From: Nitrospirales bacterium
GTDB lineage: Bacteria; Nitrospirota; Nitrospiria; Nitrospirales; UBA8639
DNA length: 64,000 bases
Direction of reading: 5' to 3'
Assembly: GCA_021604145.1 (NCBI GenBank)
Contig: BQIX01000002.1
Span: 9,250 to 73,249, forward strand
Shown: positions 1 through 64,000 of the stretch, piece by piece
How positions within the stretch are numbered: the first letter of the stretch is position 1
Layout: each line of letters starts with the position of its first letter
The notes under the pieces: generated by a model
Databases searched by the model: none
What the model saw: the letters and a program-made list of their open reading frames with translations, nothing else
What the model was told of the DNA's origin: nothing
Translations under genes and position numbers: made by a program

Positions 1-2080
1 ACGCCCGAGCATGTCCAACTAAGATCAATTTGCTTTTCGCCCGAGTCATTGCCACGTTTAACAGCCGTGTGCCTCCACTCGTGGACTGTGTCCGACAGAG
101 AAAGCTCTGCCGCAGATTGTTGATAATCGTGGTATCAAAAATGACGACATCAAATTGCTGCCCTTGGCATTGATGGATGGTGCCCACATGCACGTTCGAT
201 TCCCAGCCGTGCAGCTTGACGCATCGTTCAAGGACGGTCGTCTGTGCGCGATAGGGACTCATCACGGCAATCGTGAGGGGAGTGGACGTGGGATCCTGAT
301 TTAACAGGGTCTGCGCAATCAGTCGCAGGACGATACGCGCATGATACAAATTGCGTGGCGAGCCACGTTCATCACGCTGAATCTGTGGGCAGGCTGATGT
401 GGTATCGACGATCGCTAAGGGGGCATGGGGAAAGGGTGGTAAGGACACCACGGCCTCTCGGGTATCGAAGAGAAAGTCGGCAGAGTGAAAGGGTAAGCCT
501 CGCTGCCGGTAGAGCGTGCCTGCCAGGTCGCCAATATCGGGATGCATCCGATATTGCGTGCTGAGGGCGACCACACGTGGATCATGGTGGTTCTGAATTT
601 CTGCGAGATCATAGATGGATTGTGTCAGCCATTGAGCCGATGGAGACGACGTGTTCCGGGCAATGGGCGGATTTTGTAAAAAATCACCGACCAGGACAAC
701 ATGTTCTGTGGCGAGACACAGCGTCGCAAAGAGGGCAGGGAGACTGGCCAAACTGGCTTCATCAACGATCACCATGTCAAAGCGTTCGGACTCGAACAGC
801 CTGAAACAGGAAGCCCGCGTGAGGGTTGTTGCAACCACCTGAGCATCGTGCACGAGCTCACGCTCTAAGCCCTGGAGTGTCATACGAAGAGATTCAAGCT
901 GCGCCTGTATGTCAGTAAGTTGCGCTTCGGCTTGCCGTAACGCGTCGTAGATTTCAAACGTGGAACGTCTCTGGTCATCACAGAGGCCTTCAGCTGCGCG
1001 GTCATACTCTTGTCTCTGTGCCTTGGCTAATTGATCCTCCAGTGTGCTGAATGCTTTAAGCAGCGTTCTAGCTTTACTGTGAAGCGATTGGAGAGTTTGG
1101 TTGTGCGTAGCAATGGCCTTCAGCAGATTTTTGCGTCGTCGAGGCCATAACCAGTTGGTCCAGGAAAATATGGCCGGTAATTTCTTTTGAAGAAGGCCTC
1201 GTTGAGCGGTAATTCTCTGTATTTGGTTTTGAACGTCCGTCAACGAGCGATCAATGCGATTTCGGTCTCTCATGAGTGCAGAAATCTGTCTGCTGTGCTG
1301 TTCTCTCTCATTGACCTGTTCTAATTCTTTTCGAAGTTCTTCAATTTCAGTGTCTATTGTCGTCACAATGGTTTGAAGTTGTGTGTACTTCTCTCGAAGC
1401 GGCGCGGCACGTTCATGCAGCTGTTCCGTGAGTGTGACCGAATGGATACGCGGTGACGCATCCGCACTCGGTGTTCCTACACGCAGGATGGTGTCTGCGT
1501 GATCCTCTTGCAGATTCTCCAGCACACCATCGAGGGCATGATCCACTGCGGCATTTGTTGTGGAACACAACAGGACGCGGAGGCCACGATGTAATGCAGA
1601 CTGAAGGATCTGCCCAATCACTCGAGTCTTCCCTGTTCCCGGAGGTCCCCACAGAAAGAGCAGATCATCGGTTAACGCCCGGCGGTAGGCTTCTCGTTGC
1701 GACGCATCCAGCGAGTCCTCTTCAAAAAGAGTTGGAGGAAAGGTGATCGTGTCTGGGTGACTGTTGGGGGATACTGCCTTAAGTGCTAGGGGGGTAGACC
1801 AGTCGGTTGGATGCCGACCGATGACGTGTAAGCGCTCTTGCAGTCGATGCAAGAGGTCGACGGAGGTGACCAGTGGCCTTACCTCCTCAACCGGTTCGGG
1901 AATTTCCTCTTCCGGATGCAGGGCAAGATTGTGAGAGGTGGGACAATCCTGGGAAGGACGATGGGAAGAGGTAACGGGAGAAGATGAGGATCGCGCAGCC
2001 GTGTCGTGCAAGACGGCGATTTCGTCTGTGAGTGCCGCATCAAACGAGTGAAGGAGTTGATCGAGCGAAGGTACCGACAT
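1..2080 (-). CDS. SF1 DNA2/Upf1-type helicase (AAA_11/AAA_12-like); 3' end runs off the left edge of the window
   Basis: Own minus-strand translation from ATG 2080-2078 (AGGAGG at 2090-2085). Motifs found: LFLWGPPGTGKT Walker A (~1660-1625), TTNAAVD (Ia), a long charged coiled-coil-like insert, MVIVDEAS (II, ~770-745), LVGDFLQNPP (III), VGTIHQCQGQQFDVVIFD (V, ~190-135), LNVAMTRAKSKLILVG (VI, ~60-15). The frame stays open to position 1, so it is absent from the ORF track. Confidence 0.85.
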   Translation of the reverse strand, partial: MSVPSLDQLLHSFDAALTDEIAVLHDTAARSSSSPVTSSHRPSQDCPTSHNLALHPEEEIPEPVEEVRPLVTSVDLLHRLQERLHVIGRHPTDWSTPLALKAVSPNSHPDTITFPPTLFEEDSLDASQREAYRRALTDDLLFLWGPPGTGKTRVIGQILQSALHRGLRVLLCSTTNAAVDHALDGVLENLQEDHADTILRVGTPSADASPRIHSVTLTEQLHERAAPLREKYTQLQTIVTTIDTEIEELRKELEQVNEREQHSRQISALMRDRNRIDRSLTDVQNQIQRITAQRGLLQKKLPAIFSWTNWLWPRRRKNLLKAIATHNQTLQSLHSKARTLLKAFSTLEDQLAKAQRQEYDRAAEGLCDDQRRSTFEIYDALRQAEAQLTDIQAQLESLRMTLQGLERELVHDAQVVATTLTRASCFRLFESERFDMVIVDEASLASLPALFATLCLATEHVVLVGDFLQNPPIARNTSSPSAQWLTQSIYDLAEIQNHHDPRVVALSTQYRMHPDIGDLAGTLYRQRGLPFHSADFLFDTREAVVSLPPFPHAPLAIVDTTSACPQIQRDERGSPRNLYHARIVLRLIAQTLLNQDPTSTPLTIAVMSPYRAQTTVLERCVKLHGWESNVHVGTIHQCQGQQFDVVIFDTTIINNLRQSFLCRTQSTSGGTRLLNVAMTRAKSKLILVGHARA

Positions 2081-2277
2081 AGTGCCTCCTGGTTTCGATT
2101 TTTCAATTGATGCTAGCGGCGAGGAATTGCGCTCGGAACGAGCGCCCGGAAGAAGGGTTTGATTGTCGGGGTAGAAGGTTGATTAGAAAAGCAAGGATAC
2201 CGGGCAACCAAACGCATGACTATTAGCTTTTGGGGAATTGGCCAGAGCATGCCAATCTTTATTCCGCGCACTTGCCA

Positions 2278-2682
2278 TCATGGCATTGTGCCTATTCGCT
2301 CATTCTTCACTTGAAGATCCCCTAGCTCTTCTAGAATTTCGTTACACCGATCCAAGTCAGCATCTTCAACATCTTGATCTAACGTCGAGTGTATCTGGCA
2401 GTGCTTCCGAATGAGCTGACGCAACAGTCGTATGAGCGCCTGCTCAGCCAGTTCATACGACCAATACTCTTCTTCAATATCCTTTTCTAAATATCCATGG
2501 TGGTTCAGCACAAAGCGAACTTGTCCGCCATAACTAAACCGCGTTTCAATGGTGAAGTGGCAGTCATGATCCTTATGATGTTCGAGGCCGATTGTTCGGT
2601 ACCACAGCGCCATGAGTTTAGAAATGACCCGTGTAGGACAGAATGAAGAGTTCGAAGAGATCGAAGCGTGTTGCTGGTTCAT
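2278..2682 (-). CDS. hypothetical protein, 134 aa
   Basis: ORF track. GGAGGGA-type RBS just upstream of ATG 2682. Acidic C-terminal half. No family recognised. Confidence 0.55.
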   Translation of the reverse strand: MNQQHASISSNSSFCPTRVISKLMALWYRTIGLEHHKDHDCHFTIETRFSYGGQVRFVLNHHGYLEKDIEEEYWSYELAEQALIRLLRQLIRKHCQIHSTLDQDVEDADLDRCNEILEELGDLQVKNERIGTMP

Positions 2683-2760
2683 GAGTATCCCTCCGTGAAA
2701 GAGAAAGCGTGAGGAGACTCAGCGAGGCGCTGACGACTTTGCAGAGGACTCTTGAGTCGA

Positions 2761-3006
2761 CTAGGCGTCGTTGAGAGCTGATGGTTGTTTCCAGTGGCGT
2801 TCGCTGCACAAGGGGCAAATCCACGCAATGACGATAATGGCGGAACTGTTTGTCGGCATGCATCGCTCTCGGCTAAAGAGAAGTGTTGAATTGCCGCATT
2901 TCGAACAATTCGCCGGTGTGTCCGTGTACCAGTGCTGGGGAAGAAGAGAATCTGCGGATGTTTGCCGGAAACTTCGCGAGATTCCAGCTGCGATACCGCT
3001 GCACAT
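2761..3006 (-). CDS. small zinc-ribbon-like protein (CxxC ... CxxC), ~81 aa
   Basis: The ORF track lists 2761-3012. ATG at 3006 lies 5 nt after AGGAGG (3018-3013). The peptide contains CSKCGN and CPLCSERH, about 36 aa apart. Confidence 0.5.
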   Translation of the reverse strand: MCSGIAAGISRSFRQTSADSLLPQHWYTDTPANCSKCGNSTLLFSRERCMPTNSSAIIVIAWICPLCSERHWKQPSALNDA

Positions 3007-3025
3007 GTGCACCTCCTTTTTGACT

Positions 3026-3286
3026 CTAGTTCTCTGAAGATGAGTGAATTTTTACAGACGATGTGTGATCGACTACTGTCACCGATTGACTCCGGAAGTC
3101 CGCCCACGCCTCTTGGCTCCAACGTTGAAGTTCTTTGAACGCAGCTGGGGTACTTTGTCGAAAGACGGCGGCAAACGCCCCAATCAAGACAATGCTCGTG
3201 GCGATCGGTCCTTTATCGGCCACGAGGATAGCTACCATGACAAACCAGCCGGCGATGAGGAAGAGAAACAGTTTGTGGCGTAACAT
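3026..3286 (-). CDS. small membrane protein, 86 aa
   Basis: ORF track. GGAGG upstream. The N-terminal half has two hydrophobic helices (LFLFLIAGWFVMVAILVA, IVLIGAFAAVF). Confidence 0.55.
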   Translation of the reverse strand: MLRHKLFLFLIAGWFVMVAILVADKGPIATSIVLIGAFAAVFRQSTPAAFKELQRWSQEAWADFRSQSVTVVDHTSSVKIHSSSEN

Positions 3287-3316
3287 AAAAAATACCTCCC
3301 ATAAAAGTGAACGTAC

Positions 3317-3484
3317 TTACTCCGTGGTCTGCACAGTATTGACCAAGTCGACTAACCCGCTGATGAAGTCGACATAGGGCTCGATAAAAGGGTGAACCAT
3401 TTCAACGATGTACAGGCCGATGATGATCCCTCCAACAAGGACACCCCAAAGAAACACTTTGAAGGCGATTTCGTAGGTCATCAT
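3317..3484 (-). CDS. tiny membrane protein, 55 aa (below ORF-track cutoff)
   Basis: Own translation: MMTYEIAFKVFLWGVLVGGIIIGLYIVEMVHPFIEPYVDFISGLVDLVNTVQTTE. AGGAGGGA lies directly upstream. One clear TM helix. Confidence 0.45.
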   Translation of the reverse strand: MMTYEIAFKVFLWGVLVGGIIIGLYIVEMVHPFIEPYVDFISGLVDLVNTVQTTE

Positions 3485-3581
3485 TTCCCTCCTGTGAACC
3501 TACCTCTGAGATGAGGAGGGGTATCCTCTCCTACTGGAGTATTACGAGATAGGATTGTGTCGAAACTGTTGAAGCGAAGTG

Positions 3582-3956
3582 TTACGAGAAGAGAGTGGTG
3601 AGAGTTTGCAAGATTTTGGGAAAATCATAGGGTTTGGCTAAGACGTCTTTGACCCAGGGATGGGTGGCCTTCTGTTTCACTTCGTGGAGGGATTGGCCTG
3701 TGACAATGAGGATGGGAATTTGCTTGACCAAAGGGCTGCTCGCTAGGGCTTCGAGAAGTTGAAAGCCATTCATTTCGGGCATATTGAGATCCATGATAAC
3801 GAGATCAAAGTGTTCCGAATGCAATTTACTCAAGCCTTCAGCACCATTTTCCGCTTCCTGACATACGTAGCCGTGATATACGAGAAAATCGCGAAGACAT
3901 AGACGGTTCGATTCCTCGTCTTCAACCAGTAATATCTTCTTATTCTTGCTTGTCAT
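3582..3956 (-). CDS. single-domain response regulator (CheY-like receiver)
   Basis: KILLVEDEE ... DLVIMDLNMPEMNG ... ILIVTG ... AKP receiver signature. The internal ATG at 3956 (MTSKNKK) is preferred to the 4115 start. Confidence 0.85.
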   Translation of the reverse strand: MTSKNKKILLVEDEESNRLCLRDFLVYHGYVCQEAENGAEGLSKLHSEHFDLVIMDLNMPEMNGFQLLEALASSPLVKQIPILIVTGQSLHEVKQKATHPWVKDVLAKPYDFPKILQTLTTLFS

Positions 3957-4514
3957 CGTGTTTTTCCATTCTTGATGTTCACATGGTTGGTTTCTTGTCA
4001 TGTGGGATTGGGCGACGCAGCAGTCAGTCGAAAAGGGATTGTTCCTTTCCTTCAATATGGAATATCGTCCAGACATAGATACTGAACAAACTACGAGTCG
4101 CGTTCGCGAAAGCACAATCCCCTCTAAAAGACTAGGCCTGTAATCTCAGAGATTTGTTGCGAGGAACTTGTATGGGGGCCTCATCCGTGCAACACATTCT
4201 CTAGGGAAACGGTAACAGACCAATGAAAGTTTTTAGCTTGCAGCACACTACCTAAGGGACACGAAAAAAAGGCTAGTCTTCGTTAGAGAAATCGATTGGA
4301 ACGGCAGGGAGAGTGAATAGATGACTCTAAATCGTGAAAGTATCGAAGTTTGGTTTGAGCATCTTGGAAAAACCGTTTCGCCGCTCTTCGCAGAGCATTG
4401 GCGCTTTTTCGTTTCCACAGCCTTCTTACTCTTGATGCAGGCTTTATTTGCTCTACGAATACTAGTCTTTGGGTCTTGCTATCTATTCTTGTTGAAACAG
4501 TTCAACATTTGGGA

Positions 4515-5315
4515 TTATCGTGATCCTTCAGAAAACAGTCCTGCGATGCCGTTTTCTAATCGTTGAGTTAACACGGGTGTCGCTTCTTCTAGATCCAGCC
4601 ACATTTTTTGCGCGCTCGCCACGTATCGAACTTGGTGTAGTCGCTCTTTCCCCCGTCGAGTTTCGGTGATCCCCTGTTCAACCTGTCCGACCGATGGACC
4701 TTCCCGTGATCGTCCAGTAAATAACCCGCCAAGAAGTGAAAGTCCTAATGACTTCCCACCATGGTTTGTTTGTGTGGTGATCGTTTGTTCAACGACCTCT
4801 TTGGTTTTCTCAGTCACCTGAACATCGGTTGCGCACACATACACCGTATCTTCCGTAATTTTTGAAATTCCCACCCCGCCAACGGCTCCAGCAGCGCCAA
4901 GAATGGGAATGGTGGAAAAACTCGAGCCACTCAGGGCGGCAGCTGTTCCCGCTGTGGCGCCAAGGGTGCCGCCAAATCCTCCAGCGACGAGCGTGTCTGC
5001 GGTTGTGCCAGGCTTTTGCTCGTCGCAGTACACGACATTAACCTGCAGTAAGAATTGTGCTTCCTCAGCATCGGTCACGACCTGATACCCTTTCGCTTCC
5101 AAGATTGAGGAGAGCCGGCTAAACTGAACATTGGGATTGTCAGACGTATTGGTGGTTTCGACCAAGACGGTTTTCTGGGAAGATGGTTTCAGGAAGACAC
5201 TTTTGCTGGTCTTGAGGGTTGTTTGCGTGCTGAGGGTGAAGTGTCCACTGCAGGCGGTAAACATCGGAACAGTGAGAAAGAGAATAATCAGTGGCCTCAG
5301 TTTCTGTTGACTCAT
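4515..5315 (-). CDS. traT: TraT-like surface-exclusion / complement-resistance lipoprotein
   Basis: Lipobox MFTACSG. Blocks match F-plasmid TraT as I recall it: FLKPSSQKTVLVETTNTSD, EAKGYQVVTD, a Gly/Ala-rich core, EDTVYVCATDVQVTEKTK, ASAQKMWLDLEEATPVL. The second ATG (5315) has GGAGG 5 nt upstream. Confidence 0.85.
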   Translation of the reverse strand: MSQQKLRPLIILFLTVPMFTACSGHFTLSTQTTLKTSKSVFLKPSSQKTVLVETTNTSDNPNVQFSRLSSILEAKGYQVVTDAEEAQFLLQVNVVYCDEQKPGTTADTLVAGGFGGTLGATAGTAAALSGSSFSTIPILGAAGAVGGVGISKITEDTVYVCATDVQVTEKTKEVVEQTITTQTNHGGKSLGLSLLGGLFTGRSREGPSVGQVEQGITETRRGKERLHQVRYVASAQKMWLDLEEATPVLTQRLENGIAGLFSEGSR

Positions 5316-5333
5316 AAGAACCTCCATTTTGAA

Positions 5334-5963
5334 CTACGGCCTCGATAATGATGAATGCCACTCCTGAAGACGCAGTCGAACCATCTGTTGCTGTCTCGGT
5401 TTCAAGGCTCGTTCAAGCGAAGCTCGTAGTTCCTGGGCCTCGGGAATCTTGTGTTCATCTGCCAGTGTGGCCCAGAACAGGGACTCCGGAAGGTTTGGCT
5501 GAATGCCTAGGCGTCCTTCAAAATGAATGGCGGCGAGTTCAAATTGTGCCAGACCAAAATCCTTTTGAGCAGCGTGTGTAAACCAAACGAGGGCCTGCTG
5601 AGGATCGGGGTCTGTCCACATGCCCGTTTCGTATGCCGTTCCCATCAAGAGTTGAGCTTCTGGCAAACCATGTTTCGCTGACTGTGCGAGCCACTGAAAG
5701 GGAGCGAGCGCATCCCGAGGATCTGGGACAAGGCTCAGGCAAAACTCGGCGAGTGGATCCTGTTGTTGAGCTCGGGCTTCAAGTTGAACACGCAGACGGT
5801 ACAGATTCCCTGCTACTGCCGTGAGTTCCTGGCATTTGCGCACGGCCGGCAACTCAGCGGGACCGGAAGGGGGCAGGGCATAGGATAGTGGAACTTCTGC
5901 CATCAGAAGCAAACTGAAAAGACAGATGCTCTTGTACCAACGCACAGGTAATCGGTAATTCAT
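5334..5963 (-). CDS. secreted Sel1-repeat (TPR-like) protein
   Basis: N-terminal signal peptide. Sel1-type repeats (GLPEAQLLMGTAYETG, ALVWFTHAAQKDFGLAQFELAAIHFEG). Its stop is 18 nt before the traT-like start. Confidence 0.8.
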   Translation of the reverse strand: MNYRLPVRWYKSICLFSLLLMAEVPLSYALPPSGPAELPAVRKCQELTAVAGNLYRLRVQLEARAQQQDPLAEFCLSLVPDPRDALAPFQWLAQSAKHGLPEAQLLMGTAYETGMWTDPDPQQALVWFTHAAQKDFGLAQFELAAIHFEGRLGIQPNLPESLFWATLADEHKIPEAQELRASLERALKPRQQQMVRLRLQEWHSSLSRP

Positions 5964-6260
5964 CTCACTATAAGTATTACGCGACAGATGATCCTACTAT
6001 TGTTTTGCAGCATTCCGAGGGCACATTTCTATACAGTGTGATTTTTGTCACACTCATTTTGCCGGGAGTCAGTGTCGTGTCTGCTGGTGCCAGCAAACAC
6101 TGTGCTCATCATGTGTCGCCAAGTACATTGAAGGATGTCGTGATCGGCTATGGTCGAAACAGGTCGTTACAGAGACTCAAGTGGATGAACCGCTTGAGAC
6201 AAAGGACATGAGGTCATGAAATTTGTAAGATGTGATCAGCGTTGAACAGTTTTTCTCTGA

Positions 6261-6491
6261 TTAATCTTCAACCGTGATGGTATGACCAGGATACTTTTTT
6301 CGGACGATGTCTTTGAGTACAGAGAGATAGGGGGAATGTGCGACTTCCACTTCTTGCCATTGTAAACAGGTATGACTATCCCTGACTTGCTGCCACTCAT
6401 AGGCTGCCCACCCAATTATTTTATAGTCCATACCGTGAACCATTGCGCGGACCTGCGTGATCGTGATTTTTGGAGCTTTCGGTTCATCCAT
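6261..6491 (-). CDS. hypothetical protein, 76 aa
   Basis: ORF track only. Co-directional with neighbours. No family recognised. Confidence 0.4.
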   Translation of the reverse strand: MDEPKAPKITITQVRAMVHGMDYKIIGWAAYEWQQVRDSHTCLQWQEVEVAHSPYLSVLKDIVRKKYPGHTITVED

Positions 6492-6573
6492 AGCATCGAA
6501 CCTCTTGTCTTTTGCACGTCAAGAATTTAGTTGTGGGATGATGTTCTAGTGTGGGGGCACGTAACAATCGCTG

Positions 6574-6825
6574 CTATGATGAGATCAGTTCTGAAAAGTG
6601 TTTGTGAACGTAGTCGGCTTCAAAGGTCAGAGCTTTCTGGCGAGATGAAAACGTCTCAGAGAGCTGTTGACCATTGATTAACGTGATCGTCCAGGCTTGT
6701 TCTTGGGTCTCCCATTCAATGTGCGACGCCCGTTCAACGTGCAGAGTGCCAAAAGCGGTCAGAGGAATGTCTTCCGTATATGGACATCGTATGATGCCAA
6801 ATTGATCAATGTGTAGAACGAACAT
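6574..6825 (-). CDS. hypothetical protein, ~83 aa
   Basis: Internal ATG 6825 with GAGGAG 7 nt upstream. Overlaps the upstream gene end by 20 nt, consistent with translational coupling. Confidence 0.45.
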   Translation of the reverse strand: MFVLHIDQFGIIRCPYTEDIPLTAFGTLHVERASHIEWETQEQAWTITLINGQQLSETFSSRQKALTFEADYVHKHFSELISS

Positions 6826-7003
6826 GGGTATGCTCCTCGACCGGAAGATCGTACTCGAGGGTTCTTTTTCGGTCGTCAGTAACGCCAAGGGCTACTTCGA
6901 GCGTTTTGGTGGCATCTTCGCATGTCGAGCCTCGATAGCCCTGTGCTTTGACAGTGACATCACCGGTTGGTGAAATAGAGATGGTAATCGTGGGGTCATC
7001 CAT
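6806..7003 (-). CDS. DUF2997-like small protein, 65 aa
   Basis: ITISISPTGDVTVKAQGYRGSTCEDATKTLEVALG matches my recollection of the DUF2997 pattern (beta-hairpin ... G..G..C...T..lE.aLG). Starts 2 nt after the DUF1257-like stop. Confidence 0.6.
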   Translation of the reverse strand: MDDPTITISISPTGDVTVKAQGYRGSTCEDATKTLEVALGVTDDRKRTLEYDLPVEEHTHVRSTH

Positions 7004-7005
7004 GG

Positions 7006-7413
7006 TCAGGATCTCCCCGTGAGACGAATTTGAAGTGTTCCATCTGAAAGGGTGTTTCGTTGGTAAGTCAGGCCCGCCTCTCGAGCTTGCTCGAGTGCGA
7101 CCGCGGCCTGGTATTCTTGAAGAAACCGCCCAGCTCGTTTACCTAGAATCCTCAGGGCGTCACCATTTCGCACATTTTCTGTTTCTGATAACACCTCTTC
7201 ATCGCAGACAAAGTGATAAGTCTGATCTACCATACGTTTGAGGCCTAGGTCGTATCGGCCTGGGAGTTGTAACACAAAGTCACACATGTCAGAGGACCCG
7301 GCGAAAAAGCGAGCTTTTGCCTGTTGAATGACAGTGATACCGAGTGCCTTTGCAGCGTCGAGGATGGCGTGTGGAAACTTAATCTGAGATTGAATCGTGG
7401 TGAGATGGGACAT
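7006..7413 (-). CDS. DUF1257-like protein, ~135 aa
   Basis: MSHLTTIQSQIKFPHAILDAAKALG resembles the characteristic DUF1257 N-terminus (MSHFTxIxTxI). For that reason the internal ATG 7413 is preferred over 7476. Confidence 0.6.
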   Translation of the reverse strand: MSHLTTIQSQIKFPHAILDAAKALGITVIQQAKARFFAGSSDMCDFVLQLPGRYDLGLKRMVDQTYHFVCDEEVLSETENVRNGDALRILGKRAGRFLQEYQAAVALEQAREAGLTYQRNTLSDGTLQIRLTGRS

Positions 7414-7475
7414 ACGTGCCTCATGAATAAGGGAGTCAATGATCCTGATTAAAAAGATTGAGTTGGAGGAACACA

Positions 7476-8363
7476 TTAGAACTGGAATGTCAGCTGGAGA
7501 TTTGACGTGCCGTTATAATCGTTGCTGGCAATCTCTGGTGATGCTTGCAAGGCCGGAACGTTTGGCGTTGCTTCTTTTGCTGTGCATGAATCTGTCTTTA
7601 AGATATCCGAAGGGAATGGAAACGCCAGCCAAGGGCAATAGAGGGCTCCATTGATTTTGGTGATGGTCAGTACCAGTGGATCGATGTCCATACCGTAGAG
7701 GTTGAGACTATAGTTTGATGTGTGGAGCAACATACGGCCCGTTCCGCAGCACGGATCCATGATTGATCGTGTTCGTGGATCGTGGCCATTTATTGATTCA
7801 CCTTCAACCACCGTCATTTGAGTCATCATTTCGCAGATGGCATGCGGGGTGGGAAAGAAGCCGGTTGTATTCCATCCGCGACTTCGCTGTTCAGCCAACA
7901 ACTCCCCCATATAATCGTAAGGGTGGAGGAGCCAGGGTTCGATATTGACGATGCGGTAGAGTTGTTCGTGAAGGGTTTCGTCTAAAGGCGGTGCTGTGTC
8001 AGCGACGCCGAGTGCCCATGCCATCCAATCGACTATTGAGTGAAACGACGATCCTGCTGAAATTGTTTTCTCAACAAGCCTGCTCCACCGCTCTACGTCA
8101 CGAGGTATAGTTCTGTCGGGAGCAGAACAAAATTCAATATGTGGTATGGGATCAGGAATCAGTCCGCATTCTCGAATCTTTAAATAGTAGTCCCAGCGAT
8201 TCGGGATGTGCGGATGTTGATGGTGAAGTTGAATGACGTACGGAAGGTGGAAGCCCTGATAGGTCCAAGGCGAACGTGGATCCCCGAGTCGTGGAAGTCG
8301 GTGGTGACCTGACACAAAGGCGGCAAGGTCGTGGAGTAGGAAGAGCGATAGCCTTGTAGACAT
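7476..8363 (-). CDS. N6-DNA-methylase-like protein lacking a recognisable catalytic (N/D)PP(Y/F) motif
   Basis: GFFPTPHAICEMMTQM (motif X-like), DPCCGTGRMLL (SAM motif I), and YGMDIDPLVLTITKING are present. The protein ends about 50 aa later with no NPPY/F. Confidence 0.7.
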   Translation of the reverse strand: MSTRLSLFLLHDLAAFVSGHHRLPRLGDPRSPWTYQGFHLPYVIQLHHQHPHIPNRWDYYLKIRECGLIPDPIPHIEFCSAPDRTIPRDVERWSRLVEKTISAGSSFHSIVDWMAWALGVADTAPPLDETLHEQLYRIVNIEPWLLHPYDYMGELLAEQRSRGWNTTGFFPTPHAICEMMTQMTVVEGESINGHDPRTRSIMDPCCGTGRMLLHTSNYSLNLYGMDIDPLVLTITKINGALYCPWLAFPFPSDILKTDSCTAKEATPNVPALQASPEIASNDYNGTSNLQLTFQF

Positions 8364-9031
8364 AGGTGTTCCCCAGAAGAAAGATTCGTGAGTTCAAAAT
8401 GTTGGATGGTTTCACAGGGAGCTATGCGACATGGTTACGTTTTGAAAAAAAATTTCTTTGATATGTTTCGAAGAATTACCTAGAGTGTCGGTAAATTGAG
8501 GATGATACAGATAAATATGGATTTTTAACGCCCTACAAAAAGCGAAATTTTTTCAAGGGTAGGAAGATTGAGATGGCAAAAGGCATTTTGTGTGGAGTCC
8601 TAGAATGTTGAACATTTTGGAGCCACGAACAAGGACCACGACAAGTCAACAAGACCCATTGGCCTAATCTTAGGCTTTCTTACGAAAGGAATTTGCAGAT
8701 GTTATGGCTGTCTATGAACTCGTAGGAAGAATTGTCTTTAGAGAAATGGTTACGAAGATGTCTGAAAACCAATTCAATTAGAACCAAAGGCGGAAAGAGA
8801 AGGATGGTAAGGGTGTGGTGGTCTGCAAATGTTAGGATGCTAGATTTTTTTTGAAGGGGCAAATTGCCCCAGTTTAAATGGGTCCCTACTTGGTTACAGA
8901 AGTGGGACGTCGATAACACTTTGAAATCCTTAATATTCAGCGTGATGGTATCAAGTTTGCTTTACTTTATTACGAAAGAGGGTTAGGCTAATTAAAAATC
9001 ACGGAAGGATGTTCTTGTCCCAATTCTTCAA

Positions 9032-9400
9032 ATGAACCTTAAATTTCAATCGACACTAAGAAGCTTTATCCCGTTCCTGCTTTTGGCATTTGTGGTATGC
9101 GGGGTAGGGGGTATGTATTGCCCCATGCCAGCCTCCGCAACCGACACACATCACTCACAACAAACTTCTCACCATTCCTCTTCTTCTCAATCAACGGGAG
9201 ACTGTCCCGACTTACTGACCACGTCTGCGGGAATTTTTGAAAATGATGATGTCTCCGTTAGCCTTCTTTCTGTAGCGACTATCACATGGCTACACGACAT
9301 CCCGAGTTTCGGTCTTTTCAAGTTTCTAGGCAATGAAAGGACACCCAACTCCACCACCTACCCTCTGCTGTTTCTTCTCTTCTCTGTTTTTCTGAATTGA
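9032..9400 (+). CDS. small Cys/His-motif membrane protein, paralog A
   Basis: N-terminal TM. Motifs VCGVGGMYCPMPASATDTHHSQ, His/Ser-rich stretch, GDCPD, hydrophobic C-terminus YPLLFLLFSVFLN. Clear paralog at 29030-29395. Confidence 0.6.
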   Translation: MNLKFQSTLRSFIPFLLLAFVVCGVGGMYCPMPASATDTHHSQQTSHHSSSSQSTGDCPDLLTTSAGIFENDDVSVSLLSVATITWLHDIPSFGLFKFLGNERTPNSTTYPLLFLLFSVFLN

Positions 9401-9493
9401 GTTTCCCTAACAACTGAATGGCAAAAGTGTTCGGAATCCCATGGGGTTTCCGAGCGTAGTTGACTATTTCCGTCATCATGTTAGGGGGGCATC

Positions 9494-10768
9494 ATGGAAT
9501 CTTTTCAGCTCCAACGTTCATATCTACGAATCTTTACCATAGGGCTGTTGCTGTCTCTTGTCCCCGGTCTGTCGGTTCTTGGTGCTGAGCCTCCCTTGAA
9601 ACTGGACACGCTCATCGAGGAAGCCTATCAGCGGAATCCGGAAATTCAGACAGCCAAGCAGCGGTGGGAAGCTACGAAAGCGACAATCCCCCAAGTCCAA
9701 TCTCTGCCTGATCCAGTCGTGGGTTTCGGCTACCGCGGTCCTGACGTCATGAGAGAGGGCAGATTCCAAGTTCAACAACAGTTTCCATTCCCAGGAAAGC
9801 TGGGTCTTAAAGGAGAAGTGGCTTCCAAAGCCGCTGATCAAGTCAGCAAGGCTTATAGGGCCATTCAACTTCGGGTCATCGCCCAGTTAAAGGTCGCTTA
9901 CTTCAACCTTCATTTCATTCATGAATCGATTGAAGTGGTGAACAAAAATCTCATGATTCTCAAAGAGTTGGAGAAAACTGCGGAAGTGCGATACCAGGTG
10001 GGCAAAGGGATTCAGCAAGACGTTTTCCGGGCGCAAGTTGAGCTTTCCAGAGAAATGGAGCGATTGACCAGCTTGGAGCAGGAACAACACACGATCACCG
10101 CGGAACTCAATCGAATCCTCAATCGCCCGCCAACCATGCCACTTGGCAAACCCGAGGAACCAACACTGACGTCGCTACCGTATAGCCTTGAAGAACTCAT
10201 CAAGCTGGTCAAACAACAGTCTCCGATCCTGCAAGTCCAGGCGCATGGCATTGAAAAAAGTCAATCGTCTTTAGCATTAGCCCAGCGGGAATATTATCCA
10301 GATTTTGTCGTCACTCTCGGAACCATGCAGTCATTCCGATCAAATGAGCTGACCGATGCATTTGGCATGTTTGGCATAAAGGTACCGCTCTACTATTCCA
10401 CCAAACAACGCTATGGAGAAAAAGAAGCGCTCGCAAACTTGGAAGGGGCACGGAAGAACTATGATGCGGTGCTGCAAGACGCCTTGTTTCGGATGAAGGA
10501 CAATGTTGTCCGAGTCCAACGAGCTGCACGTTTGGTGAAACTGATTGGAGGAGCCATCATTCCTCAAGCGTCGCTGGCGCTTGAATCATCGATGGCTGGG
10601 TATGGGGTCGGAAAGGTGGACTTTCTGACCATGCTCGACAATGTGCTCAACCTGCAGCAAGACGAATTGGATCTCCATCGCCAAACAACCGACCACGAAA
10701 TTGCCATCGCCAAGATTGAAGAGGTCATTGGGCAACCTCTGCACGGACAAGCTGTCACGAGGAATTAA
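9494..10768 (+). CDS. cusC: outer-membrane efflux protein (TolC/CusC/CzcC family)
   Basis: 424 aa with a signal peptide and two OEP-type coiled repeats. First gene of a C-B-A efflux operon. Confidence 0.9.
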   Translation: MESFQLQRSYLRIFTIGLLLSLVPGLSVLGAEPPLKLDTLIEEAYQRNPEIQTAKQRWEATKATIPQVQSLPDPVVGFGYRGPDVMREGRFQVQQQFPFPGKLGLKGEVASKAADQVSKAYRAIQLRVIAQLKVAYFNLHFIHESIEVVNKNLMILKELEKTAEVRYQVGKGIQQDVFRAQVELSREMERLTSLEQEQHTITAELNRILNRPPTMPLGKPEEPTLTSLPYSLEELIKLVKQQSPILQVQAHGIEKSQSSLALAQREYYPDFVVTLGTMQSFRSNELTDAFGMFGIKVPLYYSTKQRYGEKEALANLEGARKNYDAVLQDALFRMKDNVVRVQRAARLVKLIGGAIIPQASLALESSMAGYGVGKVDFLTMLDNVLNLQQDELDLHRQTTDHEIAIAKIEEVIGQPLHGQAVTRN

Positions 10769-10772
10769 ACTC

Positions 10773-12062
10773 ATGAAACCATCACACTCATTCATTCGTA
10801 ACCAAAAAGGCCTGACACTATGGCTATGGGTTGGATTCCTTGCGGCGATGGTGGCCGTGGGAGTTGGGGCATACTGGTGGTTCATGGTGAGGGCGCCAGA
10901 ACGCATGCACCCAACCCAAACCACAGAAGAAAAAATGGTCTCGCCCCAACCAGTCACGCAGACTCCAAAGATCTCGCCTCTACCCGCACAGAACAAGGGT
11001 GTGATGGTCAGTCAACACAAGCAACAAATGATTGGGGTTAAGACTGAACCCGCCACGATTCGAGACCTGACTCATACGATCCGCACCGTGGGTCAGGTCG
11101 AAGTTGACGAACGACGGCTGACCCACATGCACACGAAACTCGAAGGGTGGGTGCAGGAACTCTACGTGAAGTTTACGGGTGAACAGGTCCAGAAAAATCA
11201 AAAACTGTTTGAAATGTATAGTCCCGAACTTGTCTCCACTCAGGAAGAATATTTGTTGGCCTTAAAAGCGGTGAAATCCCTTGGGGACAGCGAATTTCCG
11301 GAGATTGCGCAAAACGCTAAGTCCCTCCTGGAAGTCACCCGCCAACGTTTTTCTCTCTGGGATATTACGCCCGACCATATTCGAGATTTGGAGAAAACCG
11401 GGAAAGTCCTTCGGACCTTGCCCTTGCATGCCCCAAGCTCAGGCTATGTCCTGCATATGGCGGTTCGTGAAGGCATGCACGTGATGCCGGCCATGGAACT
11501 CTACGCCTTGGCTGATTTATCAACAGTGTGGGTTCTGGCAGATGTGTATGAATATGAAATCCCCCTCGTAGAACTGGGGCAGCAAGCCACGATGACCCTG
11601 TCGTATTTCCCAGGCCAAACATTCACCGGCAAAGTGACCTACGTGTATCCCATACTTGAAACCAAAACGCGGACGGTCAAAGTCAGGTTCGAACTGCCGA
11701 ATCCAAAATGGGCACTCAAACCAGGCATGTTCGCCAATATCGACATCCAGATTCCACGTGGAAAGCGACTCGTCGTTCCCACGACAGCCGTCCTTGATTC
11801 AGGTACGGAACAACTCGTGTTTATTGATCAAGGCCAAGGCATGTTCGAGCCGCGCAAAGTCACGGTGGGTGTGCGGACGCGGGATGCGTATGAAATTCTG
11901 GAGGGAATTCAGGCTGGAGAGTTGGTGGTCACCAGGGGCAACTTTCTCGTGGATTCGGAAAGTAACCTGAAAGCGGCCACCGAGATGATGATGCCAGGCA
12001 TGGACATGGGAAAGAAAAAGAACGCCGAGCAATCAATGCCCATAGGGGACATGCAACCGTGA
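10773..12062 (+). CDS. cusB: RND periplasmic adaptor (CusB/CzcB family) with Met-rich C-terminus
   Basis: HlyD/RND adaptor architecture. ATG 10773 sits after GAGGA, and the 10641 start would overlap cusC. C-terminal tail is MMMPGMDMGKKKNAEQSMPIGDM. Confidence 0.9.
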   Translation: MKPSHSFIRNQKGLTLWLWVGFLAAMVAVGVGAYWWFMVRAPERMHPTQTTEEKMVSPQPVTQTPKISPLPAQNKGVMVSQHKQQMIGVKTEPATIRDLTHTIRTVGQVEVDERRLTHMHTKLEGWVQELYVKFTGEQVQKNQKLFEMYSPELVSTQEEYLLALKAVKSLGDSEFPEIAQNAKSLLEVTRQRFSLWDITPDHIRDLEKTGKVLRTLPLHAPSSGYVLHMAVREGMHVMPAMELYALADLSTVWVLADVYEYEIPLVELGQQATMTLSYFPGQTFTGKVTYVYPILETKTRTVKVRFELPNPKWALKPGMFANIDIQIPRGKRLVVPTTAVLDSGTEQLVFIDQGQGMFEPRKVTVGVRTRDAYEILEGIQAGELVVTRGNFLVDSESNLKAATEMMMPGMDMGKKKNAEQSMPIGDMQP

Positions 12063-12078
12063 AGAAGGAACTCGTTTC

Positions 12079-15000
12079 GTGATTGAGAAAATCATCGAAT
12101 ACAGCGCGAGAAACAAATTTGTCGTCCTGCTGCTCGTCGCCTTCCTCGTGGCCTGGGGCGTCTGGGTCATGCGGGTGATGCCATTGGATGCCATTCCGGA
12201 CTTGTCCGATGTGCAGGTAATTATTTTTACGGAATGGCCGGGCCAGGCGCCTCAACTTGTTGAGGATCAGGTGACCTATCCCATTGTCACTACCATGTTG
12301 GGCGCCCCCAAAGTCAAAACTGTCCGGGGCTATTCCTTTTTTGGGCTCTCCTTTATCTATGTCATTTTTGAAGATGGCACCGACATGTACTGGGCCCGCA
12401 GTCGAATTCTGGAATACATGAATGAGGCCATGAAAGCCCTGCCTGACGGGATCACCCCCACGCTTGGCCCCGATGCCACCGGCGTAGGATGGGGATTTGA
12501 ATATGCCGTGGTGGACTCCACAGGGCAGTTAGATCTGGCTGAGTTACGCACGCTGCAAGACTGGTATATCCGGTACTGGCTCAAGGCGGTCCCTGGCGTG
12601 TCGGATGTGGCAAGTATTGGAGGGTATGTCCAGCAGTACCAGGTGAATGTGGAGCCCAATGCCATCCAAGCGTACAACCTCTCGTTGGACACAGTCATGC
12701 ATGCGATTCGGATGAGTAACAACGACGTGGGCGGCCGGGTGGTGGAATTTACTGGACGAGAATACATGGTCTGGGGCCGAGGGTACATTGAATCCGTGAC
12801 GGACCTTGAGCAAGTGGCGGTCGGGACGGATGCACAAGGCACCCCCATACTCCTTAAGGACATTGCCCGGGTAGAATTAGGGCCTGATCTTCGGCGAGGG
12901 TTCACAGAACTGAATGGGACCGGTGAAGTCGTGGGTGGCATCGTCGTCGTGCGGTTTGGGGAAAGCACCTTGGATGTTATTGAACGCGTCAAAGCCAAAA
13001 TCACAGAAATTGCCCCCGCGCTCCCTGAAGGCGTTGAAATCATTCCGACCTATGATCGCTCTGATCTGATCCTCCGTTCTGTGGCGACGCTCAAAGAAAA
13101 GCTGATTGAAGAAAGTGTGATCGTCAGTCTGATTACCATCCTCTTCCTCTTTCATGTTCGCAGTGCCTTAGTGGCCATCCTGACCCTCCCGTTAGCGATC
13201 CTCATGGCCATCACGGCCATGTACTACTTGGGGGTCAGCTCCAATATCATGTCCCTGGGCGGAATCGCCATTGCCATTGGCGCCATGGTAGATGGGGCGA
13301 TTGTGATGGTGGAAAACGCGCATAAGAAACTCGAACGAGGTGGAAAAGATACCGATCGAGTCACCCTCATCATTGAGGCGGCCAAAGAAGTGGGCAAACC
13401 TCTCTTCTTTTCGCTGCTGATCATCACCGTGTCCTTCTTACCGGTGTTTACGTTAGAGGCTCAGGAAGGCCGGCTCTTTCGGCCCTTAGCGTATACGAAG
13501 ACCTTTTCTATGGGCTTTGCAGCGCTCTTGTCCATCACGGTGGTGCCGCTTCTCATGGTGCTATTGGTGCGAGGCAAGATTGCCAGCGAAGCCCGGAATC
13601 CGCTCGCTCGTGTGCTCATTGCCGGGTATCGGCCCATCGCTGGATTTGTTTTTCGTTTCCGAAAGACGGTCGTCCTCCTTGCTGTCATCGGACTTGTGGC
13701 CACGTTGCCCACCTTCATGACATTAGGCTCCGAGTTTATGCCGCCATTGTATGAGGGGACCTTGATGTATATGCCGGTGACCGTACCCGGTGCCTCCATC
13801 ACGGAAATGCAACGCGCACTCAAAGTGACCGACCGGATAATCAAGCAATTCCCCGAGGTGGAAAGTGTGTTTGGCAAAGCCGGTCGAGCCAGAACAGCCA
13901 CGGATCCTGCACCACTGACCATGATCGAAACTATTATTAATCTCAAGCCCGAGGAACAATGGCGACCTGGTATGACCGTCGAGAAGTTGGAGAATGAATT
14001 AGATCAGGCGCTCCAAATTCCAGGATTAGCGAATGCGTGGACCATGCCAATCAAGGGACGCCTGGATATGCTCACGACCGGCATTCGTACGCCTCTCGGC
14101 ATCAAAATATACGGACGTGATTTGGATGAAATCCAACGGATTGGTGGCGAGTTGGAAAATGCGCTCCGCGATGTCCCGGGCACCCGCAATATTTTCGCCG
14201 AGCGAACAGGGGACGGGTATTACGTCTATTTCAGGATGAAGCGCGAAGAAATCGCCCGCTATGGCTTGCTGGTCAGTGATGTGGAGCGGGTCATTGAATC
14301 GGCCATCGGGGGAACAAACATCTCCACGACCATCGAAGGGCGGGAACGATTCCCAGTGAATCTCCGCTATTCGCGTGCCTTTCGAAATTCGCTGGAAGAT
14401 CTCCAACGCGTGTTGGTCTCAACCTCCACCGGTCAACAGATCCCGATTACTCAACTGGCTGATGTCAGTCTGGTAAAGGGACCCACAGTGGTGAAAAGTG
14501 AAGGTTCGCTGTTAGTGGGGTATGTCTATGTGGATGTGGCTGGCCGCGATCTGGGCAGTTATGTCCAGGAAGCGCAGCAGATTGTTGCCCAGCAGGTGCC
14601 GATGCCTCAAGGGTATCACTTAAATTGGAGTGGGCAATATGAATATATGCAGCGGGCCAAAGCCCGCCTCATGTACGTGGTGCCCCTGACTCTTCTCATT
14701 GTCTTTTTGCTGCTCTATCTGAATTTTCAGTCCATCGCCAGGAGCCTCATTGTCCTACTTTCGGTGCCCTTTGCTGCGATCGGAGCCATTTGGGCATTGT
14801 ACCTTCTCGACTACGACTTGAGTGTCGCCGTCTGGGTGGGAATTATTGCCTTAGTCGGGGTGTCCGCGGAGATTGGGATTATCATGATTGCCTATTTGGA
14901 TCAGACGTATGCCAATTGGACCGCTGAAGGGCGGCTCACCAACATGAAAGATCTGATCGACGCCGTCATCGAAGGCAGCGTCAAACGGGTGCGTCCGATC

Positions 15001-15258
15001 ACGATGACGGTCGGCTCGACGATTGCCGGACTGCTTCCGATCATGTGGACGCATGGCAGTGGGGCCGATGTCACGAAGCGGATTGCCGCTCCGATGATTG
15101 GAGGCATGGTGACGACCTTGATGCTCACCCTTCTCGTTCTGCCAGCCATTTACATCATCTGGAGAGGATGGGAGTTAAGGAAACAGGCGTCCATGCCAGG
15201 GTTGGAAGAATACCCAGCAACTGAACACCATAACTCGGAAGGAAGGAGTGGCGATTAA
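12079..15258 (+). CDS. cusA: heavy-metal RND pump, CusA-type (Cu/Ag)
   Basis: Collinear with E. coli CusA as recalled (DAIPDLSDVQVII, YVIFEDGTDMYWARSR). The three Met of the CusA methionine cluster appear conserved in LMYMP, PLTMIET and RLDMLTTG. Confidence 0.95.
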   Translation: MIEKIIEYSARNKFVVLLLVAFLVAWGVWVMRVMPLDAIPDLSDVQVIIFTEWPGQAPQLVEDQVTYPIVTTMLGAPKVKTVRGYSFFGLSFIYVIFEDGTDMYWARSRILEYMNEAMKALPDGITPTLGPDATGVGWGFEYAVVDSTGQLDLAELRTLQDWYIRYWLKAVPGVSDVASIGGYVQQYQVNVEPNAIQAYNLSLDTVMHAIRMSNNDVGGRVVEFTGREYMVWGRGYIESVTDLEQVAVGTDAQGTPILLKDIARVELGPDLRRGFTELNGTGEVVGGIVVVRFGESTLDVIERVKAKITEIAPALPEGVEIIPTYDRSDLILRSVATLKEKLIEESVIVSLITILFLFHVRSALVAILTLPLAILMAITAMYYLGVSSNIMSLGGIAIAIGAMVDGAIVMVENAHKKLERGGKDTDRVTLIIEAAKEVGKPLFFSLLIITVSFLPVFTLEAQEGRLFRPLAYTKTFSMGFAALLSITVVPLLMVLLVRGKIASEARNPLARVLIAGYRPIAGFVFRFRKTVVLLAVIGLVATLPTFMTLGSEFMPPLYEGTLMYMPVTVPGASITEMQRALKVTDRIIKQFPEVESVFGKAGRARTATDPAPLTMIETIINLKPEEQWRPGMTVEKLENELDQALQIPGLANAWTMPIKGRLDMLTTGIRTPLGIKIYGRDLDEIQRIGGELENALRDVPGTRNIFAERTGDGYYVYFRMKREEIARYGLLVSDVERVIESAIGGTNISTTIEGRERFPVNLRYSRAFRNSLEDLQRVLVSTSTGQQIPITQLADVSLVKGPTVVKSEGSLLVGYVYVDVAGRDLGSYVQEAQQIVAQQVPMPQGYHLNWSGQYEYMQRAKARLMYVVPLTLLIVFLLLYLNFQSIARSLIVLLSVPFAAIGAIWALYLLDYDLSVAVWVGIIALVGVSAEIGIIMIAYLDQTYANWTAEGRLTNMKDLIDAVIEGSVKRVRPITMTVGSTIAGLLPIMWTHGSGADVTKRIAAPMIGGMVTTLMLTLLVLPAIYIIWRGWELRKQASMPGLEEYPATEHHNSEGRSGD

Positions 15259-15698
15259 TGAATCACATGACGAACACAAGAAACAGCTTGGGTGCAGCGT
15301 TCTTAACCGCCGTGCTATGGCTAGGAGGATGTGCGGGGACACCCCATTCCCATCAAGAAGGGCCTCTTCTGCCACCTGAAAACGCCACTTCTCAAGCGGC
15401 CCAACTGATCGTAGAAGGTAATCAACGTTTTGCGGAACACCGATGGACGGCAGCCATTGGGAAATACGAAGAAGCGGCTCAAGTCCAGCCTAAATTAGCA
15501 GAAGCCCATTACAATCTGGGCTTGGCACTCTACCGGAAAGGCCCAGTTGCAGCAGCCCGGCCTCACTTTATTGAAGCGGCCAATTTGGCGCCAGGCCATC
15601 CGGTGATTTGGAATGCTCCCCCGTTCAGAAAATACGGAAATGTTGAAACTGATTCAGAAGAGCAAGCTTCGGATGGGCCCATGGGGCATTCACATTAA
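15258..15698 (+). CDS. TPR-repeat lipoprotein
   Basis: Lipobox LGGCAG. TPR motifs (AIGKYEEAAQVQPKLAEAHYNLGLALYRKG). Its ATG overlaps the cusA stop (TAATG). Confidence 0.8.
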   Translation: MNHMTNTRNSLGAAFLTAVLWLGGCAGTPHSHQEGPLLPPENATSQAAQLIVEGNQRFAEHRWTAAIGKYEEAAQVQPKLAEAHYNLGLALYRKGPVAAARPHFIEAANLAPGHPVIWNAPPFRKYGNVETDSEEQASDGPMGHSH

Positions 15699-15789
15699 TC
15701 GAACTTGAAGTACATGAAATCGGGAACTTCTCCCGCACCGTATCGTTAGAAAAGACACAGGTGATCTTACCGCTTAAGGAGAACGTACC

Positions 15790-17154
15790 GTGACACTATT
15801 GGCCGAAGATATACAAGGACAAATCGACAGGTTCAATGGCGGTATTCAGGAACGCAATCCCGCCGAGTACGAATTTCACCAGGCTGTTCAGGAATTTACC
15901 CAGATGGTCATACCCTATGTGCAATCACATCCAAAATACAGTGACGCACATATTCTGGAACGCATGACGGAGCCCGACCGCATTGTGATCTTCCGAGTTT
16001 GTTGGGAAAACGATGAAGGAACCATCTGCTGCAACCGCGCCTGGCGCGTGCAATTCAATAATGCGATTGGTCCCTACAAAGGTGGTATGCGCTTTCATCC
16101 CAGTGTGACCCAGAGTGTGCTGAAATTCTTGGGCTTTGAACAAGTGTATAAAAACGCCTTAACCGGCTTGCCCATGGGGGGCGCCAAGGGCGGCAGCAAT
16201 TTTAATCCTAAGGGCAAAAGCGACCGCGAAGTGATGCGCTTTTGCCAGTCGCTCATGACGGAACTTTCCCGTCATATCGGTGAGGATACCGATATACCCG
16301 CCGGCGATATCGGTGTCGGTGCAAGGGAGATCAGCTATTTATTTGGGCAGTACAAACGCCTGCAAAACCGCTTTACTGGCGTTTTGACGGGAAAAGGACT
16401 GGCTTTTGGTGGCAGCCTGATCCGTACGGAGGCCACGGGCTATGGAGTGGTGTATTTCAGCAAACATATGTTAGCACGACGCCGTGAATCCCTTTCTAAC
16501 AAAACCGCCATCATTTCCGGTTCTGGTAACGTGGCGTTGTATTGTGCGGAAAAGTTGCTTCAGGAAGGTGCCAAGGTATTGACCCTATCTGACTCCAGCG
16601 GATTCATCCATGACCCGGACGGCATTGACCAAAACAAACTGGCTTGGGTGATGGCCCTTAAGACGAAACGCCGAGGCCGGATCAGTGAATATACCGAACA
16701 ATACCCGGCAGCCATGTTCTATCCGGGCCAGCGTCCTTGGTCGGTTGTGGCGGACTTGGCCTTCCCCTGTGCGACACAAAATGAGCTGGATGGAGCCTAC
16801 GCCAAACTTCTGGTTGCAAATGGCATTCAGCTCGTTGCCGAGGGTGCCAATATGCCTAGCACGTTGGAGGCCGTCCATTATATGCGTGAAGCGGGTATCT
16901 TGTTTGCGCCTGGCAAGGCGGCCAATGCTGGTGGCGTAGCGGTATCCGGTCTGGAACAGAGTCAAAATGCACTCCGTCTCCCATGGACGCGTGAAGACGT
17001 TGATCGACGGTTACAGGACATCATGGCACATATCCATCAACAGTGCGTCGAGTATGGTGAGGATAAGGACAAGCATATGGACTATGTGAGGGGCGCTAAC
17101 ATTGCCGGTTTTGTCAAGGTGGCCGATGCCATGTTGGCGTACGGCATCGCATAA
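15790..17154 (+). CDS. gdhA: NADP-specific glutamate dehydrogenase
   Basis: GPYKGGMRFHP, GGAKGG, and the Rossmann motif ISGSGNVA, typical of the hexameric GDH family. GTG start 9 nt after AAGGAG. Confidence 0.95.
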   Translation: MTLLAEDIQGQIDRFNGGIQERNPAEYEFHQAVQEFTQMVIPYVQSHPKYSDAHILERMTEPDRIVIFRVCWENDEGTICCNRAWRVQFNNAIGPYKGGMRFHPSVTQSVLKFLGFEQVYKNALTGLPMGGAKGGSNFNPKGKSDREVMRFCQSLMTELSRHIGEDTDIPAGDIGVGAREISYLFGQYKRLQNRFTGVLTGKGLAFGGSLIRTEATGYGVVYFSKHMLARRRESLSNKTAIISGSGNVALYCAEKLLQEGAKVLTLSDSSGFIHDPDGIDQNKLAWVMALKTKRRGRISEYTEQYPAAMFYPGQRPWSVVADLAFPCATQNELDGAYAKLLVANGIQLVAEGANMPSTLEAVHYMREAGILFAPGKAANAGGVAVSGLEQSQNALRLPWTREDVDRRLQDIMAHIHQQCVEYGEDKDKHMDYVRGANIAGFVKVADAMLAYGIA

Positions 17155-17231
17155 GCGTATCGCCTTGCAGTAAGAAATATATCGGAGGATAAACGTCGAG
17201 ACTCCGCGAAAGGAAAATTGGGAGGATCAAC

Positions 17232-19106
17232 ATGGGCAGTCAAAACACCAGAATAACCCGTCGAGCGTTGTTGCAAGGCATTGGAACGCTGGGGCTGATG
17301 GCGGCCATGGCACGCCTAGTTCCATCCTATGTCTGGGCAAGTGCCACGACGACAGGGGCGACATCCATATCACCGTTAGACGGAAAGGCCATTGAATTAC
17401 TCATCGACGAGACTCCGTTTCGAATTGGGGAGCAAACCGGGATGGCGAAAACCATCAATGGCACGGTACCGGGTCCCTTGATTCGCCTGCAGGAAGGCGA
17501 AGACATTACCCTCAACGTCATCAACCGTTTGAAGGAAGATACCTCAATTCATTGGCACGGATTGATTCTTCCGCCAGATATGGACGGCGTGCCCGGTGTC
17601 AGTTTCGGTGGCATCAAGCCGGCCTCAACCTTTACCTATCGCTTCCCGGTTCGGCAAAGCGGCACGTACTGGTACCACAGCCACTCGGGCTCACAGGAGC
17701 AATCGGGTGTCTACGGGCCGATCATCATCGACCCGATTGAGCCGGAGCCGTTTCACTATGATCGTGATTATGTCGTGGTCCTCTCGGATTGGACCTTCGA
17801 GTCGCCGGAAGCGCTGTTCAACAATCTCAAAAAACTATCCGGCTACTATAACTTCCAGAGACGCACGGCACCTGAGTTTTTCTCCGACGTAGGAAGATGG
17901 GGCTGGGGCACTGCACTTGACAGCTACTTGAGCTGGGACCGGATGCGGATGGACCCAACGGATTTCGCGGATGTCACTAGCCACGCGTATATCTATTTGA
18001 TGAACGGCTTGTCGCCCGCTGGTAACTGGACGGGGCTCTTTCGTCCAGGCGACCGGGTCCGCCTGCGCGTCATCAACGCGGCGGCTATGACCTTCTTCGA
18101 TGTCCGCATACCGGGTCTCAAAATGACAGTGGTACAGGCGGATGGGCAAAACGTGCAGCCCGTCATGGTGGACGAGTTTCGCTTCGGACCGGCGGAAACG
18201 TACGATGTGATCGTCGAACCCGCCGAGGATCGTGCCTACACCATATTCGCTGAGACGATGGATCGCGGTGGCTACGCGCGCGGCACACTCGCTCCGCGTG
18301 TAGGCATGCGCGCCCCGCTTCCTGAACGTCGCCCAAGGCCGCTCCGCACCATGGCAGATATGGGCATGATGATGGAAGGCATGGATATGAAGGGGATGGA
18401 TATGGGCGACAGCACGAACAATCAGGATGGTGCGAGCCACTCGCACGACCCGGGCATGCAGATGCCAGGGAAAGAAGAAACCCAACATGTACCGGACATG
18501 GACATGATGTCAGATATGCCAGTGGATGGTCGTTCCCACTCGAAGATTCCTGGCAGCACGCCCGTCCAGCATGCACCGGGGCATCATGGTCCCGGCAATC
18601 AAGCAGTCGCCGAGTATTCCCGAAGTCGTCTGGATGAACCCGGCGTTGGGTTAGCAAATTCCGACACGCGGGTCCTGGTCTATACCGACTTGAAAAGCCT
18701 TACGCCCTATCCCGACCAACGGGAGCCGGAGCGTGAGATCGAACTTCACCTCACGGGCCACATGGAGCGGTATATGTGGTCGTTTGACGGCAAGAAGTTT
18801 TCGGAAGCGAAAGAGCCCATTGGCTTTCGTTATGGCGAGCGTCTGCGCTTGACCTTCGTGAACGACACGATGATGGAGCATCCCCTGCATCTGCACGGGA
18901 TGTGGATGCACCTTGAGAACGGCACGGGTGCCTACCTGCCGCGTAAGCACACGGTCATCGTCAAGCCTGCCGAGCGGCTATCCGTCGCGATCACCGCTGA
19001 CGCACCGGGACGTTGGGCGTTTCACTGCCATCTGCTCCTTCATATGGAAGCAGGGATGTTCCGGATCGTCGAGGTAACCAGCAAAGAGCCGGAGGTGCGT
19101 TCATGA
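17232..19106 (+). CDS. pcoA: periplasmic multicopper oxidase (CopA/PcoA type) with Met/His-rich insert
   Basis: Tat signal ITRRALLQG. Copper-site motifs HWHG, WYHSH, HPLHLHG, HCHLLLHMEAGM. Insert MADMGMMMEGMDMKGMDMG...DMDMMSDMP. Confidence 0.9.
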   Translation: MGSQNTRITRRALLQGIGTLGLMAAMARLVPSYVWASATTTGATSISPLDGKAIELLIDETPFRIGEQTGMAKTINGTVPGPLIRLQEGEDITLNVINRLKEDTSIHWHGLILPPDMDGVPGVSFGGIKPASTFTYRFPVRQSGTYWYHSHSGSQEQSGVYGPIIIDPIEPEPFHYDRDYVVVLSDWTFESPEALFNNLKKLSGYYNFQRRTAPEFFSDVGRWGWGTALDSYLSWDRMRMDPTDFADVTSHAYIYLMNGLSPAGNWTGLFRPGDRVRLRVINAAAMTFFDVRIPGLKMTVVQADGQNVQPVMVDEFRFGPAETYDVIVEPAEDRAYTIFAETMDRGGYARGTLAPRVGMRAPLPERRPRPLRTMADMGMMMEGMDMKGMDMGDSTNNQDGASHSHDPGMQMPGKEETQHVPDMDMMSDMPVDGRSHSKIPGSTPVQHAPGHHGPGNQAVAEYSRSRLDEPGVGLANSDTRVLVYTDLKSLTPYPDQREPEREIELHLTGHMERYMWSFDGKKFSEAKEPIGFRYGERLRLTFVNDTMMEHPLHLHGMWMHLENGTGAYLPRKHTVIVKPAERLSVAITADAPGRWAFHCHLLLHMEAGMFRIVEVTSKEPEVRS

Positions 19107-19978
19107 GCGCGCCTCTTCGAGGTATTCTTTCGCTGACGGTGATGAGTCTCTTGAGCCTGGAACTCTACGCGGCAGGCGTCTCTGCGCAGACCATCCCTCA
19201 AGCATTGCCCCCTGCGGATGCGAACACGCAGACCTCTCCTGTGGTGCATGCAGACGCGCAGTTGGGCACAGTGTCAAACGTCGCCTCCCAGCCTGCCTGG
19301 CCCAGTCCGGTCGACGATCAACGGAACCACAGCTTTTTTCTCGTCGACGTCCTTGAATACCGTCCAAAAATAGGTGGGTCAGGAAGTGGGAACGACTATC
19401 GGTGGGACATCGAAGGTTGGTATGGCGGGGATTACAACCGCCTCTGGTTCAAAAGCGAAGGGCAACAAAACTCCGCATTGAAGGCCGACTACGATGTTGA
19501 CTCTCAACTACTCTACGGACGTTTTTTCCAACAGTATTACGACTTTCAGATCGGTGGTCGCCTTGAAACACAGTCCTTCGAAGGACGAAATGTGACGCGT
19601 GGACTGGCAGTGATTGGCCTACAAGGACTCGTTCCCTATAACTACGAAATCGAGTCCGCTCTTTTTGTGAGTCATCGCGGCCACGTGTCTGCTCGCTTGA
19701 CGACAACGAAAGACCTGTTCTTGAGTCAACGACTCATCCTTCAGCTTCGAGGTGAAACGAATGTCGCGATTCAACGAGTTAAGAAGTTCACAACTGGTTC
19801 TGGGCTCAACAACCTTGAAGGAGGCGCACGCCTGCGCTATGAAATCCGACGCGAGTTCGCTCCCTACATTGGAGTTTCCTTGGATAGAAGTTTTGGAGAG
19901 ACCGCCACCCTCGTGGGGCAAGAGGGCGGAAACCGGAGTCAAATTCGATTCGTGGTGGGCGTGCGAGCATGGTTCTAA
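19103..19978 (+). CDS. pcoB: copper-resistance outer-membrane protein CopB/PcoB
   Basis: ATGA overlap with the oxidase stop, and GGAGG at 19091. Signal peptide, beta-barrel-like C-terminal part ending RAWF. Confidence 0.85.
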   Translation: MSAPLRGILSLTVMSLLSLELYAAGVSAQTIPQALPPADANTQTSPVVHADAQLGTVSNVASQPAWPSPVDDQRNHSFFLVDVLEYRPKIGGSGSGNDYRWDIEGWYGGDYNRLWFKSEGQQNSALKADYDVDSQLLYGRFFQQYYDFQIGGRLETQSFEGRNVTRGLAVIGLQGLVPYNYEIESALFVSHRGHVSARLTTTKDLFLSQRLILQLRGETNVAIQRVKKFTTGSGLNNLEGGARLRYEIRREFAPYIGVSLDRSFGETATLVGQEGGNRSQIRFVVGVRAWF

Positions 19979-20082
19979 CACGAGCCTTGCCTCTAATGCC
20001 CGCGTTGGTTAACAAGCCGCATGCATGCCCAGACCTTGGCCGACGCTATCTTTACTGTCATCCTTCTGACCCTGGTGGCGAT

Positions 20083-20195
20083 CCCGGTCATCCCGTCATT
20101 TGGAATGCTCCGCCGTTCCGAAAATATGGAACGGTTGAACCGAGTACTCCAGGACCGGCATCCGAAGGCCACATGGCTCACCAACATGAGAGGTG
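20083..20195 (+). pseudogene. remnant copy of the 3' end of the TPR lipoprotein gene
   Basis: By hand alignment, 20083-20142 matches 15591-15650 at 49 of 60 nt. Peptides: PGHPVIWNAPPFRKYGTVEP versus PGHPVIWNAPPFRKYGNVET. No TPR body lies upstream. Confidence 0.6.
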
Positions 20196-20223
20196 TAGCG
20201 CAAATCATTTAGGAAAGGACTTC

Positions 20224-20823
20224 TTGACAGTGTCCTCAAATCCGGAATCGCACAACTCCAGGAAACCGATAAGCCCTGATGTGGCCGAGTTGCTCATCAA
20301 CAATCGGCGTGCCTTTCTTCGCTTCCTCACCCGTCATATGGGGAGTACGGATATGGCGGAGGAAGTCCTGCAACAATTCTACCTTCGAGCTATCAGCAAA
20401 GCGTCAGATATCAAAAAGCGAGAGAGTGTTCTGCAATGGTTGTATCGGGTACTGAGCAGCACCCTGGCTGATTATTATCGTGCCAAAACGGCCAGGCAGC
20501 AGAGTGAGGCCCAATATGCCTACTTTCAACCCAAGTTTTTGAAAGACGATGTGGATTCTGAGGCAGCATGTATGTGTTTCTATCAGCTCCTCCCCACGCT
20601 CAAACCCGAGTATAGCGAGATGTTGGAGCGGATCGATCTTCGTGGCGAATCACGCGCAAAGGTGGCAGAGGACTTAGACATAACGCTCAACCTAGTCCGA
20701 GTGCGCCTGCATCGAGCGCGACAGGCTCTCAAGCACGCACTCCTCGTGTCCTGCAAGGGCTGTTGTCCTGAACACAACTTTATGAACTGTGATTGTGAAC
20801 ACTGGGAGAGAATGCCACATTGA
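20224..20823 (+). CDS. ECF-type sigma factor with Cys-rich C-terminus (CorE-like), copy A
   Basis: Sigma-2 region (EEVLQQFYLRAI ... WLYRVLSSTLADYYR), linker CMC, sigma-4 HTH (LRGESRAKVAEDLDITLNLVRVRLHRARQAL), then C-x2-CC-x7-CxC. The start is set at TTG 20224 (or GTG 20230) after AGGAAAGGA, because the longer ORF from 19969 only adds the TPR-tail remnant. Confidence 0.75.
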   Translation: MTVSSNPESHNSRKPISPDVAELLINNRRAFLRFLTRHMGSTDMAEEVLQQFYLRAISKASDIKKRESVLQWLYRVLSSTLADYYRAKTARQQSEAQYAYFQPKFLKDDVDSEAACMCFYQLLPTLKPEYSEMLERIDLRGESRAKVAEDLDITLNLVRVRLHRARQALKHALLVSCKGCCPEHNFMNCDCEHWERMPH

Positions 20824-20845
20824 ATTTTTACTTGCTTACGAAAAC

Positions 20846-20874
20846 TGTAATGCGACGAGCGAAATACCGTCTTA
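20846..20874 (+). promoter_or_regulatory. candidate ECF-type promoter TGTAAT-N16-CGTCTTA, copy 1
   Basis: The bipartite motif is conserved with 30213-30241 while the spacer has diverged. It lies 23 nt after the sigma A stop and upstream of the lipoprotein genes. Confidence 0.45.
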
Positions 20875-20964
20875 CATGTGATTGAAATTGCCAACAACCG
20901 AAATTGGCTGGTCAAGATCAGAAGGCTGGGACAAAACGGGTAAAGCTAGGGGGAGCGGTTTCGT

Positions 20965-21318
20965 ATGAACGGTCGAATTCTGATGTATGTATGGGTGGCG
21001 GGAATGTTTCTTTCTTCCACCTTAGGGCTAATGGCCTGTGGAGAGTCGGCACCCCCTCCACAAGTCTCTTTGATTGACCAGGCGTTGGTGGATACCTCTC
21101 TTCGAGAACGACTCATTGAACGAGGAGCCGCCGATGAAGAATTTGTCCATCAAATTTTAGAGAAATTCAGTCTGAGTCCTGGTGGGAACCAACAACTCTC
21201 TGAAATCCTGGCAGCGCACTTCGAACACCACCCTGAAACCGCCAAGGCTGTATTTATGAAAATGAAAACCCAAGAGGATTTTCAAAAATGGCTCGTTGAA
21301 GAACTGAAAGGCACATAG
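20965..21318 (+). CDS. hypothetical lipoprotein, 117 aa
   Basis: Lipobox GLMACG. ORF track. No family recognised. Confidence 0.6.
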   Translation: MNGRILMYVWVAGMFLSSTLGLMACGESAPPPQVSLIDQALVDTSLRERLIERGAADEEFVHQILEKFSLSPGGNQQLSEILAAHFEHHPETAKAVFMKMKTQEDFQKWLVEELKGT

Positions 21319-21389
21319 GATTATCTTTGGTGATAGAGACTAGTTATTCCAGCACATCGGTGCAACTGAAACCGCAAGAGAGGGGCATA

Positions 21390-21764
21390 ATGAGAAGGGT
21401 CCCAACATGGTTTCGTATGGTGTTCATCCTATCTATCACCTTCCTTGTAGGGTGTGCTTCGAATCAACCGAAAGAATTGGTGGAACGCAATGATCACGCT
21501 GGATTGAAGGTATGGTATCTGACGGAGTCTGCAACGTTGCGCGCCAAGGGCGAAGTGATGCGTCAAATGGCTGATGAATACGGGAGACAACAGACCAAGC
21601 CAGGCTTACCCTCTGAATTAGCTCGACATTGTGAAAACCTGGTTGAGCGATACACGAAAGCCGCTGAAGACATGGAAACCTTGGCCAACGTTCATGCCAA
21701 GCTTCCCTTAAGCGGCCCAGGAAACACCCAGCCGCCAGAGGGTTTTAAACTGTTTTCTTTTTAA
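21390..21764 (+). CDS. small lipoprotein, paralog A (NDHAGL...WY...MRQMA...HC.NL.ERY.KAAE family)
   Basis: Lipobox LVGCAS. Paralog of 42159-42494. Internal ATG 21390 chosen after GAGAGGGG. Confidence 0.65.
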   Translation: MRRVPTWFRMVFILSITFLVGCASNQPKELVERNDHAGLKVWYLTESATLRAKGEVMRQMADEYGRQQTKPGLPSELARHCENLVERYTKAAEDMETLANVHAKLPLSGPGNTQPPEGFKLFSF

Positions 21765-21779
21765 AAGGAGGGAATAATC

Positions 21780-22625
21780 ATGCGATCTTGGAATAATCGT
21801 AATGTGGGAAAAAGGAGCCGGCGAACGACATTGGTTCTTTTCATGGTTTTAAGTCTCACGCCACTTTCCCCGGTATATAGTCAAAACACAACATGGAGTC
21901 CTCAACGACATCAAGGCAATCGGACTACCGATTCTTCAATGATCATCAGTCAGCAGTTGGTAGAATTGCGTGGCAATATTGCCAGTCTGGAAGCCGCTTT
22001 GGAACAAGATCACCGAGGCTCGGTGTCTTTGGTGAACGCTCAGATGGGAATGGACCCTATGGGGTGTGGAGAAGGAGGCTGTGGTCAACCCAGCTCGGGT
22101 AGGAAAACCGGAAAAATGAGTGGTATGGGGAAAGAGGGAATGGGAACGATGGGAATGGGTTCCCGGAAAATGGGAATGGAGAATATGGGGATGATGGGAA
22201 AGATGAGAACACGGAAAGGCCGAATGTCAGGGTCGGCTCTACCCGGGTTTCCTGGGGCATCTCATCTCTATCATATTGGGGGAACCGATTTTTTCCTCGA
22301 TCACCAAGAGCACATCACACTTTCTCCGCAACAGGAATTGGCCATCAATCAAATTAAAGAACAAGCCCTGCTAACCCAAGCGACCTTCGATCGGCAGGTT
22401 GAGCAAGCCGAACAAGAGCTGTGGGTCTTGACCAGTTCAGATCAACCCGCCATTCAGCGAATCGAGCCCAAAATCCGCCAAATCGAAAAGTTGAAGGGAG
22501 ATCAGCGACTCGGCTTTTTCCGTGCGGTAGGTGAGGCCGCTCAAGTGCTTACCGAGCAACAGCGGCAGATTTTGCTTGGAACGGGATCGCCGCAATCCAA
22601 GGCTCAGGGGTCTGAACAGAAATGA
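21780..22625 (+). CDS. periplasmic Met/Gly-rich protein with CpxP/Spy/ZraP-type LTXXQ C-terminal domain
   Basis: Signal peptide. Stretch MGMDPMGCGEGGCG...MSGMGKEGMGTMGMGSRKMGMENMGMMGKM. Two LTXXQ-like motifs (LSPQQ, LTEQQ), as in heavy-metal resistance/Spy family proteins. Confidence 0.75.
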   Translation: MRSWNNRNVGKRSRRTTLVLFMVLSLTPLSPVYSQNTTWSPQRHQGNRTTDSSMIISQQLVELRGNIASLEAALEQDHRGSVSLVNAQMGMDPMGCGEGGCGQPSSGRKTGKMSGMGKEGMGTMGMGSRKMGMENMGMMGKMRTRKGRMSGSALPGFPGASHLYHIGGTDFFLDHQEHITLSPQQELAINQIKEQALLTQATFDRQVEQAEQELWVLTSSDQPAIQRIEPKIRQIEKLKGDQRLGFFRAVGEAAQVLTEQQRQILLGTGSPQSKAQGSEQK

Positions 22626-22734
22626 TTTTGGAAACCCTGCGGATTTGGAAAAACACGAATGCGGGAGTTAGCAGAATGGGATGGCTTGCCGATCAGGGGC
22701 GAGTCATCGTGCCTGAGAAATCGTGGATGAGTGA

Positions 22735-22945
22735 CGGATGCACCGTATCGAACAAGCTGAGTAAGTGCTTTCCCTGTTGACGGGTTCTGCTCAGATGCAA
22801 ACCTAAATGGCCGAAATTGGGAACCTGTAGGCCGATCGGCGCATGAATTTCATTCGCACGGTGGAGGAGGCCACCAAGGCTTTCACACATGATCAACATC
22901 GTGCCCTGTTGGGGACGATGATTTCTAATCAACAGTCACAACCGA
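22735..22945 (+). pseudogene. decayed remnant of a paralog of the LTXXQ protein C-terminus
   Basis: The frame of 22738 reads RMHRIEQAE*VLSLLTGSAQMQT*MAEIGNL*ADRRMNFIRTVEEATKAFTHDQHRALLGT. The last 34 residues align ungapped with IEKLKGDQRLGFFRAVGEAAQVLTEQQRQILLGT at 15 of 34 identical. In-frame stops at 22762, 22804 and 22828. Confidence 0.55.
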
Positions 22946-22966
22946 ACCATGAAAGGAGTAAGGGCC

Positions 22967-23302
22967 ATGCAGACCAAAAGACAAATTGTTTCAGGTGTCC
23001 TTGTATGTTTCACGTTAAGTCTTTCTTCGTTGAGTTTCGCAGAAGACAAGTCGCAGTCCACGACCCCGATGTCGTCGGAGTTGCGGAAAGACATGGCGGA
23101 TATGTATCAGAAGATGGCGGTTTGTTTAAGGACGGATACGTCTCTTTCTCTTGAAGAGTGTCAGCGCAAGGTAGCGAACGATTGTCCCGTCGTTGCCAAG
23201 ACAGGCCAGTGTCCGATTGAAAAGGGTATCGGGCACAGGGGTTCTCGAGGCATGCGTTCAGAGGGTATGGGACTCATGGGAGGTCCTCATAAAATGCGCT
23301 AG
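22967..23302 (+). CDS. secreted small Cys-containing protein, ~111 aa
   Basis: ATG 22967 lies 8 nt after AAGGAG. Signal peptide ending SFAED, four Cys, Met/Gly-rich tail GMRSEGMGLMGG. Confidence 0.55.
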   Translation: MQTKRQIVSGVLVCFTLSLSSLSFAEDKSQSTTPMSSELRKDMADMYQKMAVCLRTDTSLSLEECQRKVANDCPVVAKTGQCPIEKGIGHRGSRGMRSEGMGLMGGPHKMR

Positions 23303-23409
23303 CTAAATGCGAGGGTCGGCACGATACCCGACTGAGCGAATGTCATCGAATCGGGAAAGATCATCGTCCCCGAGGAATCTCTTCTTAAAGTTGTGAAAGG
23401 AGCAGCGTT

Positions 23410-23505
23410 ATGTCTTCCGCCAAAACGAAGTCGATTGAGATTCGTTATCGGGCACCAAAAGACTTCGACGCCATGAACCGCAGGATCGAGGTTGCGTCGC
23501 TATGA
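23410..23505 (+). CDS. 31-aa upstream ORF translationally coupled to the reductase gene
   Basis: Own translation: MSSAKTKSIEIRYRAPKDFDAMNRRIEVASL. AAGGAG lies upstream. Its stop overlaps the next start (ATGA at 23502-23505). Confidence 0.35.
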   Translation: MSSAKTKSIEIRYRAPKDFDAMNRRIEVASL

Positions 23506-25577
23506 CAGAGGCCCCTCTCACAAGAACTCACCGCCAACGCTTTCTCACTGTCGCCGTCATAGCTGCGTGGTTTTTAATGCTGGTGGGCCCTGGTTTCGCC
23601 CAAACCTCGCCTGAGGAACATGCCAGTCATCATCCGGACCAAGCCAACAGCTCAAGCGGAGCAGAAGGCGGCGAAAGGCAAGAGGGCGCCTCCGGTAGTG
23701 TGGTCGGCGGTCCTCCTGGAAGAAAGGGTGGTGGCCCGGGCAGCATGATGGGTGGCCCGGGCGGGGGCATGGACAAGATGATGGAAAAAATGGGGGCGCC
23801 TAAACCCAAAGCCTTATACCCCACACTCATGAGCCTTCCTGATTTGCCTGTTGAACAACGCGCCAAGGTGCAACAGCAGGCACATGAACGTATGAAGCAA
23901 GGGACAGCCTTGATGGCAGGAGGACTGAAATCCTTATCGCTGTCGGCCCCAACAAACAATTTTTTAGCTATGCAAGAGGCCACGAGGATGTTGCATGAGG
24001 GGATGTCTCAATTCGAAAGTGGTCTGGCTGCCCATCGAGCATTGGCAGAAGGCACGTCACCGCGCAATGTCGCTCTGCAATGGTTCAAGCAGGAAATGAA
24101 CCTGCTTCCTCCAAGGGAGGGCCAGCAGGCCCATGGGATTTTAGGGCTATCCTGGTTTCATTTCTATGTGATGCTGCTCCTTATCGGGTTTGCGGTGGCC
24201 ATGTTATTTCTCTACTTTTTCAAAATGCGCCGCGCGGCGGCATTGCTGAAACGACTTGCTGAGGATTCCGGTCCTGCGAATCCTCCACCAGCCGCTTCTT
24301 CTAAGAAACCAGCTACCACTGTCCCCGTCGAAGTGACACCATCTGGTGGAGGAGTTCCACCATCAATTTCCCAAGCCAAATCCGCCCGTCCGCCCACGTC
24401 GGAAGAAGTGAAACGTTTGGCAACGGCTTCTGCAGAATGCTGCGATGACTCAACAGACGTATGCGCAACCAAAGAGGACCAATCAACAGATCGACCTGAT
24501 ATCTCGAAGGGACTTCTGCCCGTCGCCAAGAAGAAACTCTGCAGACTTCGGGTCGCCCAAATCTACCAGGAAACCGTGGACGTCAAAACTTTCCGGCTCG
24601 TGGCCTGTCATGGAGGGGGCATTCCCTTCAGTTATCTGCCTGGGCAATTCCTCACGTTAACCATGCCGACCGGCGACAAGCCGATTCGTCGAAGCTATAC
24701 CATGTCATCTTCTCCAACTCAAGGATACTATTGCGAGATCACGGTGAAACGTGAAGAGCAAGGCGCCGGATCGCGCTATTTACACGACGCCGTCGAGGTA
24801 GGCGACACGCTTGAGGTTCAAGCCCCGAGCGGGAAGTTTGTGTTTACTGGGAAGGAAGCAGACAGCATTGTGCTCATCTCTGGCGGCGTCGGCATCACTC
24901 CAATGACGAGTATCACCAGGGCATTGACCGACATGGGTTGGCCCGGCGACATCTACTTCATCGCGGCGTGCCGCGATCAAGAACACCTCATCTTCCAGTC
25001 GGAATTAAAGACGCTTCAAGCGCGTCATCCAAATTTACATGTTTTTATCGCTATGAGTCGTCTGGAACAGGACGCCGACGGTTACCATCGCGGGCGGATT
25101 ACCAAGGAATTACTGGCGCAGTGGGTGCCTGGTATCGCCTCGAAGTGGATTCATCTGTGCGGGGCACCGCCCATGATGGATGCTATAAAGCAGATGTTGG
25201 GCGAGTTGGGCGTACCTGGGGAAAAGATTCACACCGAAAACTTTGGCTCGCAACAGAAACCGAAGGTCAGGGCTGCGAAACGCGAGGAAATTCTAAAAAC
25301 GACCCCGGTTGAGAAGACCGGGACGGTCACCTTTCAGAGATCGAATACATCAACGGAACTCATGCCGGATGAGACGGTCCTGGAGGCCTCCGAACGAGTC
25401 GACGTCACAATCGACTATTCCTGCCGGACTGGTTCGTGCGGAGAATGCAAGGTCAAACTCTTGTCCGGGTCAGTGACCATGGAAGTCGAGGACGGCCTGG
25501 ATCCAGAGGACCAAGCCGCAGGAATGATTCTCGCTTGCCAGGCCAAGTCCACCGACAAGGTGGCGGTCGATGCTTAA
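23502..25577 (+). CDS. membrane-anchored fusion: periplasmic His/Met/Gly-rich domain, TM helix, FNR-type FAD/NAD(P)-binding module, plant-type 2Fe-2S ferredoxin
   Basis: Signal peptide ending PGFAQT. HASHHPD and GSMMGGPGGGMDKMMEKMG. TM LSWFHFYVMLLLIGFAVAMLFLYFF. RRSYTMSS (RxYS FAD motif), LISGGVGITPM (NAD motif), C-terminal CRTGSCGECKVKL ... LACQA. Confidence 0.85.
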   Translation: MTEAPLTRTHRQRFLTVAVIAAWFLMLVGPGFAQTSPEEHASHHPDQANSSSGAEGGERQEGASGSVVGGPPGRKGGGPGSMMGGPGGGMDKMMEKMGAPKPKALYPTLMSLPDLPVEQRAKVQQQAHERMKQGTALMAGGLKSLSLSAPTNNFLAMQEATRMLHEGMSQFESGLAAHRALAEGTSPRNVALQWFKQEMNLLPPREGQQAHGILGLSWFHFYVMLLLIGFAVAMLFLYFFKMRRAAALLKRLAEDSGPANPPPAASSKKPATTVPVEVTPSGGGVPPSISQAKSARPPTSEEVKRLATASAECCDDSTDVCATKEDQSTDRPDISKGLLPVAKKKLCRLRVAQIYQETVDVKTFRLVACHGGGIPFSYLPGQFLTLTMPTGDKPIRRSYTMSSSPTQGYYCEITVKREEQGAGSRYLHDAVEVGDTLEVQAPSGKFVFTGKEADSIVLISGGVGITPMTSITRALTDMGWPGDIYFIAACRDQEHLIFQSELKTLQARHPNLHVFIAMSRLEQDADGYHRGRITKELLAQWVPGIASKWIHLCGAPPMMDAIKQMLGELGVPGEKIHTENFGSQQKPKVRAAKREEILKTTPVEKTGTVTFQRSNTSTELMPDETVLEASERVDVTIDYSCRTGSCGECKVKLLSGSVTMEVEDGLDPEDQAAGMILACQAKSTDKVAVDA

Positions 25578-25592
25578 AGAATTTGAAAACTC

Positions 25593-26357
25593 ATGAAGGA
25601 ACGTGAAGCCCTAACGATTGGCGGTCTGGTGCTCTTTCTGACTCTTTTCTGGCTCGGCTTTCTTGTCCACCGATCGCCACGTTTTGCAGGGAGTTTCTGG
25701 GGCGGTATGCTTGGTGTGAGCGGGGCCACGCTGATGCTCGTTCCACTGGCATACCTCGTCATCAAACGAGTGAAAACGCTCAAACAGGCCGTGACTCGAC
25801 GTGTGTCGATGCGTACCCTGCTTGCGTGGCACATCTATGCTGGTGTGGTAGGACCCATTTTAGTTTTGTTCCATACGGGCCATAAGTTTGAAAGTCCGTT
25901 AGGAATTGCTTTGACCAGCATGACGTTCATTGTCGTGTTGAGTGGATTCACCGGTCGCTATCTCATGGGTCAAATCTCTCAAGAGATTAAAGAAAAACGA
26001 TCCATGCTCAACGGGCTGAACTCCTCGTACCAGGAAACAAGGGAACGACTGCGAACGTGCTGCGCGGATAAAACGGCCCAACTTAAACCCTTTGATGGCT
26101 TTTTCTCCCGATTGGTGGGAGGAGCCTTCTTCAGCGCACAGGAACAGGAGACGGAAACGATGTCCATCGGCCTCCGTGCCATTCGGCTTTCTGATGCGAT
26201 TGCTGACCTTGAATACGCCATACGAACACACGAAACCTTCAAACGAATGTTTACCGTGTGGCTGAGAATTCACATCACTTTGTCCATGGTGCTCTATACG
26301 CTTCTCGCTCTCCACATTTGGGCAGCCATTCACTTTGGATTACGTTGGTTTTCATGA
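25593..26357 (+). CDS. polytopic membrane protein with two H-x13-H pairs (candidate di-haem b, ferric-reductase-domain or DUF4405-like)
   Basis: About 5 TM helices. WHIYAGVVGPILVLFH and IHITLSMVLYTLLALH each have exactly 13 residues between the His, inside hydrophobic segments. A ~100-aa polar loop lies between them. Confidence 0.6.
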   Translation: MKEREALTIGGLVLFLTLFWLGFLVHRSPRFAGSFWGGMLGVSGATLMLVPLAYLVIKRVKTLKQAVTRRVSMRTLLAWHIYAGVVGPILVLFHTGHKFESPLGIALTSMTFIVVLSGFTGRYLMGQISQEIKEKRSMLNGLNSSYQETRERLRTCCADKTAQLKPFDGFFSRLVGGAFFSAQEQETETMSIGLRAIRLSDAIADLEYAIRTHETFKRMFTVWLRIHITLSMVLYTLLALHIWAAIHFGLRWFS

Positions 26358-26377
26358 TGAAGACTGGGTGGTGATCT

Positions 26378-27178
26378 ATGGATAAGCTGCGAATCGTTGC
26401 ATTAACGCTTTTCACGATCTTAGGGGTATTAGGCCTTGTCTATACCAGCGTGGGAACTCCGATGGTTGCCAACACCTGGCAGCGATTAGTCAATCCAGGA
26501 GAGCTCTCCGTGGTCCATGCTTCTTTGGAACAGAATTGCGGATCCTGCCATACCGCTGTCATGGGAGTGGATGCGACGAAGTGCATTCTTTGCCATGCCA
26601 ATGAGGAATCGCTCCTGCAGCGTCAGCCGACGGCCTTTCATGCCGACCTAACGGAGTGTCGATCTTGCCATCTCGAACATCAAGGACACGTTCGAAAGCC
26701 AACGAATATGGATCACCGGGCTCTTGCCAAGATCGGCTTGTTCACCCTCCCGAAGGATGGAGATTCCCTTGGCGAGGCAGAGATGGTGCGCTGGAACCTG
26801 ACAAATTGGCTTGAGCATTCAGAAGTTTTGCTGTCTTCCCCGCTGAACAACCGTCACCTGGCGCCTGAAGAAGCGATTTTAAACTGTACCACCTGTCACA
26901 AAAATGATGACCGACATTTCGAACTTTTTGGCCAGGATTGTGCTGCGTGCCATGCCACACAGGCCTGGACCCTTCCCGAATTCCAGCACCCCCCCGGGAA
27001 CTCTATGGATTGCGTCCACTGTCATCAAGCGCCACCAAGCCATTATATGATGCATTTCACCATGATTTCCCAAAGAGTGGCTGGCCAGCCACGGGCACGT
27101 GTGGATCAGTGTTTTTTATGCCATCAGACTACCTCATGGCCGGATATTAAAAAAGCCGGGATGTATAAACATCATTAA
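26378..27178 (+). CDS. membrane-anchored heptahaem c-type cytochrome
   Basis: N-terminal TM anchor. Seven CxxCH motifs (CGSCH, CILCH, CRSCH, CTTCH, CAACH, CVHCH, CFLCH). Confidence 0.85.
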   Translation: MDKLRIVALTLFTILGVLGLVYTSVGTPMVANTWQRLVNPGELSVVHASLEQNCGSCHTAVMGVDATKCILCHANEESLLQRQPTAFHADLTECRSCHLEHQGHVRKPTNMDHRALAKIGLFTLPKDGDSLGEAEMVRWNLTNWLEHSEVLLSSPLNNRHLAPEEAILNCTTCHKNDDRHFELFGQDCAACHATQAWTLPEFQHPPGNSMDCVHCHQAPPSHYMMHFTMISQRVAGQPRARVDQCFLCHQTTSWPDIKKAGMYKHH

Positions 27179-27373
27179 TAAAGAAGCGCAAGATTAGTGA
27201 AAAAATAATGGCTCACCGGGACTACACTGCCTTGAGGTTCAGACGAGAATCGAATAAGCACTTGCTTTACTCGACGAATGCCCAATTGAATCCTGCCTTT
27301 GGAATCGAAATTTCTTTAACCTTTTGATCCGGAGAGCTATTGACGATAGCTGCCAGTAAACGATGTAAGCTGG

Positions 27374-28711
27374 ATGTCCATGAATCCCGGTAATTTCCGT
27401 AGTTCTGTTCGCCGCTCTATCGCGTTGCGTGTCGGCATGACGGCGATTCTGCTCGGGGCTGTTTTCGCCGGAATCACCGCGGTCACGGAACGCCAACGAA
27501 TGGAAGAAGGCGTTCTCGCTCTGGCTCGCGCGACAGCCGCCCACTGGAATGTCGCCGTCCGCGGCCAACTCGATCGTTTCGGCTTGCTCAAGCCAGGAGC
27601 ACTGCAGGATTCACTGGATGCATTCATGGCTGGAAACGGCGAACAGGTGCTTGAGCAGGGACGGTTTGTCTACGCGCGAGTGCACGACGCCGATGGTCTT
27701 GAGCTTGCTCAACTGGATGATACAAGCTTCATAAACCTGCAGAAGATCCGTCAAGCGGTGGACACGGCCGACTTTCGGCCGCCCGAATCAGGCGACCATT
27801 TTGTCGTTAGGACGCGACTCGGAAGTCGTTCGTACGTTGCCCTACAGATCGCGTTAACCAACAAGAGCGGGGAGATACGCGCATGGCTTGATGGCATTTT
27901 TGCACTATCCACTACTGAGCAGGCACGATTGCAAGCGAACATCTGGCGCACGGTCTTGCACGTGTTTACAGGGATTCTGATCACTGGTCTGATACTGTAC
28001 CCAGTCGTCTCGCAGCTGCTCGGCCGTCTAAGCGGACTGACCGACCGCCTGCTCGACGCTAATCTGGAGACTATCCAGGTACTTGGCGGAGCGATTGCGA
28101 AACGCGACTGCGACACCGATACACATAATTACCGTGTGACGGTGTATTCGATCCGGCTGGCCGAGGTGGTCGGCCTTGACGACGTGCAAATTCAAGCACT
28201 AATCAAGGGTGCCCTGCTGCACGATGTCGGCAAACTCGGCATTCGTGACAATGTGCTGCTTAAACCAGAGCGTCTGGACGAGGCAGAGTTTGAGATTATG
28301 AAAACCCACGTGCAGCACGGGCTCGACATAACCGGCCGAGCGGACTGGCTGGCCGAAGCTCAGGATGTCGTTGGCGCGCATCACGAGAAGTACGATGGCA
28401 GTGGATACCCCGGCGGTCTGGCCAGAGACGCCATACCGCTTAACGCACGGATTTTCGCTATCGCGGATGTGTTCGATGCCTTGACCTCATGGCGGCCATA
28501 CAAGGAACCGATCGCATTCGACGACACCATGGAGATTCTGGAAAAAGGACGCGGAGAGCACTTTGACCCGCGCTTGCTGGACTTATTCACCGGGATCGCG
28601 CGCGAGGTGTACGACCGATTCGGTGGCTTGAAAAGCGATGCCGCACGTGGGGAACTCGGCCGCCTCATACAGCGTTACTTTCGACGAGATACGGCCGCAT
28701 TGATGCGTTAG
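27374..28711 (+). CDS. HD-GYP domain protein (c-di-GMP phosphodiesterase family) with N-terminal membrane sensor region
   Basis: HDVGKLGI ... HHEKYDGSGYPGGL HD-GYP signature. Two TM helices flank a ~150-aa segment. Confidence 0.9.
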   Translation: MSMNPGNFRSSVRRSIALRVGMTAILLGAVFAGITAVTERQRMEEGVLALARATAAHWNVAVRGQLDRFGLLKPGALQDSLDAFMAGNGEQVLEQGRFVYARVHDADGLELAQLDDTSFINLQKIRQAVDTADFRPPESGDHFVVRTRLGSRSYVALQIALTNKSGEIRAWLDGIFALSTTEQARLQANIWRTVLHVFTGILITGLILYPVVSQLLGRLSGLTDRLLDANLETIQVLGGAIAKRDCDTDTHNYRVTVYSIRLAEVVGLDDVQIQALIKGALLHDVGKLGIRDNVLLKPERLDEAEFEIMKTHVQHGLDITGRADWLAEAQDVVGAHHEKYDGSGYPGGLARDAIPLNARIFAIADVFDALTSWRPYKEPIAFDDTMEILEKGRGEHFDPRLLDLFTGIAREVYDRFGGLKSDAARGELGRLIQRYFRRDTAALMR

Positions 28712-29029
28712 CCGTATCTGTGGATTTACGTTCATTGGCTTCATGTTCAATTCGAGACAGCGGTGTTTGCCAAAGGAGAACACATGAGTCTTTTTTACCC
28801 TGCCCATGGAAATAGGGTAAAACCAAATCATGTGTCGCAATTAGGGGCATGTCGGATTTTTCCATTGGGGAGAAATGCCACATAGCTTATGGTTATTCGA
28901 ACTGACTTAAATGACCAAGTATCTGTTTTTTTAGGTTTTTAAATAATGGTCTGTGACTTGCTTAATTATGAAATGGGGAGTTCGTATTCCGAATAAATCC
29001 AAAATGTATCACCGATGTAGAAAATTCCT

Positions 29030-29395
29030 ATGAATCCTCAAACGAGACAGATTAAATTAGTTCTTACGTATTTTTCACTCTTTACCCTTTTGGTCTGTGG
29101 AGTAGGTGGCCTGTTTTGTCCAATGCCAGCTTCTGCAACCGATACACACCATTCTCAACCAGTCCCCCATCATTCGTCATCCCAAAAGGGTGATTGTCCG
29201 GATCAGTTCAAAAACGCTGAAAACGAGTCCAAACCACTACCCGTTAATCTCCTTCAGGTTGAATTGCTGGAAAGCCTCGACATTTGGTCTGATGTGTTCC
29301 CATCTCGTCTTTTCCAAAGTTTTTTCAAAGCGCGCGCGCTCACACCTTCCTCCTATCCTCTTCTGTTCCTTCGCTTCTCTGCCCTTCTAAATTGA
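29030..29395 (+). CDS. small Cys/His-motif membrane protein, paralog B
   Basis: VCGVGGLFCPMPASATDTHHSQ, GDCPD, YPLLFLRFSALLN. Paralog of 9032-9400. Confidence 0.6.
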   Translation: MNPQTRQIKLVLTYFSLFTLLVCGVGGLFCPMPASATDTHHSQPVPHHSSSQKGDCPDQFKNAENESKPLPVNLLQVELLESLDIWSDVFPSRLFQSFFKARALTPSSYPLLFLRFSALLN

Positions 29396-29597
29396 GTTTC
29401 TTGACAGCCTAGCTGCCTAAGAATCCAGAAGTGCGATTTCTTTCTGGGTTCATAGCTGCGGTGTATGTATTCACCCAATGTAGGGGGCAGGACATGAGAA
29501 TAGACTCATCCCAAGGTTTACCCATGGAAGAATAGTGCATTGGTTTAAAGAAATTTGGCATACCGAAAAAATAGCCACTAAACGAGCGAGGCATACC

Positions 29598-30248
29598 ATG
29601 AACGGAACATCGATTATCGATAGCGGATTGAAAGAAAGAAAGGCCCTTGTGGAAGCGGCCCTGATTCAGAATCGCAAACAATTTCTGTCTTTTCTCCACC
29701 GACGGGAAGGGAGCTTGGAGTTTGTCGAAGACATCTTTCAGCAATTCTGTCTTCGTGCCCTCACCAATAGCGCCACCCTAAGAAATCCAGAAAGGGTCGT
29801 CGCGTGGCTCTATCGGATTCTCCATAGCACGTTGGCCGATTTTTTTCGAAGTGAAAACCGACGCCAACGTGACGAGTCAGCATACACCCAATATCAGACC
29901 GAACAGGGTGGTACCAAGGAGAATGATCCAGAGAAAATTTGCGCCTGTTTTACAAAGGTTTTGCCTACGCTCCAGCCCGGGTATTTTCATATGCTGGAGC
30001 GGATCGATCTGCGTGGAGAATCACGCGAAGAAGTCGCAAGGGATTTGGGCGTTACGAGCAACCTCGTACGAGTGCGGCTGCATCGCGCGCGGCGGGCGCT
30101 TAAGGAGGCACTCCTGGACTCATGCCAGGCTTGCTGTCATGAACAGGGATTCATGGACTGCGATTGTGTTGGAGGAGAAGAGGTGCACGGCATCAGTCGA
30201 AATCACACCAACTGTAATGCGGTGAGATCTTTAACGTCTTATATATGA
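29598..30248 (+). CDS. ECF-type sigma factor with Cys-rich C-terminus (CorE-like), copy B
   Basis: Paralog of 20224-20823. Linker CAC, sigma-4 LRGESREEVARDLGVTSNLVRVRLHRARRAL, then CQACCHEQGFMDCDC. ATG 29598 chosen. Confidence 0.8.
   Translation: MNGTSIIDSGLKERKALVEAALIQNRKQFLSFLHRREGSLEFVEDIFQQFCLRALTNSATLRNPERVVAWLYRILHSTLADFFRSENRRQRDESAYTQYQTEQGGTKENDPEKICACFTKVLPTLQPGYFHMLERIDLRGESREEVARDLGVTSNLVRVRLHRARRALKEALLDSCQACCHEQGFMDCDCVGGEEVHGISRNHTNCNAVRSLTSYI
30213..30241 (+). promoter_or_regulatory. candidate ECF-type promoter TGTAAT-N16-CGTCTTA, copy 2
   Basis: Same bipartite motif and same downstream TGATTGAAATT as copy 1. It lies within the last codons of sigma B, upstream of the 30311-35425 gene string. 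Confidence 0.45.
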
Positions 30249-30310
30249 TTGAAATTTATGAACCGGACCTTCATGAACACAGATTATATCGTGAAACAGG
30301 GAGGGATGTG

Positions 30311-31315
30311 ATGAATACTCCAAATAAACCTTGGACAATTGTTCTAGCGGGAGGGGAAGGAGAGCGCGTAAGGCCATTGGTGCAATCCTGGCTGGGGCGG
30401 CACAGGCCTAAACAGTATTGTACATTTGTGGGAACCCGGTCCATGTTTCAGCATACCCTCCACCGGGCAGCCAAACTCACGACTCCCGAACGCATGGTGA
30501 CCGTGGTGGCTCATGGTCATGGGAGTGAACCATGGACTCAGTTTGACGGAGTACCGGGGATCAAAGTCCTACGTCAACCACAAAACCGGGACACCGCGGC
30601 TGGAATATTTTTTCCTCTCGCGTACATTCGCGCGCGCGATCCGGACGCGACAGTAGTCTTGTACCCATCCGACCACTTTGTATTTCCGGAAGATCGATTT
30701 TTGGAAGTGGTGCAGTGTGCAGTGCAGACGGCGGAGACACAACCCTGGCGCTTGGTCCTGCTTGGGGTTCAACCGGATCGCCTTGAGTTGGAATATGGGT
30801 GGATTCACCCAGGGCCTACCCTCAATCAGTCTACCTCTTGCCACGTGCGGGCGATAAAGGCATTTCTGGAAAAACCGAATTTTCTTCAAGCCAGTCGAGC
30901 GATGAATTCTGGAGCCGTATGGAATACGCTTATTTTGGCTGCCAAGTTACAAAAACTGTGGGAGCTTGGCTGGCAATGTTTTCCAGAGATGATGCCGCTT
31001 TTTGACCGGCTGTGTGGGGCGATCGGAAGCCCAGAAGAAGGCAAGGTTTTAGATGCCATCTATCGGGTCATGCCCGAGAGAAATTTTTCCTCAGGGTTGC
31101 TTCAGCGGGTTCCAGAACACGTAGCCATGATTCAACTGAATGGCGTTCTTTGGAGCGACTGGGGCAAGCCGGAACGAATTGTTGAGACGCTGCTGAAGAT
31201 CGGCAAGCAACCCGCGTTCCCTTTGAGCCTCCTTTCAGGTCTGTCAGCCATAGATACAAGTAGAGTAAAAGTCCGGAACATCTGTGTTTCCGTTAAGAAG
31301 CACGTTTCGGTTTAG
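30311..31315 (+). CDS. sugar-phosphate nucleotidyltransferase (mannose-1-phosphate guanylyltransferase-like)
   Basis: WTIVLAGGEGERVRPL ... PKQYC NTP-transferase N-terminus. ATG 30311 follows GGGAGGGA. Confidence 0.8.
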   Translation: MNTPNKPWTIVLAGGEGERVRPLVQSWLGRHRPKQYCTFVGTRSMFQHTLHRAAKLTTPERMVTVVAHGHGSEPWTQFDGVPGIKVLRQPQNRDTAAGIFFPLAYIRARDPDATVVLYPSDHFVFPEDRFLEVVQCAVQTAETQPWRLVLLGVQPDRLELEYGWIHPGPTLNQSTSCHVRAIKAFLEKPNFLQASRAMNSGAVWNTLILAAKLQKLWELGWQCFPEMMPLFDRLCGAIGSPEEGKVLDAIYRVMPERNFSSGLLQRVPEHVAMIQLNGVLWSDWGKPERIVETLLKIGKQPAFPLSLLSGLSAIDTSRVKVRNICVSVKKHVSV

Positions 31316-31348
31316 AAAGACAACAAACTTAAAGTAAGGAGAGGCATC

Positions 31349-31567
31349 ATGAAAAAGCAGCAGTTATTCAAAAAGAGACCTCCCGATGAGGAAGCACCGG
31401 ATCCAACTCAAGGTAGTCAGGAAACATCAAAAGTTGATGATCTTCAAGTCTGCATCGCCCATCGGGCCTATGAGCTGTATGAGCAAGAGGGCTGTTGCCA
31501 TGGCCATGACTTTGATCACTGGCTTCAAGCTGAGCGAGAAGTTATAAAAGTTGAAACCGAAAAGTAG
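31349..31567 (+). CDS. DUF2934-like small protein
   Basis: IAHRAYELYEQEG..HGHDFDHWLQAEREV matches the DUF2934 pattern as recalled. Confidence 0.65.
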   Translation: MKKQQLFKKRPPDEEAPDPTQGSQETSKVDDLQVCIAHRAYELYEQEGCCHGHDFDHWLQAEREVIKVETEK

Positions 31568-31636
31568 CATGGGCTGCCAGCGAGGTATCGTTGAAAAAGA
31601 TCAGAAGCGGCTCACATGAAGGACAAGAGGGAATGT

Positions 31637-32200
31637 ATGAAACCGACTAACCATCGGTCTGGAGAGGAATCCGATGAAGGAGATCTCATGAACGCTACTG
31701 AAGGGGAAGGGCGCCGAACATTTCTTGGATGGGTGAGCGCGGCCATTGCTGGGGCAATTGGGTTGGTCGTGGGAATCCCCCTTGTAGGTTACACCATACT
31801 GCCTGCCCTGAAACGACAGAAACTGAGCTGGCATGACGTCGGACCAGAAAAAGGCCTTGAACCGTCCTCACCCAAGGAAATGGACTGCATTCATTCCGTC
31901 ACTGATGGATGGCAGAAGACGACAACGAAGAAATCGGTGTGGGTTGTCAAAGATAAGAGAGGAGCGATGACAGTCTTTTCTCCTTTATGTACTCATTTGG
32001 GCTGTGGTTATCGGTGGGAGGGGGATCAGCAACAATTTTACTGCCCCTGCCACAATAGTTACTTCAGCGTGGATGGCAAAGTTCTGGAGGGCCCAGCTCC
32101 TCGTCCCTTGGATACGCTCCCAGTAAAAATTGAAAACGGACGAGTGTTGGTCATCTACAAAGAATTTAAAGCCGGGACTGCCAAAAAAATCGAATTGTAA
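31637..32200 (+). CDS. Rieske 2Fe-2S subunit of a cytochrome bc-type complex
   Basis: Tat-like GRRTFLGWVSAAIAG. Rieske boxes CTHLGCG and CPCHNSYF. Confidence 0.9.
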   Translation: MKPTNHRSGEESDEGDLMNATEGEGRRTFLGWVSAAIAGAIGLVVGIPLVGYTILPALKRQKLSWHDVGPEKGLEPSSPKEMDCIHSVTDGWQKTTTKKSVWVVKDKRGAMTVFSPLCTHLGCGYRWEGDQQQFYCPCHNSYFSVDGKVLEGPAPRPLDTLPVKIENGRVLVIYKEFKAGTAKKIEL

Positions 32201-32215
32201 AAATATAATTGAGGT

Positions 32216-33544
32216 ATGAGGTGGTGTGTGAGTCGTCGCATCGTTCAGTGGCTTGACAATCGTCTGAATCTTTCTCCCATCCGAGTGGCTCTTTTGGATG
32301 AGCCGATTCCAGGCGGAGCAAGCTGGATTTATATTTTTGGCAGCATCACCTTGTTTTTCTTTCTCCTCCAAATGGTCACCGGCATGTTTCTATCAATCTA
32401 TTACTCGCCTTCGACGGAACATGCCTATGTGAGCATTCAGTACATCATGGATGAAGTGGAATTTGGCTCATTCATCCGCGGACTCCATCATTGGGGTGCC
32501 AGTGGCATGATGGTGGCTATTGGACTGCACATGTTGCAAGTGTTTTTGTACGGCGCGTACAAAAAGCCTCGTGAACTGTTGTGGGTGGTTGGCGTCGTGC
32601 TCCTGATCCTGACATTAGCGTTTGGATTCAGCGGATACCTCCTTCCATGGGATCAGCGGGCCTATTGGGCTACCCAAGTCGGAATCAACATGGTTGGGAC
32701 GCTTCCTGTGATTGGAGATGTCCTGATCCGAGTCATCCGTGGTGGCCAAAATCTTGGTGCCATGACTCTCACTCGATTTTTTGCACTCCACACCTTGTTT
32801 CTCCCATGGCTTTTAATGACTCTTGTGGTGCTGCATCTCTTCATATTGCGGCGAGTAGGTCCGGCTGGACCATGGGATGAAGCACAGGCAGCCCGCATTA
32901 GTGAACCGTTTTGGCCCAAACAAGTCGCCATGGATGCTGTGGCTATTGGCGTGGCGTTTGCGCTTATTGCCAGCCTGGCTCTGTTGGTTCCAGCACCTCT
33001 GTCTGATCCAGCTAATCCTTCAGATACAAGTTTTACTCCGGTTCCGGAATGGTATTTTCTTTTCTATTACCAGCTCCTCAAATATTTGGAAGGACCGCTT
33101 GAAATTGTGGGAACGGTGGTGCTCCCTATTCTGTTTATCCTGGGTCTGTTTGCTCTCCCCTGGCTGGATCGGGGCCAGGGAAGACGGCCGGCTTCTCGTC
33201 CAATGGTCATGGGGGCTGGCGCGGGTTTTTTGTTGGTGGTCGTTACCTTCTTAGGTTTGTCGTCCTATGAAGTGGCTTCCATTCCAAGAAGCGATCCTTC
33301 AGTTCTTCGAGGAACAGCTCTCTACCAGGAACTTGATTGCGCGGGTTGCCATCGCATTCATGGGGAAGGGGAGGCCTTTGCTCCAGATCTTTCGTATGTC
33401 GGAGATACTCGGAGCCGGGACTGGCTGATCCAACACTTCAGGGATCCCCAAACCTTAGTCCCTGATTCAGACATGCCGGCATACGGGCTCAACGACCAGG
33501 AGTTGAATGATTTGACCAACTACATGGTGACTCTGAAACGGTAA
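32216..33544 (+). CDS. cytochrome b (b6 plus subunit-IV-like) fused to a C-terminal monohaem cytochrome c domain
   Basis: His pairs in LHHWGASGMMVAIGLHML and FFALHTLFLPWLLMTLVVLHLF, a PEWYFLFYY motif, and C-terminal CAGCH. Confidence 0.9.
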   Translation: MRWCVSRRIVQWLDNRLNLSPIRVALLDEPIPGGASWIYIFGSITLFFFLLQMVTGMFLSIYYSPSTEHAYVSIQYIMDEVEFGSFIRGLHHWGASGMMVAIGLHMLQVFLYGAYKKPRELLWVVGVVLLILTLAFGFSGYLLPWDQRAYWATQVGINMVGTLPVIGDVLIRVIRGGQNLGAMTLTRFFALHTLFLPWLLMTLVVLHLFILRRVGPAGPWDEAQAARISEPFWPKQVAMDAVAIGVAFALIASLALLVPAPLSDPANPSDTSFTPVPEWYFLFYYQLLKYLEGPLEIVGTVVLPILFILGLFALPWLDRGQGRRPASRPMVMGAGAGFLLVVVTFLGLSSYEVASIPRSDPSVLRGTALYQELDCAGCHRIHGEGEAFAPDLSYVGDTRSRDWLIQHFRDPQTLVPDSDMPAYGLNDQELNDLTNYMVTLKR

Positions 33545-33586
33545 CGAAGTGACATCACGTAATCATCAAGGGGGAGGAATGCTCAG

Positions 33587-34111
33587 ATGAACATTCAGCA
33601 GTTTTGTCGCAAAAGAGTTTGTCCGGCTGTGGAAGTTGTCCTTAAAGGATTCCAGAATTGGGGGATTGGGGTTTTCCCGGCTACTCCAATTTTGGCGGTA
33701 GCATTTTTCATCAGTCTAGGGTTTGCTCCCCCAATCTTTGGGGCATCAGATAAAGAACCGGCGCCCTCCTACCCCTCGGTTGAAATTCCCCCTGAATACC
33801 AAGACAAACAGATGCCTAAAGGATGGCGGACGGATTCGAAGGTGCTTACCGCGGGGGAGGCGATTTATGAGGGTAGCGCAAATCCCGACGTCAATTGCGC
33901 GGGGTGTCACGGCATTGACGGCAAACCTACCCGGAAAGGAAAAGGGGCGCCGGACCTTTCCGATCCGCAAGTAGCTCAAAAAAGTGATGCCCTGTGGTTT
34001 TGGGAAATTTCTGAGGGAAAGCGCCGGACCAAAATGCGAGGCCATGTGAAACATCTCACAGAAGAGCAGCGTTGGCAGGTGATTGCTTACATGCGGACCT
34101 TTGCTCAATGA
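33587..34111 (+). CDS. membrane-anchored or secreted monohaem cytochrome c
   Basis: CAGCHGIDG haem motif. N-terminal hydrophobic anchor. GGGGGAGGA RBS. Confidence 0.8.
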   Translation: MNIQQFCRKRVCPAVEVVLKGFQNWGIGVFPATPILAVAFFISLGFAPPIFGASDKEPAPSYPSVEIPPEYQDKQMPKGWRTDSKVLTAGEAIYEGSANPDVNCAGCHGIDGKPTRKGKGAPDLSDPQVAQKSDALWFWEISEGKRRTKMRGHVKHLTEEQRWQVIAYMRTFAQ

Positions 34112-34216
34112 ACCAAGTAATAACGTATGGATTGTTCGTCGCGGAAGCTGGGCCGCTCTCAAACATCAATTTTGGCACAGTTGGCAAAACCGTTTTGAAT
34201 TCAAAAGGAGGGTACC

Positions 34217-35425
34217 ATGAGAATTTTTTTGGTTACCATGCTGGCGCTAGCCACGATTTCCGTCAGCCTAACCATTCTGGTTCCACCTAATCCCGCTTCA
34301 GCCGTTCCATCTTTTTCCCGCTTGCATGGCTTGGCATGTCACGAATGTCATTCAGCGTTCCCGCGACTCAATCCGTATGGGATGGATTATAAGCAGCGCG
34401 GGTATCGCCTTCCCGGAGAAGAGGGAAAATTTATTTGGGACCAGAACACCCTTCCGATTTCAGCATTGGCCGTAGGGCGACTTCGGATTAGCCATCGGGA
34501 TAATCCGGTGACCGGAGCGCGAACCCGCACTCGAAGCCGGTTCGAACTCGAAGAAGTGGAACTCATGATTGCTGGTACTGTTGCACCCAAGGTGGGGTAT
34601 TTTGTGGAGTTTGAACAGGAAATTGCTGATGGTGAGGAATTTACTGCCGATCAAGTCTGGGTTCAATTCAGCGACCTGTTGCCCAATAGTCTGCTGAATC
34701 TACGAGCGGGAAAGATGCTAAATGAAAACTATTATCTTTCCCAGAAACGACGGCTCACCTTTCAACGGTATCTTTCCCCGATCACCTTTAATGTCACCGG
34801 TGTGGAGTTGAATGGAGCATGGAGGCGACTGCGGTACGCCGGAGGAATCGTCAACGATGAGCGAGACCCCGGTACCAACACGGCAACCGTCAACCTAGAA
34901 AATCGACTTCAGGGCTATTATGCCTGGACGACCTATACCATTGCGGACCAAGTTTTGGGGATTCGTTATATCAATACGAAAAACAATTCTGACAATCCTT
35001 CTCCTGTCATTGATGGTCGAAATCGGCAGCAACTCGATGCCACCGTGAATCTGTGGTATGGCCCTCTCGAACTCATTTTTGGGTATTTTCATAATTGGGA
35101 TATCGGGGGAGTGAACGGCCAACAACGTCGAAACTATTTAGTGGAAGCTATTTTCGAAGTGGTCCCGGAAAAACTGTTCCTCGATGGCCGATTCGAATTG
35201 CAAGATACCGCATTTGTGACAGGGGGTCCCAATAACCCAGCCACCGCCAATGGTACGCAAGTTTCTGTGAATGCCACATACTACTTGCACCCGAATATAC
35301 GGCTGATCGCCGAATTCGACAAAGTGAGTGGCGAGGGAACGGGGATTTATGGGTTTCCTGGTCCCAATAGTAGCGCCACGAATAGTGAAGAGCGCTACAT
35401 GCTTGGGTTTCAGATCGGGCTGTAA
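34217..35425 (+). CDS. Cyc2-like fused monohaem cytochrome-porin (outer-membrane beta-barrel with N-terminal CxxCH)
   Basis: Signal peptide. A single CHECH about 10 aa after the predicted cleavage site, followed by P-x-L (FPRLNPYG). About 350 aa of alternating beta-strand-like sequence ending YMLGFQIGL. Confidence 0.55.
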   Translation: MRIFLVTMLALATISVSLTILVPPNPASAVPSFSRLHGLACHECHSAFPRLNPYGMDYKQRGYRLPGEEGKFIWDQNTLPISALAVGRLRISHRDNPVTGARTRTRSRFELEEVELMIAGTVAPKVGYFVEFEQEIADGEEFTADQVWVQFSDLLPNSLLNLRAGKMLNENYYLSQKRRLTFQRYLSPITFNVTGVELNGAWRRLRYAGGIVNDERDPGTNTATVNLENRLQGYYAWTTYTIADQVLGIRYINTKNNSDNPSPVIDGRNRQQLDATVNLWYGPLELIFGYFHNWDIGGVNGQQRRNYLVEAIFEVVPEKLFLDGRFELQDTAFVTGGPNNPATANGTQVSVNATYYLHPNIRLIAEFDKVSGEGTGIYGFPGPNSSATNSEERYMLGFQIGL

Positions 35426-35478
35426 TGTGGTGCAGAGGCAAGGGGGCCTCTTAGTAGGCCCTGGCTTGTTCAAACGGG

Positions 35479-36339
35479 TTATTGGAAGGCCTCCAGAATC
35501 TCTTCGCGCTTTTTCCGATACTCTGGTTCACTGATCAGGCCTTGCTGATGCCATGATTTGAGTTGACGAAGCTTTTCCTCAGATGTGAATGCGGGAGAGG
35601 AAGGCAGGGGATCAGAATCGGCGTTGAGAGGGAGGACAGGGTCTGGGACATGAGTCAACAAAGCGTTGTAATGGATCGAAACTGTGGGCGCGGAGGGTCT
35701 CCCTGGGAGAAATTCCGAAGTGGCAGTTGGCGTGAGGATCGTTTGGGAGGGACCGGCCACAAAATGAAAATCGGGATCATTCAGCGGTGTGAGTGGATTT
35801 TCTTGGACTTGCTTTCGCTTCCGTTCCGATGTCATAGGCGTTTCCACATGAGTGAGGACAAACGTGAGTTGTTCCCCTTTAACAAAAAGGCCCCCAGAAG
35901 TGATGACCGGTACGCCATCTTCTCGCGGGCGGTTCATAACAAAGACCACGATTTCTTCAGACTGTGCTTTGGCGAATGCTGTCTTTATTTGAGGCGCAAG
36001 AAGCTTACTGATGTCAGGGGGAAAGACAGGCTGGGGAATGGCGTCCTGTCGGAAGACATAGTAATTAAGAAAACTCACCTCCCTTTGGATGTTCAAAGAC
36101 TGCAAGATCGACTGAAGATCTTCCACCGTGAAGGTAATGGGATGACTGTTGGTCGCACGGTGTTCCTTGGACTTATACAAGGGGCTATGGAGCCGCACAT
36201 TTAAAATTGGGTCTTGGTAGACCAGTCGAGAAAATATAGGTGCGCTGGTACAGCCAGTCAGCAACAAGACGATGAATACCACGAAACTGACAGAGCCCAT
36301 CTTCAAACTTTTACGGCGGGGAGCTACGAGAAAGTTCAT
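35479..36339 (-). CDS. lipoprotein with C-terminal SHOCT-like domain
   Basis: Lipobox LLTGCTS. C-terminus KLRQLKSWHQQGLISEPEYRKKREEIL resembles SHOCT. Confidence 0.7.
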   Translation of the reverse strand: MNFLVAPRRKSLKMGSVSFVVFIVLLLTGCTSAPIFSRLVYQDPILNVRLHSPLYKSKEHRATNSHPITFTVEDLQSILQSLNIQREVSFLNYYVFRQDAIPQPVFPPDISKLLAPQIKTAFAKAQSEEIVVFVMNRPREDGVPVITSGGLFVKGEQLTFVLTHVETPMTSERKRKQVQENPLTPLNDPDFHFVAGPSQTILTPTATSEFLPGRPSAPTVSIHYNALLTHVPDPVLPLNADSDPLPSSPAFTSEEKLRQLKSWHQQGLISEPEYRKKREEILEAFQ

Positions 36340-36498
36340 GAATCAAATTATAGGTAGAGCAATGGGCAAGAGCAATCGCAGTTGGCGAAGGATCCAAAGC
36401 AGCTGCGCTAAACGCACATGAATATTTGTTAAAGGTTGGACCCCGGAAGGTAAAAGAATAAATCTTTTTATGAGAATTTATAACAAGGGGAATATCAA

Positions 36499-36630
36499 AT
36501 GATCGAATTCCTTAAAGAAAATGTTTTTTTCATTGTCGTGGCATTGCTGATGTTCTGGTGTCATTTTTCACATCATAGCCATGGAGGGCATGGTGAGAAA
36601 ACCCCTCCTGATGGGAGCGAACAGAAATGA
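36499..36630 (+). CDS. 43-aa TM peptide with His-rich tail (DUF2933-like)
   Basis: Own translation: MIEFLKENVFFIVVALLMFWCHFSHHSHGGHGEKTPPDGSEQK. AAGGGG lies 8 nt upstream. ATGA overlap with the next gene. Confidence 0.5.
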   Translation: MIEFLKENVFFIVVALLMFWCHFSHHSHGGHGEKTPPDGSEQK

Positions 36631-36908
36631 AACCCCTAAACCTTTATGTCGTGACGTGGTCTTTGGCAATTTTCTGCGCCTTCTCGTTCACCATCTGCGT
36701 AATCTACGGCCTTCTCACTCCCCATAGCCTGCACATGCATGATTTTTTAGAAATGGTGCTTCCTGCTTACAAGTGGGGAAGTTTTCCTCTATTTTTTGTG
36801 GGACTTGTGGAAAGCTTTTTGTATGGAGCCTATGCGGGACTTGTCTATGTCCCCATCTACAACTTTTTCCTTAAAAAATGTGAGCCTCGTTGCACACTTA
36901 CTCAATAA
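36627..36908 (+). CDS. small membrane protein, 93 aa (about 3 TM)
   Basis: ORF track. Hydrophobic helices. Coupled to the preceding peptide. Confidence 0.55.
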   Translation: MKPLNLYVVTWSLAIFCAFSFTICVIYGLLTPHSLHMHDFLEMVLPAYKWGSFPLFFVGLVESFLYGAYAGLVYVPIYNFFLKKCEPRCTLTQ

Positions 36909-36938
36909 ACCAAATATGGAAAGGGAAAGGAGATTCCC

Positions 36939-37115
36939 ATGACATCAAAAAAAGAAATGGACCGAGTGTGTGGAATGTGGATTGAGACCGAAGAAGCCCC
37001 GTTTACCAGTTTTTACAAGGATGAAACATATTACTTCTGCGCGGAAGAATGTAAGGTCAAATTTGATCTTAACCCTGCTTACTACATGGTAGGGGTTGAG
37101 GGAAGGAAGCCGTGA
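36939..37115 (+). CDS. stand-alone YHS/TRASH-type metal-binding domain protein, 58 aa
   Basis: Own translation: MTSKKEMDRVCGMWIETEEAPFTSFYKDETYYFCAEECKVKFDLNPAYY... GGAAAGGAG lies 6 nt upstream. Confidence 0.75.
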   Translation: MTSKKEMDRVCGMWIETEEAPFTSFYKDETYYFCAEECKVKFDLNPAYYMVGVEGRKP

Positions 37116-37197
37116 CTTTACGGATCAAAAGGGAGCGATAGATCTAAGAGGGCTAAGGCCCGCTTGTTTATGACGATTACTATTTAGGAAGAAAAAC

Positions 37198-37935
37198 GTG
37201 GGATTTAGTCAGCAAGCACTTATTCAGTTATATAGAAGCAGAGCCAAACACTACGACGTCACGGCCAATCTTTATTATCTCATCGGGTTTAGAGAGTACG
37301 ACTATAGGAAAATGGCTGTGAACGCACTCAACCTGGAGCCGGGCCAAACAGTGGTCGAGGTCGGGTGTGGAACGGGTTTGAATTTTTCTCTTCTACAACA
37401 CGAAGTGGGCTCCACAGGGAAGATAATTGGGATCGATTTAACTGACGCCATGCTGGAGCAAGCACACCAACGAGTCAGAAAAGAAGGTTGGTTGAATGTG
37501 GAACTCGTCGAGATTGATGCCGTGGCTTATCGGTTCCCCCAAAAGGTTAATGGAATACTTTCGACCTTTGCCATGACGCTGATTCCAGGTTATGACCGCA
37601 CTATCAAACAAGGAGCCGAAGCTTTGGCATCTGGTGGCCGTTTTGCCATTTTAGATCTTAAGAGGCCGGATAACGTGCCAAATTGGTTGTTTCGTTTAGG
37701 AGTCTTTATCACCAAACCCTTTGGTGTCAGTGCCGAAATCGCCGAACGACGTCCCTGGGAAGCCATTGAAAATGTCTTGACCATACGTCTTTCACAGAGC
37801 TTTTTGGCGGGTTTGCTTATATTACCGTTGGGGAGGCTCAACGAAACTTTACACCAAATGAAGGAAAAGAGGTCTGACAAACTCAAGAATATCGCTATTA
37901 AAATCCAATCATCGAAAATCAAAATGGAATGGTAA
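37198..37935 (+). CDS. class I SAM-dependent methyltransferase
   Basis: VVEVGCGTGLNF motif I. GTG start after AGGAAG. Confidence 0.8.
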   Translation: MGFSQQALIQLYRSRAKHYDVTANLYYLIGFREYDYRKMAVNALNLEPGQTVVEVGCGTGLNFSLLQHEVGSTGKIIGIDLTDAMLEQAHQRVRKEGWLNVELVEIDAVAYRFPQKVNGILSTFAMTLIPGYDRTIKQGAEALASGGRFAILDLKRPDNVPNWLFRLGVFITKPFGVSAEIAERRPWEAIENVLTIRLSQSFLAGLLILPLGRLNETLHQMKEKRSDKLKNIAIKIQSSKIKMEW

Positions 37936-38082
37936 AGACATGAAAGGAGTCAATAAACCAAATGACCCAGAACGGTGGATTAGGACAAACGGGAAATTTT
38001 TTAAAAAGAAAGATCCTAAAAGGAGAATTGGTTAAGAGTAACCATTCAATGAGGTAGAGGGTCAAGGAGGGAATAATTCCGA

Positions 38083-38736
38083 ATGAATAATTCAGCCCCA
38101 GCTGGAGGGACGTGGGCCCTCACAGCTGTCATGGTGATCATCGCGTCGTGGATTTTATACCGGCATGTGGCCCCGCAGCGCTGGCGTGAATGGGCACGCG
38201 TGGGTTTAGTCCAAGCGTTCATTATTGCGTTATATGCGGAAATGTACGGGTTTCCGTTAACCATTTACTTGCTGAGTGGGTTTTTAGGGTTTGATATCCC
38301 CTGGCTTCATCAGAGTGGACATTTGTGGGCTACTCTATTTGGGTGGGGGCATACTGGAGCCATGCTGGAAATGTTATTCGGATATGCCATTGTCTTTTTT
38401 GGAATTTCCTTATTAATAGAAGGCTGGCGTGAAGTCTATCAAGCCACACAAGCCAAGCGACTCGCCACAAATGGACTCTACGGATTAGTCAGGCATCCTC
38501 AGTATACCGGAATCTTCCTGGCGATCTTTGGGCAACTCATTCATTGGCCAACGCTTCCTACCTTAGCGTTGTTTCCGGTTGTGGTGTGGGCCTACTACCG
38601 ACTGGCCAAGAAGGAAGAACAGGAAATGATTGAAAAGTTTGGCGCAGAATACCGGAGTTATCAAAAGTCCGTTCCCATGTTTTTCCCGAGCATGGCCCAT
38701 TGGAAGCGCTTCCTTGGTTTCCAGCCTATATATTAA
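38083..38736 (+). CDS. membrane methyltransferase of the isoprenylcysteine carboxyl / phospholipid methyltransferase family
   Basis: Polytopic. LATNGLYGLVRHPQYTGIFL signature. Confidence 0.8.
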   Translation: MNNSAPAGGTWALTAVMVIIASWILYRHVAPQRWREWARVGLVQAFIIALYAEMYGFPLTIYLLSGFLGFDIPWLHQSGHLWATLFGWGHTGAMLEMLFGYAIVFFGISLLIEGWREVYQATQAKRLATNGLYGLVRHPQYTGIFLAIFGQLIHWPTLPTLALFPVVVWAYYRLAKKEEQEMIEKFGAEYRSYQKSVPMFFPSMAHWKRFLGFQPIY

Positions 38737-38775
38737 TGGGAGTGCTAATTAGAGACATAAGGGAAAAATGTACCT

Positions 38776-39141
38776 ATGAAAAACCGAAAATGCATTCTCG
38801 TCGTCGACGATGATAAGGACGTTCTCTTATTTCTTGAGGACCGTCTGAATGCCCTGGGCTATGATGTTCTCACGGCTCGCAATGGAAAGGAAGGGCTTGA
38901 AGCTCTTCAAAGTCAATCCGTCGCTGGCGTGTTATTGGATTTAAATATGCCGGTCATGGGAGGCATGACCATGCTTGAAAAATTAGGCAACTCTTCACCA
39001 AGTCCGCCCGTGATCGTCATGTCGGCTACTGGCCATCGATCGAAATTGCTCGAAGCAATTTCAAAGGGAGCGATGGACTTTCTTATCAAACCGATAGCTC
39101 AGGACGAGTTGGCCAGTAAATGTTGGCGACTATTTCAATAG
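38776..39141 (+). CDS. single-domain response regulator (receiver only)
   Basis: ILVVDDDKD ... VLLDLNMPVMGG ... VIVMSA ... IKP. Confidence 0.85.
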   Translation: MKNRKCILVVDDDKDVLLFLEDRLNALGYDVLTARNGKEGLEALQSQSVAGVLLDLNMPVMGGMTMLEKLGNSSPSPPVIVMSATGHRSKLLEAISKGAMDFLIKPIAQDELASKCWRLFQ

Positions 39142-39206
39142 GTCAGTAAAGACAAGATGGAACTGCAGTTCCAAGAGAAAATTTCAATAATTGAGAGGTG
39201 AGTCGC

Positions 39207-40052
39207 ATGAAACAGAGATTCAGTTTTCTCATGCTGTTCGCGATTGCAGCATTATGGCTTACGGGCTGCGGATCTATGGTCGCCCCAGGGGAAACGGGGC
39301 TTCGGTGGCGGCCGCTGACTTTTGGGCTGAGCGAGGAGCCTCTCCGAGAGGGTTTTTACTGGCATCTGCCATGGAACGATGTTCGCACCTTTACGGTCCA
39401 GTGGCAGACTTTTACAGAACGAATCGAAGTTCTAACGCAGGATGATTTGCATATTCGGGTGGATGCCTCTGTCGTCGCCAGGCCGGTGGATACGGAAGTG
39501 TATCAGTTAGCCTTGGAAATTGGCTCTGAGTTCTACAATAGAATTATTAAACCCGAGTTTCTCACCGTCGTCCGAAGTACCATGGCTGAGTTTATCATGG
39601 TGGAGGTCCCAGAGAAGAGCAAGGGGATTGAGGTCAGAGTCCTGGAACAGCTAAAGGAGCGCATAAAAGGGAAACATCTTGAACTGGATAGTGTGACCAT
39701 CAACCATATTGATTTTACCCCGGGCATGCTTAAGGCGATCGAAGCCAAACTGACAAAGGAACAGGAGAAGATCCAGAAGGAATTCGAACTGGCGATTTCC
39801 ACAGAGGACGCCGCCATTGCCAGGGAAAAGGCGAAGGGCGAAGGGGATGCCCTTAAGATTTTGGCCAGAGCAGAAGCCGAGGCCCAGAAGATTCGGGCGG
39901 GCGGCCAAGCGGAGGCCCAGAAGATCATCGATCAGACTCTGACGACGAAATTCCTTCAGTTCAAAGCCTTTGACAATCCCAATGCCAAGTTCATTTTTAT
40001 ACCCACGGGACAAGAAGGACTTCCGATCATTCTTAGCCCGGAGCTCAATTGA
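39207..40052 (+). CDS. SPFH/Band-7 (prohibitin-like) lipoprotein
   Basis: Lipobox LTGCGS. SPFH core followed by an Ala/Glu/Lys coiled coil (AREKAKGEGDALKILARAEAEAQKIRAGGQAEAQKI). ATG 39207 lies 8 nt after GAGAGG. Confidence 0.85.
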   Translation: MKQRFSFLMLFAIAALWLTGCGSMVAPGETGLRWRPLTFGLSEEPLREGFYWHLPWNDVRTFTVQWQTFTERIEVLTQDDLHIRVDASVVARPVDTEVYQLALEIGSEFYNRIIKPEFLTVVRSTMAEFIMVEVPEKSKGIEVRVLEQLKERIKGKHLELDSVTINHIDFTPGMLKAIEAKLTKEQEKIQKEFELAISTEDAAIAREKAKGEGDALKILARAEAEAQKIRAGGQAEAQKIIDQTLTTKFLQFKAFDNPNAKFIFIPTGQEGLPIILSPELN

Positions 40053-40187
40053 AGCAGAAGGTGCCAGTGGAGGGTTGCCAACTGGGACGACTGTTCAACG
40101 GAGATAGGCATTGGAGTTCCCTGAGGGGAAGCCACCATTTGAAGAGCGAGGCAAAGATTGACTGATTGGGAAAAGGAAGCGCGCAAT

Positions 40188-42035
40188 ATGAACATGGTCA
40201 AAGACCCGGTTTGCGGCATGATGGTGGACGAAGATAAAAGTCTTAGAATGTTCTATCAAGGTGAGGCCTGGTATTTTTGCTCCGACCTTTGCCGGCATGG
40301 CTTCTTAGAAAATCCTGAAAGGTTTGTGGAGAGGCTGGATTCTTCCATCTCGGATTTGGGTGAAATCTCTCGACGTATTGCCTATTTCTCGATGGAGGTG
40401 GGAGTGGATTCCGACATGCCCATTTATAGCGGGGGTTTGGGGATCCTGGCTGGTGATACCTTAAAGTCTTGTGCCGATCTTAAAGTTCCGATGGTAGGCG
40501 TCAGCATGCTGTATGCTAACGGGTATTTCGACCAGAAACTGGATGAATGGGGTAATCAGCAAGAACTGCCCATGACTTGGGATCCCGCTCGCTTAGCTCG
40601 TCGTCTTCGGGTGACGACTCAAGTGCCTATCGAAAATCGAATAGTTACTGTTCAAGCCTGGCAATATGACATTGTCGGCGCCACCGGGTTTACGGTTCCC
40701 CTCATTCTTCTTGATACCAACGTAAATGGAAATGCAGTGTTTGATAGGGAGTTGACCACTTGGCTCTACGGGGGGGACGAACGGTATCGAATAGCCCAGG
40801 AAATTGTGTTGGGTCTTGCAGGAGTGCGCATGCTTCGAGCGTTAGGATACACAGAACTTCAGCGTTTCCATATGAATGAAGGACACGCAGCCTTTCTGGC
40901 CATAAAGCTTTTGGAGGAACAGGGGAATCGCGGAGGTTCGGACTGGGACTTTTCCGGTATTCGCAAGAAATGTATTTTTACCACCCACACCCCCGTTTCT
41001 GCTGGTCACGACCGTTTTTCCTACGATCTCGTGAGGCAGGTATTGACGGAACCCTTGCCTTTGGAACTCATTCAAATGCTCGGGGGAAAAGACCAGCTGA
41101 ATATGACCTATTTGGCCTTGAATATGAGCGACTACATCAATGGTGTTGCCAAGAGGCATGGGGAAGTGGCCCAAGAGATGTTCCCGGGTTACTCAATCGA
41201 TTCCATTACCAATGGGGTTCACTCCGTCACCTGGACCAGTGAGAGCTTCAAAGCTTTGTATGATCGATACATCCCTGGGTGGAGGAATGACCCGTTTGGG
41301 CTTCGGCATGCGATTAGCATCCCGAAGCAAGAAGTTTGGGATGCCCATGTGGAAGCCAAAACCCGGCTCATTGAGGAAGTCAACCGTCGCACCCAATTGT
41401 CTTTCAACAACGATGTGCTGACCCTGGGCTTCGCACGAAGAGCCACGCCGTACAAACGCGCTGATCTAATCTTTTTCGATCCTGATCAGTTGGCAGAGAT
41501 CGCCAAAACCGTCGGACCGATTCAACTCATCTTCGGGGGCAAAGCCCATCCTCGGGATGGCGGGGGAAAGGATATGATTCGGCGAGTGGTCCAGTTTGCG
41601 CGGCAATTCAAGAATGACATATCAATCGCCTATCTTGAGAATTATGACATCGCGTTAGCCAAACTCCTCACTTCCGGGGTTGACCTCTGGCTGAACACCC
41701 CCCATCGACCCTTGGAAGCCTCAGGTACCTCGGGAATGAAAGCCGTCCATAACGGGATTCCAAATTTCAGTGTGCTTGACGGATGGTGGATTGAAGGCCA
41801 CATCGAGGGCGTGACAGGATGGTCCATTGGCCCAAGAACTCCGACCCAATCGGAGACAGGGGATCAGGAAGATGCTCAAGAACTGTATCAGAAATTGCGC
41901 ACCGTGATCGTGCCCATGTTTTACCAAGAACGGGACCAATGGATTAATGTGATGCGCCAATCCGTTGCCTTCAACGCGTCCTTTTTTAACACGCATCGAA
42001 TGGTTCAGCAGTATGCAGTCAATGCCTATGTATGA
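40188..42035 (+). CDS. alpha-glucan (glycogen) phosphorylase, short GT35 form, with N-terminal YHS/TRASH domain
   Basis: N-terminus [35 protein letters not shown]. Then YFSMEVG ... PIYSGGLGILAGDTLKS and the PLP-lysine block EASGTSGMKA. Confidence 0.85.
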   Translation: MNMVKDPVCGMMVDEDKSLRMFYQGEAWYFCSDLCRHGFLENPERFVERLDSSISDLGEISRRIAYFSMEVGVDSDMPIYSGGLGILAGDTLKSCADLKVPMVGVSMLYANGYFDQKLDEWGNQQELPMTWDPARLARRLRVTTQVPIENRIVTVQAWQYDIVGATGFTVPLILLDTNVNGNAVFDRELTTWLYGGDERYRIAQEIVLGLAGVRMLRALGYTELQRFHMNEGHAAFLAIKLLEEQGNRGGSDWDFSGIRKKCIFTTHTPVSAGHDRFSYDLVRQVLTEPLPLELIQMLGGKDQLNMTYLALNMSDYINGVAKRHGEVAQEMFPGYSIDSITNGVHSVTWTSESFKALYDRYIPGWRNDPFGLRHAISIPKQEVWDAHVEAKTRLIEEVNRRTQLSFNNDVLTLGFARRATPYKRADLIFFDPDQLAEIAKTVGPIQLIFGGKAHPRDGGGKDMIRRVVQFARQFKNDISIAYLENYDIALAKLLTSGVDLWLNTPHRPLEASGTSGMKAVHNGIPNFSVLDGWWIEGHIEGVTGWSIGPRTPTQSETGDQEDAQELYQKLRTVIVPMFYQERDQWINVMRQSVAFNASFFNTHRMVQQYAVNAYV

Positions 42036-42158
42036 AGAAAGATATTCAAACAGAGAGGGTCTTTCTCTGACGCGCATAAAGGCTCCCAGCTTGTTTCGGT
42101 CCTCAAGTTGGTCGGGAATGCGAAAGGGAAGCGCCATCATCTATTTAGGAGGTGCAGC

Positions 42159-42494
42159 ATGAAGAACAGAACAAACTGGAAAATGTTAGCGGGAGCCGTT
42201 GTGGTTACCCTACTGGTCGGCTGTGCGACCGTTTCTGTTCCTCCCCACCAGATGGTGCAACAAAACAATCATGCCGGGTTGTCCGCTTGGTACGAACAAG
42301 AAGCGGTTAGTCTCCGCGCACGGGCTGAAGAAATGAGACAAATGGCCAAAAGCTACGAGCAGCGAATGACCAAGCCAAAACAAAATTCTGCGCTTGTTCA
42401 ACATTGCCGCAATTTGTCGGAGAGATACTCCAAGGCGGCCGAAGAGGCTCAGGCGTTGGCGACATTGCATACTGAACAGCAAATGGGGCAATGA
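42159..42494 (+). CDS. small lipoprotein, paralog B of 21390-21764
   Basis: Lipobox LVGCAT. Shared NNHAGLSAWY ... EEMRQMA ... HCRNLSERYSKAAEE. TAGGAGGTG RBS. Confidence 0.65.
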   Translation: MKNRTNWKMLAGAVVVTLLVGCATVSVPPHQMVQQNNHAGLSAWYEQEAVSLRARAEEMRQMAKSYEQRMTKPKQNSALVQHCRNLSERYSKAAEEAQALATLHTEQQMGQ

Positions 42495-42578
42495 GGCATT
42501 TTCAATGTATTTAAGATTACTCCTGTCCCAAATAGCTGAAATCAGGCCTCGCTGATGCACGACCCTAAATAGAACGAA

Positions 42579-43763
42579 ATGAAAAGTAAAAACCATCTGT
42601 TGCGATCTGAGCGGACGGCTGGGCTGCTGATGATCGGCGCTATGACGTTGGCACTAATAGCGGCTAATTCGCCTCTTCAGCCAATTTATCAAACAATCCA
42701 CCATACACCTGTACACGTTCGATTTGGTCCATTAATAATTGATGAGCCACTGGTTGTATGGATCAACGAAGGGCTCATGGTTATTTTTTTTCTTTTGGTG
42801 GGCCTCGAAATCAAACGAGAATTGCTGGTAGGGCAACTCAGGACTCCGGCTCTCTTTGCCCTTCCAGGCCTCGCTGCTCTTGGAGGTATGGCACTCCCTG
42901 CAGCCATCTACTCAACCATCAACTGGACTGATCCCGTGTTACTTCGTGGGTGGGCGATTCCTACGGCAACCGACATCGTGCTTGCCCTCGGAATTTTGTC
43001 ATTTTTCAATGCTCGAATACCTCATAGTCTCAAGGTCTTCCTCATGGCCGTTGCGGTCTTTGATGATATTGGAGCCGTCTTTATCATTGGACTGTTCTAT
43101 GGTCAAGAACTGGCTCTTCTTCCTTTAGCCCTGGCTGCAATTGGGGGAACAGCATTAGTGGGCCTCAACATTTTTAATATTGTCAGACCTGCTGCTTACG
43201 TATTCGTGGGATTATTTCTTTGGGTCTCGACGTTGAAGGCTGGGATTGAGCCAGCGTTGGTTGGCGTGCTTATCGGACTAGCGGTTCCATTACGCGTCCC
43301 AGATCGAGCGGGCTATTCTCCACTGGGTGAAACGGAGAGACAATTGCGGCCTTGGGGATATTTGTGCGTCGTTCCCTTATTTGCGTTCTTCAACTCTGGT
43401 GTCTCTTTTTCTGGTGCTGAGGTTGAGACGCTCTTCAATAAATCATCGGTTGGAATCATGACGGGGTTGTTTCTTGGCAAGCAACTCGGAATATTTGTTG
43501 CCGCATGGATGGCCGTACAACTGAGATTGGCACAGCTACCGGATGAAATAAGTTGGGCGCAGCTCTATGGCGTCGCGTTGTTGGGGGGAATTGGCTTCAC
43601 GATGAGCCTTTTTGTTTCTTCGCTGGCCTTCACTGAACCGAGTCTCATCCAATCTTCCAGATTCGCGATCCTAACAGGTTCAATTTTATCAGCTGTCACA
43701 GGAATGGTGGTCCTTTACCATTCGACCATGAGAAGTAACTATGGAAAGGTCCAAGCATGCTAA
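42579..43763 (+). CDS. nhaA: Na+/H+ antiporter NhaA
   Basis: About 12 TM. NhaA blocks WINEGLMVIFFLLVGLEIKRE, IPTATDI, and AVFDDIGAV with the paired Asp. Confidence 0.9.
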   Translation: MKSKNHLLRSERTAGLLMIGAMTLALIAANSPLQPIYQTIHHTPVHVRFGPLIIDEPLVVWINEGLMVIFFLLVGLEIKRELLVGQLRTPALFALPGLAALGGMALPAAIYSTINWTDPVLLRGWAIPTATDIVLALGILSFFNARIPHSLKVFLMAVAVFDDIGAVFIIGLFYGQELALLPLALAAIGGTALVGLNIFNIVRPAAYVFVGLFLWVSTLKAGIEPALVGVLIGLAVPLRVPDRAGYSPLGETERQLRPWGYLCVVPLFAFFNSGVSFSGAEVETLFNKSSVGIMTGLFLGKQLGIFVAAWMAVQLRLAQLPDEISWAQLYGVALLGGIGFTMSLFVSSLAFTEPSLIQSSRFAILTGSILSAVTGMVVLYHSTMRSNYGKVQAC

Positions 43764-43877
43764 GAACAGACCGATATTCTTTGGGTAGGTTTATTTGGTC
43801 TGTACATGAAATTTGAGACTTTCTTTTTATAGAGGCAGTTCTTTGAAGAACAATTTGGTTAAAAGGAAAGTATTACG

Positions 43878-45245
43878 TTGAGTCAAGACCTGTATCGACA
43901 TACACGAATCTTGGATATGGTCGGGGATATTCTTCGTGTACGCGCACCCAATATTCCGTTGGGGGAACTCGGGATAGTGGAGAATGTTAACGGTGAGCGA
44001 TCAATGGCTTGTGTGATTGAATTGAAAAGAGAAGTCGCCAGTTTACAATTGTTCGCTGGGGCGAAAGGTTACTCGACTGGATCTACCGTGCGATTTTTGG
44101 GCACCCCCATGCAAGTCACCTATTCTCCAAACATTTTAGGGCGAATTTTTCGGGGCTCTGGTGAACCTATAGATGCAGGGCCCGATCTTTGGGCTGAGCC
44201 CAAAATCGATATTGCTGGCCCAACCGTCAATCCGATTATGCGAGTGATGCCTCAAACTATGATTCATACGCACATCCCAATGATTGATCTGTTTAACAGT
44301 CTGGTGGAAAGTCAAAAAATTCCCATCTTTACCATTCCAGGCGAACCACATAATGAATTACTGGCTCGAATCGGTTTTCAAGCAGACGCGGATATCGTGA
44401 TTTTTGGCGGCTTAGGATTGATCTTCGACGATTTTTATTTTTTCCGATCGACTTTTGAGGAACAAGGGGTTTTCCATCGAACCGTGATGTTCGTCAATTT
44501 GGCCTCTGACCCCATCGTGGAGCGATTGCTCGTTCCAGATATGGCTTTGGCCGTTGCCGAACGGTTCGCAGTGGAAGAAGGAAAACGGGTCCTGGTGTTG
44601 CTTACCGATATGACGGCTTATGCGGATGCTATGAAGGAAATCGGGCTGGCTTTAGAGCATATTCCCTCAAATCGTGGATATTTGGGTGATCTCTACACCC
44701 AGCTCGCCAAACGCTATGAAAAAGCCTGTGATTTTAAAGGAGCTGGGTCCGTGACCATTCTTACGGTTACCACCATGCCCGGAAACGATGTCACGCATCC
44801 CGTGCCGGACAACACGGGGTACATCACCGAGGGGCAGTTTTATCTTCATGATCGCATGATTGATCCCTTTGGCTCTTTATCTCGCTTAAAACAACGGGTC
44901 ATCGGGAAAGTCACTCGAGATGACCACGCCCAAATCATGAATACCATGATCCGCCTATACGCAGGGGCCCAGGAAGCAGCCCAAAAGCAGGCTATGGCCT
45001 TTGATCTCTCTCCTTTCGATAAGAACCTTTTACAATTTGGCCAGCTGTTCCGGAAACGGTTTATGGACATCAATGTTTCTCTTCACATTGACAAGGCCCT
45101 GGACCTCTGTTGGGAAACCTTAGGTGAGTGCTTTGAACCTCAAGAACTGCTCATTAAACAAACACTCATCGATAAATATTTCCGCCCTCTGAAAGAGGGC
45201 AACCACGTTAAGCAGGATGTAAATGGCACGACTGGCGCTCAATAA
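43878..45245 (+). CDS. ntpB: V/A-type ATPase subunit B
   Basis: Regulatory-subunit fold without a canonical P-loop. Blocks LLTDMTAYADAMKEI and PSNRGYLGDLYTQLAKRYE. Confidence 0.9.
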   Translation: MSQDLYRHTRILDMVGDILRVRAPNIPLGELGIVENVNGERSMACVIELKREVASLQLFAGAKGYSTGSTVRFLGTPMQVTYSPNILGRIFRGSGEPIDAGPDLWAEPKIDIAGPTVNPIMRVMPQTMIHTHIPMIDLFNSLVESQKIPIFTIPGEPHNELLARIGFQADADIVIFGGLGLIFDDFYFFRSTFEEQGVFHRTVMFVNLASDPIVERLLVPDMALAVAERFAVEEGKRVLVLLTDMTAYADAMKEIGLALEHIPSNRGYLGDLYTQLAKRYEKACDFKGAGSVTILTVTTMPGNDVTHPVPDNTGYITEGQFYLHDRMIDPFGSLSRLKQRVIGKVTRDDHAQIMNTMIRLYAGAQEAAQKQAMAFDLSPFDKNLLQFGQLFRKRFMDINVSLHIDKALDLCWETLGECFEPQELLIKQTLIDKYFRPLKEGNHVKQDVNGTTGAQ

Positions 45246-45828
45246 AACCGAACTACACAAGCAGAGAAAGCAGTTAAACATTTACCAACAGTTTCTGCCT
45301 TCGCTCGATCTCAAACGGCAACATCTTATGGCCCTCATCGCTGTGAGCAAGAGCTTGATGGAGGAGAAAAAGGCTCAGCTCGCACATTTAATTACTCAAT
45401 CAGGTGAACGCCTTCCCATGGTGGCTAATCAAGAGATTGATTTATCGGGGTTATTGAAGGTTCAGGACATTACGCTTGGGGAAGAAAATATATTGGGGGT
45501 GAAACTACCAGTCCTCATAAATGTGAATTGGCACTTCCGAGAATATGCCTTACTGGCGAAACCTCATTGGGTGGATGTGTTGGTTGTGCAACTTCGTCAG
45601 GTAGCCGAATTAAAGATCCAAATTCAAGTAGAGGAAGAACGAAAACGGCGCCTCGATAGTGCGACCAGACGAACGGCCCAGCGGGTCAACCTATTTGAGA
45701 AAGTCATGATTCCTTCCAAGAGACAGCATATAAAGAAAATTCAAATCTTTTTAGCAGACACCGAGCGTGGCGATGTTGTGCGCTCCAAGATTGCCAAAGG
45801 GAAGCATCTCGGAAAAGGATCGTTATAA
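45223..45828 (+). CDS. ntpD: V/A-type ATPase subunit D
   Basis: LNKTELHKQRKQLNIYQQFLPSLDLKRQ and the C-terminal EERERxxVxRxK-like helix. Confidence 0.85.
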   Translation: MARLALNKTELHKQRKQLNIYQQFLPSLDLKRQHLMALIAVSKSLMEEKKAQLAHLITQSGERLPMVANQEIDLSGLLKVQDITLGEENILGVKLPVLINVNWHFREYALLAKPHWVDVLVVQLRQVAELKIQIQVEEERKRRLDSATRRTAQRVNLFEKVMIPSKRQHIKKIQIFLADTERGDVVRSKIAKGKHLGKGSL

Positions 45829-45848
45829 CGCGGAAGAGGTGGACAACC

Positions 45849-47648
45849 TTGAGTATCGTCTCGTTAAAAAAAGTCACTTTTTACGGCCTGTTCGAGGAAA
45901 AATTGTGTCGGCTGGCTGAACTTCAAGAGCTGGGCTGTCTTCACCTGATCCCATTAGAGGGTAGAGGGGACAAGGAAGAATTTGCACCTTCCTCTCTACC
46001 AGCGCGAAATGCCTTAAAATTTCTTCTTTCGTGTCACGAACGACGGCGGCAGGTCCACAATCCTGAGGGATTCAACGCCTCGCGCGTTGAACAGGAAGCG
46101 TTAGCTATTCAAGCTCGAAAACAATCCCTGCAGGCAGAGCGAGATGCCCTTCTCCCCAAAATTCGCACGCTCCAACCTTGGGGAAACTTCTCCATCCCCC
46201 CATCGGGCAGCCTTGGGAATTTCAGGATGTGGTTTTACATCATTCCCCACTATCAAATGAAACAAATGAAAAACACCACCTATATTTGGCAAGTGGTGAA
46301 TCACGATAACCGTTTTAGCTACGTGGTGGTGGTTGGGAAAGAGGAACCGGTCAACCTACCAGGCAGCCGAACTGATCTTGGGGTGCAGTCGCTATTGGAG
46401 TTGGAAACCAGACTTGAAGAAATCAATGTGGAATTAGATGACCTGTGGGCTCAACGATTGAGTCTTACCCGATGGGTGGATTTGTTTGTCCAAAACCTGA
46501 ATCAGCTTCAAGACAAAGCGCTGCTTGAAAGCGCTCTTAAGCAAACCTACGATGCCGACCCAATTTTTGTTTGCCAAGCATGGACGCCTCAATCGGACAT
46601 TTCCCGACTTCAAGTCTATGCCCGCACCCACGGTCTGGGGATGGTCGTCGAAAATCCTGACCCTTGTGACACTCCACCGACGTTTCTTGAAAACCCCGAA
46701 CCGTTAGAAGCCGGAAAAGATTTGGTCTCTTTTTATTTGACTCCTGACTACAGGTCATGGGATCCCTCCACGACCGTGTTCATCTCTTTCGCCGTCTTTT
46801 TTGCCATCATCCTTTCCGATGCAGGATATGCCGCCTTGCTAGGATTATTTCTTCTTATTATGTGGAGAAGTCTCACCCGAACGCCAACACGCCGTAAATA
46901 TCGGAATTTATTTATGGCATTAATTCTCACCTCTACAGTTTGGGGGGTATTGGTAGGCAGCTACTTTGGCATCCAGCCTGGTTCTGAAACATTGTTGGCT
47001 AAGGTACAAATATTCGATATCAAGAACTCCGATAACATGATCCTCTTATCCATATTGATAGGGGTTATTCATGTTCTGATGGCTAATCTTGTAGAGGCCT
47101 ATCGACAGAGAAAGAGTCAACAAGCCCTCTCACGGGTTGGTTGGGTCCTCCTCATTTTGGGGGCGACCGGATTATGGTTAAGTTCCCAAAAAGTGCTTCC
47201 CTCAAGTTGGGAAGCCATAAGCCCTTGGATCATGGCGGTAGGGGGTCTCAGTATTCTCTTATTTAAAAACCCGCACCCGAACATTTCAAAGCGCCTTTGG
47301 GGTGGTCTTTTAGAAATAGCCCGCCTGCCAAATGCCTTTGGAGATATCCTTAGCTATCTTCGTCTCTTTGCCCTGGGACTAGCCAGTGCCTCGTTAGCCA
47401 TGGCATTTAACCACCTGGCGATCGAGGCGGCCAGAACCTTTCATGGCTTTGGGATGCTCATAGCACTATTCATTATCGTGTTGGGACACGGTCTGAATCT
47501 TTCGCTTGCCATCGTCAGTGGGTTTGTTCATGGATTGCGCTTAAACTTTATTGAATTTTTTAATTGGAGCCTTTCAGAAGAAGGCTATCCCTTTCGAGCA
47601 TTTGCCAAAAAGGAGAAACCAAGGTGGAACAAATTATCCTCATTCTAG
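45849..47648 (+). CDS. ntpI: V/A-type ATPase subunit I (a-subunit)
   Basis: Soluble N-terminal half plus about 7 TM. Conserved SYLRLFALGLAS arginine block. Confidence 0.85.
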   Translation: MSIVSLKKVTFYGLFEEKLCRLAELQELGCLHLIPLEGRGDKEEFAPSSLPARNALKFLLSCHERRRQVHNPEGFNASRVEQEALAIQARKQSLQAERDALLPKIRTLQPWGNFSIPPSGSLGNFRMWFYIIPHYQMKQMKNTTYIWQVVNHDNRFSYVVVVGKEEPVNLPGSRTDLGVQSLLELETRLEEINVELDDLWAQRLSLTRWVDLFVQNLNQLQDKALLESALKQTYDADPIFVCQAWTPQSDISRLQVYARTHGLGMVVENPDPCDTPPTFLENPEPLEAGKDLVSFYLTPDYRSWDPSTTVFISFAVFFAIILSDAGYAALLGLFLLIMWRSLTRTPTRRKYRNLFMALILTSTVWGVLVGSYFGIQPGSETLLAKVQIFDIKNSDNMILLSILIGVIHVLMANLVEAYRQRKSQQALSRVGWVLLILGATGLWLSSQKVLPSSWEAISPWIMAVGGLSILLFKNPHPNISKRLWGGLLEIARLPNAFGDILSYLRLFALGLASASLAMAFNHLAIEAARTFHGFGMLIALFIIVLGHGLNLSLAIVSGFVHGLRLNFIEFFNWSLSEEGYPFRAFAKKEKPRWNKLSSF

Positions 47649-48073
47649 GTTGGATGGGCATTTATAGCCCCATGGCCCTTGGAGCGATTGGCAGCATTGT
47701 GGGATGTGCTCGCGCTGGCCAGGCGGCGTGCGGAGCACTCCTGGAAACAGAAAGTGGGCATGGTCGTTTCATCGGGGTATCGGCCATGCCATCGTCTCAA
47801 ACTGTGTATGGAATTGTGGTCATGCTCTCTCTCAACAGAACGGTCACTCTTGAAAGTTCCCCTGGCCTCTTTGGAATAGGGATTCTCGCTGGACTGGCAT
47901 TACTGATGAGCGCCATCCATCAGGGAAACTGCTGTGCCTCTGCCATCAATGTGGCAAAAACCAAATCTGAAATTTTTGGACTCTCCATCGCGCCGGCAGC
48001 CGTTGTAGAGGGATTTGCCGTCTTTGCCTTCGTGTTTGCTTTACTATTAGGTGCTGGGGTGCCGTTAACCTGA
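47624..48073 (+). CDS. ntpK: V/A-type ATPase proteolipid subunit K (double hairpin)
   Basis: Four hydrophobic helices with a carboxylate in AAVVEGFAVFAFV. GTG 47624 lies 8 nt after AAGGAG, but the start is uncertain (ATG 47654 is also possible). Confidence 0.75.
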   Translation: MEQIILILGWMGIYSPMALGAIGSIVGCARAGQAACGALLETESGHGRFIGVSAMPSSQTVYGIVVMLSLNRTVTLESSPGLFGIGILAGLALLMSAIHQGNCCASAINVAKTKSEIFGLSIAPAAVVEGFAVFAFVFALLLGAGVPLT

Positions 48074-48094
48074 AGGAACGATTAGAGGTCAAGG

Positions 48095-48772
48095 ATGTCT
48101 GACGAACCACAATCGGCTCAAGGGGTCGAGCATTTTATCCAACAATTGCGAGACAAAGGTGTCGAAGCTGGCCAGCGAGAAGCTGACCGACTCGTAGACG
48201 AAGCGCGGAAGATGGCCTTAGAGATTGTCCAAAAGGCTAACGGTGAAGCTGATGAAATGAAAGCCAAGATCAAAAAGGATATTGAACAAGACAAAGCCGC
48301 TGCAGAAGCGGCTTTGAAACTCGCCTTTCGAGACACCGTGTTACGTTTGAAATCAGAAATCACGTCCCGATTTGCCGCTCAAGTCAAAAATTTGGTGTCC
48401 GTGACGATGCACGATAGAGAAAGTCTTCGGGAGCTCATTCTAGAAGTGGTACGTGAAATTCTGACTAAAGACATTGAAAACCAACCGATAGAAATTTTGA
48501 TTTCTCCAGAGATAATACGCGGCCATGAATTTTCTGAGAACCCTGAGGATCCTCAAGCAGACCCTCTTTCAACCCTCATCCAACAACTCTCAAGTGAAAT
48601 GCTGCGCCAAGAAATTGAGATTAAAGCTGGTGGCGACCACACAGAAGGAATCCGAATTCGGCTCATCGACAAAGATCTAGAAATAGAGTTGACCGAACAG
48701 ACCCTTTCCGACCTTCTTTTAAAACATGTACTTCCGCGGTTTCGAGCGAGGCTTGAAGGAATGGTGAGATAA
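48095..48772 (+). CDS. ntpE: V/A-type ATPase subunit E (peripheral stalk)
   Basis: Long N-terminal charged helix (EADRLVDEARKMALEIVQKANGEADEMKAKIKKDIEQDKAAAEAALK) and a globular C-terminus. Position in the operon. Confidence 0.7.
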   Translation: MSDEPQSAQGVEHFIQQLRDKGVEAGQREADRLVDEARKMALEIVQKANGEADEMKAKIKKDIEQDKAAAEAALKLAFRDTVLRLKSEITSRFAAQVKNLVSVTMHDRESLRELILEVVREILTKDIENQPIEILISPEIIRGHEFSENPEDPQADPLSTLIQQLSSEMLRQEIEIKAGGDHTEGIRIRLIDKDLEIELTEQTLSDLLLKHVLPRFRARLEGMVR

Positions 48773-48784
48773 GAGAACGGCAAA

Positions 48785-49465
48785 GTGAAACAGGTACACA
48801 ACACATACTATACACTCATGGCGAGTCTTCCATTTTTGCCACGCTTTGATAAAGCAAAAAGGTTGCCAATAACCTTGGAACGCTTGGAGGCTCGGATGAG
48901 CATGTTGGTCCAGGAAGATGCTGAAACAGCCGGGGTCGCGATGGACTTTTTATGGTGGGAGCGCCAGCCTGTCGAACGTACGGATAAAGAGGTCATTGCC
49001 TGGTACAAACACATCATGCTTTCCGTACACCAACCAACCCTGAGGAACATCATCAAATTTAAAATGACTATGCGAACTATTCTTGCTGCGTTACGCCGGC
49101 GCCATCGCTCCATACCTTCAGAAGGAATGGCGTGGGGGATTGCACCCTGGGTGAGTCATATTGAGCGAAACTGGAATGAAGCCAATTTCAAACTTTCACC
49201 CCTTTTCCCATGGGTTCCTGAAGCCCGGCAGCTTCTCGAGACAGAAGAAACGCTGAAGTTACAGAAATGCCTTATGCATTTGTCTTGGAACTATTTGAAT
49301 CACGTAACTGAGGGGCAGTATTTTACCTTCGATGTATTCCTGGCCTATTTGTTCAAATGGGATCTCCTAAACAGATGGGCACTGTATAACAAACACAACG
49401 CCATTGTTCGTTTCGAAAAATTAACCATGGAGGCTCTCGGTGAATACAACCGGGTCTTTGCCTAA
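48785..49465 (+). CDS. DUF2764-like protein (V-ATPase-associated, found between E and A in chlamydial-type operons)
   Basis: N-terminal YYTLMASLPFLPRF resembles the YYYLxASLPxL start of DUF2764 as recalled. Operon context. Confidence 0.55.
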   Translation: MKQVHNTYYTLMASLPFLPRFDKAKRLPITLERLEARMSMLVQEDAETAGVAMDFLWWERQPVERTDKEVIAWYKHIMLSVHQPTLRNIIKFKMTMRTILAALRRRHRSIPSEGMAWGIAPWVSHIERNWNEANFKLSPLFPWVPEARQLLETEETLKLQKCLMHLSWNYLNHVTEGQYFTFDVFLAYLFKWDLLNRWALYNKHNAIVRFEKLTMEALGEYNRVFA

Positions 49466-51281
49466 CCTGACCACTACACACACCAGCCCTCTTACTCGTC
49501 ATGCCGAGGTGATCGGTGTTCGAGAAAACCTCGTGACCATTGAGGCCAAAGAAAGCCACATTGTAAAAAATGAAGTGGCCTATGTCTGTGTAGGGAATCA
49601 GCGGCTAAAGGCGGAAGTCCTGCGAATCCATGATACGACCGCAGATTTGCAAGTGTACGAAGAGACTTACGGCATTGCCGTTGGGCAACGGGTGGATCTC
49701 ACAGGCGAAATGTTATCTGTCACATTGAGCCCTGGGCTCCTCGGACAAGTGTTTGATGGACTTCAAAACCCTTTGCCGGTACTGGCGCAACAGCATGGGT
49801 TTTTTCTTCCTCGTGGGATCTATGCCAACCCCGTTGACCTTCAACGAAAATGGACGTTCACGCCCGTGGCAAGTATTGGTGCCACCCTACGGGCAGGGGA
49901 GGTAATCGGAACCGTTCAAGAAGGTCGATTCACCCATAAAATTATGGTTCCCTTTAACGAAATGGGTCCTGTTACTGTGGGCTGGATCCATGAAGGAAAT
50001 TTTACCGCGAACACCCCGGTGGCTCAAATCTCTGGAGTTGATGGCAAGAACCATGATGTCACGATGATTCAACGATGGCCCATTCGCCGCTCGCTGCCCG
50101 AAGCCATGCTCCGAAAACAACTCGTGGAACGCCAATATCCATCAGAACCTCTTATCACAAGCATTCGCCTCATCGACACGTTCTTTCCAATCGCCCGAGG
50201 AGGAACGGCTTGTATTCCAGGTCCTTTTGGCGCAGGCAAAACGGTCCTACAAAGCTTAATAGCCCGATTTTCTAATATTGACATCGTCATTATCGTTGCC
50301 TGTGGCGAGCGAGCCGGAGAGGTGGTCGAAACGATTACTGAATTCCCGAACTTGGCCGACCCCCGAACCGGAAGGTCTCTCATGGATCGAACCATTATTA
50401 TCTGCAATACCTCATCAATGCCAGTTGCTGCGAGAGAATCTTCTATTTATACGGGAATGACATTGGGAGAATATTTTCGGCAGATGGGATACCACGTTCT
50501 GGTCATTGCTGATTCAACATCACGATGGGCACAAGCCATACGGGAAACCTCGGGCCGAATGGAAGAAATTCCGGGAGAAGAAGCTTTCCCGGCATATCTG
50601 GACTCAAACATCAAGTCAATTTATGAGCGTGCTGGGGTTATCAGATGTCCAGATGGATCAATTGGGAGTGTCACCATGATCGGGACGGTTTCACCTGCCG
50701 GTGGTAATTTCGAAGAACCTGTCACTCAGTCAACCCTTTCTACAGTCAAAACGTTTTTGGGACTATCTTCCGATCGTGCCTACCGCCGATTTTATCCAGC
50801 GGTTGATCCTCTCATTTCTTGGTCACGGTATTCGAATCAACTTCAACCTTGGTATGAGGCTCACTTGGATTCAGACTGGTCCGAACAAGTTCAGGCTAGC
50901 CTGGGTCTTCTGAAACGGGGAGATGCGGTCTATCAAATGATGCAGGTGACAGGAGAAGAAGGCATTACGCTGGAGGATTATGTGACGTGGCAAAAGGCCA
51001 AATTCCTTGACATGGTGTATGTGCAACAGGATGCCTTCGATGAAGTCGATAGTTCCACGCCTCTTGAACGACAAAAAGAAAGCTTTCAATTCATTAGGTT
51101 GCTGCTCGAACAAGACTACCAATTTGCCAATCGAGAGGAAGCCCGAGACTTTTTTACACGATTGACCGACCTCTACAAGAATTTAAATTACAGCCACCCT
51201 CATTCTGATGAACACACTCGTTACCAGCATACGATCGAAACGCTTACCAATCAATTCTTATTCTTAAGGACCAAAGAATAA
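49440..51281 (+). CDS. ntpA: V/A-type ATPase catalytic subunit A
   Basis: GPFGAGKTV Walker [17 protein letters not shown], and the non-homologous insert region. The GTG start overlaps the preceding gene, so the start is uncertain. Confidence 0.9.
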
Positions 51282-51343
51282 TCAGTCCGTGACTATCGCT
51301 ATCGAGGAGAATATTTAAAAAGATTGAATGCCTAATTAAAGTC

Positions 51344-52525
51344 TTGAAAAAATCGCAAAGGCAACCCCCACTCAACTTATTATTACTTATAAACAGAAAC
51401 CGAGGTTTTGGAGTGCCTGGTGAACAAGGAAAAGTTCTGATCGCGGGAGGATATGGTCAGGTTGGTCGCGTGATGGCCCATGAGCTTTCGTCTCAATTCC
51501 CTGGACAAGTGATTGTCGCGGGCCGAAATCGAACCAAGGCTGAAGCTTTAGCAACCGAATTTGGAAATGGCACCCAAGCAAGGCAGATCGATGTATTTGC
51601 CTCTGGAATGTTGGAAAAATTTCTAGATGATGTTTGTCTTGTCATCATGTGTTTGAATCAAGGGGAAGTATCCTTTGTCAGGACTTGTCTGGAATTGGGC
51701 ATCCATTACATTGACCTCTCTGCTCAGTATGACTTCCAAACAAAAGTTGAAAGTCTAGATACGGTAGCTAAAGAACACGGTGCCACTGCCCTCCTTAGTG
51801 TCGGTTTAACTCCAGGATTGTCAAACTTGCTAGCGGCATATGCTAAGAAGCAGTTTGACGACCTCACTCATTTGGACATTTTCATTATGCTTGGGCTTGG
51901 GGATGTCCATGGCCATGCCGCGATTGCCTGGCTTGTTGACCATCTAGATGCGGAATTCTTTGTGCATGATGGTGGACTGCCACTGAAGGTGAAAAGCTTT
52001 AACGAGAGCAGAGCATGTCACTTTCCTGGAATTTCGGAGAAGCGGACGGCCTTTCGATTTAATTTCTCCGATCAACACGTCATTCCTGAGACGTTGAAGA
52101 TTCCATCCGTATCGACATGGCTATGTTTTGATTCTTCATTCGTCACACGAGTTATTTCTATGTTGGCAAGGAGAGGGATTGGGAGATTGGTGCGTCTTAA
52201 AATCTTGCGGGCTTTGACTATAAATCTGCTCTCAAAGTTTCGAATGGGCTCAGACATTTGTACTGTCAAAGTGCAAGCTCATGGGCTTATTAATGGGGAG
52301 CAAACTCTTCGTGAATACCACGTGACTGGACATGGGGAAGCTAAGCTGACTGGGTTAGTGGCTGCAGAGGCAGCCAAACTCGTGATGCGAGGGGGACAGC
52401 CCAAAGGTGTCTTTCACATCGAACAGCTGGTAAGCCCTGGTGGATTTATTCACCAGCTTATCACCTTAGATCCTCGGTTCAGTTACGATCTCGCTGGTTA
52501 TTGTAATTCTGGCCCATCAACTTGA
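51344..52525 (+). CDS. saccharopine-dehydrogenase-like NAD(P)-binding protein
   Basis: [18 protein letters not shown] Rossmann N-terminus. The true start is probably GTG 51413, just before this motif. Confidence 0.7.
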
Positions 52526-52553
52526 GATTAGGAGTGGACACAAGGAGGGCTTC

Positions 52554-54917
52554 ATGTCTACGAGCTGTTCAAAAAAAGAGTTACAGACCATAGACGCCTA
52601 CTGGCGTGCGGCCAATTATTTGTCCGTGGGACAGATCTATCTCCTCGATAACCCATTACTCAAAAAACCGTTGACCCTTGAGCATATTAAAGGGCGTCTT
52701 CTTGGACATTGGGGAACGACGCCGGGATTAAATTTTGTGTACGTCCATCTGAATCGAGTCATTAAGAAGCATAATCTCAGCATGATGTATATTGCCGGTC
52801 CCGGGCATGGCGGCCCGGGTTTGGTGGCTAACACCTATTTGGAGGGGACCTACAGCGAAGTCTATCCCAACATTTCTCAAGATAAGGAAGGGCTGAGAAA
52901 GCTGTTTAAGCAGTTTTCGTTTCCTGGAGGAATACCGAGTCATGTGGCACCTGAAACTCCGGGGTCCATTCATGAAGGCGGGGAGTTGGGGTATTCGGTG
53001 GCCCATGCCTTTGGGGCGGTGTTAGATAATCCTGATTTAATCGCGGCCTGCGTGGTCGGTGATGGTGAGGCGGAAACTGGGCCGCTGGCCACAGCCTGGC
53101 ATTCTAATAAATTCCTGAATCCGGTGACCGACGGGGCCGTTCTGCCCATTCTGCATCTGAATGGGTACAAGATTGCGAATCCAACCCTGCTGGCGCGTAT
53201 TAGTCATGAGGAATTGAATAATTTATTTTTGGGGTATGGCTATCAACCCCATTTTGTCGAGGGGGCGGATCCCGAAACGATGCATCAACTGATGGCTCAA
53301 ACCGTAGAGGATGTGGTTAACGAGATTCAGGCCATTCAACAACATGCACGAAGTACTGGTGATGTCACGCGTCCACGCTGGCCCCTGATTATTTTGCGCA
53401 CCCCAAAGGGGTGGACAGGACCCAAGGAGGTTGACGGCAAAAAAACCGAAGATTCCTGGCGATCACATCAAGTCCCATTTTCGGACATGGCGACCAATAA
53501 GAAACATCTCAAGCTCTTGGAAAATTGGTTGAAAAGTTATCACCCTGACGAGCTATTCGACGAGCAGGGGCAGCTTCGTCCCCATTTGGCCGAATTGGCA
53601 CCAAAGGGAAACAGGCGGATGGGAGCTAATCCCCATACGAATGGCGGCCTTCTTCTGAAAGAGTTGAAGATGCCGGCCTTTCAAGATTATGCCGTGGATG
53701 TTCCCAAGCCAGGCACCGTCGTCGCGGAGGCCACGCGCGTGATGGGGCAGTTTCTTCGAGACGTGATGAAAAAGAATATGGGCATCCGGAATTTTTTGGT
53801 GTTTGGACCGGATGAAACGGCCTCGAACCGGTTGAGTGCACTCTTTGAGGTCACGAAGCGTCGGTGGATGGCCGAAACCATTCCGGAAGATGACAATCTC
53901 TCAACAGATGGTCGCGTGTTTGAAATGCTGAGTGAACATACCTGTCAGGGTTGGCTGGAAGGCTACTTGCTGACTGGACGACACGGATTCTTTTCTTGCT
54001 ATGAGGCGTTCATCCATCTTATCGATTCCATGTTCAACCAACATGCGAAATGGCTCAAGGTGACACGGGAGGGTATTCCCTGGCGCAGACCCATTGCGTC
54101 CCTGAACTATTTGTTGACGTCCCATGTCTGGCGTCAAGATCACAATGGCTTTTCTCACCAAGACCCGGGGTTTATTGATCATGTGGTGAACAAAAAAGCT
54201 GAGGTCATTCGTATTTATTTGCCACCTGATGCCAATAGCTTATTATTCATTGCCGATAAATGTCTGCGGAGTCGACACCTCGTGAATGTGATCGTGGCGG
54301 GCAAACAGCCGGGATTGCAGTATCTCAGTATGGGTGCGGCCATCAAGCATTGCACCGCAGGTATCGGAATTTGGGAATGGGCCAGCAACGACAAAGGTGC
54401 GGAGCCTGATGTGGTGATGGCCTGTGCGGGTGATGTGCCGACTCTAGAAACTCTAGCCGCTGTGGATGTGCTCCGCCAATACATGCCAGACCTAAAGGTG
54501 CGGGTGATTAACGTCGTGAACTTGATGAAACTCCAACCACCAAGCGAACACCCACATGGATTGTCCGATAAAGAGTTCGATACCCTCTTTACGACCGACA
54601 AGCCCATCATTTTTGCCTTTCATGGGTACCCATGGTTGATTCACCGGTTAACGTACCGTCGAACGAATCACCACAATCTTCATGTCCGAGGGTATAAAGA
54701 AGAGGGCACCACAAGTACGCCCTTTGATATGGTCGTCCGTAACGATTTGGATCGGTTCCACTTAGTGGAGGACGTCATCGACAGAGTTCCAAAGCTTGGC
54801 TACCTCGCTGCGTACGCCAAACTAGCTGTTCGAGACAAACTTATTGAACACAAAGAATACATCGTGACTTATGGGGAGGATATGCCGGAAATTCGAAATT
54901 GGAAGTGGCCTCATTAG
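52554..54917 (+). CDS. xfp: xylulose-5-phosphate/fructose-6-phosphate phosphoketolase
   Basis: 787 aa. EGGELGYS and [11 protein letters not shown] ThDP-family signatures typical of XFP. Confidence 0.95.
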
Positions 54918-55054
54918 TATGGGGTTCCTGTCCTTGCGGAGTTTCCTCAAGGAAACTAAAAGGGATTTGAAAGTAGTAACTTTCCCTTCTATCAAATCCC
55001 CCGGCAGGATTTTCACGATATCAGTTCATGACATGAGCAAGGATTAATAACGTT

Positions 55055-58000
55055 ATGCCCTGTGAATGCTCTGTTATTACACTCTCCCCACGAGATTATG
55101 ACGCGGTTTTATTCGATCTCGACGGGGTTCTGACGAAGACGGCCCGCATCCACGCCATGGCCTGGAAAAAGCTGTTTGATCGGTTTCTCAAGCAACGGTC
55201 GGCAGAGACGGGCGAACCGTTCGTTCCCTTTGACCTCGACGTCGACTACCGACGCTACGTCGATGGCAAGCCCCGTTACGATGGCGTGACAGACTTCCTC
55301 ATGTCGCGAGGAGTCGAGCTGCCACATGGTACATCCGAAGACGGTCCTGAGGCCCCAACCTTTCGAGGACTGGGAAATCGTAAAGACCAGTATTTCCTCG
55401 ACCATCTCAAGCAACACGGCGTCGAGTCTTACGAGGCCGCAATCGGGTTGGTACGAACGCTTCGGGCTCAAGAGATAAAGACCGCCGTCGTCTCCTCCAG
55501 CAACAACTGCGCCGAAGTACTCGAAGTTGCGGGTATCGCCCAGCTGTTCGACACTCGAGTTGATGGGATCGACACCACGCGACTGACGCTGAAGGGGAAG
55601 CCGGCACCGGATGCATTCCTTGAGGCGGCACGGCGCCTCGGGACCGAACCCTCGCGGGCCGTGGTTGTAGAAGACGCGATGGCCGGTGTTGTGGCTGGGC
55701 GCACGGGCCAATTTGGTTGTGTTATCGGAGTCGATCGAAGTGGGCACTCGCAGGCGCTACGCGAGGCCGGTGCCGATGTCGTGGTGACCAGTTTGGGCCA
55801 GGTTCAGGTGTCAGTGGAGCCTCCTTCCGCGTGGTCTCTAGTATTCGAAGGGTTTAATCCGGCCGAAGAGGGAACCCGCGAAGCCTTATGTTCCTTGGGG
55901 AACGGCTATTTCACGACCCGTGCGGCCGCACCCTGGGTAGTGGCGGATGACATTCATTATCCGGGAACTTACCTCGCTGGCGGCTACAATCGCCTGCAGT
56001 CCAAGATCAATGGACGAGTGATTGAGAACGAAGATCTGGTGAATTTTCCCAACTGGCTCACCCTTGCGTTTCGTATCGGCGATCAAGCCTGGTTCGATAC
56101 GAGATCGGTGCACATTCTGTCCTACCGTCAGGAACTCGATCTGAGGCACGGTGTGTTATTGCGGACCATACGCTTCATGGACGATCAAGGCCGGCGTAGT
56201 CGGTTGCAGGAGCGACGCCTGGTCTCGATGCGGGATATGCACCTGGGCGCACTGGAGTTGACGCTTACGGCTGAGAATTGGTCCGCCCGCGTCACCGTCC
56301 GGTCGGCAATTGAAGGACGTGTGATCAACAACGGCGCCAAGTTGTACCGCAACTTTAATCAGAAACATCTGGAGCCGCTGGCAGGTGAGGTCGTGGGTAA
56401 GGACACCGTCTATCTGCTGGTGCGCACCGCGCAGTCACATCTCCAGGTCGCACAAGCGGCGCGCACGCAAGTATTTCTCCAGGGGCAACTTCTGAACGTC
56501 CAACGCCACAGCATCGAGGAACCAGGATATATTGGGCAAGAGTTGGAAACCGACCTACAGGCAGGCGAGACCCTGGTCCTGGAAAAACTGGCTTCAGTGT
56601 ATACCTCCCGCGATCACGCCATTTCGGAATGCGGGCTGGAAGCCCGTAAGGCACTTGCGCGTGCCGGGAACTTTGCCGGAGTGATGACAGATCATATTCT
56701 TGCCTGGAAACACGTGTGGCGTCATTTCGACATCCATCTCCAACCCACTGCTTCGGAGTTTAAATTGAACATCCCCATGCTGCTTCGGTTGAATATGTTT
56801 CACCTGCTGCAGACGGTCTCCCCCAATTCCATCGGACTCGATATAGGCGTACCTCCCCGGGGCTGGACGGGGGAGGCCTATCAAGGCCACATTTTCTGGG
56901 ATGAATTGTTTATCTTCCCATTCTTCAATATGCGCATGCCCGAAATCACCCGCGCGCTGTTGATGTACCGGTATCGACGTCTGGGTGAGGCTCGTGCGGC
57001 CGCCCAAAGTGCTGGCTACAAGGGAGCCATGTATCCATGGCAAAGCGGGAGTGACGGACAAGAGGAGACGCAAGCTTTCAACCTGAACCCGCGCTCACGA
57101 CGCTGGATACGCGACAACAGTTACCTGCAGCGCCACGTGGGCAGCGCCATTGCCTACAACGTGTGGCAATACTTCCAAGTCACCCACGACATCGAGTTTC
57201 TACAGTTCTACGGCGCCGAACTGATTCTCGAGATCGCTCGCTTCTGGTCAAGCATCGCGAGCTTGAATGAGGATCGTGGGCGCTATGAGATCCGCGGCGT
57301 GATGGGTCCAGACGAGTTCCATGACAGCTATCCGGATTCCCCAACACCCGGCCTCAACAACAATGCGTATACCAACATGATGGCCGTGTGGGTCTTGTGT
57401 CGGGCACTAGAGGTGCTCGACCTCCTTCCTGATCTGCGCCGAGCGGAACTCACCACGCAATTAGGATTGTCGAGAGAAGAAATCGCGCGCTGGGACGACA
57501 TCAGTCGCAGGATGTACCTACCGTTACAGAAAGATGGGATTATCAGCCAGTTCGAGGGCTATGAAACATTACGCGAGTTCGATTGGGAGGACTACCAAAC
57601 CCGTTACGGCAACATCCAGCGTCTCGACCTCATTCTCGAGGCGGAGAATGACAGCCCCAATCGCTACCAGCTTTCGAAACAGGCCGACGTGCTCATGTTG
57701 TTTTACCTATTTTCCGCCGAGGAACTAGGCGAGCTGTTCGGGCGTTTGGACTATCCATTCGAATATCACACGATTCCACGCAACGTCGCCTACTATGCCG
57801 ACCGCGTGGCCCATGGTTCAACGCTGTGCCGTGTGGTGTGTGCTTGGGTCCACGCGCGTTCCGACCGACCACGCGCCATGAACCTTTTTGCAGAGGCGCT
57901 GCAGAGCGATGTGCATGATATTCAGCAGGGCTCCACTGCCGAAGGTATCCACTTGGGTGCCATGGCGGGAACGGTCGATCTGGTGCAGCGCGTCTCAACG

Positions 58001-58294
58001 GGCATCGAGGTCAAAAACAATGTACTGCGGATCAATCCGGAATTGCCTCAAGAAATCGGGCGCCTGGATATGCGAATCCGCTATCGAGGGCATTCGCTTG
58101 ATTTGCGGCTGACGCACGACTCCCTCACGGTGCGTGGGCGGGATCGCGGGGCGCCCCCGATCACCTTGTCCATCAACGGCACGATCGACACCTTCGTGTG
58201 CGGGACGACCCGCGTGTTTCCAATGAGGGGAAAGCCTAGAATAAGTAGAGGTCTTATGAAGCAGGAAGCAGCGCTGACACTTGAGGAAGAGTGA
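55055..58294 (+). CDS. fusion of HAD beta-phosphoglucomutase-like domain and GH65 disaccharide phosphorylase (trehalose/kojibiose/maltose type)
   Basis: VLFDLDGVLT HAD motif I at the N-terminus. GH65 core with GEAYQGHIFWDELFIFPF. 1079 aa. Visibly GC-richer than its flanks. Confidence 0.9.
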   Translation: MPCECSVITLSPRDYDAVLFDLDGVLTKTARIHAMAWKKLFDRFLKQRSAETGEPFVPFDLDVDYRRYVDGKPRYDGVTDFLMSRGVELPHGTSEDGPEAPTFRGLGNRKDQYFLDHLKQHGVESYEAAIGLVRTLRAQEIKTAVVSSSNNCAEVLEVAGIAQLFDTRVDGIDTTRLTLKGKPAPDAFLEAARRLGTEPSRAVVVEDAMAGVVAGRTGQFGCVIGVDRSGHSQALREAGADVVVTSLGQVQVSVEPPSAWSLVFEGFNPAEEGTREALCSLGNGYFTTRAAAPWVVADDIHYPGTYLAGGYNRLQSKINGRVIENEDLVNFPNWLTLAFRIGDQAWFDTRSVHILSYRQELDLRHGVLLRTIRFMDDQGRRSRLQERRLVSMRDMHLGALELTLTAENWSARVTVRSAIEGRVINNGAKLYRNFNQKHLEPLAGEVVGKDTVYLLVRTAQSHLQVAQAARTQVFLQGQLLNVQRHSIEEPGYIGQELETDLQAGETLVLEKLASVYTSRDHAISECGLEARKALARAGNFAGVMTDHILAWKHVWRHFDIHLQPTASEFKLNIPMLLRLNMFHLLQTVSPNSIGLDIGVPPRGWTGEAYQGHIFWDELFIFPFFNMRMPEITRALLMYRYRRLGEARAAAQSAGYKGAMYPWQSGSDGQEETQAFNLNPRSRRWIRDNSYLQRHVGSAIAYNVWQYFQVTHDIEFLQFYGAELILEIARFWSSIASLNEDRGRYEIRGVMGPDEFHDSYPDSPTPGLNNNAYTNMMAVWVLCRALEVLDLLPDLRRAELTTQLGLSREEIARWDDISRRMYLPLQKDGIISQFEGYETLREFDWEDYQTRYGNIQRLDLILEAENDSPNRYQLSKQADVLMLFYLFSAEELGELFGRLDYPFEYHTIPRNVAYYADRVAHGSTLCRVVCAWVHARSDRPRAMNLFAEALQSDVHDIQQGSTAEGIHLGAMAGTVDLVQRVSTGIEVKNNVLRINPELPQEIGRLDMRIRYRGHSLDLRLTHDSLTVRGRDRGAPPITLSINGTIDTFVCGTTRVFPMRGKPRISRGLMKQEAALTLEEE

Positions 58295-58418
58295 TGATGA
58301 CCCCATACGGTAAAAGGGCAAAACTCCGTAACGGACCGAATTGAGGAATCGATGAAGGAAACTGTTTGATGTGGAATGGGCATTCTTTAATGATCGGTAG
58401 ATTTAAAAAGGTCTCAAG

Positions 58419-60911
58419 ATGGAGCATCATTCCCACCCCAAAGACGCCACGTCACCACGACGGGATTTGAGCGTGGCCAAAGTGGAGCAAGTGAAGGACC
58501 CCGTCTGCGGCATGATGGTGGATCCGCTCAATGCTGCAGGAACGTACGAACACAAAGAGCAGACCTACTACTTTTGTAGTACGCAATGCGTGAAGCGATT
58601 CGGTTTTGATCCAGAAGGATTCCTGAAGGGAAAATCTCAGTCGTTCCTGAGGAAAGAGGCACCCGCGAGGACCACCAAATTTATTTGCCCGATGTGCCCA
58701 GGTGTCGAAGCCGACAAACCGAGTGCATGTCCCACATGCGGCATGGCGCTCGAATCGGAAATCGCTGTCGCACCAGCCACCAAGACGGAATATGTGTGTC
58801 CTATGCATCCAGAGGTGGTGCAGGACCACCCAGGCTCCTGTCCCAAATGCGGCATGGCACTCGAACCTCGAACGGTTTCGTTTGAAGAGGAAGAAAATCT
58901 GGAGCTGACGTACATGACCCGCCGGTTCTGGATCGGTCTCGCTTTGGCTACTCCCGTTTTATTCCTTGCTATGTCCGAAATGATTCCAGGACTCAACATA
59001 GAGCGTTTCATAAACGGAAGATCGCTTGGCTGGGCTCAGCTGGTATTTTCTACACCGGTTGTATTGTGGGCTGGTTGGCCTTTCTTCCAACGAGGATGGG
59101 CATCCTTCGTCAATCGAAGCCTCAACATGTTTACGCTTATCGCCATAGGAACTGGCACGGCCTATGTGTACAGCGTGGTGGCCACCCTTTTACCAGAGCT
59201 TTTCCCTGCATCATTTCGCGGCCCAAGTGGCGAAGTCGCCGTGTACTTCGAAGCGGCCGCCATCATTATCGTCTTGGTCTTGTTAGGCCAAGTCATGGAG
59301 CTCAAAGCCCGTAGTCAAACGAGTAGTGCCATCAAAGCGCTTCTGGGCCTCGCACCAAAAACGGCACGCAAAGTTTCCGAAGATGGGAGAGAAGAAGATA
59401 TTCCCATCGATCGAGTCCAGCTTGGAGACACCTTGAGAATCCGGCCAGGGGAAAAAATTCCTGTGGATGGAGTGGTTTTGGAAGGGCAAAGCTCCATAGA
59501 TGAATCAATGATTACGGGAGAACCAATCCCTGTAGAAAAAATACAAGGGAATAACGTGACTGGCGGAACGGTAAATGGGACGGGCTCATTGCTGATGAAG
59601 GCTGAACGTGTTGGCAGTGAAACCATGCTAGCTCAAATCGTACGAATGGTCAGCGAAGCGCAAAGAAGCCGAGCCCCCATCCAACGATTGGCAGATGTGG
59701 TCTCCAGTTACTTTGTTCCTGCCGTCCTGTTCATCGCCATCCTGACCTTCATTATTTGGGCCGTGTTTGGCCCAGAGCCTCGGATGACCTTTGCCCTCGT
59801 CAACGCCGTCGCCGTCTTAATCATCGCATGCCCGTGTGCCTTGGGATTAGCCACGCCAATGTCCATCATGGTGGGAACTGGACGGGGTGCAACAGCAGGT
59901 GTCCTGATAAAAAACGCGGAAGCATTGGAAATATTAGAAAAGGTGACCACCTTAGTGGTCGATAAAACCGGAACGCTGACAGAGGGCAAACCCCGGCTAG
60001 CATCCCTGATTCCTCTTAATGGGTGGGATGAGAAAGAAGTTCTTCAGCTAGGAGCCAGTTTGGAGCGGAGTAGTGAGCATCCCCTGGCCGCAGCCATTCT
60101 GGTTGGGGCACAAGAGAAGGAACTGGAATTATTGGAGGTCAGAAATTTCCGTTCCGTTACCGGAAAAGGGGTTTTGGGAAGCGTGAGTAATAAGGACGTG
60201 GCTCTTGGGACTCGGCTATTTCTTGAAGAGGACATTGGAGTAGCACCAGACAAACTTCAAAGGATTAATGCCCAAGTTGATAGTCTCCGTGAAGAAGGGC
60301 AAACAGTGATGTTTGTTTCGGCTAATGGTGAGCTTGCAGGTTTAATTGGCGTTTCAGATCCTATAAAACCTTCTACACTAGAAGCTGTTCAAATGCTCCA
60401 CGACAACAACATTCGCGTCGTGATGCTGACCGGCGATAATAGGAAGACTGCCCAAGTTGTGGCCCGCAAACTCGGGATCGATGAAGTTATTGCAGAGGTT
60501 CTTCCCGAAGACAAAGGGCAAGAAATCAAAAGACTTCAAGGGCATGGTCAGGTGGTCGCCATGGCCGGCGACGGAATAAATGATGCTCCAGCGTTGGCCC
60601 AGGCCAATGTCGGGATAGCCATGGGCACAGGAACAGATGTGGCTATGGAAAGCGCAGGCGTCACCTTAATCAAAGGGGATCTTAGAGGAATTGCACGCGC
60701 CAGACGTTTAAGCCAGTTGACCATGCGGAATATTCGTCAAAACATGTTTTTCGCCTTCATATACAATACCCTGGGAGTCCCCGTAGCAGCAGGAATCCTT
60801 TACCCCATGCTTGGAATTCTTCTCAGCCCCATAATCGCTGCAGCTGCCATGACGTTTAGCTCGGTGTCGGTCATTACCAACGCTCTTCGATTGCGAACAG
60901 TAAGACTCTAA
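58419..60911 (+). CDS. copA: Cu(I)-translocating P1B-type ATPase with YHS plus two CPxxP...CPxCGM metal-binding ribbons at the N-terminus
   Basis: [10 protein letters not shown]...[57 protein letters not shown] ([12 protein letters not shown]), [17 protein letters not shown]. Confidence 0.95.
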
Positions 60912-61272
60912 TTTCTTCACAAATTTATCCAAGGCTTTGCTTGTGCGGTTCAAGCACTCAAAGAAACGGGCTATTTGAAACGGTCAACAATTTGCATGGC
61001 GAAGTCTTTCACCCACCGAGTTGAGCGGGATCATCGAGGAATCATACAACGCATCCGAGTCATGCAGACGTTTCAGGTGTTTCGGAATGCCCAAAGCACG
61101 ATTGCCGGGGTTGAACTGGTTCATCAGTTTCGGAAAGGAAAACGAAGACGGGGATTCAACAAGCAGGGTCGAGGTGTGTCTGAAAATCCCTGGATGGCCT
61201 TACTGGCCGCGTAGACAAAATTCTTATGTCGGGGGAGTCGTCTGCTCACTCTCCACAATTTACACTAGTGCC
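60912..61272 (+). mobile_element. IS6-family (IS26/IS240-like) remnant: 3' third of the transposase gene plus terminal inverted repeat
   Basis: The frame open from 60912 reads FLHKFIQGFACAVQALKETGYL...SFTHRVERDHRGIIQRIRVMQTFQVFRNAQSTIAGVELVHQFRKGK, like the IS26 Tnp C-terminus (NNVIECDHGKLKRI...FKS...IKGIEVMRALRKGQ, recalled). The reverse complement of 61253-61272 is GGCACTAGTGTAAATTGTGG, compared with the IS26 IR GGCACTGTTGCAAA. Confidence 0.65.
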
Positions 61273-61395
61273 TCGTTAAGAGCGCATTCACTTGTTGACG
61301 TCCGGTCACGCACATACTAAGGACTTTTCTGACCTGTGAGATTTCCACACAAGTTGTTGAAAGATTCGTGAAGAGTCTCTTTATCATTCGGCCTC

Positions 61396-63054
61396 TTACC
61401 GACCCATCCTCAAGATGATTTGAAGTAATTCATCAGCTACGGTAAGCAATCGAGCGGAAGCCTCAAACGACCGTTGAAAACTCAACAGATTCGTGAGTTC
61501 TTCATCTAAAGACACCCCTGATACGCTTTCCCGTAAACTTTGAAGTTGGTCGAGATTGAGCTTCGTATTGGCCAAAGCCAGATTCGATTCCCGCGCTGCG
61601 CTGCCCACATTCCCTAACGTAATGGTCTGATAATCGTTTAACGTTAAACTCCCGAGCGTGGCCTGGCGAGTCGTGTGGATATCTACGAGTGCTAACGCAT
61701 TCGTATTATCGCCTGGAATGCCAAGAGCGGTAGAAGCAGCCGCAATTTTATCCGTATTCGTCACAGCCAGGCTCAAGCGTTGTGCAGCGCCCTTATGGGC
61801 ACTCACCTGGAAAAAATCCCCGGCTGCGGGTGTACCGGCCAACACCACATCCAGTCCATCAAAATTGATGGCCACTCCGGATGTGTAAGTTCCCGACGTG
61901 ACCGTCCCTCCCGTCTCCGTATTCACAATAGAATAGGCCGAAGCACTTGAAAATTGCACCTCATAATTCTGGAAGGTCTGAAGTGTTGTATCCGTAATCG
62001 CTACGGAACTGCCCAAGGCTGTTCCACCATTGGTATCGCTTGCCACGGGAGCTTGAGGGGTTAACGCCGCGAAAAACGGGTTATTGGTTGTTCCATCTAA
62101 CGCAAAACCGGCCTGATGCTGTTGGTTAAATTCATTCACGAGGACCGCCGCTAACCGATCGACTCGATCCTGGAAGGCCACTATATCGGTATCCCGGACT
62201 GACAGCAGGCCCCCAATCTTCCCCCCTTGAATTTTTTGAGAAATAGCGAAGGTTGAACCGTCACTGCGGACAAAAGCCACATCCTGAAATGGGGGATTAT
62301 CGGCATCCGGAATCGTGGTCAGCCCATTCGCATGATTTCCGCCAACCAACAATTGCCCTCCAACATTAATGCCAACTCCATCGCGTAATTGCACTTGTTC
62401 GATATCAACTAATTCCGCCAAATCCTTAATTAACACGGCGCGCTGGTCTCGTAAATCTAGGGCTTCACGCGCGCTGGATTCTGCCTTAAAAATGTCATCA
62501 TTCAGTGAAGCAATACGCCCAGCTAGGCCATTAATGGTTTCAAGATGCCGATTGATTTCTTGATTGACGCCTAAGCGAATTTGATTGAACGCCTGGGCTT
62601 GATCCACCACGCTCTTGGTTAAGGTTTGTGCCTTGGCGAGAAGCACCGTTCGCTGAATGGGACTTTCTGGATTGGTTACCACATCCCGGAGGGCATTAAA
62701 AAATTCCGTCAAACCATTGGCAAGCCCTGAGTTTTCGGTTTCAGCCACAATGCCATCGGCCTGAGATAAGAGGGTCGTGCGCGCAGAAAGGAACCCAAAG
62801 TCTTCATTTTCTGAGATTAATTGATTTTCTAGAAAAACATCGACAATCCGTCGGACATTAGCCACTTGCACGCCGCTCCCAATAACCCCTTCAGAGGGGC
62901 GATTGGTCTCTAACACCACTTCTTGACGAGAGTAGCCTGGGGTATTGATGTTGGAAATATTCTGGGCAGTCGTGGCCAGCCCTTGCTGGTAGGCCTGGAT
63001 CCCCGATCGCGCTATGTTGAAGATGTGACTAATGCCCGCCATATGCTTGCTCAC
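61396..63054 (-). CDS. flgK: flagellar hook-associated protein 1 (FlgK)
   Basis: N-terminus FNIARSGIQAYQQGLATTAQNISNINTPGYSRQ. C-terminus DEELTNLLSFQRSFEASARLLTVADELL. The start may be the ATG at 63042. Confidence 0.9.
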   Translation of the reverse strand: MSKHMAGISHIFNIARSGIQAYQQGLATTAQNISNINTPGYSRQEVVLETNRPSEGVIGSGVQVANVRRIVDVFLENQLISENEDFGFLSARTTLLSQADGIVAETENSGLANGLTEFFNALRDVVTNPESPIQRTVLLAKAQTLTKSVVDQAQAFNQIRLGVNQEINRHLETINGLAGRIASLNDDIFKAESSAREALDLRDQRAVLIKDLAELVDIEQVQLRDGVGINVGGQLLVGGNHANGLTTIPDADNPPFQDVAFVRSDGSTFAISQKIQGGKIGGLLSVRDTDIVAFQDRVDRLAAVLVNEFNQQHQAGFALDGTTNNPFFAALTPQAPVASDTNGGTALGSSVAITDTTLQTFQNYEVQFSSASAYSIVNTETGGTVTSGTYTSGVAINFDGLDVVLAGTPAAGDFFQVSAHKGAAQRLSLAVTNTDKIAAASTALGIPGDNTNALALVDIHTTRQATLGSLTLNDYQTITLGNVGSAARESNLALANTKLNLDQLQSLRESVSGVSLDEELTNLLSFQRSFEASARLLTVADELLQIILRMGR

Positions 63055-63528
63055 TGTGGAGATGGACGGAGCTGGGAATCAAGGGAAAACTCAGAGCTCC
63101 ATTAGCTTTTGATACATCGGAACGGCCTAGGTGCCTAAGGCGTTGAGGATCGAATCACGACATCATGACTCATTATCTGTATCTAATCGATACTTATCGG
63201 AGACAACACCATAAGACTTTACAGAACCGTTTGAGATTTCATAGAAGGAATAATGGGTGAGATCCTCATTTCTTGTGACGGCAGCAAAGGCATAGTTCGA
63301 AAACCCGAATCTTCCAACTTGAGCGGCTCGTTTCCCAATCTCTTGGTTCTAAACCATATTCATCATTAGGTATAACCGAATTCGTGGCAACAAGCCGGAC
63401 GTGGAATTGACGATCAAAATTTTGCATCGATTGGAGCATGATCAACCAGTCGATGAATGTGAAGTGGATTGCCCCGGTAATTGATCGGACACTTTGGATT
63501 GCTTATCTTATGGCAATTGGAGGTGTCG

Positions 63529-63855
63529 ATGAAACTCAGGAAACGCACACGTTGGAACGCGAATCGGAAGGCCGAGGTGGCCCTGGCGCTCCTCAAGGGC
63601 GAGCCACTGGAAGAAGTCAGTCGCGTGACCGGGCAACCGGCTCATGTGCTCACGGGATGGAAAGAGCTATTTCTGCAGGGAGGCCAGGCCACCTTTCAGA
63701 TTGGCGAGTCGGCCAAGGAGAAGGCTCTGGAAGTCGAGAACACGTCGCTGAAGGCCAAGGTGGGGACGCTCGTCATGGACAACGATTTACTCGTCGAGAA
63801 GATCCATCGGCTGGAGGACGGGGTGCCTTTTTACTGGAGGAAGTCGAAATGCTAA
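63529..63855 (+). CDS. IS3-family transposase OrfA (HTH)
   Basis: MKLRKRTRWNANRKAEVALALLKGEPLEEVSRVTGQPAHVLTGWKELF plus a leucine-zipper-like tail. GGAGG lies before ATG 63529. Confidence 0.8.
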   Translation: MKLRKRTRWNANRKAEVALALLKGEPLEEVSRVTGQPAHVLTGWKELFLQGGQATFQIGESAKEKALEVENTSLKAKVGTLVMDNDLLVEKIHRLEDGVPFYWRKSKC

Positions 63856-64000
63856 GCGAGACCTATTCGATTTCCTCGAAGCGACGGTATGGGTGGTCTC
63901 GTGTCTGTCGTGCCTGGGGGCTGCCTCGCTCAACGGTGTATGACTGGCAGCGGCGTCGGCAGACGACCGGCAAGACCGTGGAACGACGCGGTCGCCGACC
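63849..64000 (+). CDS. IS3-family transposase OrfB, N-terminal part (partial)
   Basis: Own translation: MLSETYSISSKRRYGWSRVCRAWGLPRSTVYDWQRRRQ... (HTH_21-like). -1 frame relative to orfA with a 7-nt overlap. Confidence 0.7.
   Translation, partial: MLSETYSISSKRRYGWSRVCRAWGLPRSTVYDWQRRRQTTGKTVERRGRR

Follow-up and report, generated by a model that had tools for sequence, protein, structure and literature searches.

The -35 box of promoters recognised by ECF sigma factors usually ends in AAC, and promoters similar to those described below, of the form TGnAAC-N16/17-CGnn, are read by sigma-X, sigma-W and sigma-M of B. subtilis. [quoted passage not shown] In M. xanthus, CorE2 is reported to respond to Cd/Zn by activating MXAN_5264-5265, the two metal-related genes immediately after corE2, and corE2 is described as not autoregulated (PMC4937300). 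The targets given for the copper-responsive CorE of the same organism are copB, cuoB, copA and MXAN_3427, with an in silico motif consisting of AAC at -35 and a conserved G at -10, 16-18 nt apart (PMC3107203).

The DNA analysed here (the window) is a 64,000-nt stretch of a Nitrospirales genome, which carries two CorE-like sigma genes, designated sigA and sigB, each associated with one copy of a bipartite 47-nt element. We consider it highly probable, judging from sequence comparison, that both elements are ECF-type promoters and the cognate targets of the adjoining metal-sensing sigma factors. Compared with CorE2, which is an experimental precedent for this arrangement, the window shows the same CxC linker, Cys-rich C-terminal domain and apparent lack of an anti-sigma factor, and has the layout of sigma gene, putative promoter and putative targets twice; the likeness described here is one of protein features and gene layout. 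It differs from the CorE2 system in its Nitrospirales host, in the predicted sigB targets (nucleotidyltransferase and respiratory genes instead of a CDF pump) and in the overlap of a putative promoter with the end of a sigma ORF. The likeness to CorE lies in the setting of the targets, a copper island that includes a multicopper oxidase and P-type ATPases, whereas CorE is described as partly autoregulating and its -35 motif, compared by text description, ends in AAC where that of the window ends in AAT. With the promoters of B. subtilis sigma-X, -W and -M and of S. meliloti RpoE7, the window elements share a bipartite structure, a GTAA(C) core at -35, a CGT core at -10 and a rigid spacer of 16-17 nt. 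Those sigma factors, however, belong to other ECF groups, are controlled by anti-sigma factors, and usually have their promoters before the sigma operon for autoregulation, while the putative window promoters follow or overlap the sigma gene. No anti-sigma domain was detected in the neighbouring ORFs with Pfam and NCBIfam, whose reach covers recognised anti-sigma types.

The first sigma gene, sigA, occupies positions 20230-20823 of the forward strand, with a probable GTG start at 20230 chosen from the starts of its homologues (the mechanical ORF extends from 19969), and sigB occupies 29598-30248 of the same strand with an ATG at 29598. Pfam assigned sigma2 and sigma4 domains only (Sigma70_r2 and Sigma70_r4_2) to both products, and the best NCBIfam match of both was of SigZ type, that of sigA scoring below the model cutoff. 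The CxC linker reads CMC in sigA and CAC in sigB, and the Cys-rich tail of sigA is SCKGCCPEHNFMNCDC; the Cys columns of linker and tail are invariant or nearly so in an alignment of 24 sequences, in which C104, C106, C165, C177 and C179 were invariant and C168 nearly so. On the strength of linker and C-terminus, the sequences of both proteins place them among the CorE-like (ECF44) sigma factors. The two are paralogues that share 50% of their amino acids, and the DNA encoding sigma4 and the Cys-rich domain is about 70% identical; their sigma4 helices are nearly identical (NLVRVRLHRAR), and VRVRLHRAR is invariant across the family. The closest proteins came from Nitrospirales MAGs, Ca. Nitrospira inopinata has a homologue of 60% identity, and a scan of GTDB representative genomes for sigma homologues gave a best match of 75% identity. 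Upstream of sigA, Pfam matches identified a CusCBA-like RND system (9494-15258), a CopA-type multicopper oxidase (17232-19106, forward strand) and, directly before sigA, CopB (19013-19978, forward strand); sigA is set in a copper/RND resistance island. Further upstream of this island, on the reverse strand (7006-8363), are an N6 DNA methylase-like ORF and a DUF1257 ORF, unrelated to the promoter finding.

The two elements are located at 20844-20890 and 30211-30257. Both sequences recorded in a first-pass annotation of this DNA were recovered at these positions, and a scripted count reproduced its estimate by hand of 36 identities in 47 positions; of the 11 mismatches, 8 fall in the 16-nt spacer. 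Each site has the ECF promoter layout TGTAAT-N16-CGTCTTA. Near sigA, the -35 box cTGTAAT (20845-20851) lies in columns that are invariant among 15 Nitrospirales sites, in agreement with the family logo, and is followed by the spacer (20852-20867), which differs from the sigB copy at 8 of 16 bases while its length is fixed family-wide, and by the -10 box CGTCTTA (20868-20874), as delimited by pattern searches, family logo and Nitrospirales alignment. The corresponding parts near sigB are the -35 box at 30212-30218, within the sigB ORF, and the -10 box at 30235-30241, both delimited by pattern searches and the Nitrospirales alignment, with the spacer at 30219-30234 taken from the pairwise comparison with the sigA copy; all parts are on the forward strand. 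The -35 boxes of both window sites end in AAT, those of other lineages in AAC or AAG.

Within the window, the shared pattern TGTAATGCGnnGAGnnnnnTAnCGTCTTAnATnTGATTGAAATT occurs at 20846-20889 and 30213-30256 and nowhere else, and it was matched in none of 100 dinucleotide-preserving shuffles. A search for TGTAAT-N14-18-CGTC likewise returned these two sites and no more. A position weight matrix (PWM) derived from the homologous sites of other genomes scored them at 22.5 and 22.6, relative to 10.5 for the next best position in the 64 kb and to maxima in shuffled windows averaging 9.9 (highest 14.5), so the absence of further copies, previously judged by eye, holds for the whole window by both PWM and pattern searches. 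Relaxed matches on the reverse strand at 30925, 52559, 982 and 19024 had scores inside the shuffled background and were dismissed as chance. A weak sigma-70-like GTGAGA-16-TATGAT overlapping the sigB site, the sole such match, was within shuffle expectation and was also rejected.

The first-pass annotation placed the element downstream of both sigma genes, which is true of sigA only. There, the stop codon (20821-20823) precedes the element, which starts 22 nt past it and out of frame. In sigB, the last 12 codons (NCNAVRSLTSYI) run through the putative promoter in frame and the stop codon TGA (30246-30248) comes after the -10 box; the same C-terminal tail is found in the syntenic orthologue P0106 of locus L161.

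The motif was surveyed in 160 loci encoding sigma homologues, taken from representative genomes and metagenomes of several phyla. The strict pattern TGTAAY-N16-CGTC was found 124 times in these loci, compared with 2.5 matches in mononucleotide shuffles and 2 in a reversed-sequence control, and 62 strict sites were on the sigma strand between -30 and +250 nt of the sigma C-terminus, where 1.6 were expected from the motif density in the rest of the loci. When the spacer was allowed to vary, the 124 sites with N16 were joined by 11 each with N17 and N12, and by 1-3 with each other length from N13 to N20. At the flanks, which the pattern leaves unforced, a C preceded TGTAA and a T followed CGTC in 55 of 61 sites each. 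The logo of these 61 sites reached about 1.8 bits in TGTAA and CGTC and 1.3 bits at the flanking C and T, with spacer positions at or below 0.75 bits and mostly below 0.5. Information content was thus high only at cTGTAAy and CGTCt, which supports the earlier suggestion that the boxes have been selected while the spacer drifted; position and spacing of the motif across many loci likewise favour, at the level of sequence, its reading of the elements as ECF-type promoters probably used by the adjacent CorE-like sigma factors.

With the PWM, which admits TGTAAG variants as well, a site just after the gene was found for 78 of 166 evaluable sigma genes; about half of these homologous genes had no site directly downstream, and the N. 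moscoviensis locus gave no PWM site. The lineages with a site after the sigma gene comprise Nitrospirota, Alphaproteobacteria, Bdellovibrionota, Planctomycetota and Acidobacteriota, and the site of Ca. Nitrospira inopinata is TGTAATgctctgagcacaattcCGTCTTC (L168:4626). Two other loci with two paralogues (L016 and L024) have one site after each sigma gene, as the window does, and in a third (L085) a strict site was present at one of the two paralogous sigma genes only. The first gene after the site, scored in 70 loci, matched YHS (17), E1-E2 ATPase (14), HMA (13), HMBD (13) or DUF4396 (12); by their sequences, the downstream genes of the family thus usually appear to encode copper or heavy-metal pumps, chaperones and associated membrane proteins.

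Some copies of the motif are placed differently. In the Verrucomicrobiota loci L068, L072, L075 and L076 (about 55 nt), and in L073, L017 and L150, it is found some 55-100 nt upstream of the sigma gene, which implies autoregulation in those lineages; the upstream-site loci outside Verrucomicrobiota are from a Nitrosomonas MAG, a Sphingomonas genome and one metagenome contig. About half of the strict motif matches were outside the immediate post-sigma position, and further copies were seen at a distance of a few kb or in divergent orientation to the sigma gene (L165:797 and L165:4381, and on the minus strand in L014, L015, L018, L019 and L022). Such extra copies near the sigma gene suggest small local regulons.

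The position of the sigma stop codon relative to the motif was determined for 75 distinct sites. It preceded the -35 box in 53 of them and coincided with the TAA of TGTAA itself in 14 (for example L003:4587, L014:4572, L015:4590, L016:4572, L018:4587, L062:4593 and L069:4593). The remaining 8 sites, including that of sigB, had the stop in the spacer, in or just past the -10 box, or further downstream. From the sites with TAA in the box and those with read-through, it follows that the end of the sigma gene overlaps its own putative target promoter in several phyla.

That the elements are real regulatory sites read by some other protein, either another ECF sigma factor or a metal-responsive repressor or activator, is the alternative that survives best, and we regard it as improbable. 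Boxes of the TGTAAC and CGTC type occur at -35 and -10 in other ECF groups, for example TGTAAC for S. meliloti RpoE7 (PMC6180224), so that another ECF sigma factor could read the window sites, and the additional conserved blocks (GAG and TGATTGAAATT, see below) could be contacts of a second protein. Across phyla, the motif is nevertheless found together with CorE-like sigma genes (62 sites observed against 1.6 expected) and is duplicated along with the sigma gene in L016 and L024, the conserved blocks are not palindromic, unlike most operators, and the invariant TGTAA is matched by an invariant sigma4 helix, VRVRLHRAR.

A role at the RNA level, either at the end of the sigma transcript (3'-UTR, terminator) or as structured leader of the downstream mRNA, would be compatible with an intergenic location on the transcribed strand and with a block past the -10 box that would fall in the 5' leader, but is very unlikely given two fixed boxes around a free spacer of set length, with no paired columns. 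No Rfam family matched at the elements at E<=1, a terminator scan found no terminator-like hairpin there, and folding compared with shuffles gave no signal (z-scores from -1.3 to +0.7). Neither compensatory changes in the alignments nor a processed 3' end inside the element came to light.

The two elements could also be a functionless, neutral residue of the duplication that produced sigA and sigB, whose paralogy and degree of identity would fit such an origin. Aligned with each other, the genes show about 70% identity as far as the CDC codons, followed by some 45 nt that are unalignable, with identity at chance level; near-identity returns in the element and is lost again past TGATTGAAATT. 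The element is therefore an island of identity flanked by chance-level similarity and not part of a uniform duplication, the longer conserved repeat that the first-pass annotation had named as a finding that would overturn its interpretation. Neutral drift does not account for the recurrence of the same motif, in the same position and with the same spacing, in distant phyla, and we give this explanation next to no weight. Equally little credence is due to a conserved C-terminal sigma peptide (NCNAVR...), a protein-coding constraint that would agree with the translation of the element as ...NCNA(V/T)R... in sigB, P0106 and P0034, because the element is beyond the stop codon and out of frame at sigA while in frame at sigB, because the ORF in most of the 75 sites ends before the -35 box or with the TAA of the box, and because a conserved peptide would explain neither the -10 box nor its fixed spacing; the constraint is thus on DNA, not on protein.

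If the elements are promoters of the adjoining sigma factors, the inducing metal would bind the Cys-rich C-terminal domain and the CxC linker and render the sigma factor active, which would then guide RNA polymerase to the promoter at the 3' end of the sigma gene itself. Transcription would be expected to start about 6-9 nt past CGTC, near 20878-20882 and 30245-30250, and to run into the co-oriented genes downstream. Start site, sigma dependence, metal signal and transcript extent are what we infer for both loci. Identical boxes and near-identical sigma4 helices mean that each sigma factor may read both promoters, and sigA and sigB may differ mainly in the metal that they sense. As for expression data, the sequence runs containing the source organism are DNA biofilm metagenomes only, and in sparse metatranscriptome contigs of a related Nitrospira locus (L038) there was a coverage gap between the sigma and ATPase genes. 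Runs X3, X4 and X20 behaved like DNA assemblies of relatives of about 90-99% identity, and yielded sequence variants such as 20878 G>A.

The sigA-proximal site would serve a putative operon at 20965-22625, identified from ORFs and their translations, in which the -10 box (ending at 20874) is followed by a ribosome binding site GGGGGAG (20949-20955) and an ATG at 20965 in the same orientation. Its putative products, predicted to be periplasmic lipoproteins and Met-rich proteins encoded beside copA/copB, are two lipoprotein-like ORFs (20965-21318 and 21390-21764) and a periplasmic protein that is rich in Met and matches LTXXQ weakly (21780-22625), all on the forward strand. A small Met-rich ORF recognised from its translation (22949-23302, forward strand) and later genes may belong to the same operon. 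A metal-related function of the sigA targets is plausible from the sequences of these Met-rich, LTXXQ-like periplasmic proteins, and the genes syntenic to 21780-22625 in L162-L164 match PF13801 (Metal_resist). The products of 21780-22625 and 22949-23302, secreted proteins with Met-rich tracts (MGMDPMG..., GMGKEGMGTMGMGSRKMGMENMGMMGKM and a C-terminal MGLMGG), lack a family assignment and are candidates for Cu(I) binding or a chaperone role in the periplasm. Further downstream, the region 23502-27178 contains a gene for a 691-aa protein, in which a long unassigned N-terminal part precedes FAD_binding_6, NAD_binding_1 and 2Fe-2S domains; next come a membrane-like ORF of 254 aa and a multihaem cytochrome c. 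In L162 and L163, too, the reductase gene comes after sigA-type genes, and in L161 the membrane-like ORF and the multihaem cytochrome c stand before the sigB orthologue.

At the sigB-proximal site, the -10 box (ending at 30241) is followed by a ribosome binding site GGAGGG (30300-30305) and a co-oriented ATG at 30311, the start of a second putative target operon (30311-34111, forward strand) annotated with Pfam. It comprises genes for an NTP_transferase (30311-31315), a DUF2934 protein (31349-31567), a Rieske protein (31616-32200), a cytochrome b/c fusion (32216-33544) and a cytochrome c (33587-34111), all on the forward strand, and the gene order from nucleotidyltransferase to cytochrome c is kept in L161 and L166/L167. 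A porin closes the cluster in the window (30311-35425); the L161 and L166 loci as fetched end short of the porin position. Transcripts from this site would cover the NDP-sugar transferase gene and may extend to the Rieske/cytochrome b genes after it. The genes downstream of sigB (sugar nucleotidyltransferase, Rieske/cytochrome b) have no obvious role in metal resistance, and a bc-type respiratory module may be under the control of a metal-sensing sigma factor.

To our knowledge, the two M. xanthus proteins are the only CorE-like sigma factors to have been studied experimentally. The present comparison provides a usable consensus for promoters of this group, cTGTAAy-N16-CGTCt, together with a positional rule (the very end of the sigma gene), which allow regulon prediction in Nitrospira and many uncultured lineages. 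What is modestly new is a family consensus with a rigid N16 spacer and the frequent overlap of promoter and stop codon, the published CorE consensus having been compared by its text description only. Two gene sets, which include those for the uncharacterised Met-rich periplasmic proteins and the Rieske/cytochrome b cluster, are flagged as candidate metal-stress regulons, and the sigma gene with its promoter, a compact module apparently free of an anti-sigma factor, could serve as a metal biosensor part. The finding is a sound, ordinary regulatory annotation, and leaves the understanding of ECF regulation unchanged.

Two conserved blocks, GAG and TGATTGAAATT, exceed the needs of a minimal ECF promoter, and recognition by the adjoining sigma factors leaves both unaccounted for. 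In the alignment of 15 Nitrospirales sites, the invariant columns were those of C-TGTAA and CGTCT and, within the spacer, a C and the GAG. The GAG, 5 nt past TGTAAT (20857-20859 and 30224-30226), was thus present in all 15 Nitrospirales-type sites, and was not conserved in the family-wide logo. The second block, TGATTGAAATT, is found at 20879-20889 (predicted +1 to about +11) and at 30246-30256, where it begins with the TGA that ends sigB, both on the forward strand. It is common to both window sites and present with 1-2 changes in the orthologous loci L001, L161 and L166/167, and it is absent from other Nitrospirales sites and from the family at large, where the logo is weak at these positions. 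The start region opens with ATG, or with GTG at sigA, where the 20878 G>A change in related strains also gives ATG. The start block may be a leaderless mini-ORF, a signal in the initially transcribed sequence, or an operator. A more far-reaching combination, in which the promoter of a CorE-like sigma gene is a built-in 3' module passed on and duplicated with that gene, the Nitrospirales extras (GAG and, at the predicted +1, ATG/GTG-ATTGAAATT) provide a second layer of control, and one copy of the module puts an alternative Rieske/cytochrome b complex under direct control by metal, is doubtful when all parts are taken together.

In the same start region, ATG/GTG-ATT-GAA-ATT opens short ORFs with the N-termini MIEI, MIEF, MIDF or MVEF (20878-20943 and 30245-30310 in the window), which were also seen at the approximate positions L001:2472, L161:4648 and L166:4650. 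At sigB, the ATG (30245) shares its reading frame with the nucleotidyltransferase ORF.

Follow-up and report, generated by a model that had tools for sequence, protein, structure and literature searches.

A Cyc2-like fused cytochrome-porin is predicted to be encoded directly behind a bc-type complex and a monohaem cytochrome c in NPIRA04, a Nitrospirales MAG and marine relative of nitrite oxidisers, and the cluster looks like a wired route for extracellular electrons into the cell. We give this reading about an even chance: which genes are present, their motifs, homology and conserved order, and the predicted fold could be established directly, and from these we infer outer-membrane location, haem attachment, the path and direction of the electrons and the substrate. 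The window (the whole stretch of DNA analysed, 64,000 nucleotides) comes from the lineage of Nitrospirales nitrite oxidisers, which is not known for iron or manganese oxidation. The original prediction had read the cluster as a candidate route for extracellular Fe(II) or Mn(II) oxidation; its observations held and its interpretation was supported in part, with Fe(II) or Mn(II) as the substrate being suggested by analogy.

Four genes in an operon-like array

Four tightly packed genes lie on one strand at 31616-35425, between a DUF2934 gene and a lipoprotein gene:

31349..31567, + strand, DUF2934 protein of 72 aa (Pfam DUF2934, 48.9 bits), just 5' of the Rieske gene
31616..32200, + strand, Rieske 2Fe-2S subunit of a bc/b6f-type complex (Pfam Rieske, 41.9 bits)
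32216..33544, + strand, cytochrome b with a C-terminal monohaem c domain (Pfam Cytochrome_B 192.7, Cytochrom_B_C 45.6 and Cytochrom_C 45.3 bits)
33587..34111, + strand, monohaem class-I cytochrome c (Pfam Cytochrom_C 42.2 bits, Cytochrome_CBB3 35 bits)
34217..35425, + strand, Cyc2-like fused monohaem cytochrome-porin of 402 aa, with an AAGGAGG site 6 nt before the ATG
35479..36339, - strand (convergent), lipoprotein of 286 aa with lipobox LLLTGC and a C-terminal SHOCT domain (Pfam SHOCT, 20.2 bits, below cutoff)

All four open reading frames were found where they had been placed originally, and the 402-aa gene does follow a complete bc-type complex and a monohaem c in an operon-like array, with intergenic gaps of 15, 42 and 105 bp (9, 20 and 27 bp for the same array in the relative L005). 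No terminator-like hairpins were seen between the four window genes, which are proposed to form a single transcription unit in the host with the Cyc2-like gene last.

The Rieske start was revised. It had been put at 31637, in a reading frame that opens at 31616, and the ATG at 31688, which is preceded by a GAAGGAG ribosome-binding site, is now favoured as the likely translation start, giving a protein of 170 aa (orthologues have 170-172 aa). The protein has a single TM anchor, a twin-arginine (TAT) motif RRTFL at 33, CTHLGC at 125 and CPCH at 143, and matches the NCBIfam PetC and bc1 Rieske models, both under their cutoffs. The cytochrome b combines a b6-like N-terminal half with a subunit-IV-like half (HX13H at 91, HX14H at 192), its closest solved structures are cytochrome b6 chains (E 3e-61), and its Cytochrom_C domain (residues 365-441) carries CAGCH at 375. 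This haem domain of its own had been pointed out originally; the domain is present, but 120/120 of the homologues listed (345-464 aa) carry the same Cytochrome_B and Cytochrom_C pair, and by sequence comparison the fusion is standard Nitrospirota complex III architecture.

The monohaem cytochrome c has its one CAGCH at 104, and a hydrophobic segment around residues 29-54 may be an N-terminal signal or an anchor. The protein may act in the periplasm as the carrier linking the outer-membrane protein with the bc complex or with an oxidase, and an orthologous or analogous gene lies directly 5' of the Cyc2-like gene in 16/16 Nitrospirales loci, the copy in L099 being apparently frameshifted. Similarly, a SHOCT lipoprotein gene lies directly 3' of the Cyc2-like gene in 16/16 loci; that of Nitrospira sp. 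Kam-Ns4a (27% identity, E 7e-24) is on the same strand as the Cyc2-like gene. The single-sequence AF2 model of the lipoprotein was uninformative (pLDDT 42). The DUF2934 gene occupies the equivalent position in L001-L003, L013 and L014 and is close by in L099, where the bc genes are absent; it is a conserved neighbour, and whether it belongs to the module is uncertain.

The 402-aa protein belongs to the broad Cyc2-like family

The protein is divided into a signal peptide (residues 1-29), a haem domain (about 30-78) and a predicted 16-strand beta-barrel (81-401). As originally described, a signal peptide, which is of the Sec type and ends in PASA before VPSF, is followed by CHECH and FPRL. The CHECH (residues 41-45) starts at residue 12 of the mature chain, in keeping with the about 10 residues given originally, and contains both of the two cysteines in the protein. 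FPRL is at 48-51, with PxL four residues past CXXCH; the haem-domain sequence reads AVPSFSRLH-GLA-CHECH-SAF-PRL. Homologues lacking the motif had been named as grounds for rejecting the assignment. Instead, CXXCH occurs exactly once in 108/108 aligned homologues, C41, C44, H45 and L51 never vary and P49 is kept in 107/108; CHECH is not a chance motif.

The only Pfam match of the protein is to Porin_4 (28.7 bits, residues 214-373). The expected beta-barrel was recovered in the AlphaFold2 model as a 16-strand porin barrel (pLDDT 84.7, pTM 0.82), and a Foldseek search with this model returned the 16-strand porins Omp32, PorB, OmpF and OprP (E 1e-10 to 1e-14), of which PorB and OprP are also the published structural matches of Cyt572 and Cyc2 PV-1.

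The signal peptide, single CXXCH and PxL found here are the features by which Cyc2 is defined (Keffer 2021, PMC8406198). The layout had been called exactly that of Cyc2, which is supported for these features and for the 16-strand barrel. The diagnostic upstream motif AXPXFAR[Q/K][T/Y] is matched in part, by AVPSFSRLH at 4/7 specified positions. A phmmer comparison with P0100, which has the canonical upstream motif, gave E 7.9e-8, and hhalign against the clade with a QT-type motif (AIPSFSRQT) gave 99.3% and E 1.8e-20, the alignment to canonical-motif proteins spanning the haem domain and half of the barrel. The family profile search retrieved 5043 clusters at 50% identity (E<=1e-3). Judged from sequence and model, the protein is a member of the broad Cyc2-like fused cytochrome-porin family, the references being canonical-motif homologues. 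That it represents a Nitrospirales-specific branch of Cyc2-type cytochrome-porins, which would be located in the outer membrane with haem attached, is evenly balanced in our judgement.

Proposed electron route and alternative explanations

In the proposed route, the barrel-embedded haem would be reduced at the cell surface by a small soluble donor of single electrons, most plausibly Fe(II) if characterised Cyc2 proteins are taken as a guide, and the electron would then move to the periplasmic monohaem cytochrome c encoded in the same cluster. From there it could run downhill to a terminal oxidase, or it could enter the bc complex of the cluster at its c-haem domain. The bc complex, running in reverse and spending proton-motive force, would then reduce the quinone pool and so feed reverse electron transport and CO2 fixation. 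The same logic is thought to apply to nitrite-derived electrons in Nitrospirales.

The linkage of a Cyc2-like gene to a bc complex, put forward in the original prediction as notable, is real but lineage-restricted: bc genes are linked in 11/16 independent Nitrospirales loci, and no bc complex was found near the Cyc2-like gene at 77 distant loci, 37 of which have at least 2.5 kb upstream. The order Rieske, cytochrome b/c, cytochrome c, Cyc2-like is present in 7/7 marine-clade and 3/8 Nitrospira-clade loci, and 5/8 of the latter are without bc linkage. The invariant core is formed by the cytochrome c, Cyc2-like and SHOCT lipoprotein genes (16/16). In L004 the bc genes are gone from between the NTP-transferase and cytochrome c genes with the same genes flanking. 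By these comparisons the bc linkage has been repeatedly lost, the cytochrome c and Cyc2-like genes staying paired. Conversely, Ca. Manganitrophus SA1 has Rieske, cytochrome b/c and cytochrome c genes without Cyc2, and N. bockiana likewise has a related bc cluster with no Cyc2. Given that unrelated neighbours (NTP-transferase, ECF sigma factor) are syntenic about as well as the module, adjacency alone is weak evidence of coupling, and the conserved order is in part a matter of common descent.

These data bear on a different explanation, in which the genes are neighbours by descent: the bc complex would be one of 2-3 paralogous complex III copies serving nitrite-driven forward and reverse transport, and the cytochrome c, Cyc2-like and SHOCT genes would be a functional unit in their own right, exchanging electrons with the general periplasmic cytochrome c pool and having no particular bond with this bc complex. 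The invariant trio with its less frequent bc genes, the arrangement in L004, the bc clusters without Cyc2 and the absence of bc complexes at the distant loci all favour it, as does the fact that Nitrospirales as a rule have several complex III copies, to which forward and reverse electron flow have been ascribed. Against it, the array is operon-like with very short gaps in several lineages, and the linkage survives deep divergence, the four-gene order being retained in Kam-Ns4a with a Cyc2-like protein just 24% identical. The cultivated nitrite oxidiser Ca. Nitronereus thalassa also carries the same operon in identical gene order (cytochrome b 80% and Cyc2-like protein 83% identical to the window), where the linked bc complex adjoins mdh, gltA and korAB and matches the published "third copy" of complex III, i.e. 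an additional one. We regard descent alone as possible but less likely than the proposed route.

It is improbable, in our view, that the module serves metal handling or protection, with the cytochrome-porin oxidising (possibly reducing) a metal species that is toxic or reactive, for example Fe(II) or Cu(I), at the outer membrane, or else exporting electrons, and with their disposal through the cytochrome c pool. Relatives adjoin CusB/CzcB-type RND pumps, YHS proteins or a VIT1 iron transporter, and copper-homeostasis genes are abundant in the window:

9494-15258, Cus-like RND system
17232-19978, CopA/CopB
40158-42035, YHS-domain protein
58419-60911, P1B ATPase with YHS and HMBD domains

However, the metal genes of the window are 15-23 kb off in a broadly syntenic region and none is adjacent, the module-adjacent ATPase in Nitrospira has the P2-type domain set (Cation_ATPase_N, Cation_ATPase_C) and not a heavy-metal one, and no metal-responsive regulator was tied to the operon. 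An ordinary diffusion porin with a structural or sensory haem and no electron transfer through the membrane would fit the general 16-strand barrel and the sole Pfam match to Porin_4, but is very improbable given that CXXCH, PxL and the upstream motif are (nearly) invariant in >100 homologues while the barrel diverges, that a cytochrome c gene is adjacent in every Nitrospirales locus, and that characterised family members are Fe(II) oxidases (PMC8406198, PMC13647500).

Comparison with known systems

The wired route proposed here can be set beside several published systems. Cyc2 has been divided into clusters 1-3 (McAllister 2020; Keffer 2021, PMC8406198), and Nitrospira homologues have already been reported and assigned to cluster 3 (FeGenie 2020, for N. 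defluvii; Yu et al. 2022; 10.1101/2024.12.25.630300). These are the same kind of protein in the same taxon, although in the accessible parts of the reports three Nitrospira clades are mentioned and the clade may differ from that of the window protein. In those parts the authors were unable to connect the homologues with iron or manganese oxidation, leave the function among iron, manganese or neither, and describe no neighbourhood with a bc complex, cytochrome c or SHOCT lipoprotein; Cyc2 homologues in Nitrospira are known, and a description of the bc linkage was not found in the literature as far as it was accessible. Cluster 3 is the least reliable for function (PMC8406198), and an E. coli-expressed cluster-3 Cyc2 from another order of Nitrospirota reportedly oxidised Fe(II) (PMC13647500).

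The complex III paralogues of Nitrospirales (N. moscoviensis CIII_2 and the N. thalassa third copy) share the Rieske protein, fused cytochrome b/c and extra cytochrome c gene. The third copy is the direct orthologue of the window complex, whereas CIII_2 has been described with a dihaem c, the extra cytochrome here being monohaem; no Cyc2-like gene behind the complex is mentioned in the published descriptions.

With the Cyc2 cytochrome-porins of Acidithiobacillus ferrooxidans (Cyc2), Mariprofundus (Cyc2 PV-1) and Leptospirillum (Cyt572), the window protein shares a Sec signal, a single CXXCH near the mature N-terminus, PxL, an A-x-P-x-F-x-R motif with identical 3-residue spacing ahead of the first Cys, and a tiny haem domain fused to a predicted 16-strand PorB/OprP-like porin; cyc1 adjoins cyc2 there as the cytochrome c gene adjoins the Cyc2-like gene here. 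It differs in being shorter (402 aa, against 446-487 aa in the distant Cyc2-like homologues recovered), in its nitrite-oxidiser lineage and in the conserved SHOCT lipoprotein gene behind it.

The downhill and uphill Fe(II) branches (rus/petI) of A. ferrooxidans follow the same proposed logic, from Cyc2 to a periplasmic c-type carrier and on to an oxidase or a reversed bc complex. In that species cyc2 shares the rus operon with cyc1, the cox genes and the gene for rusticyanin, and bc1 is encoded in a separate pet operon. In the window, by contrast, the Cyc2-like gene is directly behind the bc genes, the bc complex is of a b6-like type carrying a fused c domain, and the stretch from the conserved upstream neighbours to the SHOCT gene downstream contains neither a cupredoxin nor an oxidase gene. 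MtoAB, PioAB and MtrAB are also outer-membrane conduits proposed for Fe(II) oxidation, but consist of two proteins, a decahaem cytochrome threaded in a barrel of 24-32 predicted transmembrane regions, whereas the window protein combines one haem and a predicted 16-strand barrel in one polypeptide.

Genes of the Cyc2-like cluster

The Rieske, cytochrome b, cytochrome c and 402-aa Cyc2-like genes lie on the same strand with intergenic gaps of 15, 42 and 105 bp, and a convergent lipoprotein gene follows.

Genes between 31.3 and 36.4 kb of the window
31349-31567, + strand: small DUF2934 protein (Pfam/NCBIfam assignments)
31616-32200 (ORF), + strand: Rieske protein (Pfam Rieske, 41.9 bits)
32216-33544, + strand: cytochrome b with C-terminal c-haem domain (Pfam Cytochrome_B, 192.7 bits; Cytochrom_B_C, 45.6 bits)
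33587-34111, + strand: monohaem cytochrome c (single CAGCH)
34217-35425, + strand: 402-aa Cyc2-like protein (CHECH; Pfam Porin_4, 28.7 bits)
35479-36339, - strand: convergent lipoprotein gene with C-terminal SHOCT domain (lipobox LLLTGC, 286 aa)

A strong AAGGAGG site is located 5' of the 402-aa gene. No terminator-like hairpin was detected in the three gaps by a promoter/terminator scan of positions 31200-35700, in which the counts were at or below the shuffled expectation and which is informative only with regard to the absent internal terminator. Since the ORFs, domain assignments (Pfam/NCBIfam), ligand motifs and gaps were all confirmed, the array of Rieske, b-c fusion, cytochrome c and Cyc2-like genes described in the original prediction is correct in all essentials.

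Haem site and family of the 402-aa protein

Residues 1-29 of the 402-aa protein read as a Sec-type signal, with M-R followed by a hydrophobic stretch (KD peak 3-21) and ASA immediately before V30. The mature N-terminus is VPSFSRLH-GLA-CHECH-SAF-PRL and the only two cysteines in the protein are both within the CHECH at 41-45. Exactly one CXXCH was found in each of 108 aligned homologues, among which P31, C41, C44, H45, L51 and G55 are invariant, and a chance occurrence of the motif was rejected because of this invariance. The PXL motif is located four residues past the CXXCH (P49 in 107/108 and L51 in 108/108 sequences). The signal peptide, the single CHECH close to the mature N-terminus and the P-x-L after it had all been read from the nucleotide sequence in the original prediction, and all were recovered here.

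Cyc2 has been defined by five features, i.e. a signal peptide, one CXXCH, an upstream AXPXFAR[Q/K][T/Y] motif that was called unique to Cyc2, a PXL four residues downstream and a 16-strand porin (Keffer 2021, PMC8406198). Four of the five are present in the 402-aa protein, the barrel as a prediction, and the upstream motif is present in part: AVPSFSRLH retains A, P, F and R, with the replacements A>S, [Q/K]>L and [T/Y]>H. The relaxed form of this motif was found in 97 and the strict form in 5 of the 108 sequences, and the spacing of three residues to the first cysteine is the same as in homologues with the canonical motif, e.g. the distant homologue P0100 (AVPSFARQT-GQP-C).

A phmmer search of 5.8 billion sequences connected the 402-aa protein to P0100, which has the strict AVPSFARQT, with an E-value of 7.9e-8. 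When the Nitrospirales clade was compared with a clade of consensus AIPSFSRQT by profile-profile alignment (hhalign), the probability was 99.3% (E 1.8e-20) over 195 columns, corresponding to the haem domain and about half the barrel. The proteins with Cyc2-type upstream motifs that were matched by the Nitrospirales clade are 446-487 aa long, and an exhaustive profile search returned 5043 clusters at 50% identity, most of them matched over the full length (380-500 aa). Pfam and NCBIfam contain no Cyc2 model and the remote homologues are all named 'hypothetical protein'. Cyc2 homologues have been published for N. defluvii and other Nitrospirales (FeGenie 2020; Yu et al. 2022; 10.1101/2024.12.25.630300), and the Nitrospira sequences were placed in cluster 3 as three clades of their own with their function left undecided by the authors. 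Based on the four features, the homology and these published cluster-3 Nitrospira sequences, the 402-aa protein is very probably a member of the broad Cyc2-like family.

The beta-barrel that had been proposed was also obtained by structure prediction. An AlphaFold2 model built with the homologue alignment (pLDDT 84.7, pTM 0.82) has a short helical N-terminal domain at residues ~30-78 (pLDDT 72-90) followed by 16 predicted beta strands at 81-401. With this model Foldseek matched only 16-strand porins in the PDB (BpsOmp38, PorB, Omp32, OmpF and OprP, E 1e-10 to 1e-14), of which PorB and OprP were earlier reported as best fold matches of Cyt572 and Cyc2 PV-1 (Keffer 2021, PMC8406198, among sources). 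The Pfam Porin_4 match (28.7 bits) is compatible with this fold, and a PDB search with the 402-aa sequence found no relative.

The bc complex

The Rieske protein contains the cluster ligands (CTHLGC at 125 and CPCH at 143) and a TAT (twin-arginine) signal (RRTFL at 33), and its start is likely the ATG at 31688, which has GAAGGAG just upstream. The cytochrome b has two bis-His haem b sites (HX13H at 91 and HX14H at 192) and is b6-like (PDB cytochrome b6 chains matched at E 3e-61), and a c-type haem acceptor for the Rieske centre is present in its Cytochrom_C domain (residues 365-441, CAGCH at 375). Fusion of a c-haem to cytochrome b is the norm for complex III in Nitrospirota and shared across the phylum; it is therefore not peculiar to the window cluster and was rejected as the mark of a special complex.

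Two complex III copies are typical in Nitrospirales and are thought to serve forward and reverse electron flow. A third copy, located next to gltA, mdh and korAB, has been published for Ca. Nitronereus thalassa, a nitrite oxidiser in culture. The locus of this strain in our survey (L013) matched the context of the third copy exactly and the Cyc2-like gene comes after that bc complex. The Cyc2-linked complex is thus an accessory copy, at least in Ca. Nitronereus thalassa, which gives a modest argument for a dedicated role. No Cyc2 gene adjoins the related bc clusters of Ca. Manganitrophus SA1 and N. bockiana.

Conservation of gene order among relatives

The 402-aa protein is 100% identical to NPIRA04_03650 from a Nitrospirales MAG, 79-91% identical to proteins of marine Nitrospirales including Ca. 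Nitronereus thalassa, and 55-61% identical to those of Nitrospira species. Neighbourhoods were compared for 16 independent Nitrospirales loci; a scan of the genome collection with the single protein gave four close loci and a metagenome scan with the homologue alignment was added. The order Rieske, cytochrome b/c, cytochrome c, Cyc2-like and SHOCT was found in 7/7 marine-clade loci (the window, L001, L002, L003, L013, L014 and L016). In the Nitrospira clade the bc genes are kept in three loci (L005, with intergenic gaps of only 9-27 bp, L097 and L098) and five loci are without them (L004, L009, L011, L015 and L099). A distance tree places one linked locus among the unlinked ones, a pattern suggestive of repeated loss of the linkage. 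In Nitrospira sp. Kam-Ns4a the order is multihaem c, Rieske, cytochrome b/c, POR subunit, cytochrome c, a 413-aa Cyc2-like protein and SHOCT, and this Cyc2-like protein is only 24% identical to that of the window and has a near-canonical AIPAWARKY motif.

A monohaem cytochrome c gene directly upstream and a SHOCT lipoprotein gene directly downstream of the Cyc2-like gene were present in 16/16 loci. Among 77 distant Cyc2-like loci from metagenomes, 37 of which had at least 2.5 kb of upstream sequence, none had a Rieske or cytochrome b gene nearby; one distant homologue (P0095, 31% identity) is flanked by VIT1 and cysteine dioxygenase genes. Given that the trio occurs in all 16 loci while the bc genes are absent from five of them and were not seen near the Cyc2-like gene at any of the distant loci, the invariant unit is cytochrome c, Cyc2-like protein and lipoprotein. 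The bc link, although common, is facultative and confined to Nitrospirales. The idea that the adjacent cytochrome c is a part of the bc complex rather than a partner of Cyc2 was rejected, since this cytochrome c remains beside the Cyc2-like gene at loci without the bc genes.

Several further observations were made at these loci. The SHOCT lipoprotein (35479-36339, - strand; also in L004, L005, L009, L011, L013, L015 and L096-L099), of which the Kam-Ns4a copy is 27% identical, may be an unrecognised partner of the cytochrome-porin; its single-sequence AF2 model was unusable (pLDDT 42). At the Kam-Ns4a locus (L096:1430-9981) the multihaem cytochrome, Rieske and cytochrome b/c genes are located between subunit genes of a pyruvate/2-oxoglutarate:ferredoxin oxidoreductase, with POR gamma and alpha upstream of the bc genes and the TPP-binding beta subunit downstream, and such a bc/oxoacid-oxidoreductase neighbourhood recurs in L013, where the bc/Cyc2 cluster adjoins mdh, gltA and korAB. 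In the Nitrospira locus L004 (2806-3528) the bc genes are replaced, between the NTP-transferase and cytochrome c genes, by the gene of a 240-aa multi-pass membrane protein that has one CAECH motif and is not matched by Pfam; this protein may be an alternative membrane electron acceptor. In L099, a groundwater Nitrospira contig, the cytochrome c gene that precedes the Cyc2-like gene (5513-5966) matches the query in two overlapping frames, which suggests a frameshift, reflecting either a pseudogene or an assembly error.

Proposed electron route and alternatives

From the gene content, motifs, predicted fold, homology and conserved order we infer a route of four steps. The barrel would reside in the outer membrane and enclose the small haem domain, and a dissolved one-electron donor would reduce the haem. 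The best guess for this donor is Fe(II), by analogy with the Cyc2 proteins that have been characterised, among them a Nitrospirota cluster-3 Cyc2 that was active in E. coli (PMC13647500). The adjacent cytochrome c would take the electron across the periplasm, from where it could pass to a terminal oxidase or, alternatively, enter the co-encoded bc complex at its c-domain. In the latter case the complex, running in reverse and driven by the proton-motive force, would reduce quinone. Nitrite is a much weaker reductant than Fe(II) at neutral pH, and an Fe(II) route would therefore require less proton-motive force than the reverse flow driven by nitrite that these organisms are already believed to perform. 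We regard the chances of the overall account, from Cyc2-like protein through cytochrome c to oxidase or bc complex, as evenly balanced. Functional coupling of the Cyc2-like protein to the bc complex falls slightly short of an even chance, and Fe(II) as the substrate, an assignment by analogy, is put forward tentatively.

A rather unlikely alternative is that the adjacency results mainly from shared ancestry and that the cytochrome c/Cyc2-like/lipoprotein trio acts on the general cytochrome c pool; the five bc-free loci are compatible with it, and the accessory nature of the bc complex in Ca. Nitronereus thalassa argues modestly for a dedicated role. A role in metal handling or electron export appears improbable: copper-homeostasis genes are scattered through the window and its relatives and caution over cluster 3 is expressed in FeGenie, but the copper/metal genes of the window are only loosely associated, 15-23 kb off, and for this reason such a role is kept as a minor alternative. 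A plain porin with a non-conducting haem is highly improbable, considering the haem motif invariant in all aligned homologues.

The electron route from the Cyc2-like protein to cytochrome c can be extended to a broader joint claim, which we consider unlikely as a whole: many Nitrospirales nitrite oxidisers, including Ca. Nitronereus thalassa, would carry a dedicated, self-contained electron-uptake operon for a second lithotrophic donor, in which an outer-membrane haem pore of the Cyc2-like type would act with a periplasmic cytochrome c and an additional complex III to deliver electrons from dissolved Fe(II), or from Mn(II), reduced minerals or cathodes, directly to the quinone pool.

Other features of the window

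Three consecutive genes at 23502-27178, ~4.4 kb upstream of the Rieske gene and kept in three marine-clade loci (L001-L003), encode a 691-aa protein that has reductase domains (FAD, NAD and 2Fe-2S) and whose N-terminal half is unannotated, a 254-aa protein without family and a 266-aa membrane-anchored NapC/NrfH-like cytochrome with seven CXXCH motifs; this trio may be another electron-transfer module. At 29535-31315 the gene for an ECF-type sigma factor whose C-terminal tail is rich in cysteine (CQACCHEQGFMDCDC) overlaps an NTP-transferase (mannose-1-phosphate guanylyltransferase-like) gene by 4 nt. In the marine clade this gene pair is kept immediately 5' of the bc/Cyc2 cluster, and a regulator of the region that senses redox state or metals may be encoded here.

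Copper-homeostasis genes are densely represented at 9494-19978, 40158-42035 and 58419-60911. They encode a Cus-like efflux system (OEP/CusB/RND), CopB together with the multicopper oxidase CopA, and a P1B ATPase that carries YHS and HMBD domains. In addition, a glycogen-phosphorylase-like protein is unusual in being fused to a YHS metal-binding domain, and this fusion occurs near the module in the Nitrospira loci L098 and L099 as well. At 42579-51281 an NhaA Na+/H+ antiporter gene precedes an operon for a V/A-type ATPase (subunits B, D, I, DUF2764 and A), which is probably the alternative, Na+-linked enzyme that has been discussed for some Nitrospirales.

Significance and comparison with known systems

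Nitrospirales are the most widespread nitrite oxidisers, and their Cyc2 homologues, together with their excess over ammonia oxidisers in Fe- and Mn-removing sand filters, have been a puzzle in several studies. Both the presence of Cyc2 homologues in Nitrospira and the open question of their role are already in the literature. In the papers searched, no description was found of a bc-complex operon link of the Nitrospira Cyc2-like gene, of the identity of the Cyc2-linked bc complex with the 'third complex III' of the cultivated strain, or of the invariant cytochrome c and SHOCT-lipoprotein partners. What is added here is that the Cyc2-like gene is in a putative operon with cytochrome c and a bc complex in most lineages, that this bc complex is an extra third copy in one cultivated strain and that the pairing of the Cyc2-like gene with cytochrome c and lipoprotein is constant. 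The vague 'homologue present' thereby takes the form of a concrete hypothesis, testable in an available culture. If the uptake operon were real, 'nitrite oxidisers' would be facultative metal oxidisers, which would help to explain their excess abundance in Fe- and Mn-rich filters and deep-sea mineral habitats. If Fe(II)/Mn(II) uptake proved true, the nitrogen and metal cycles would have to be budgeted jointly for oceans, sediments and water treatment; if it failed, cluster-3 Cyc2 would be unfit as a marker of iron oxidation in such genomes.

The window cluster provides a useful and testable context for a known type of protein and is not a new kind of system. Fe(II) oxidase activity has been demonstrated only for A. 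ferrooxidans Cyc2, Cyt572, Cyc2 PV-1 and a Ca. Mariimomonas Cyc2 (PMC8406198; PMC13647500). In MtrAB, MtoAB and PioAB a separate multihaem periplasmic cytochrome is inserted in a large outer-membrane barrel with 24-32 predicted transmembrane regions (He 2017), whereas the window protein has 16 predicted strands, carries the haem on the same polypeptide and is accompanied by a monohaem cytochrome. On account of the 16 strands and the fused single haem, a porin-cytochrome complex of the Mtr/Mto type was rejected.
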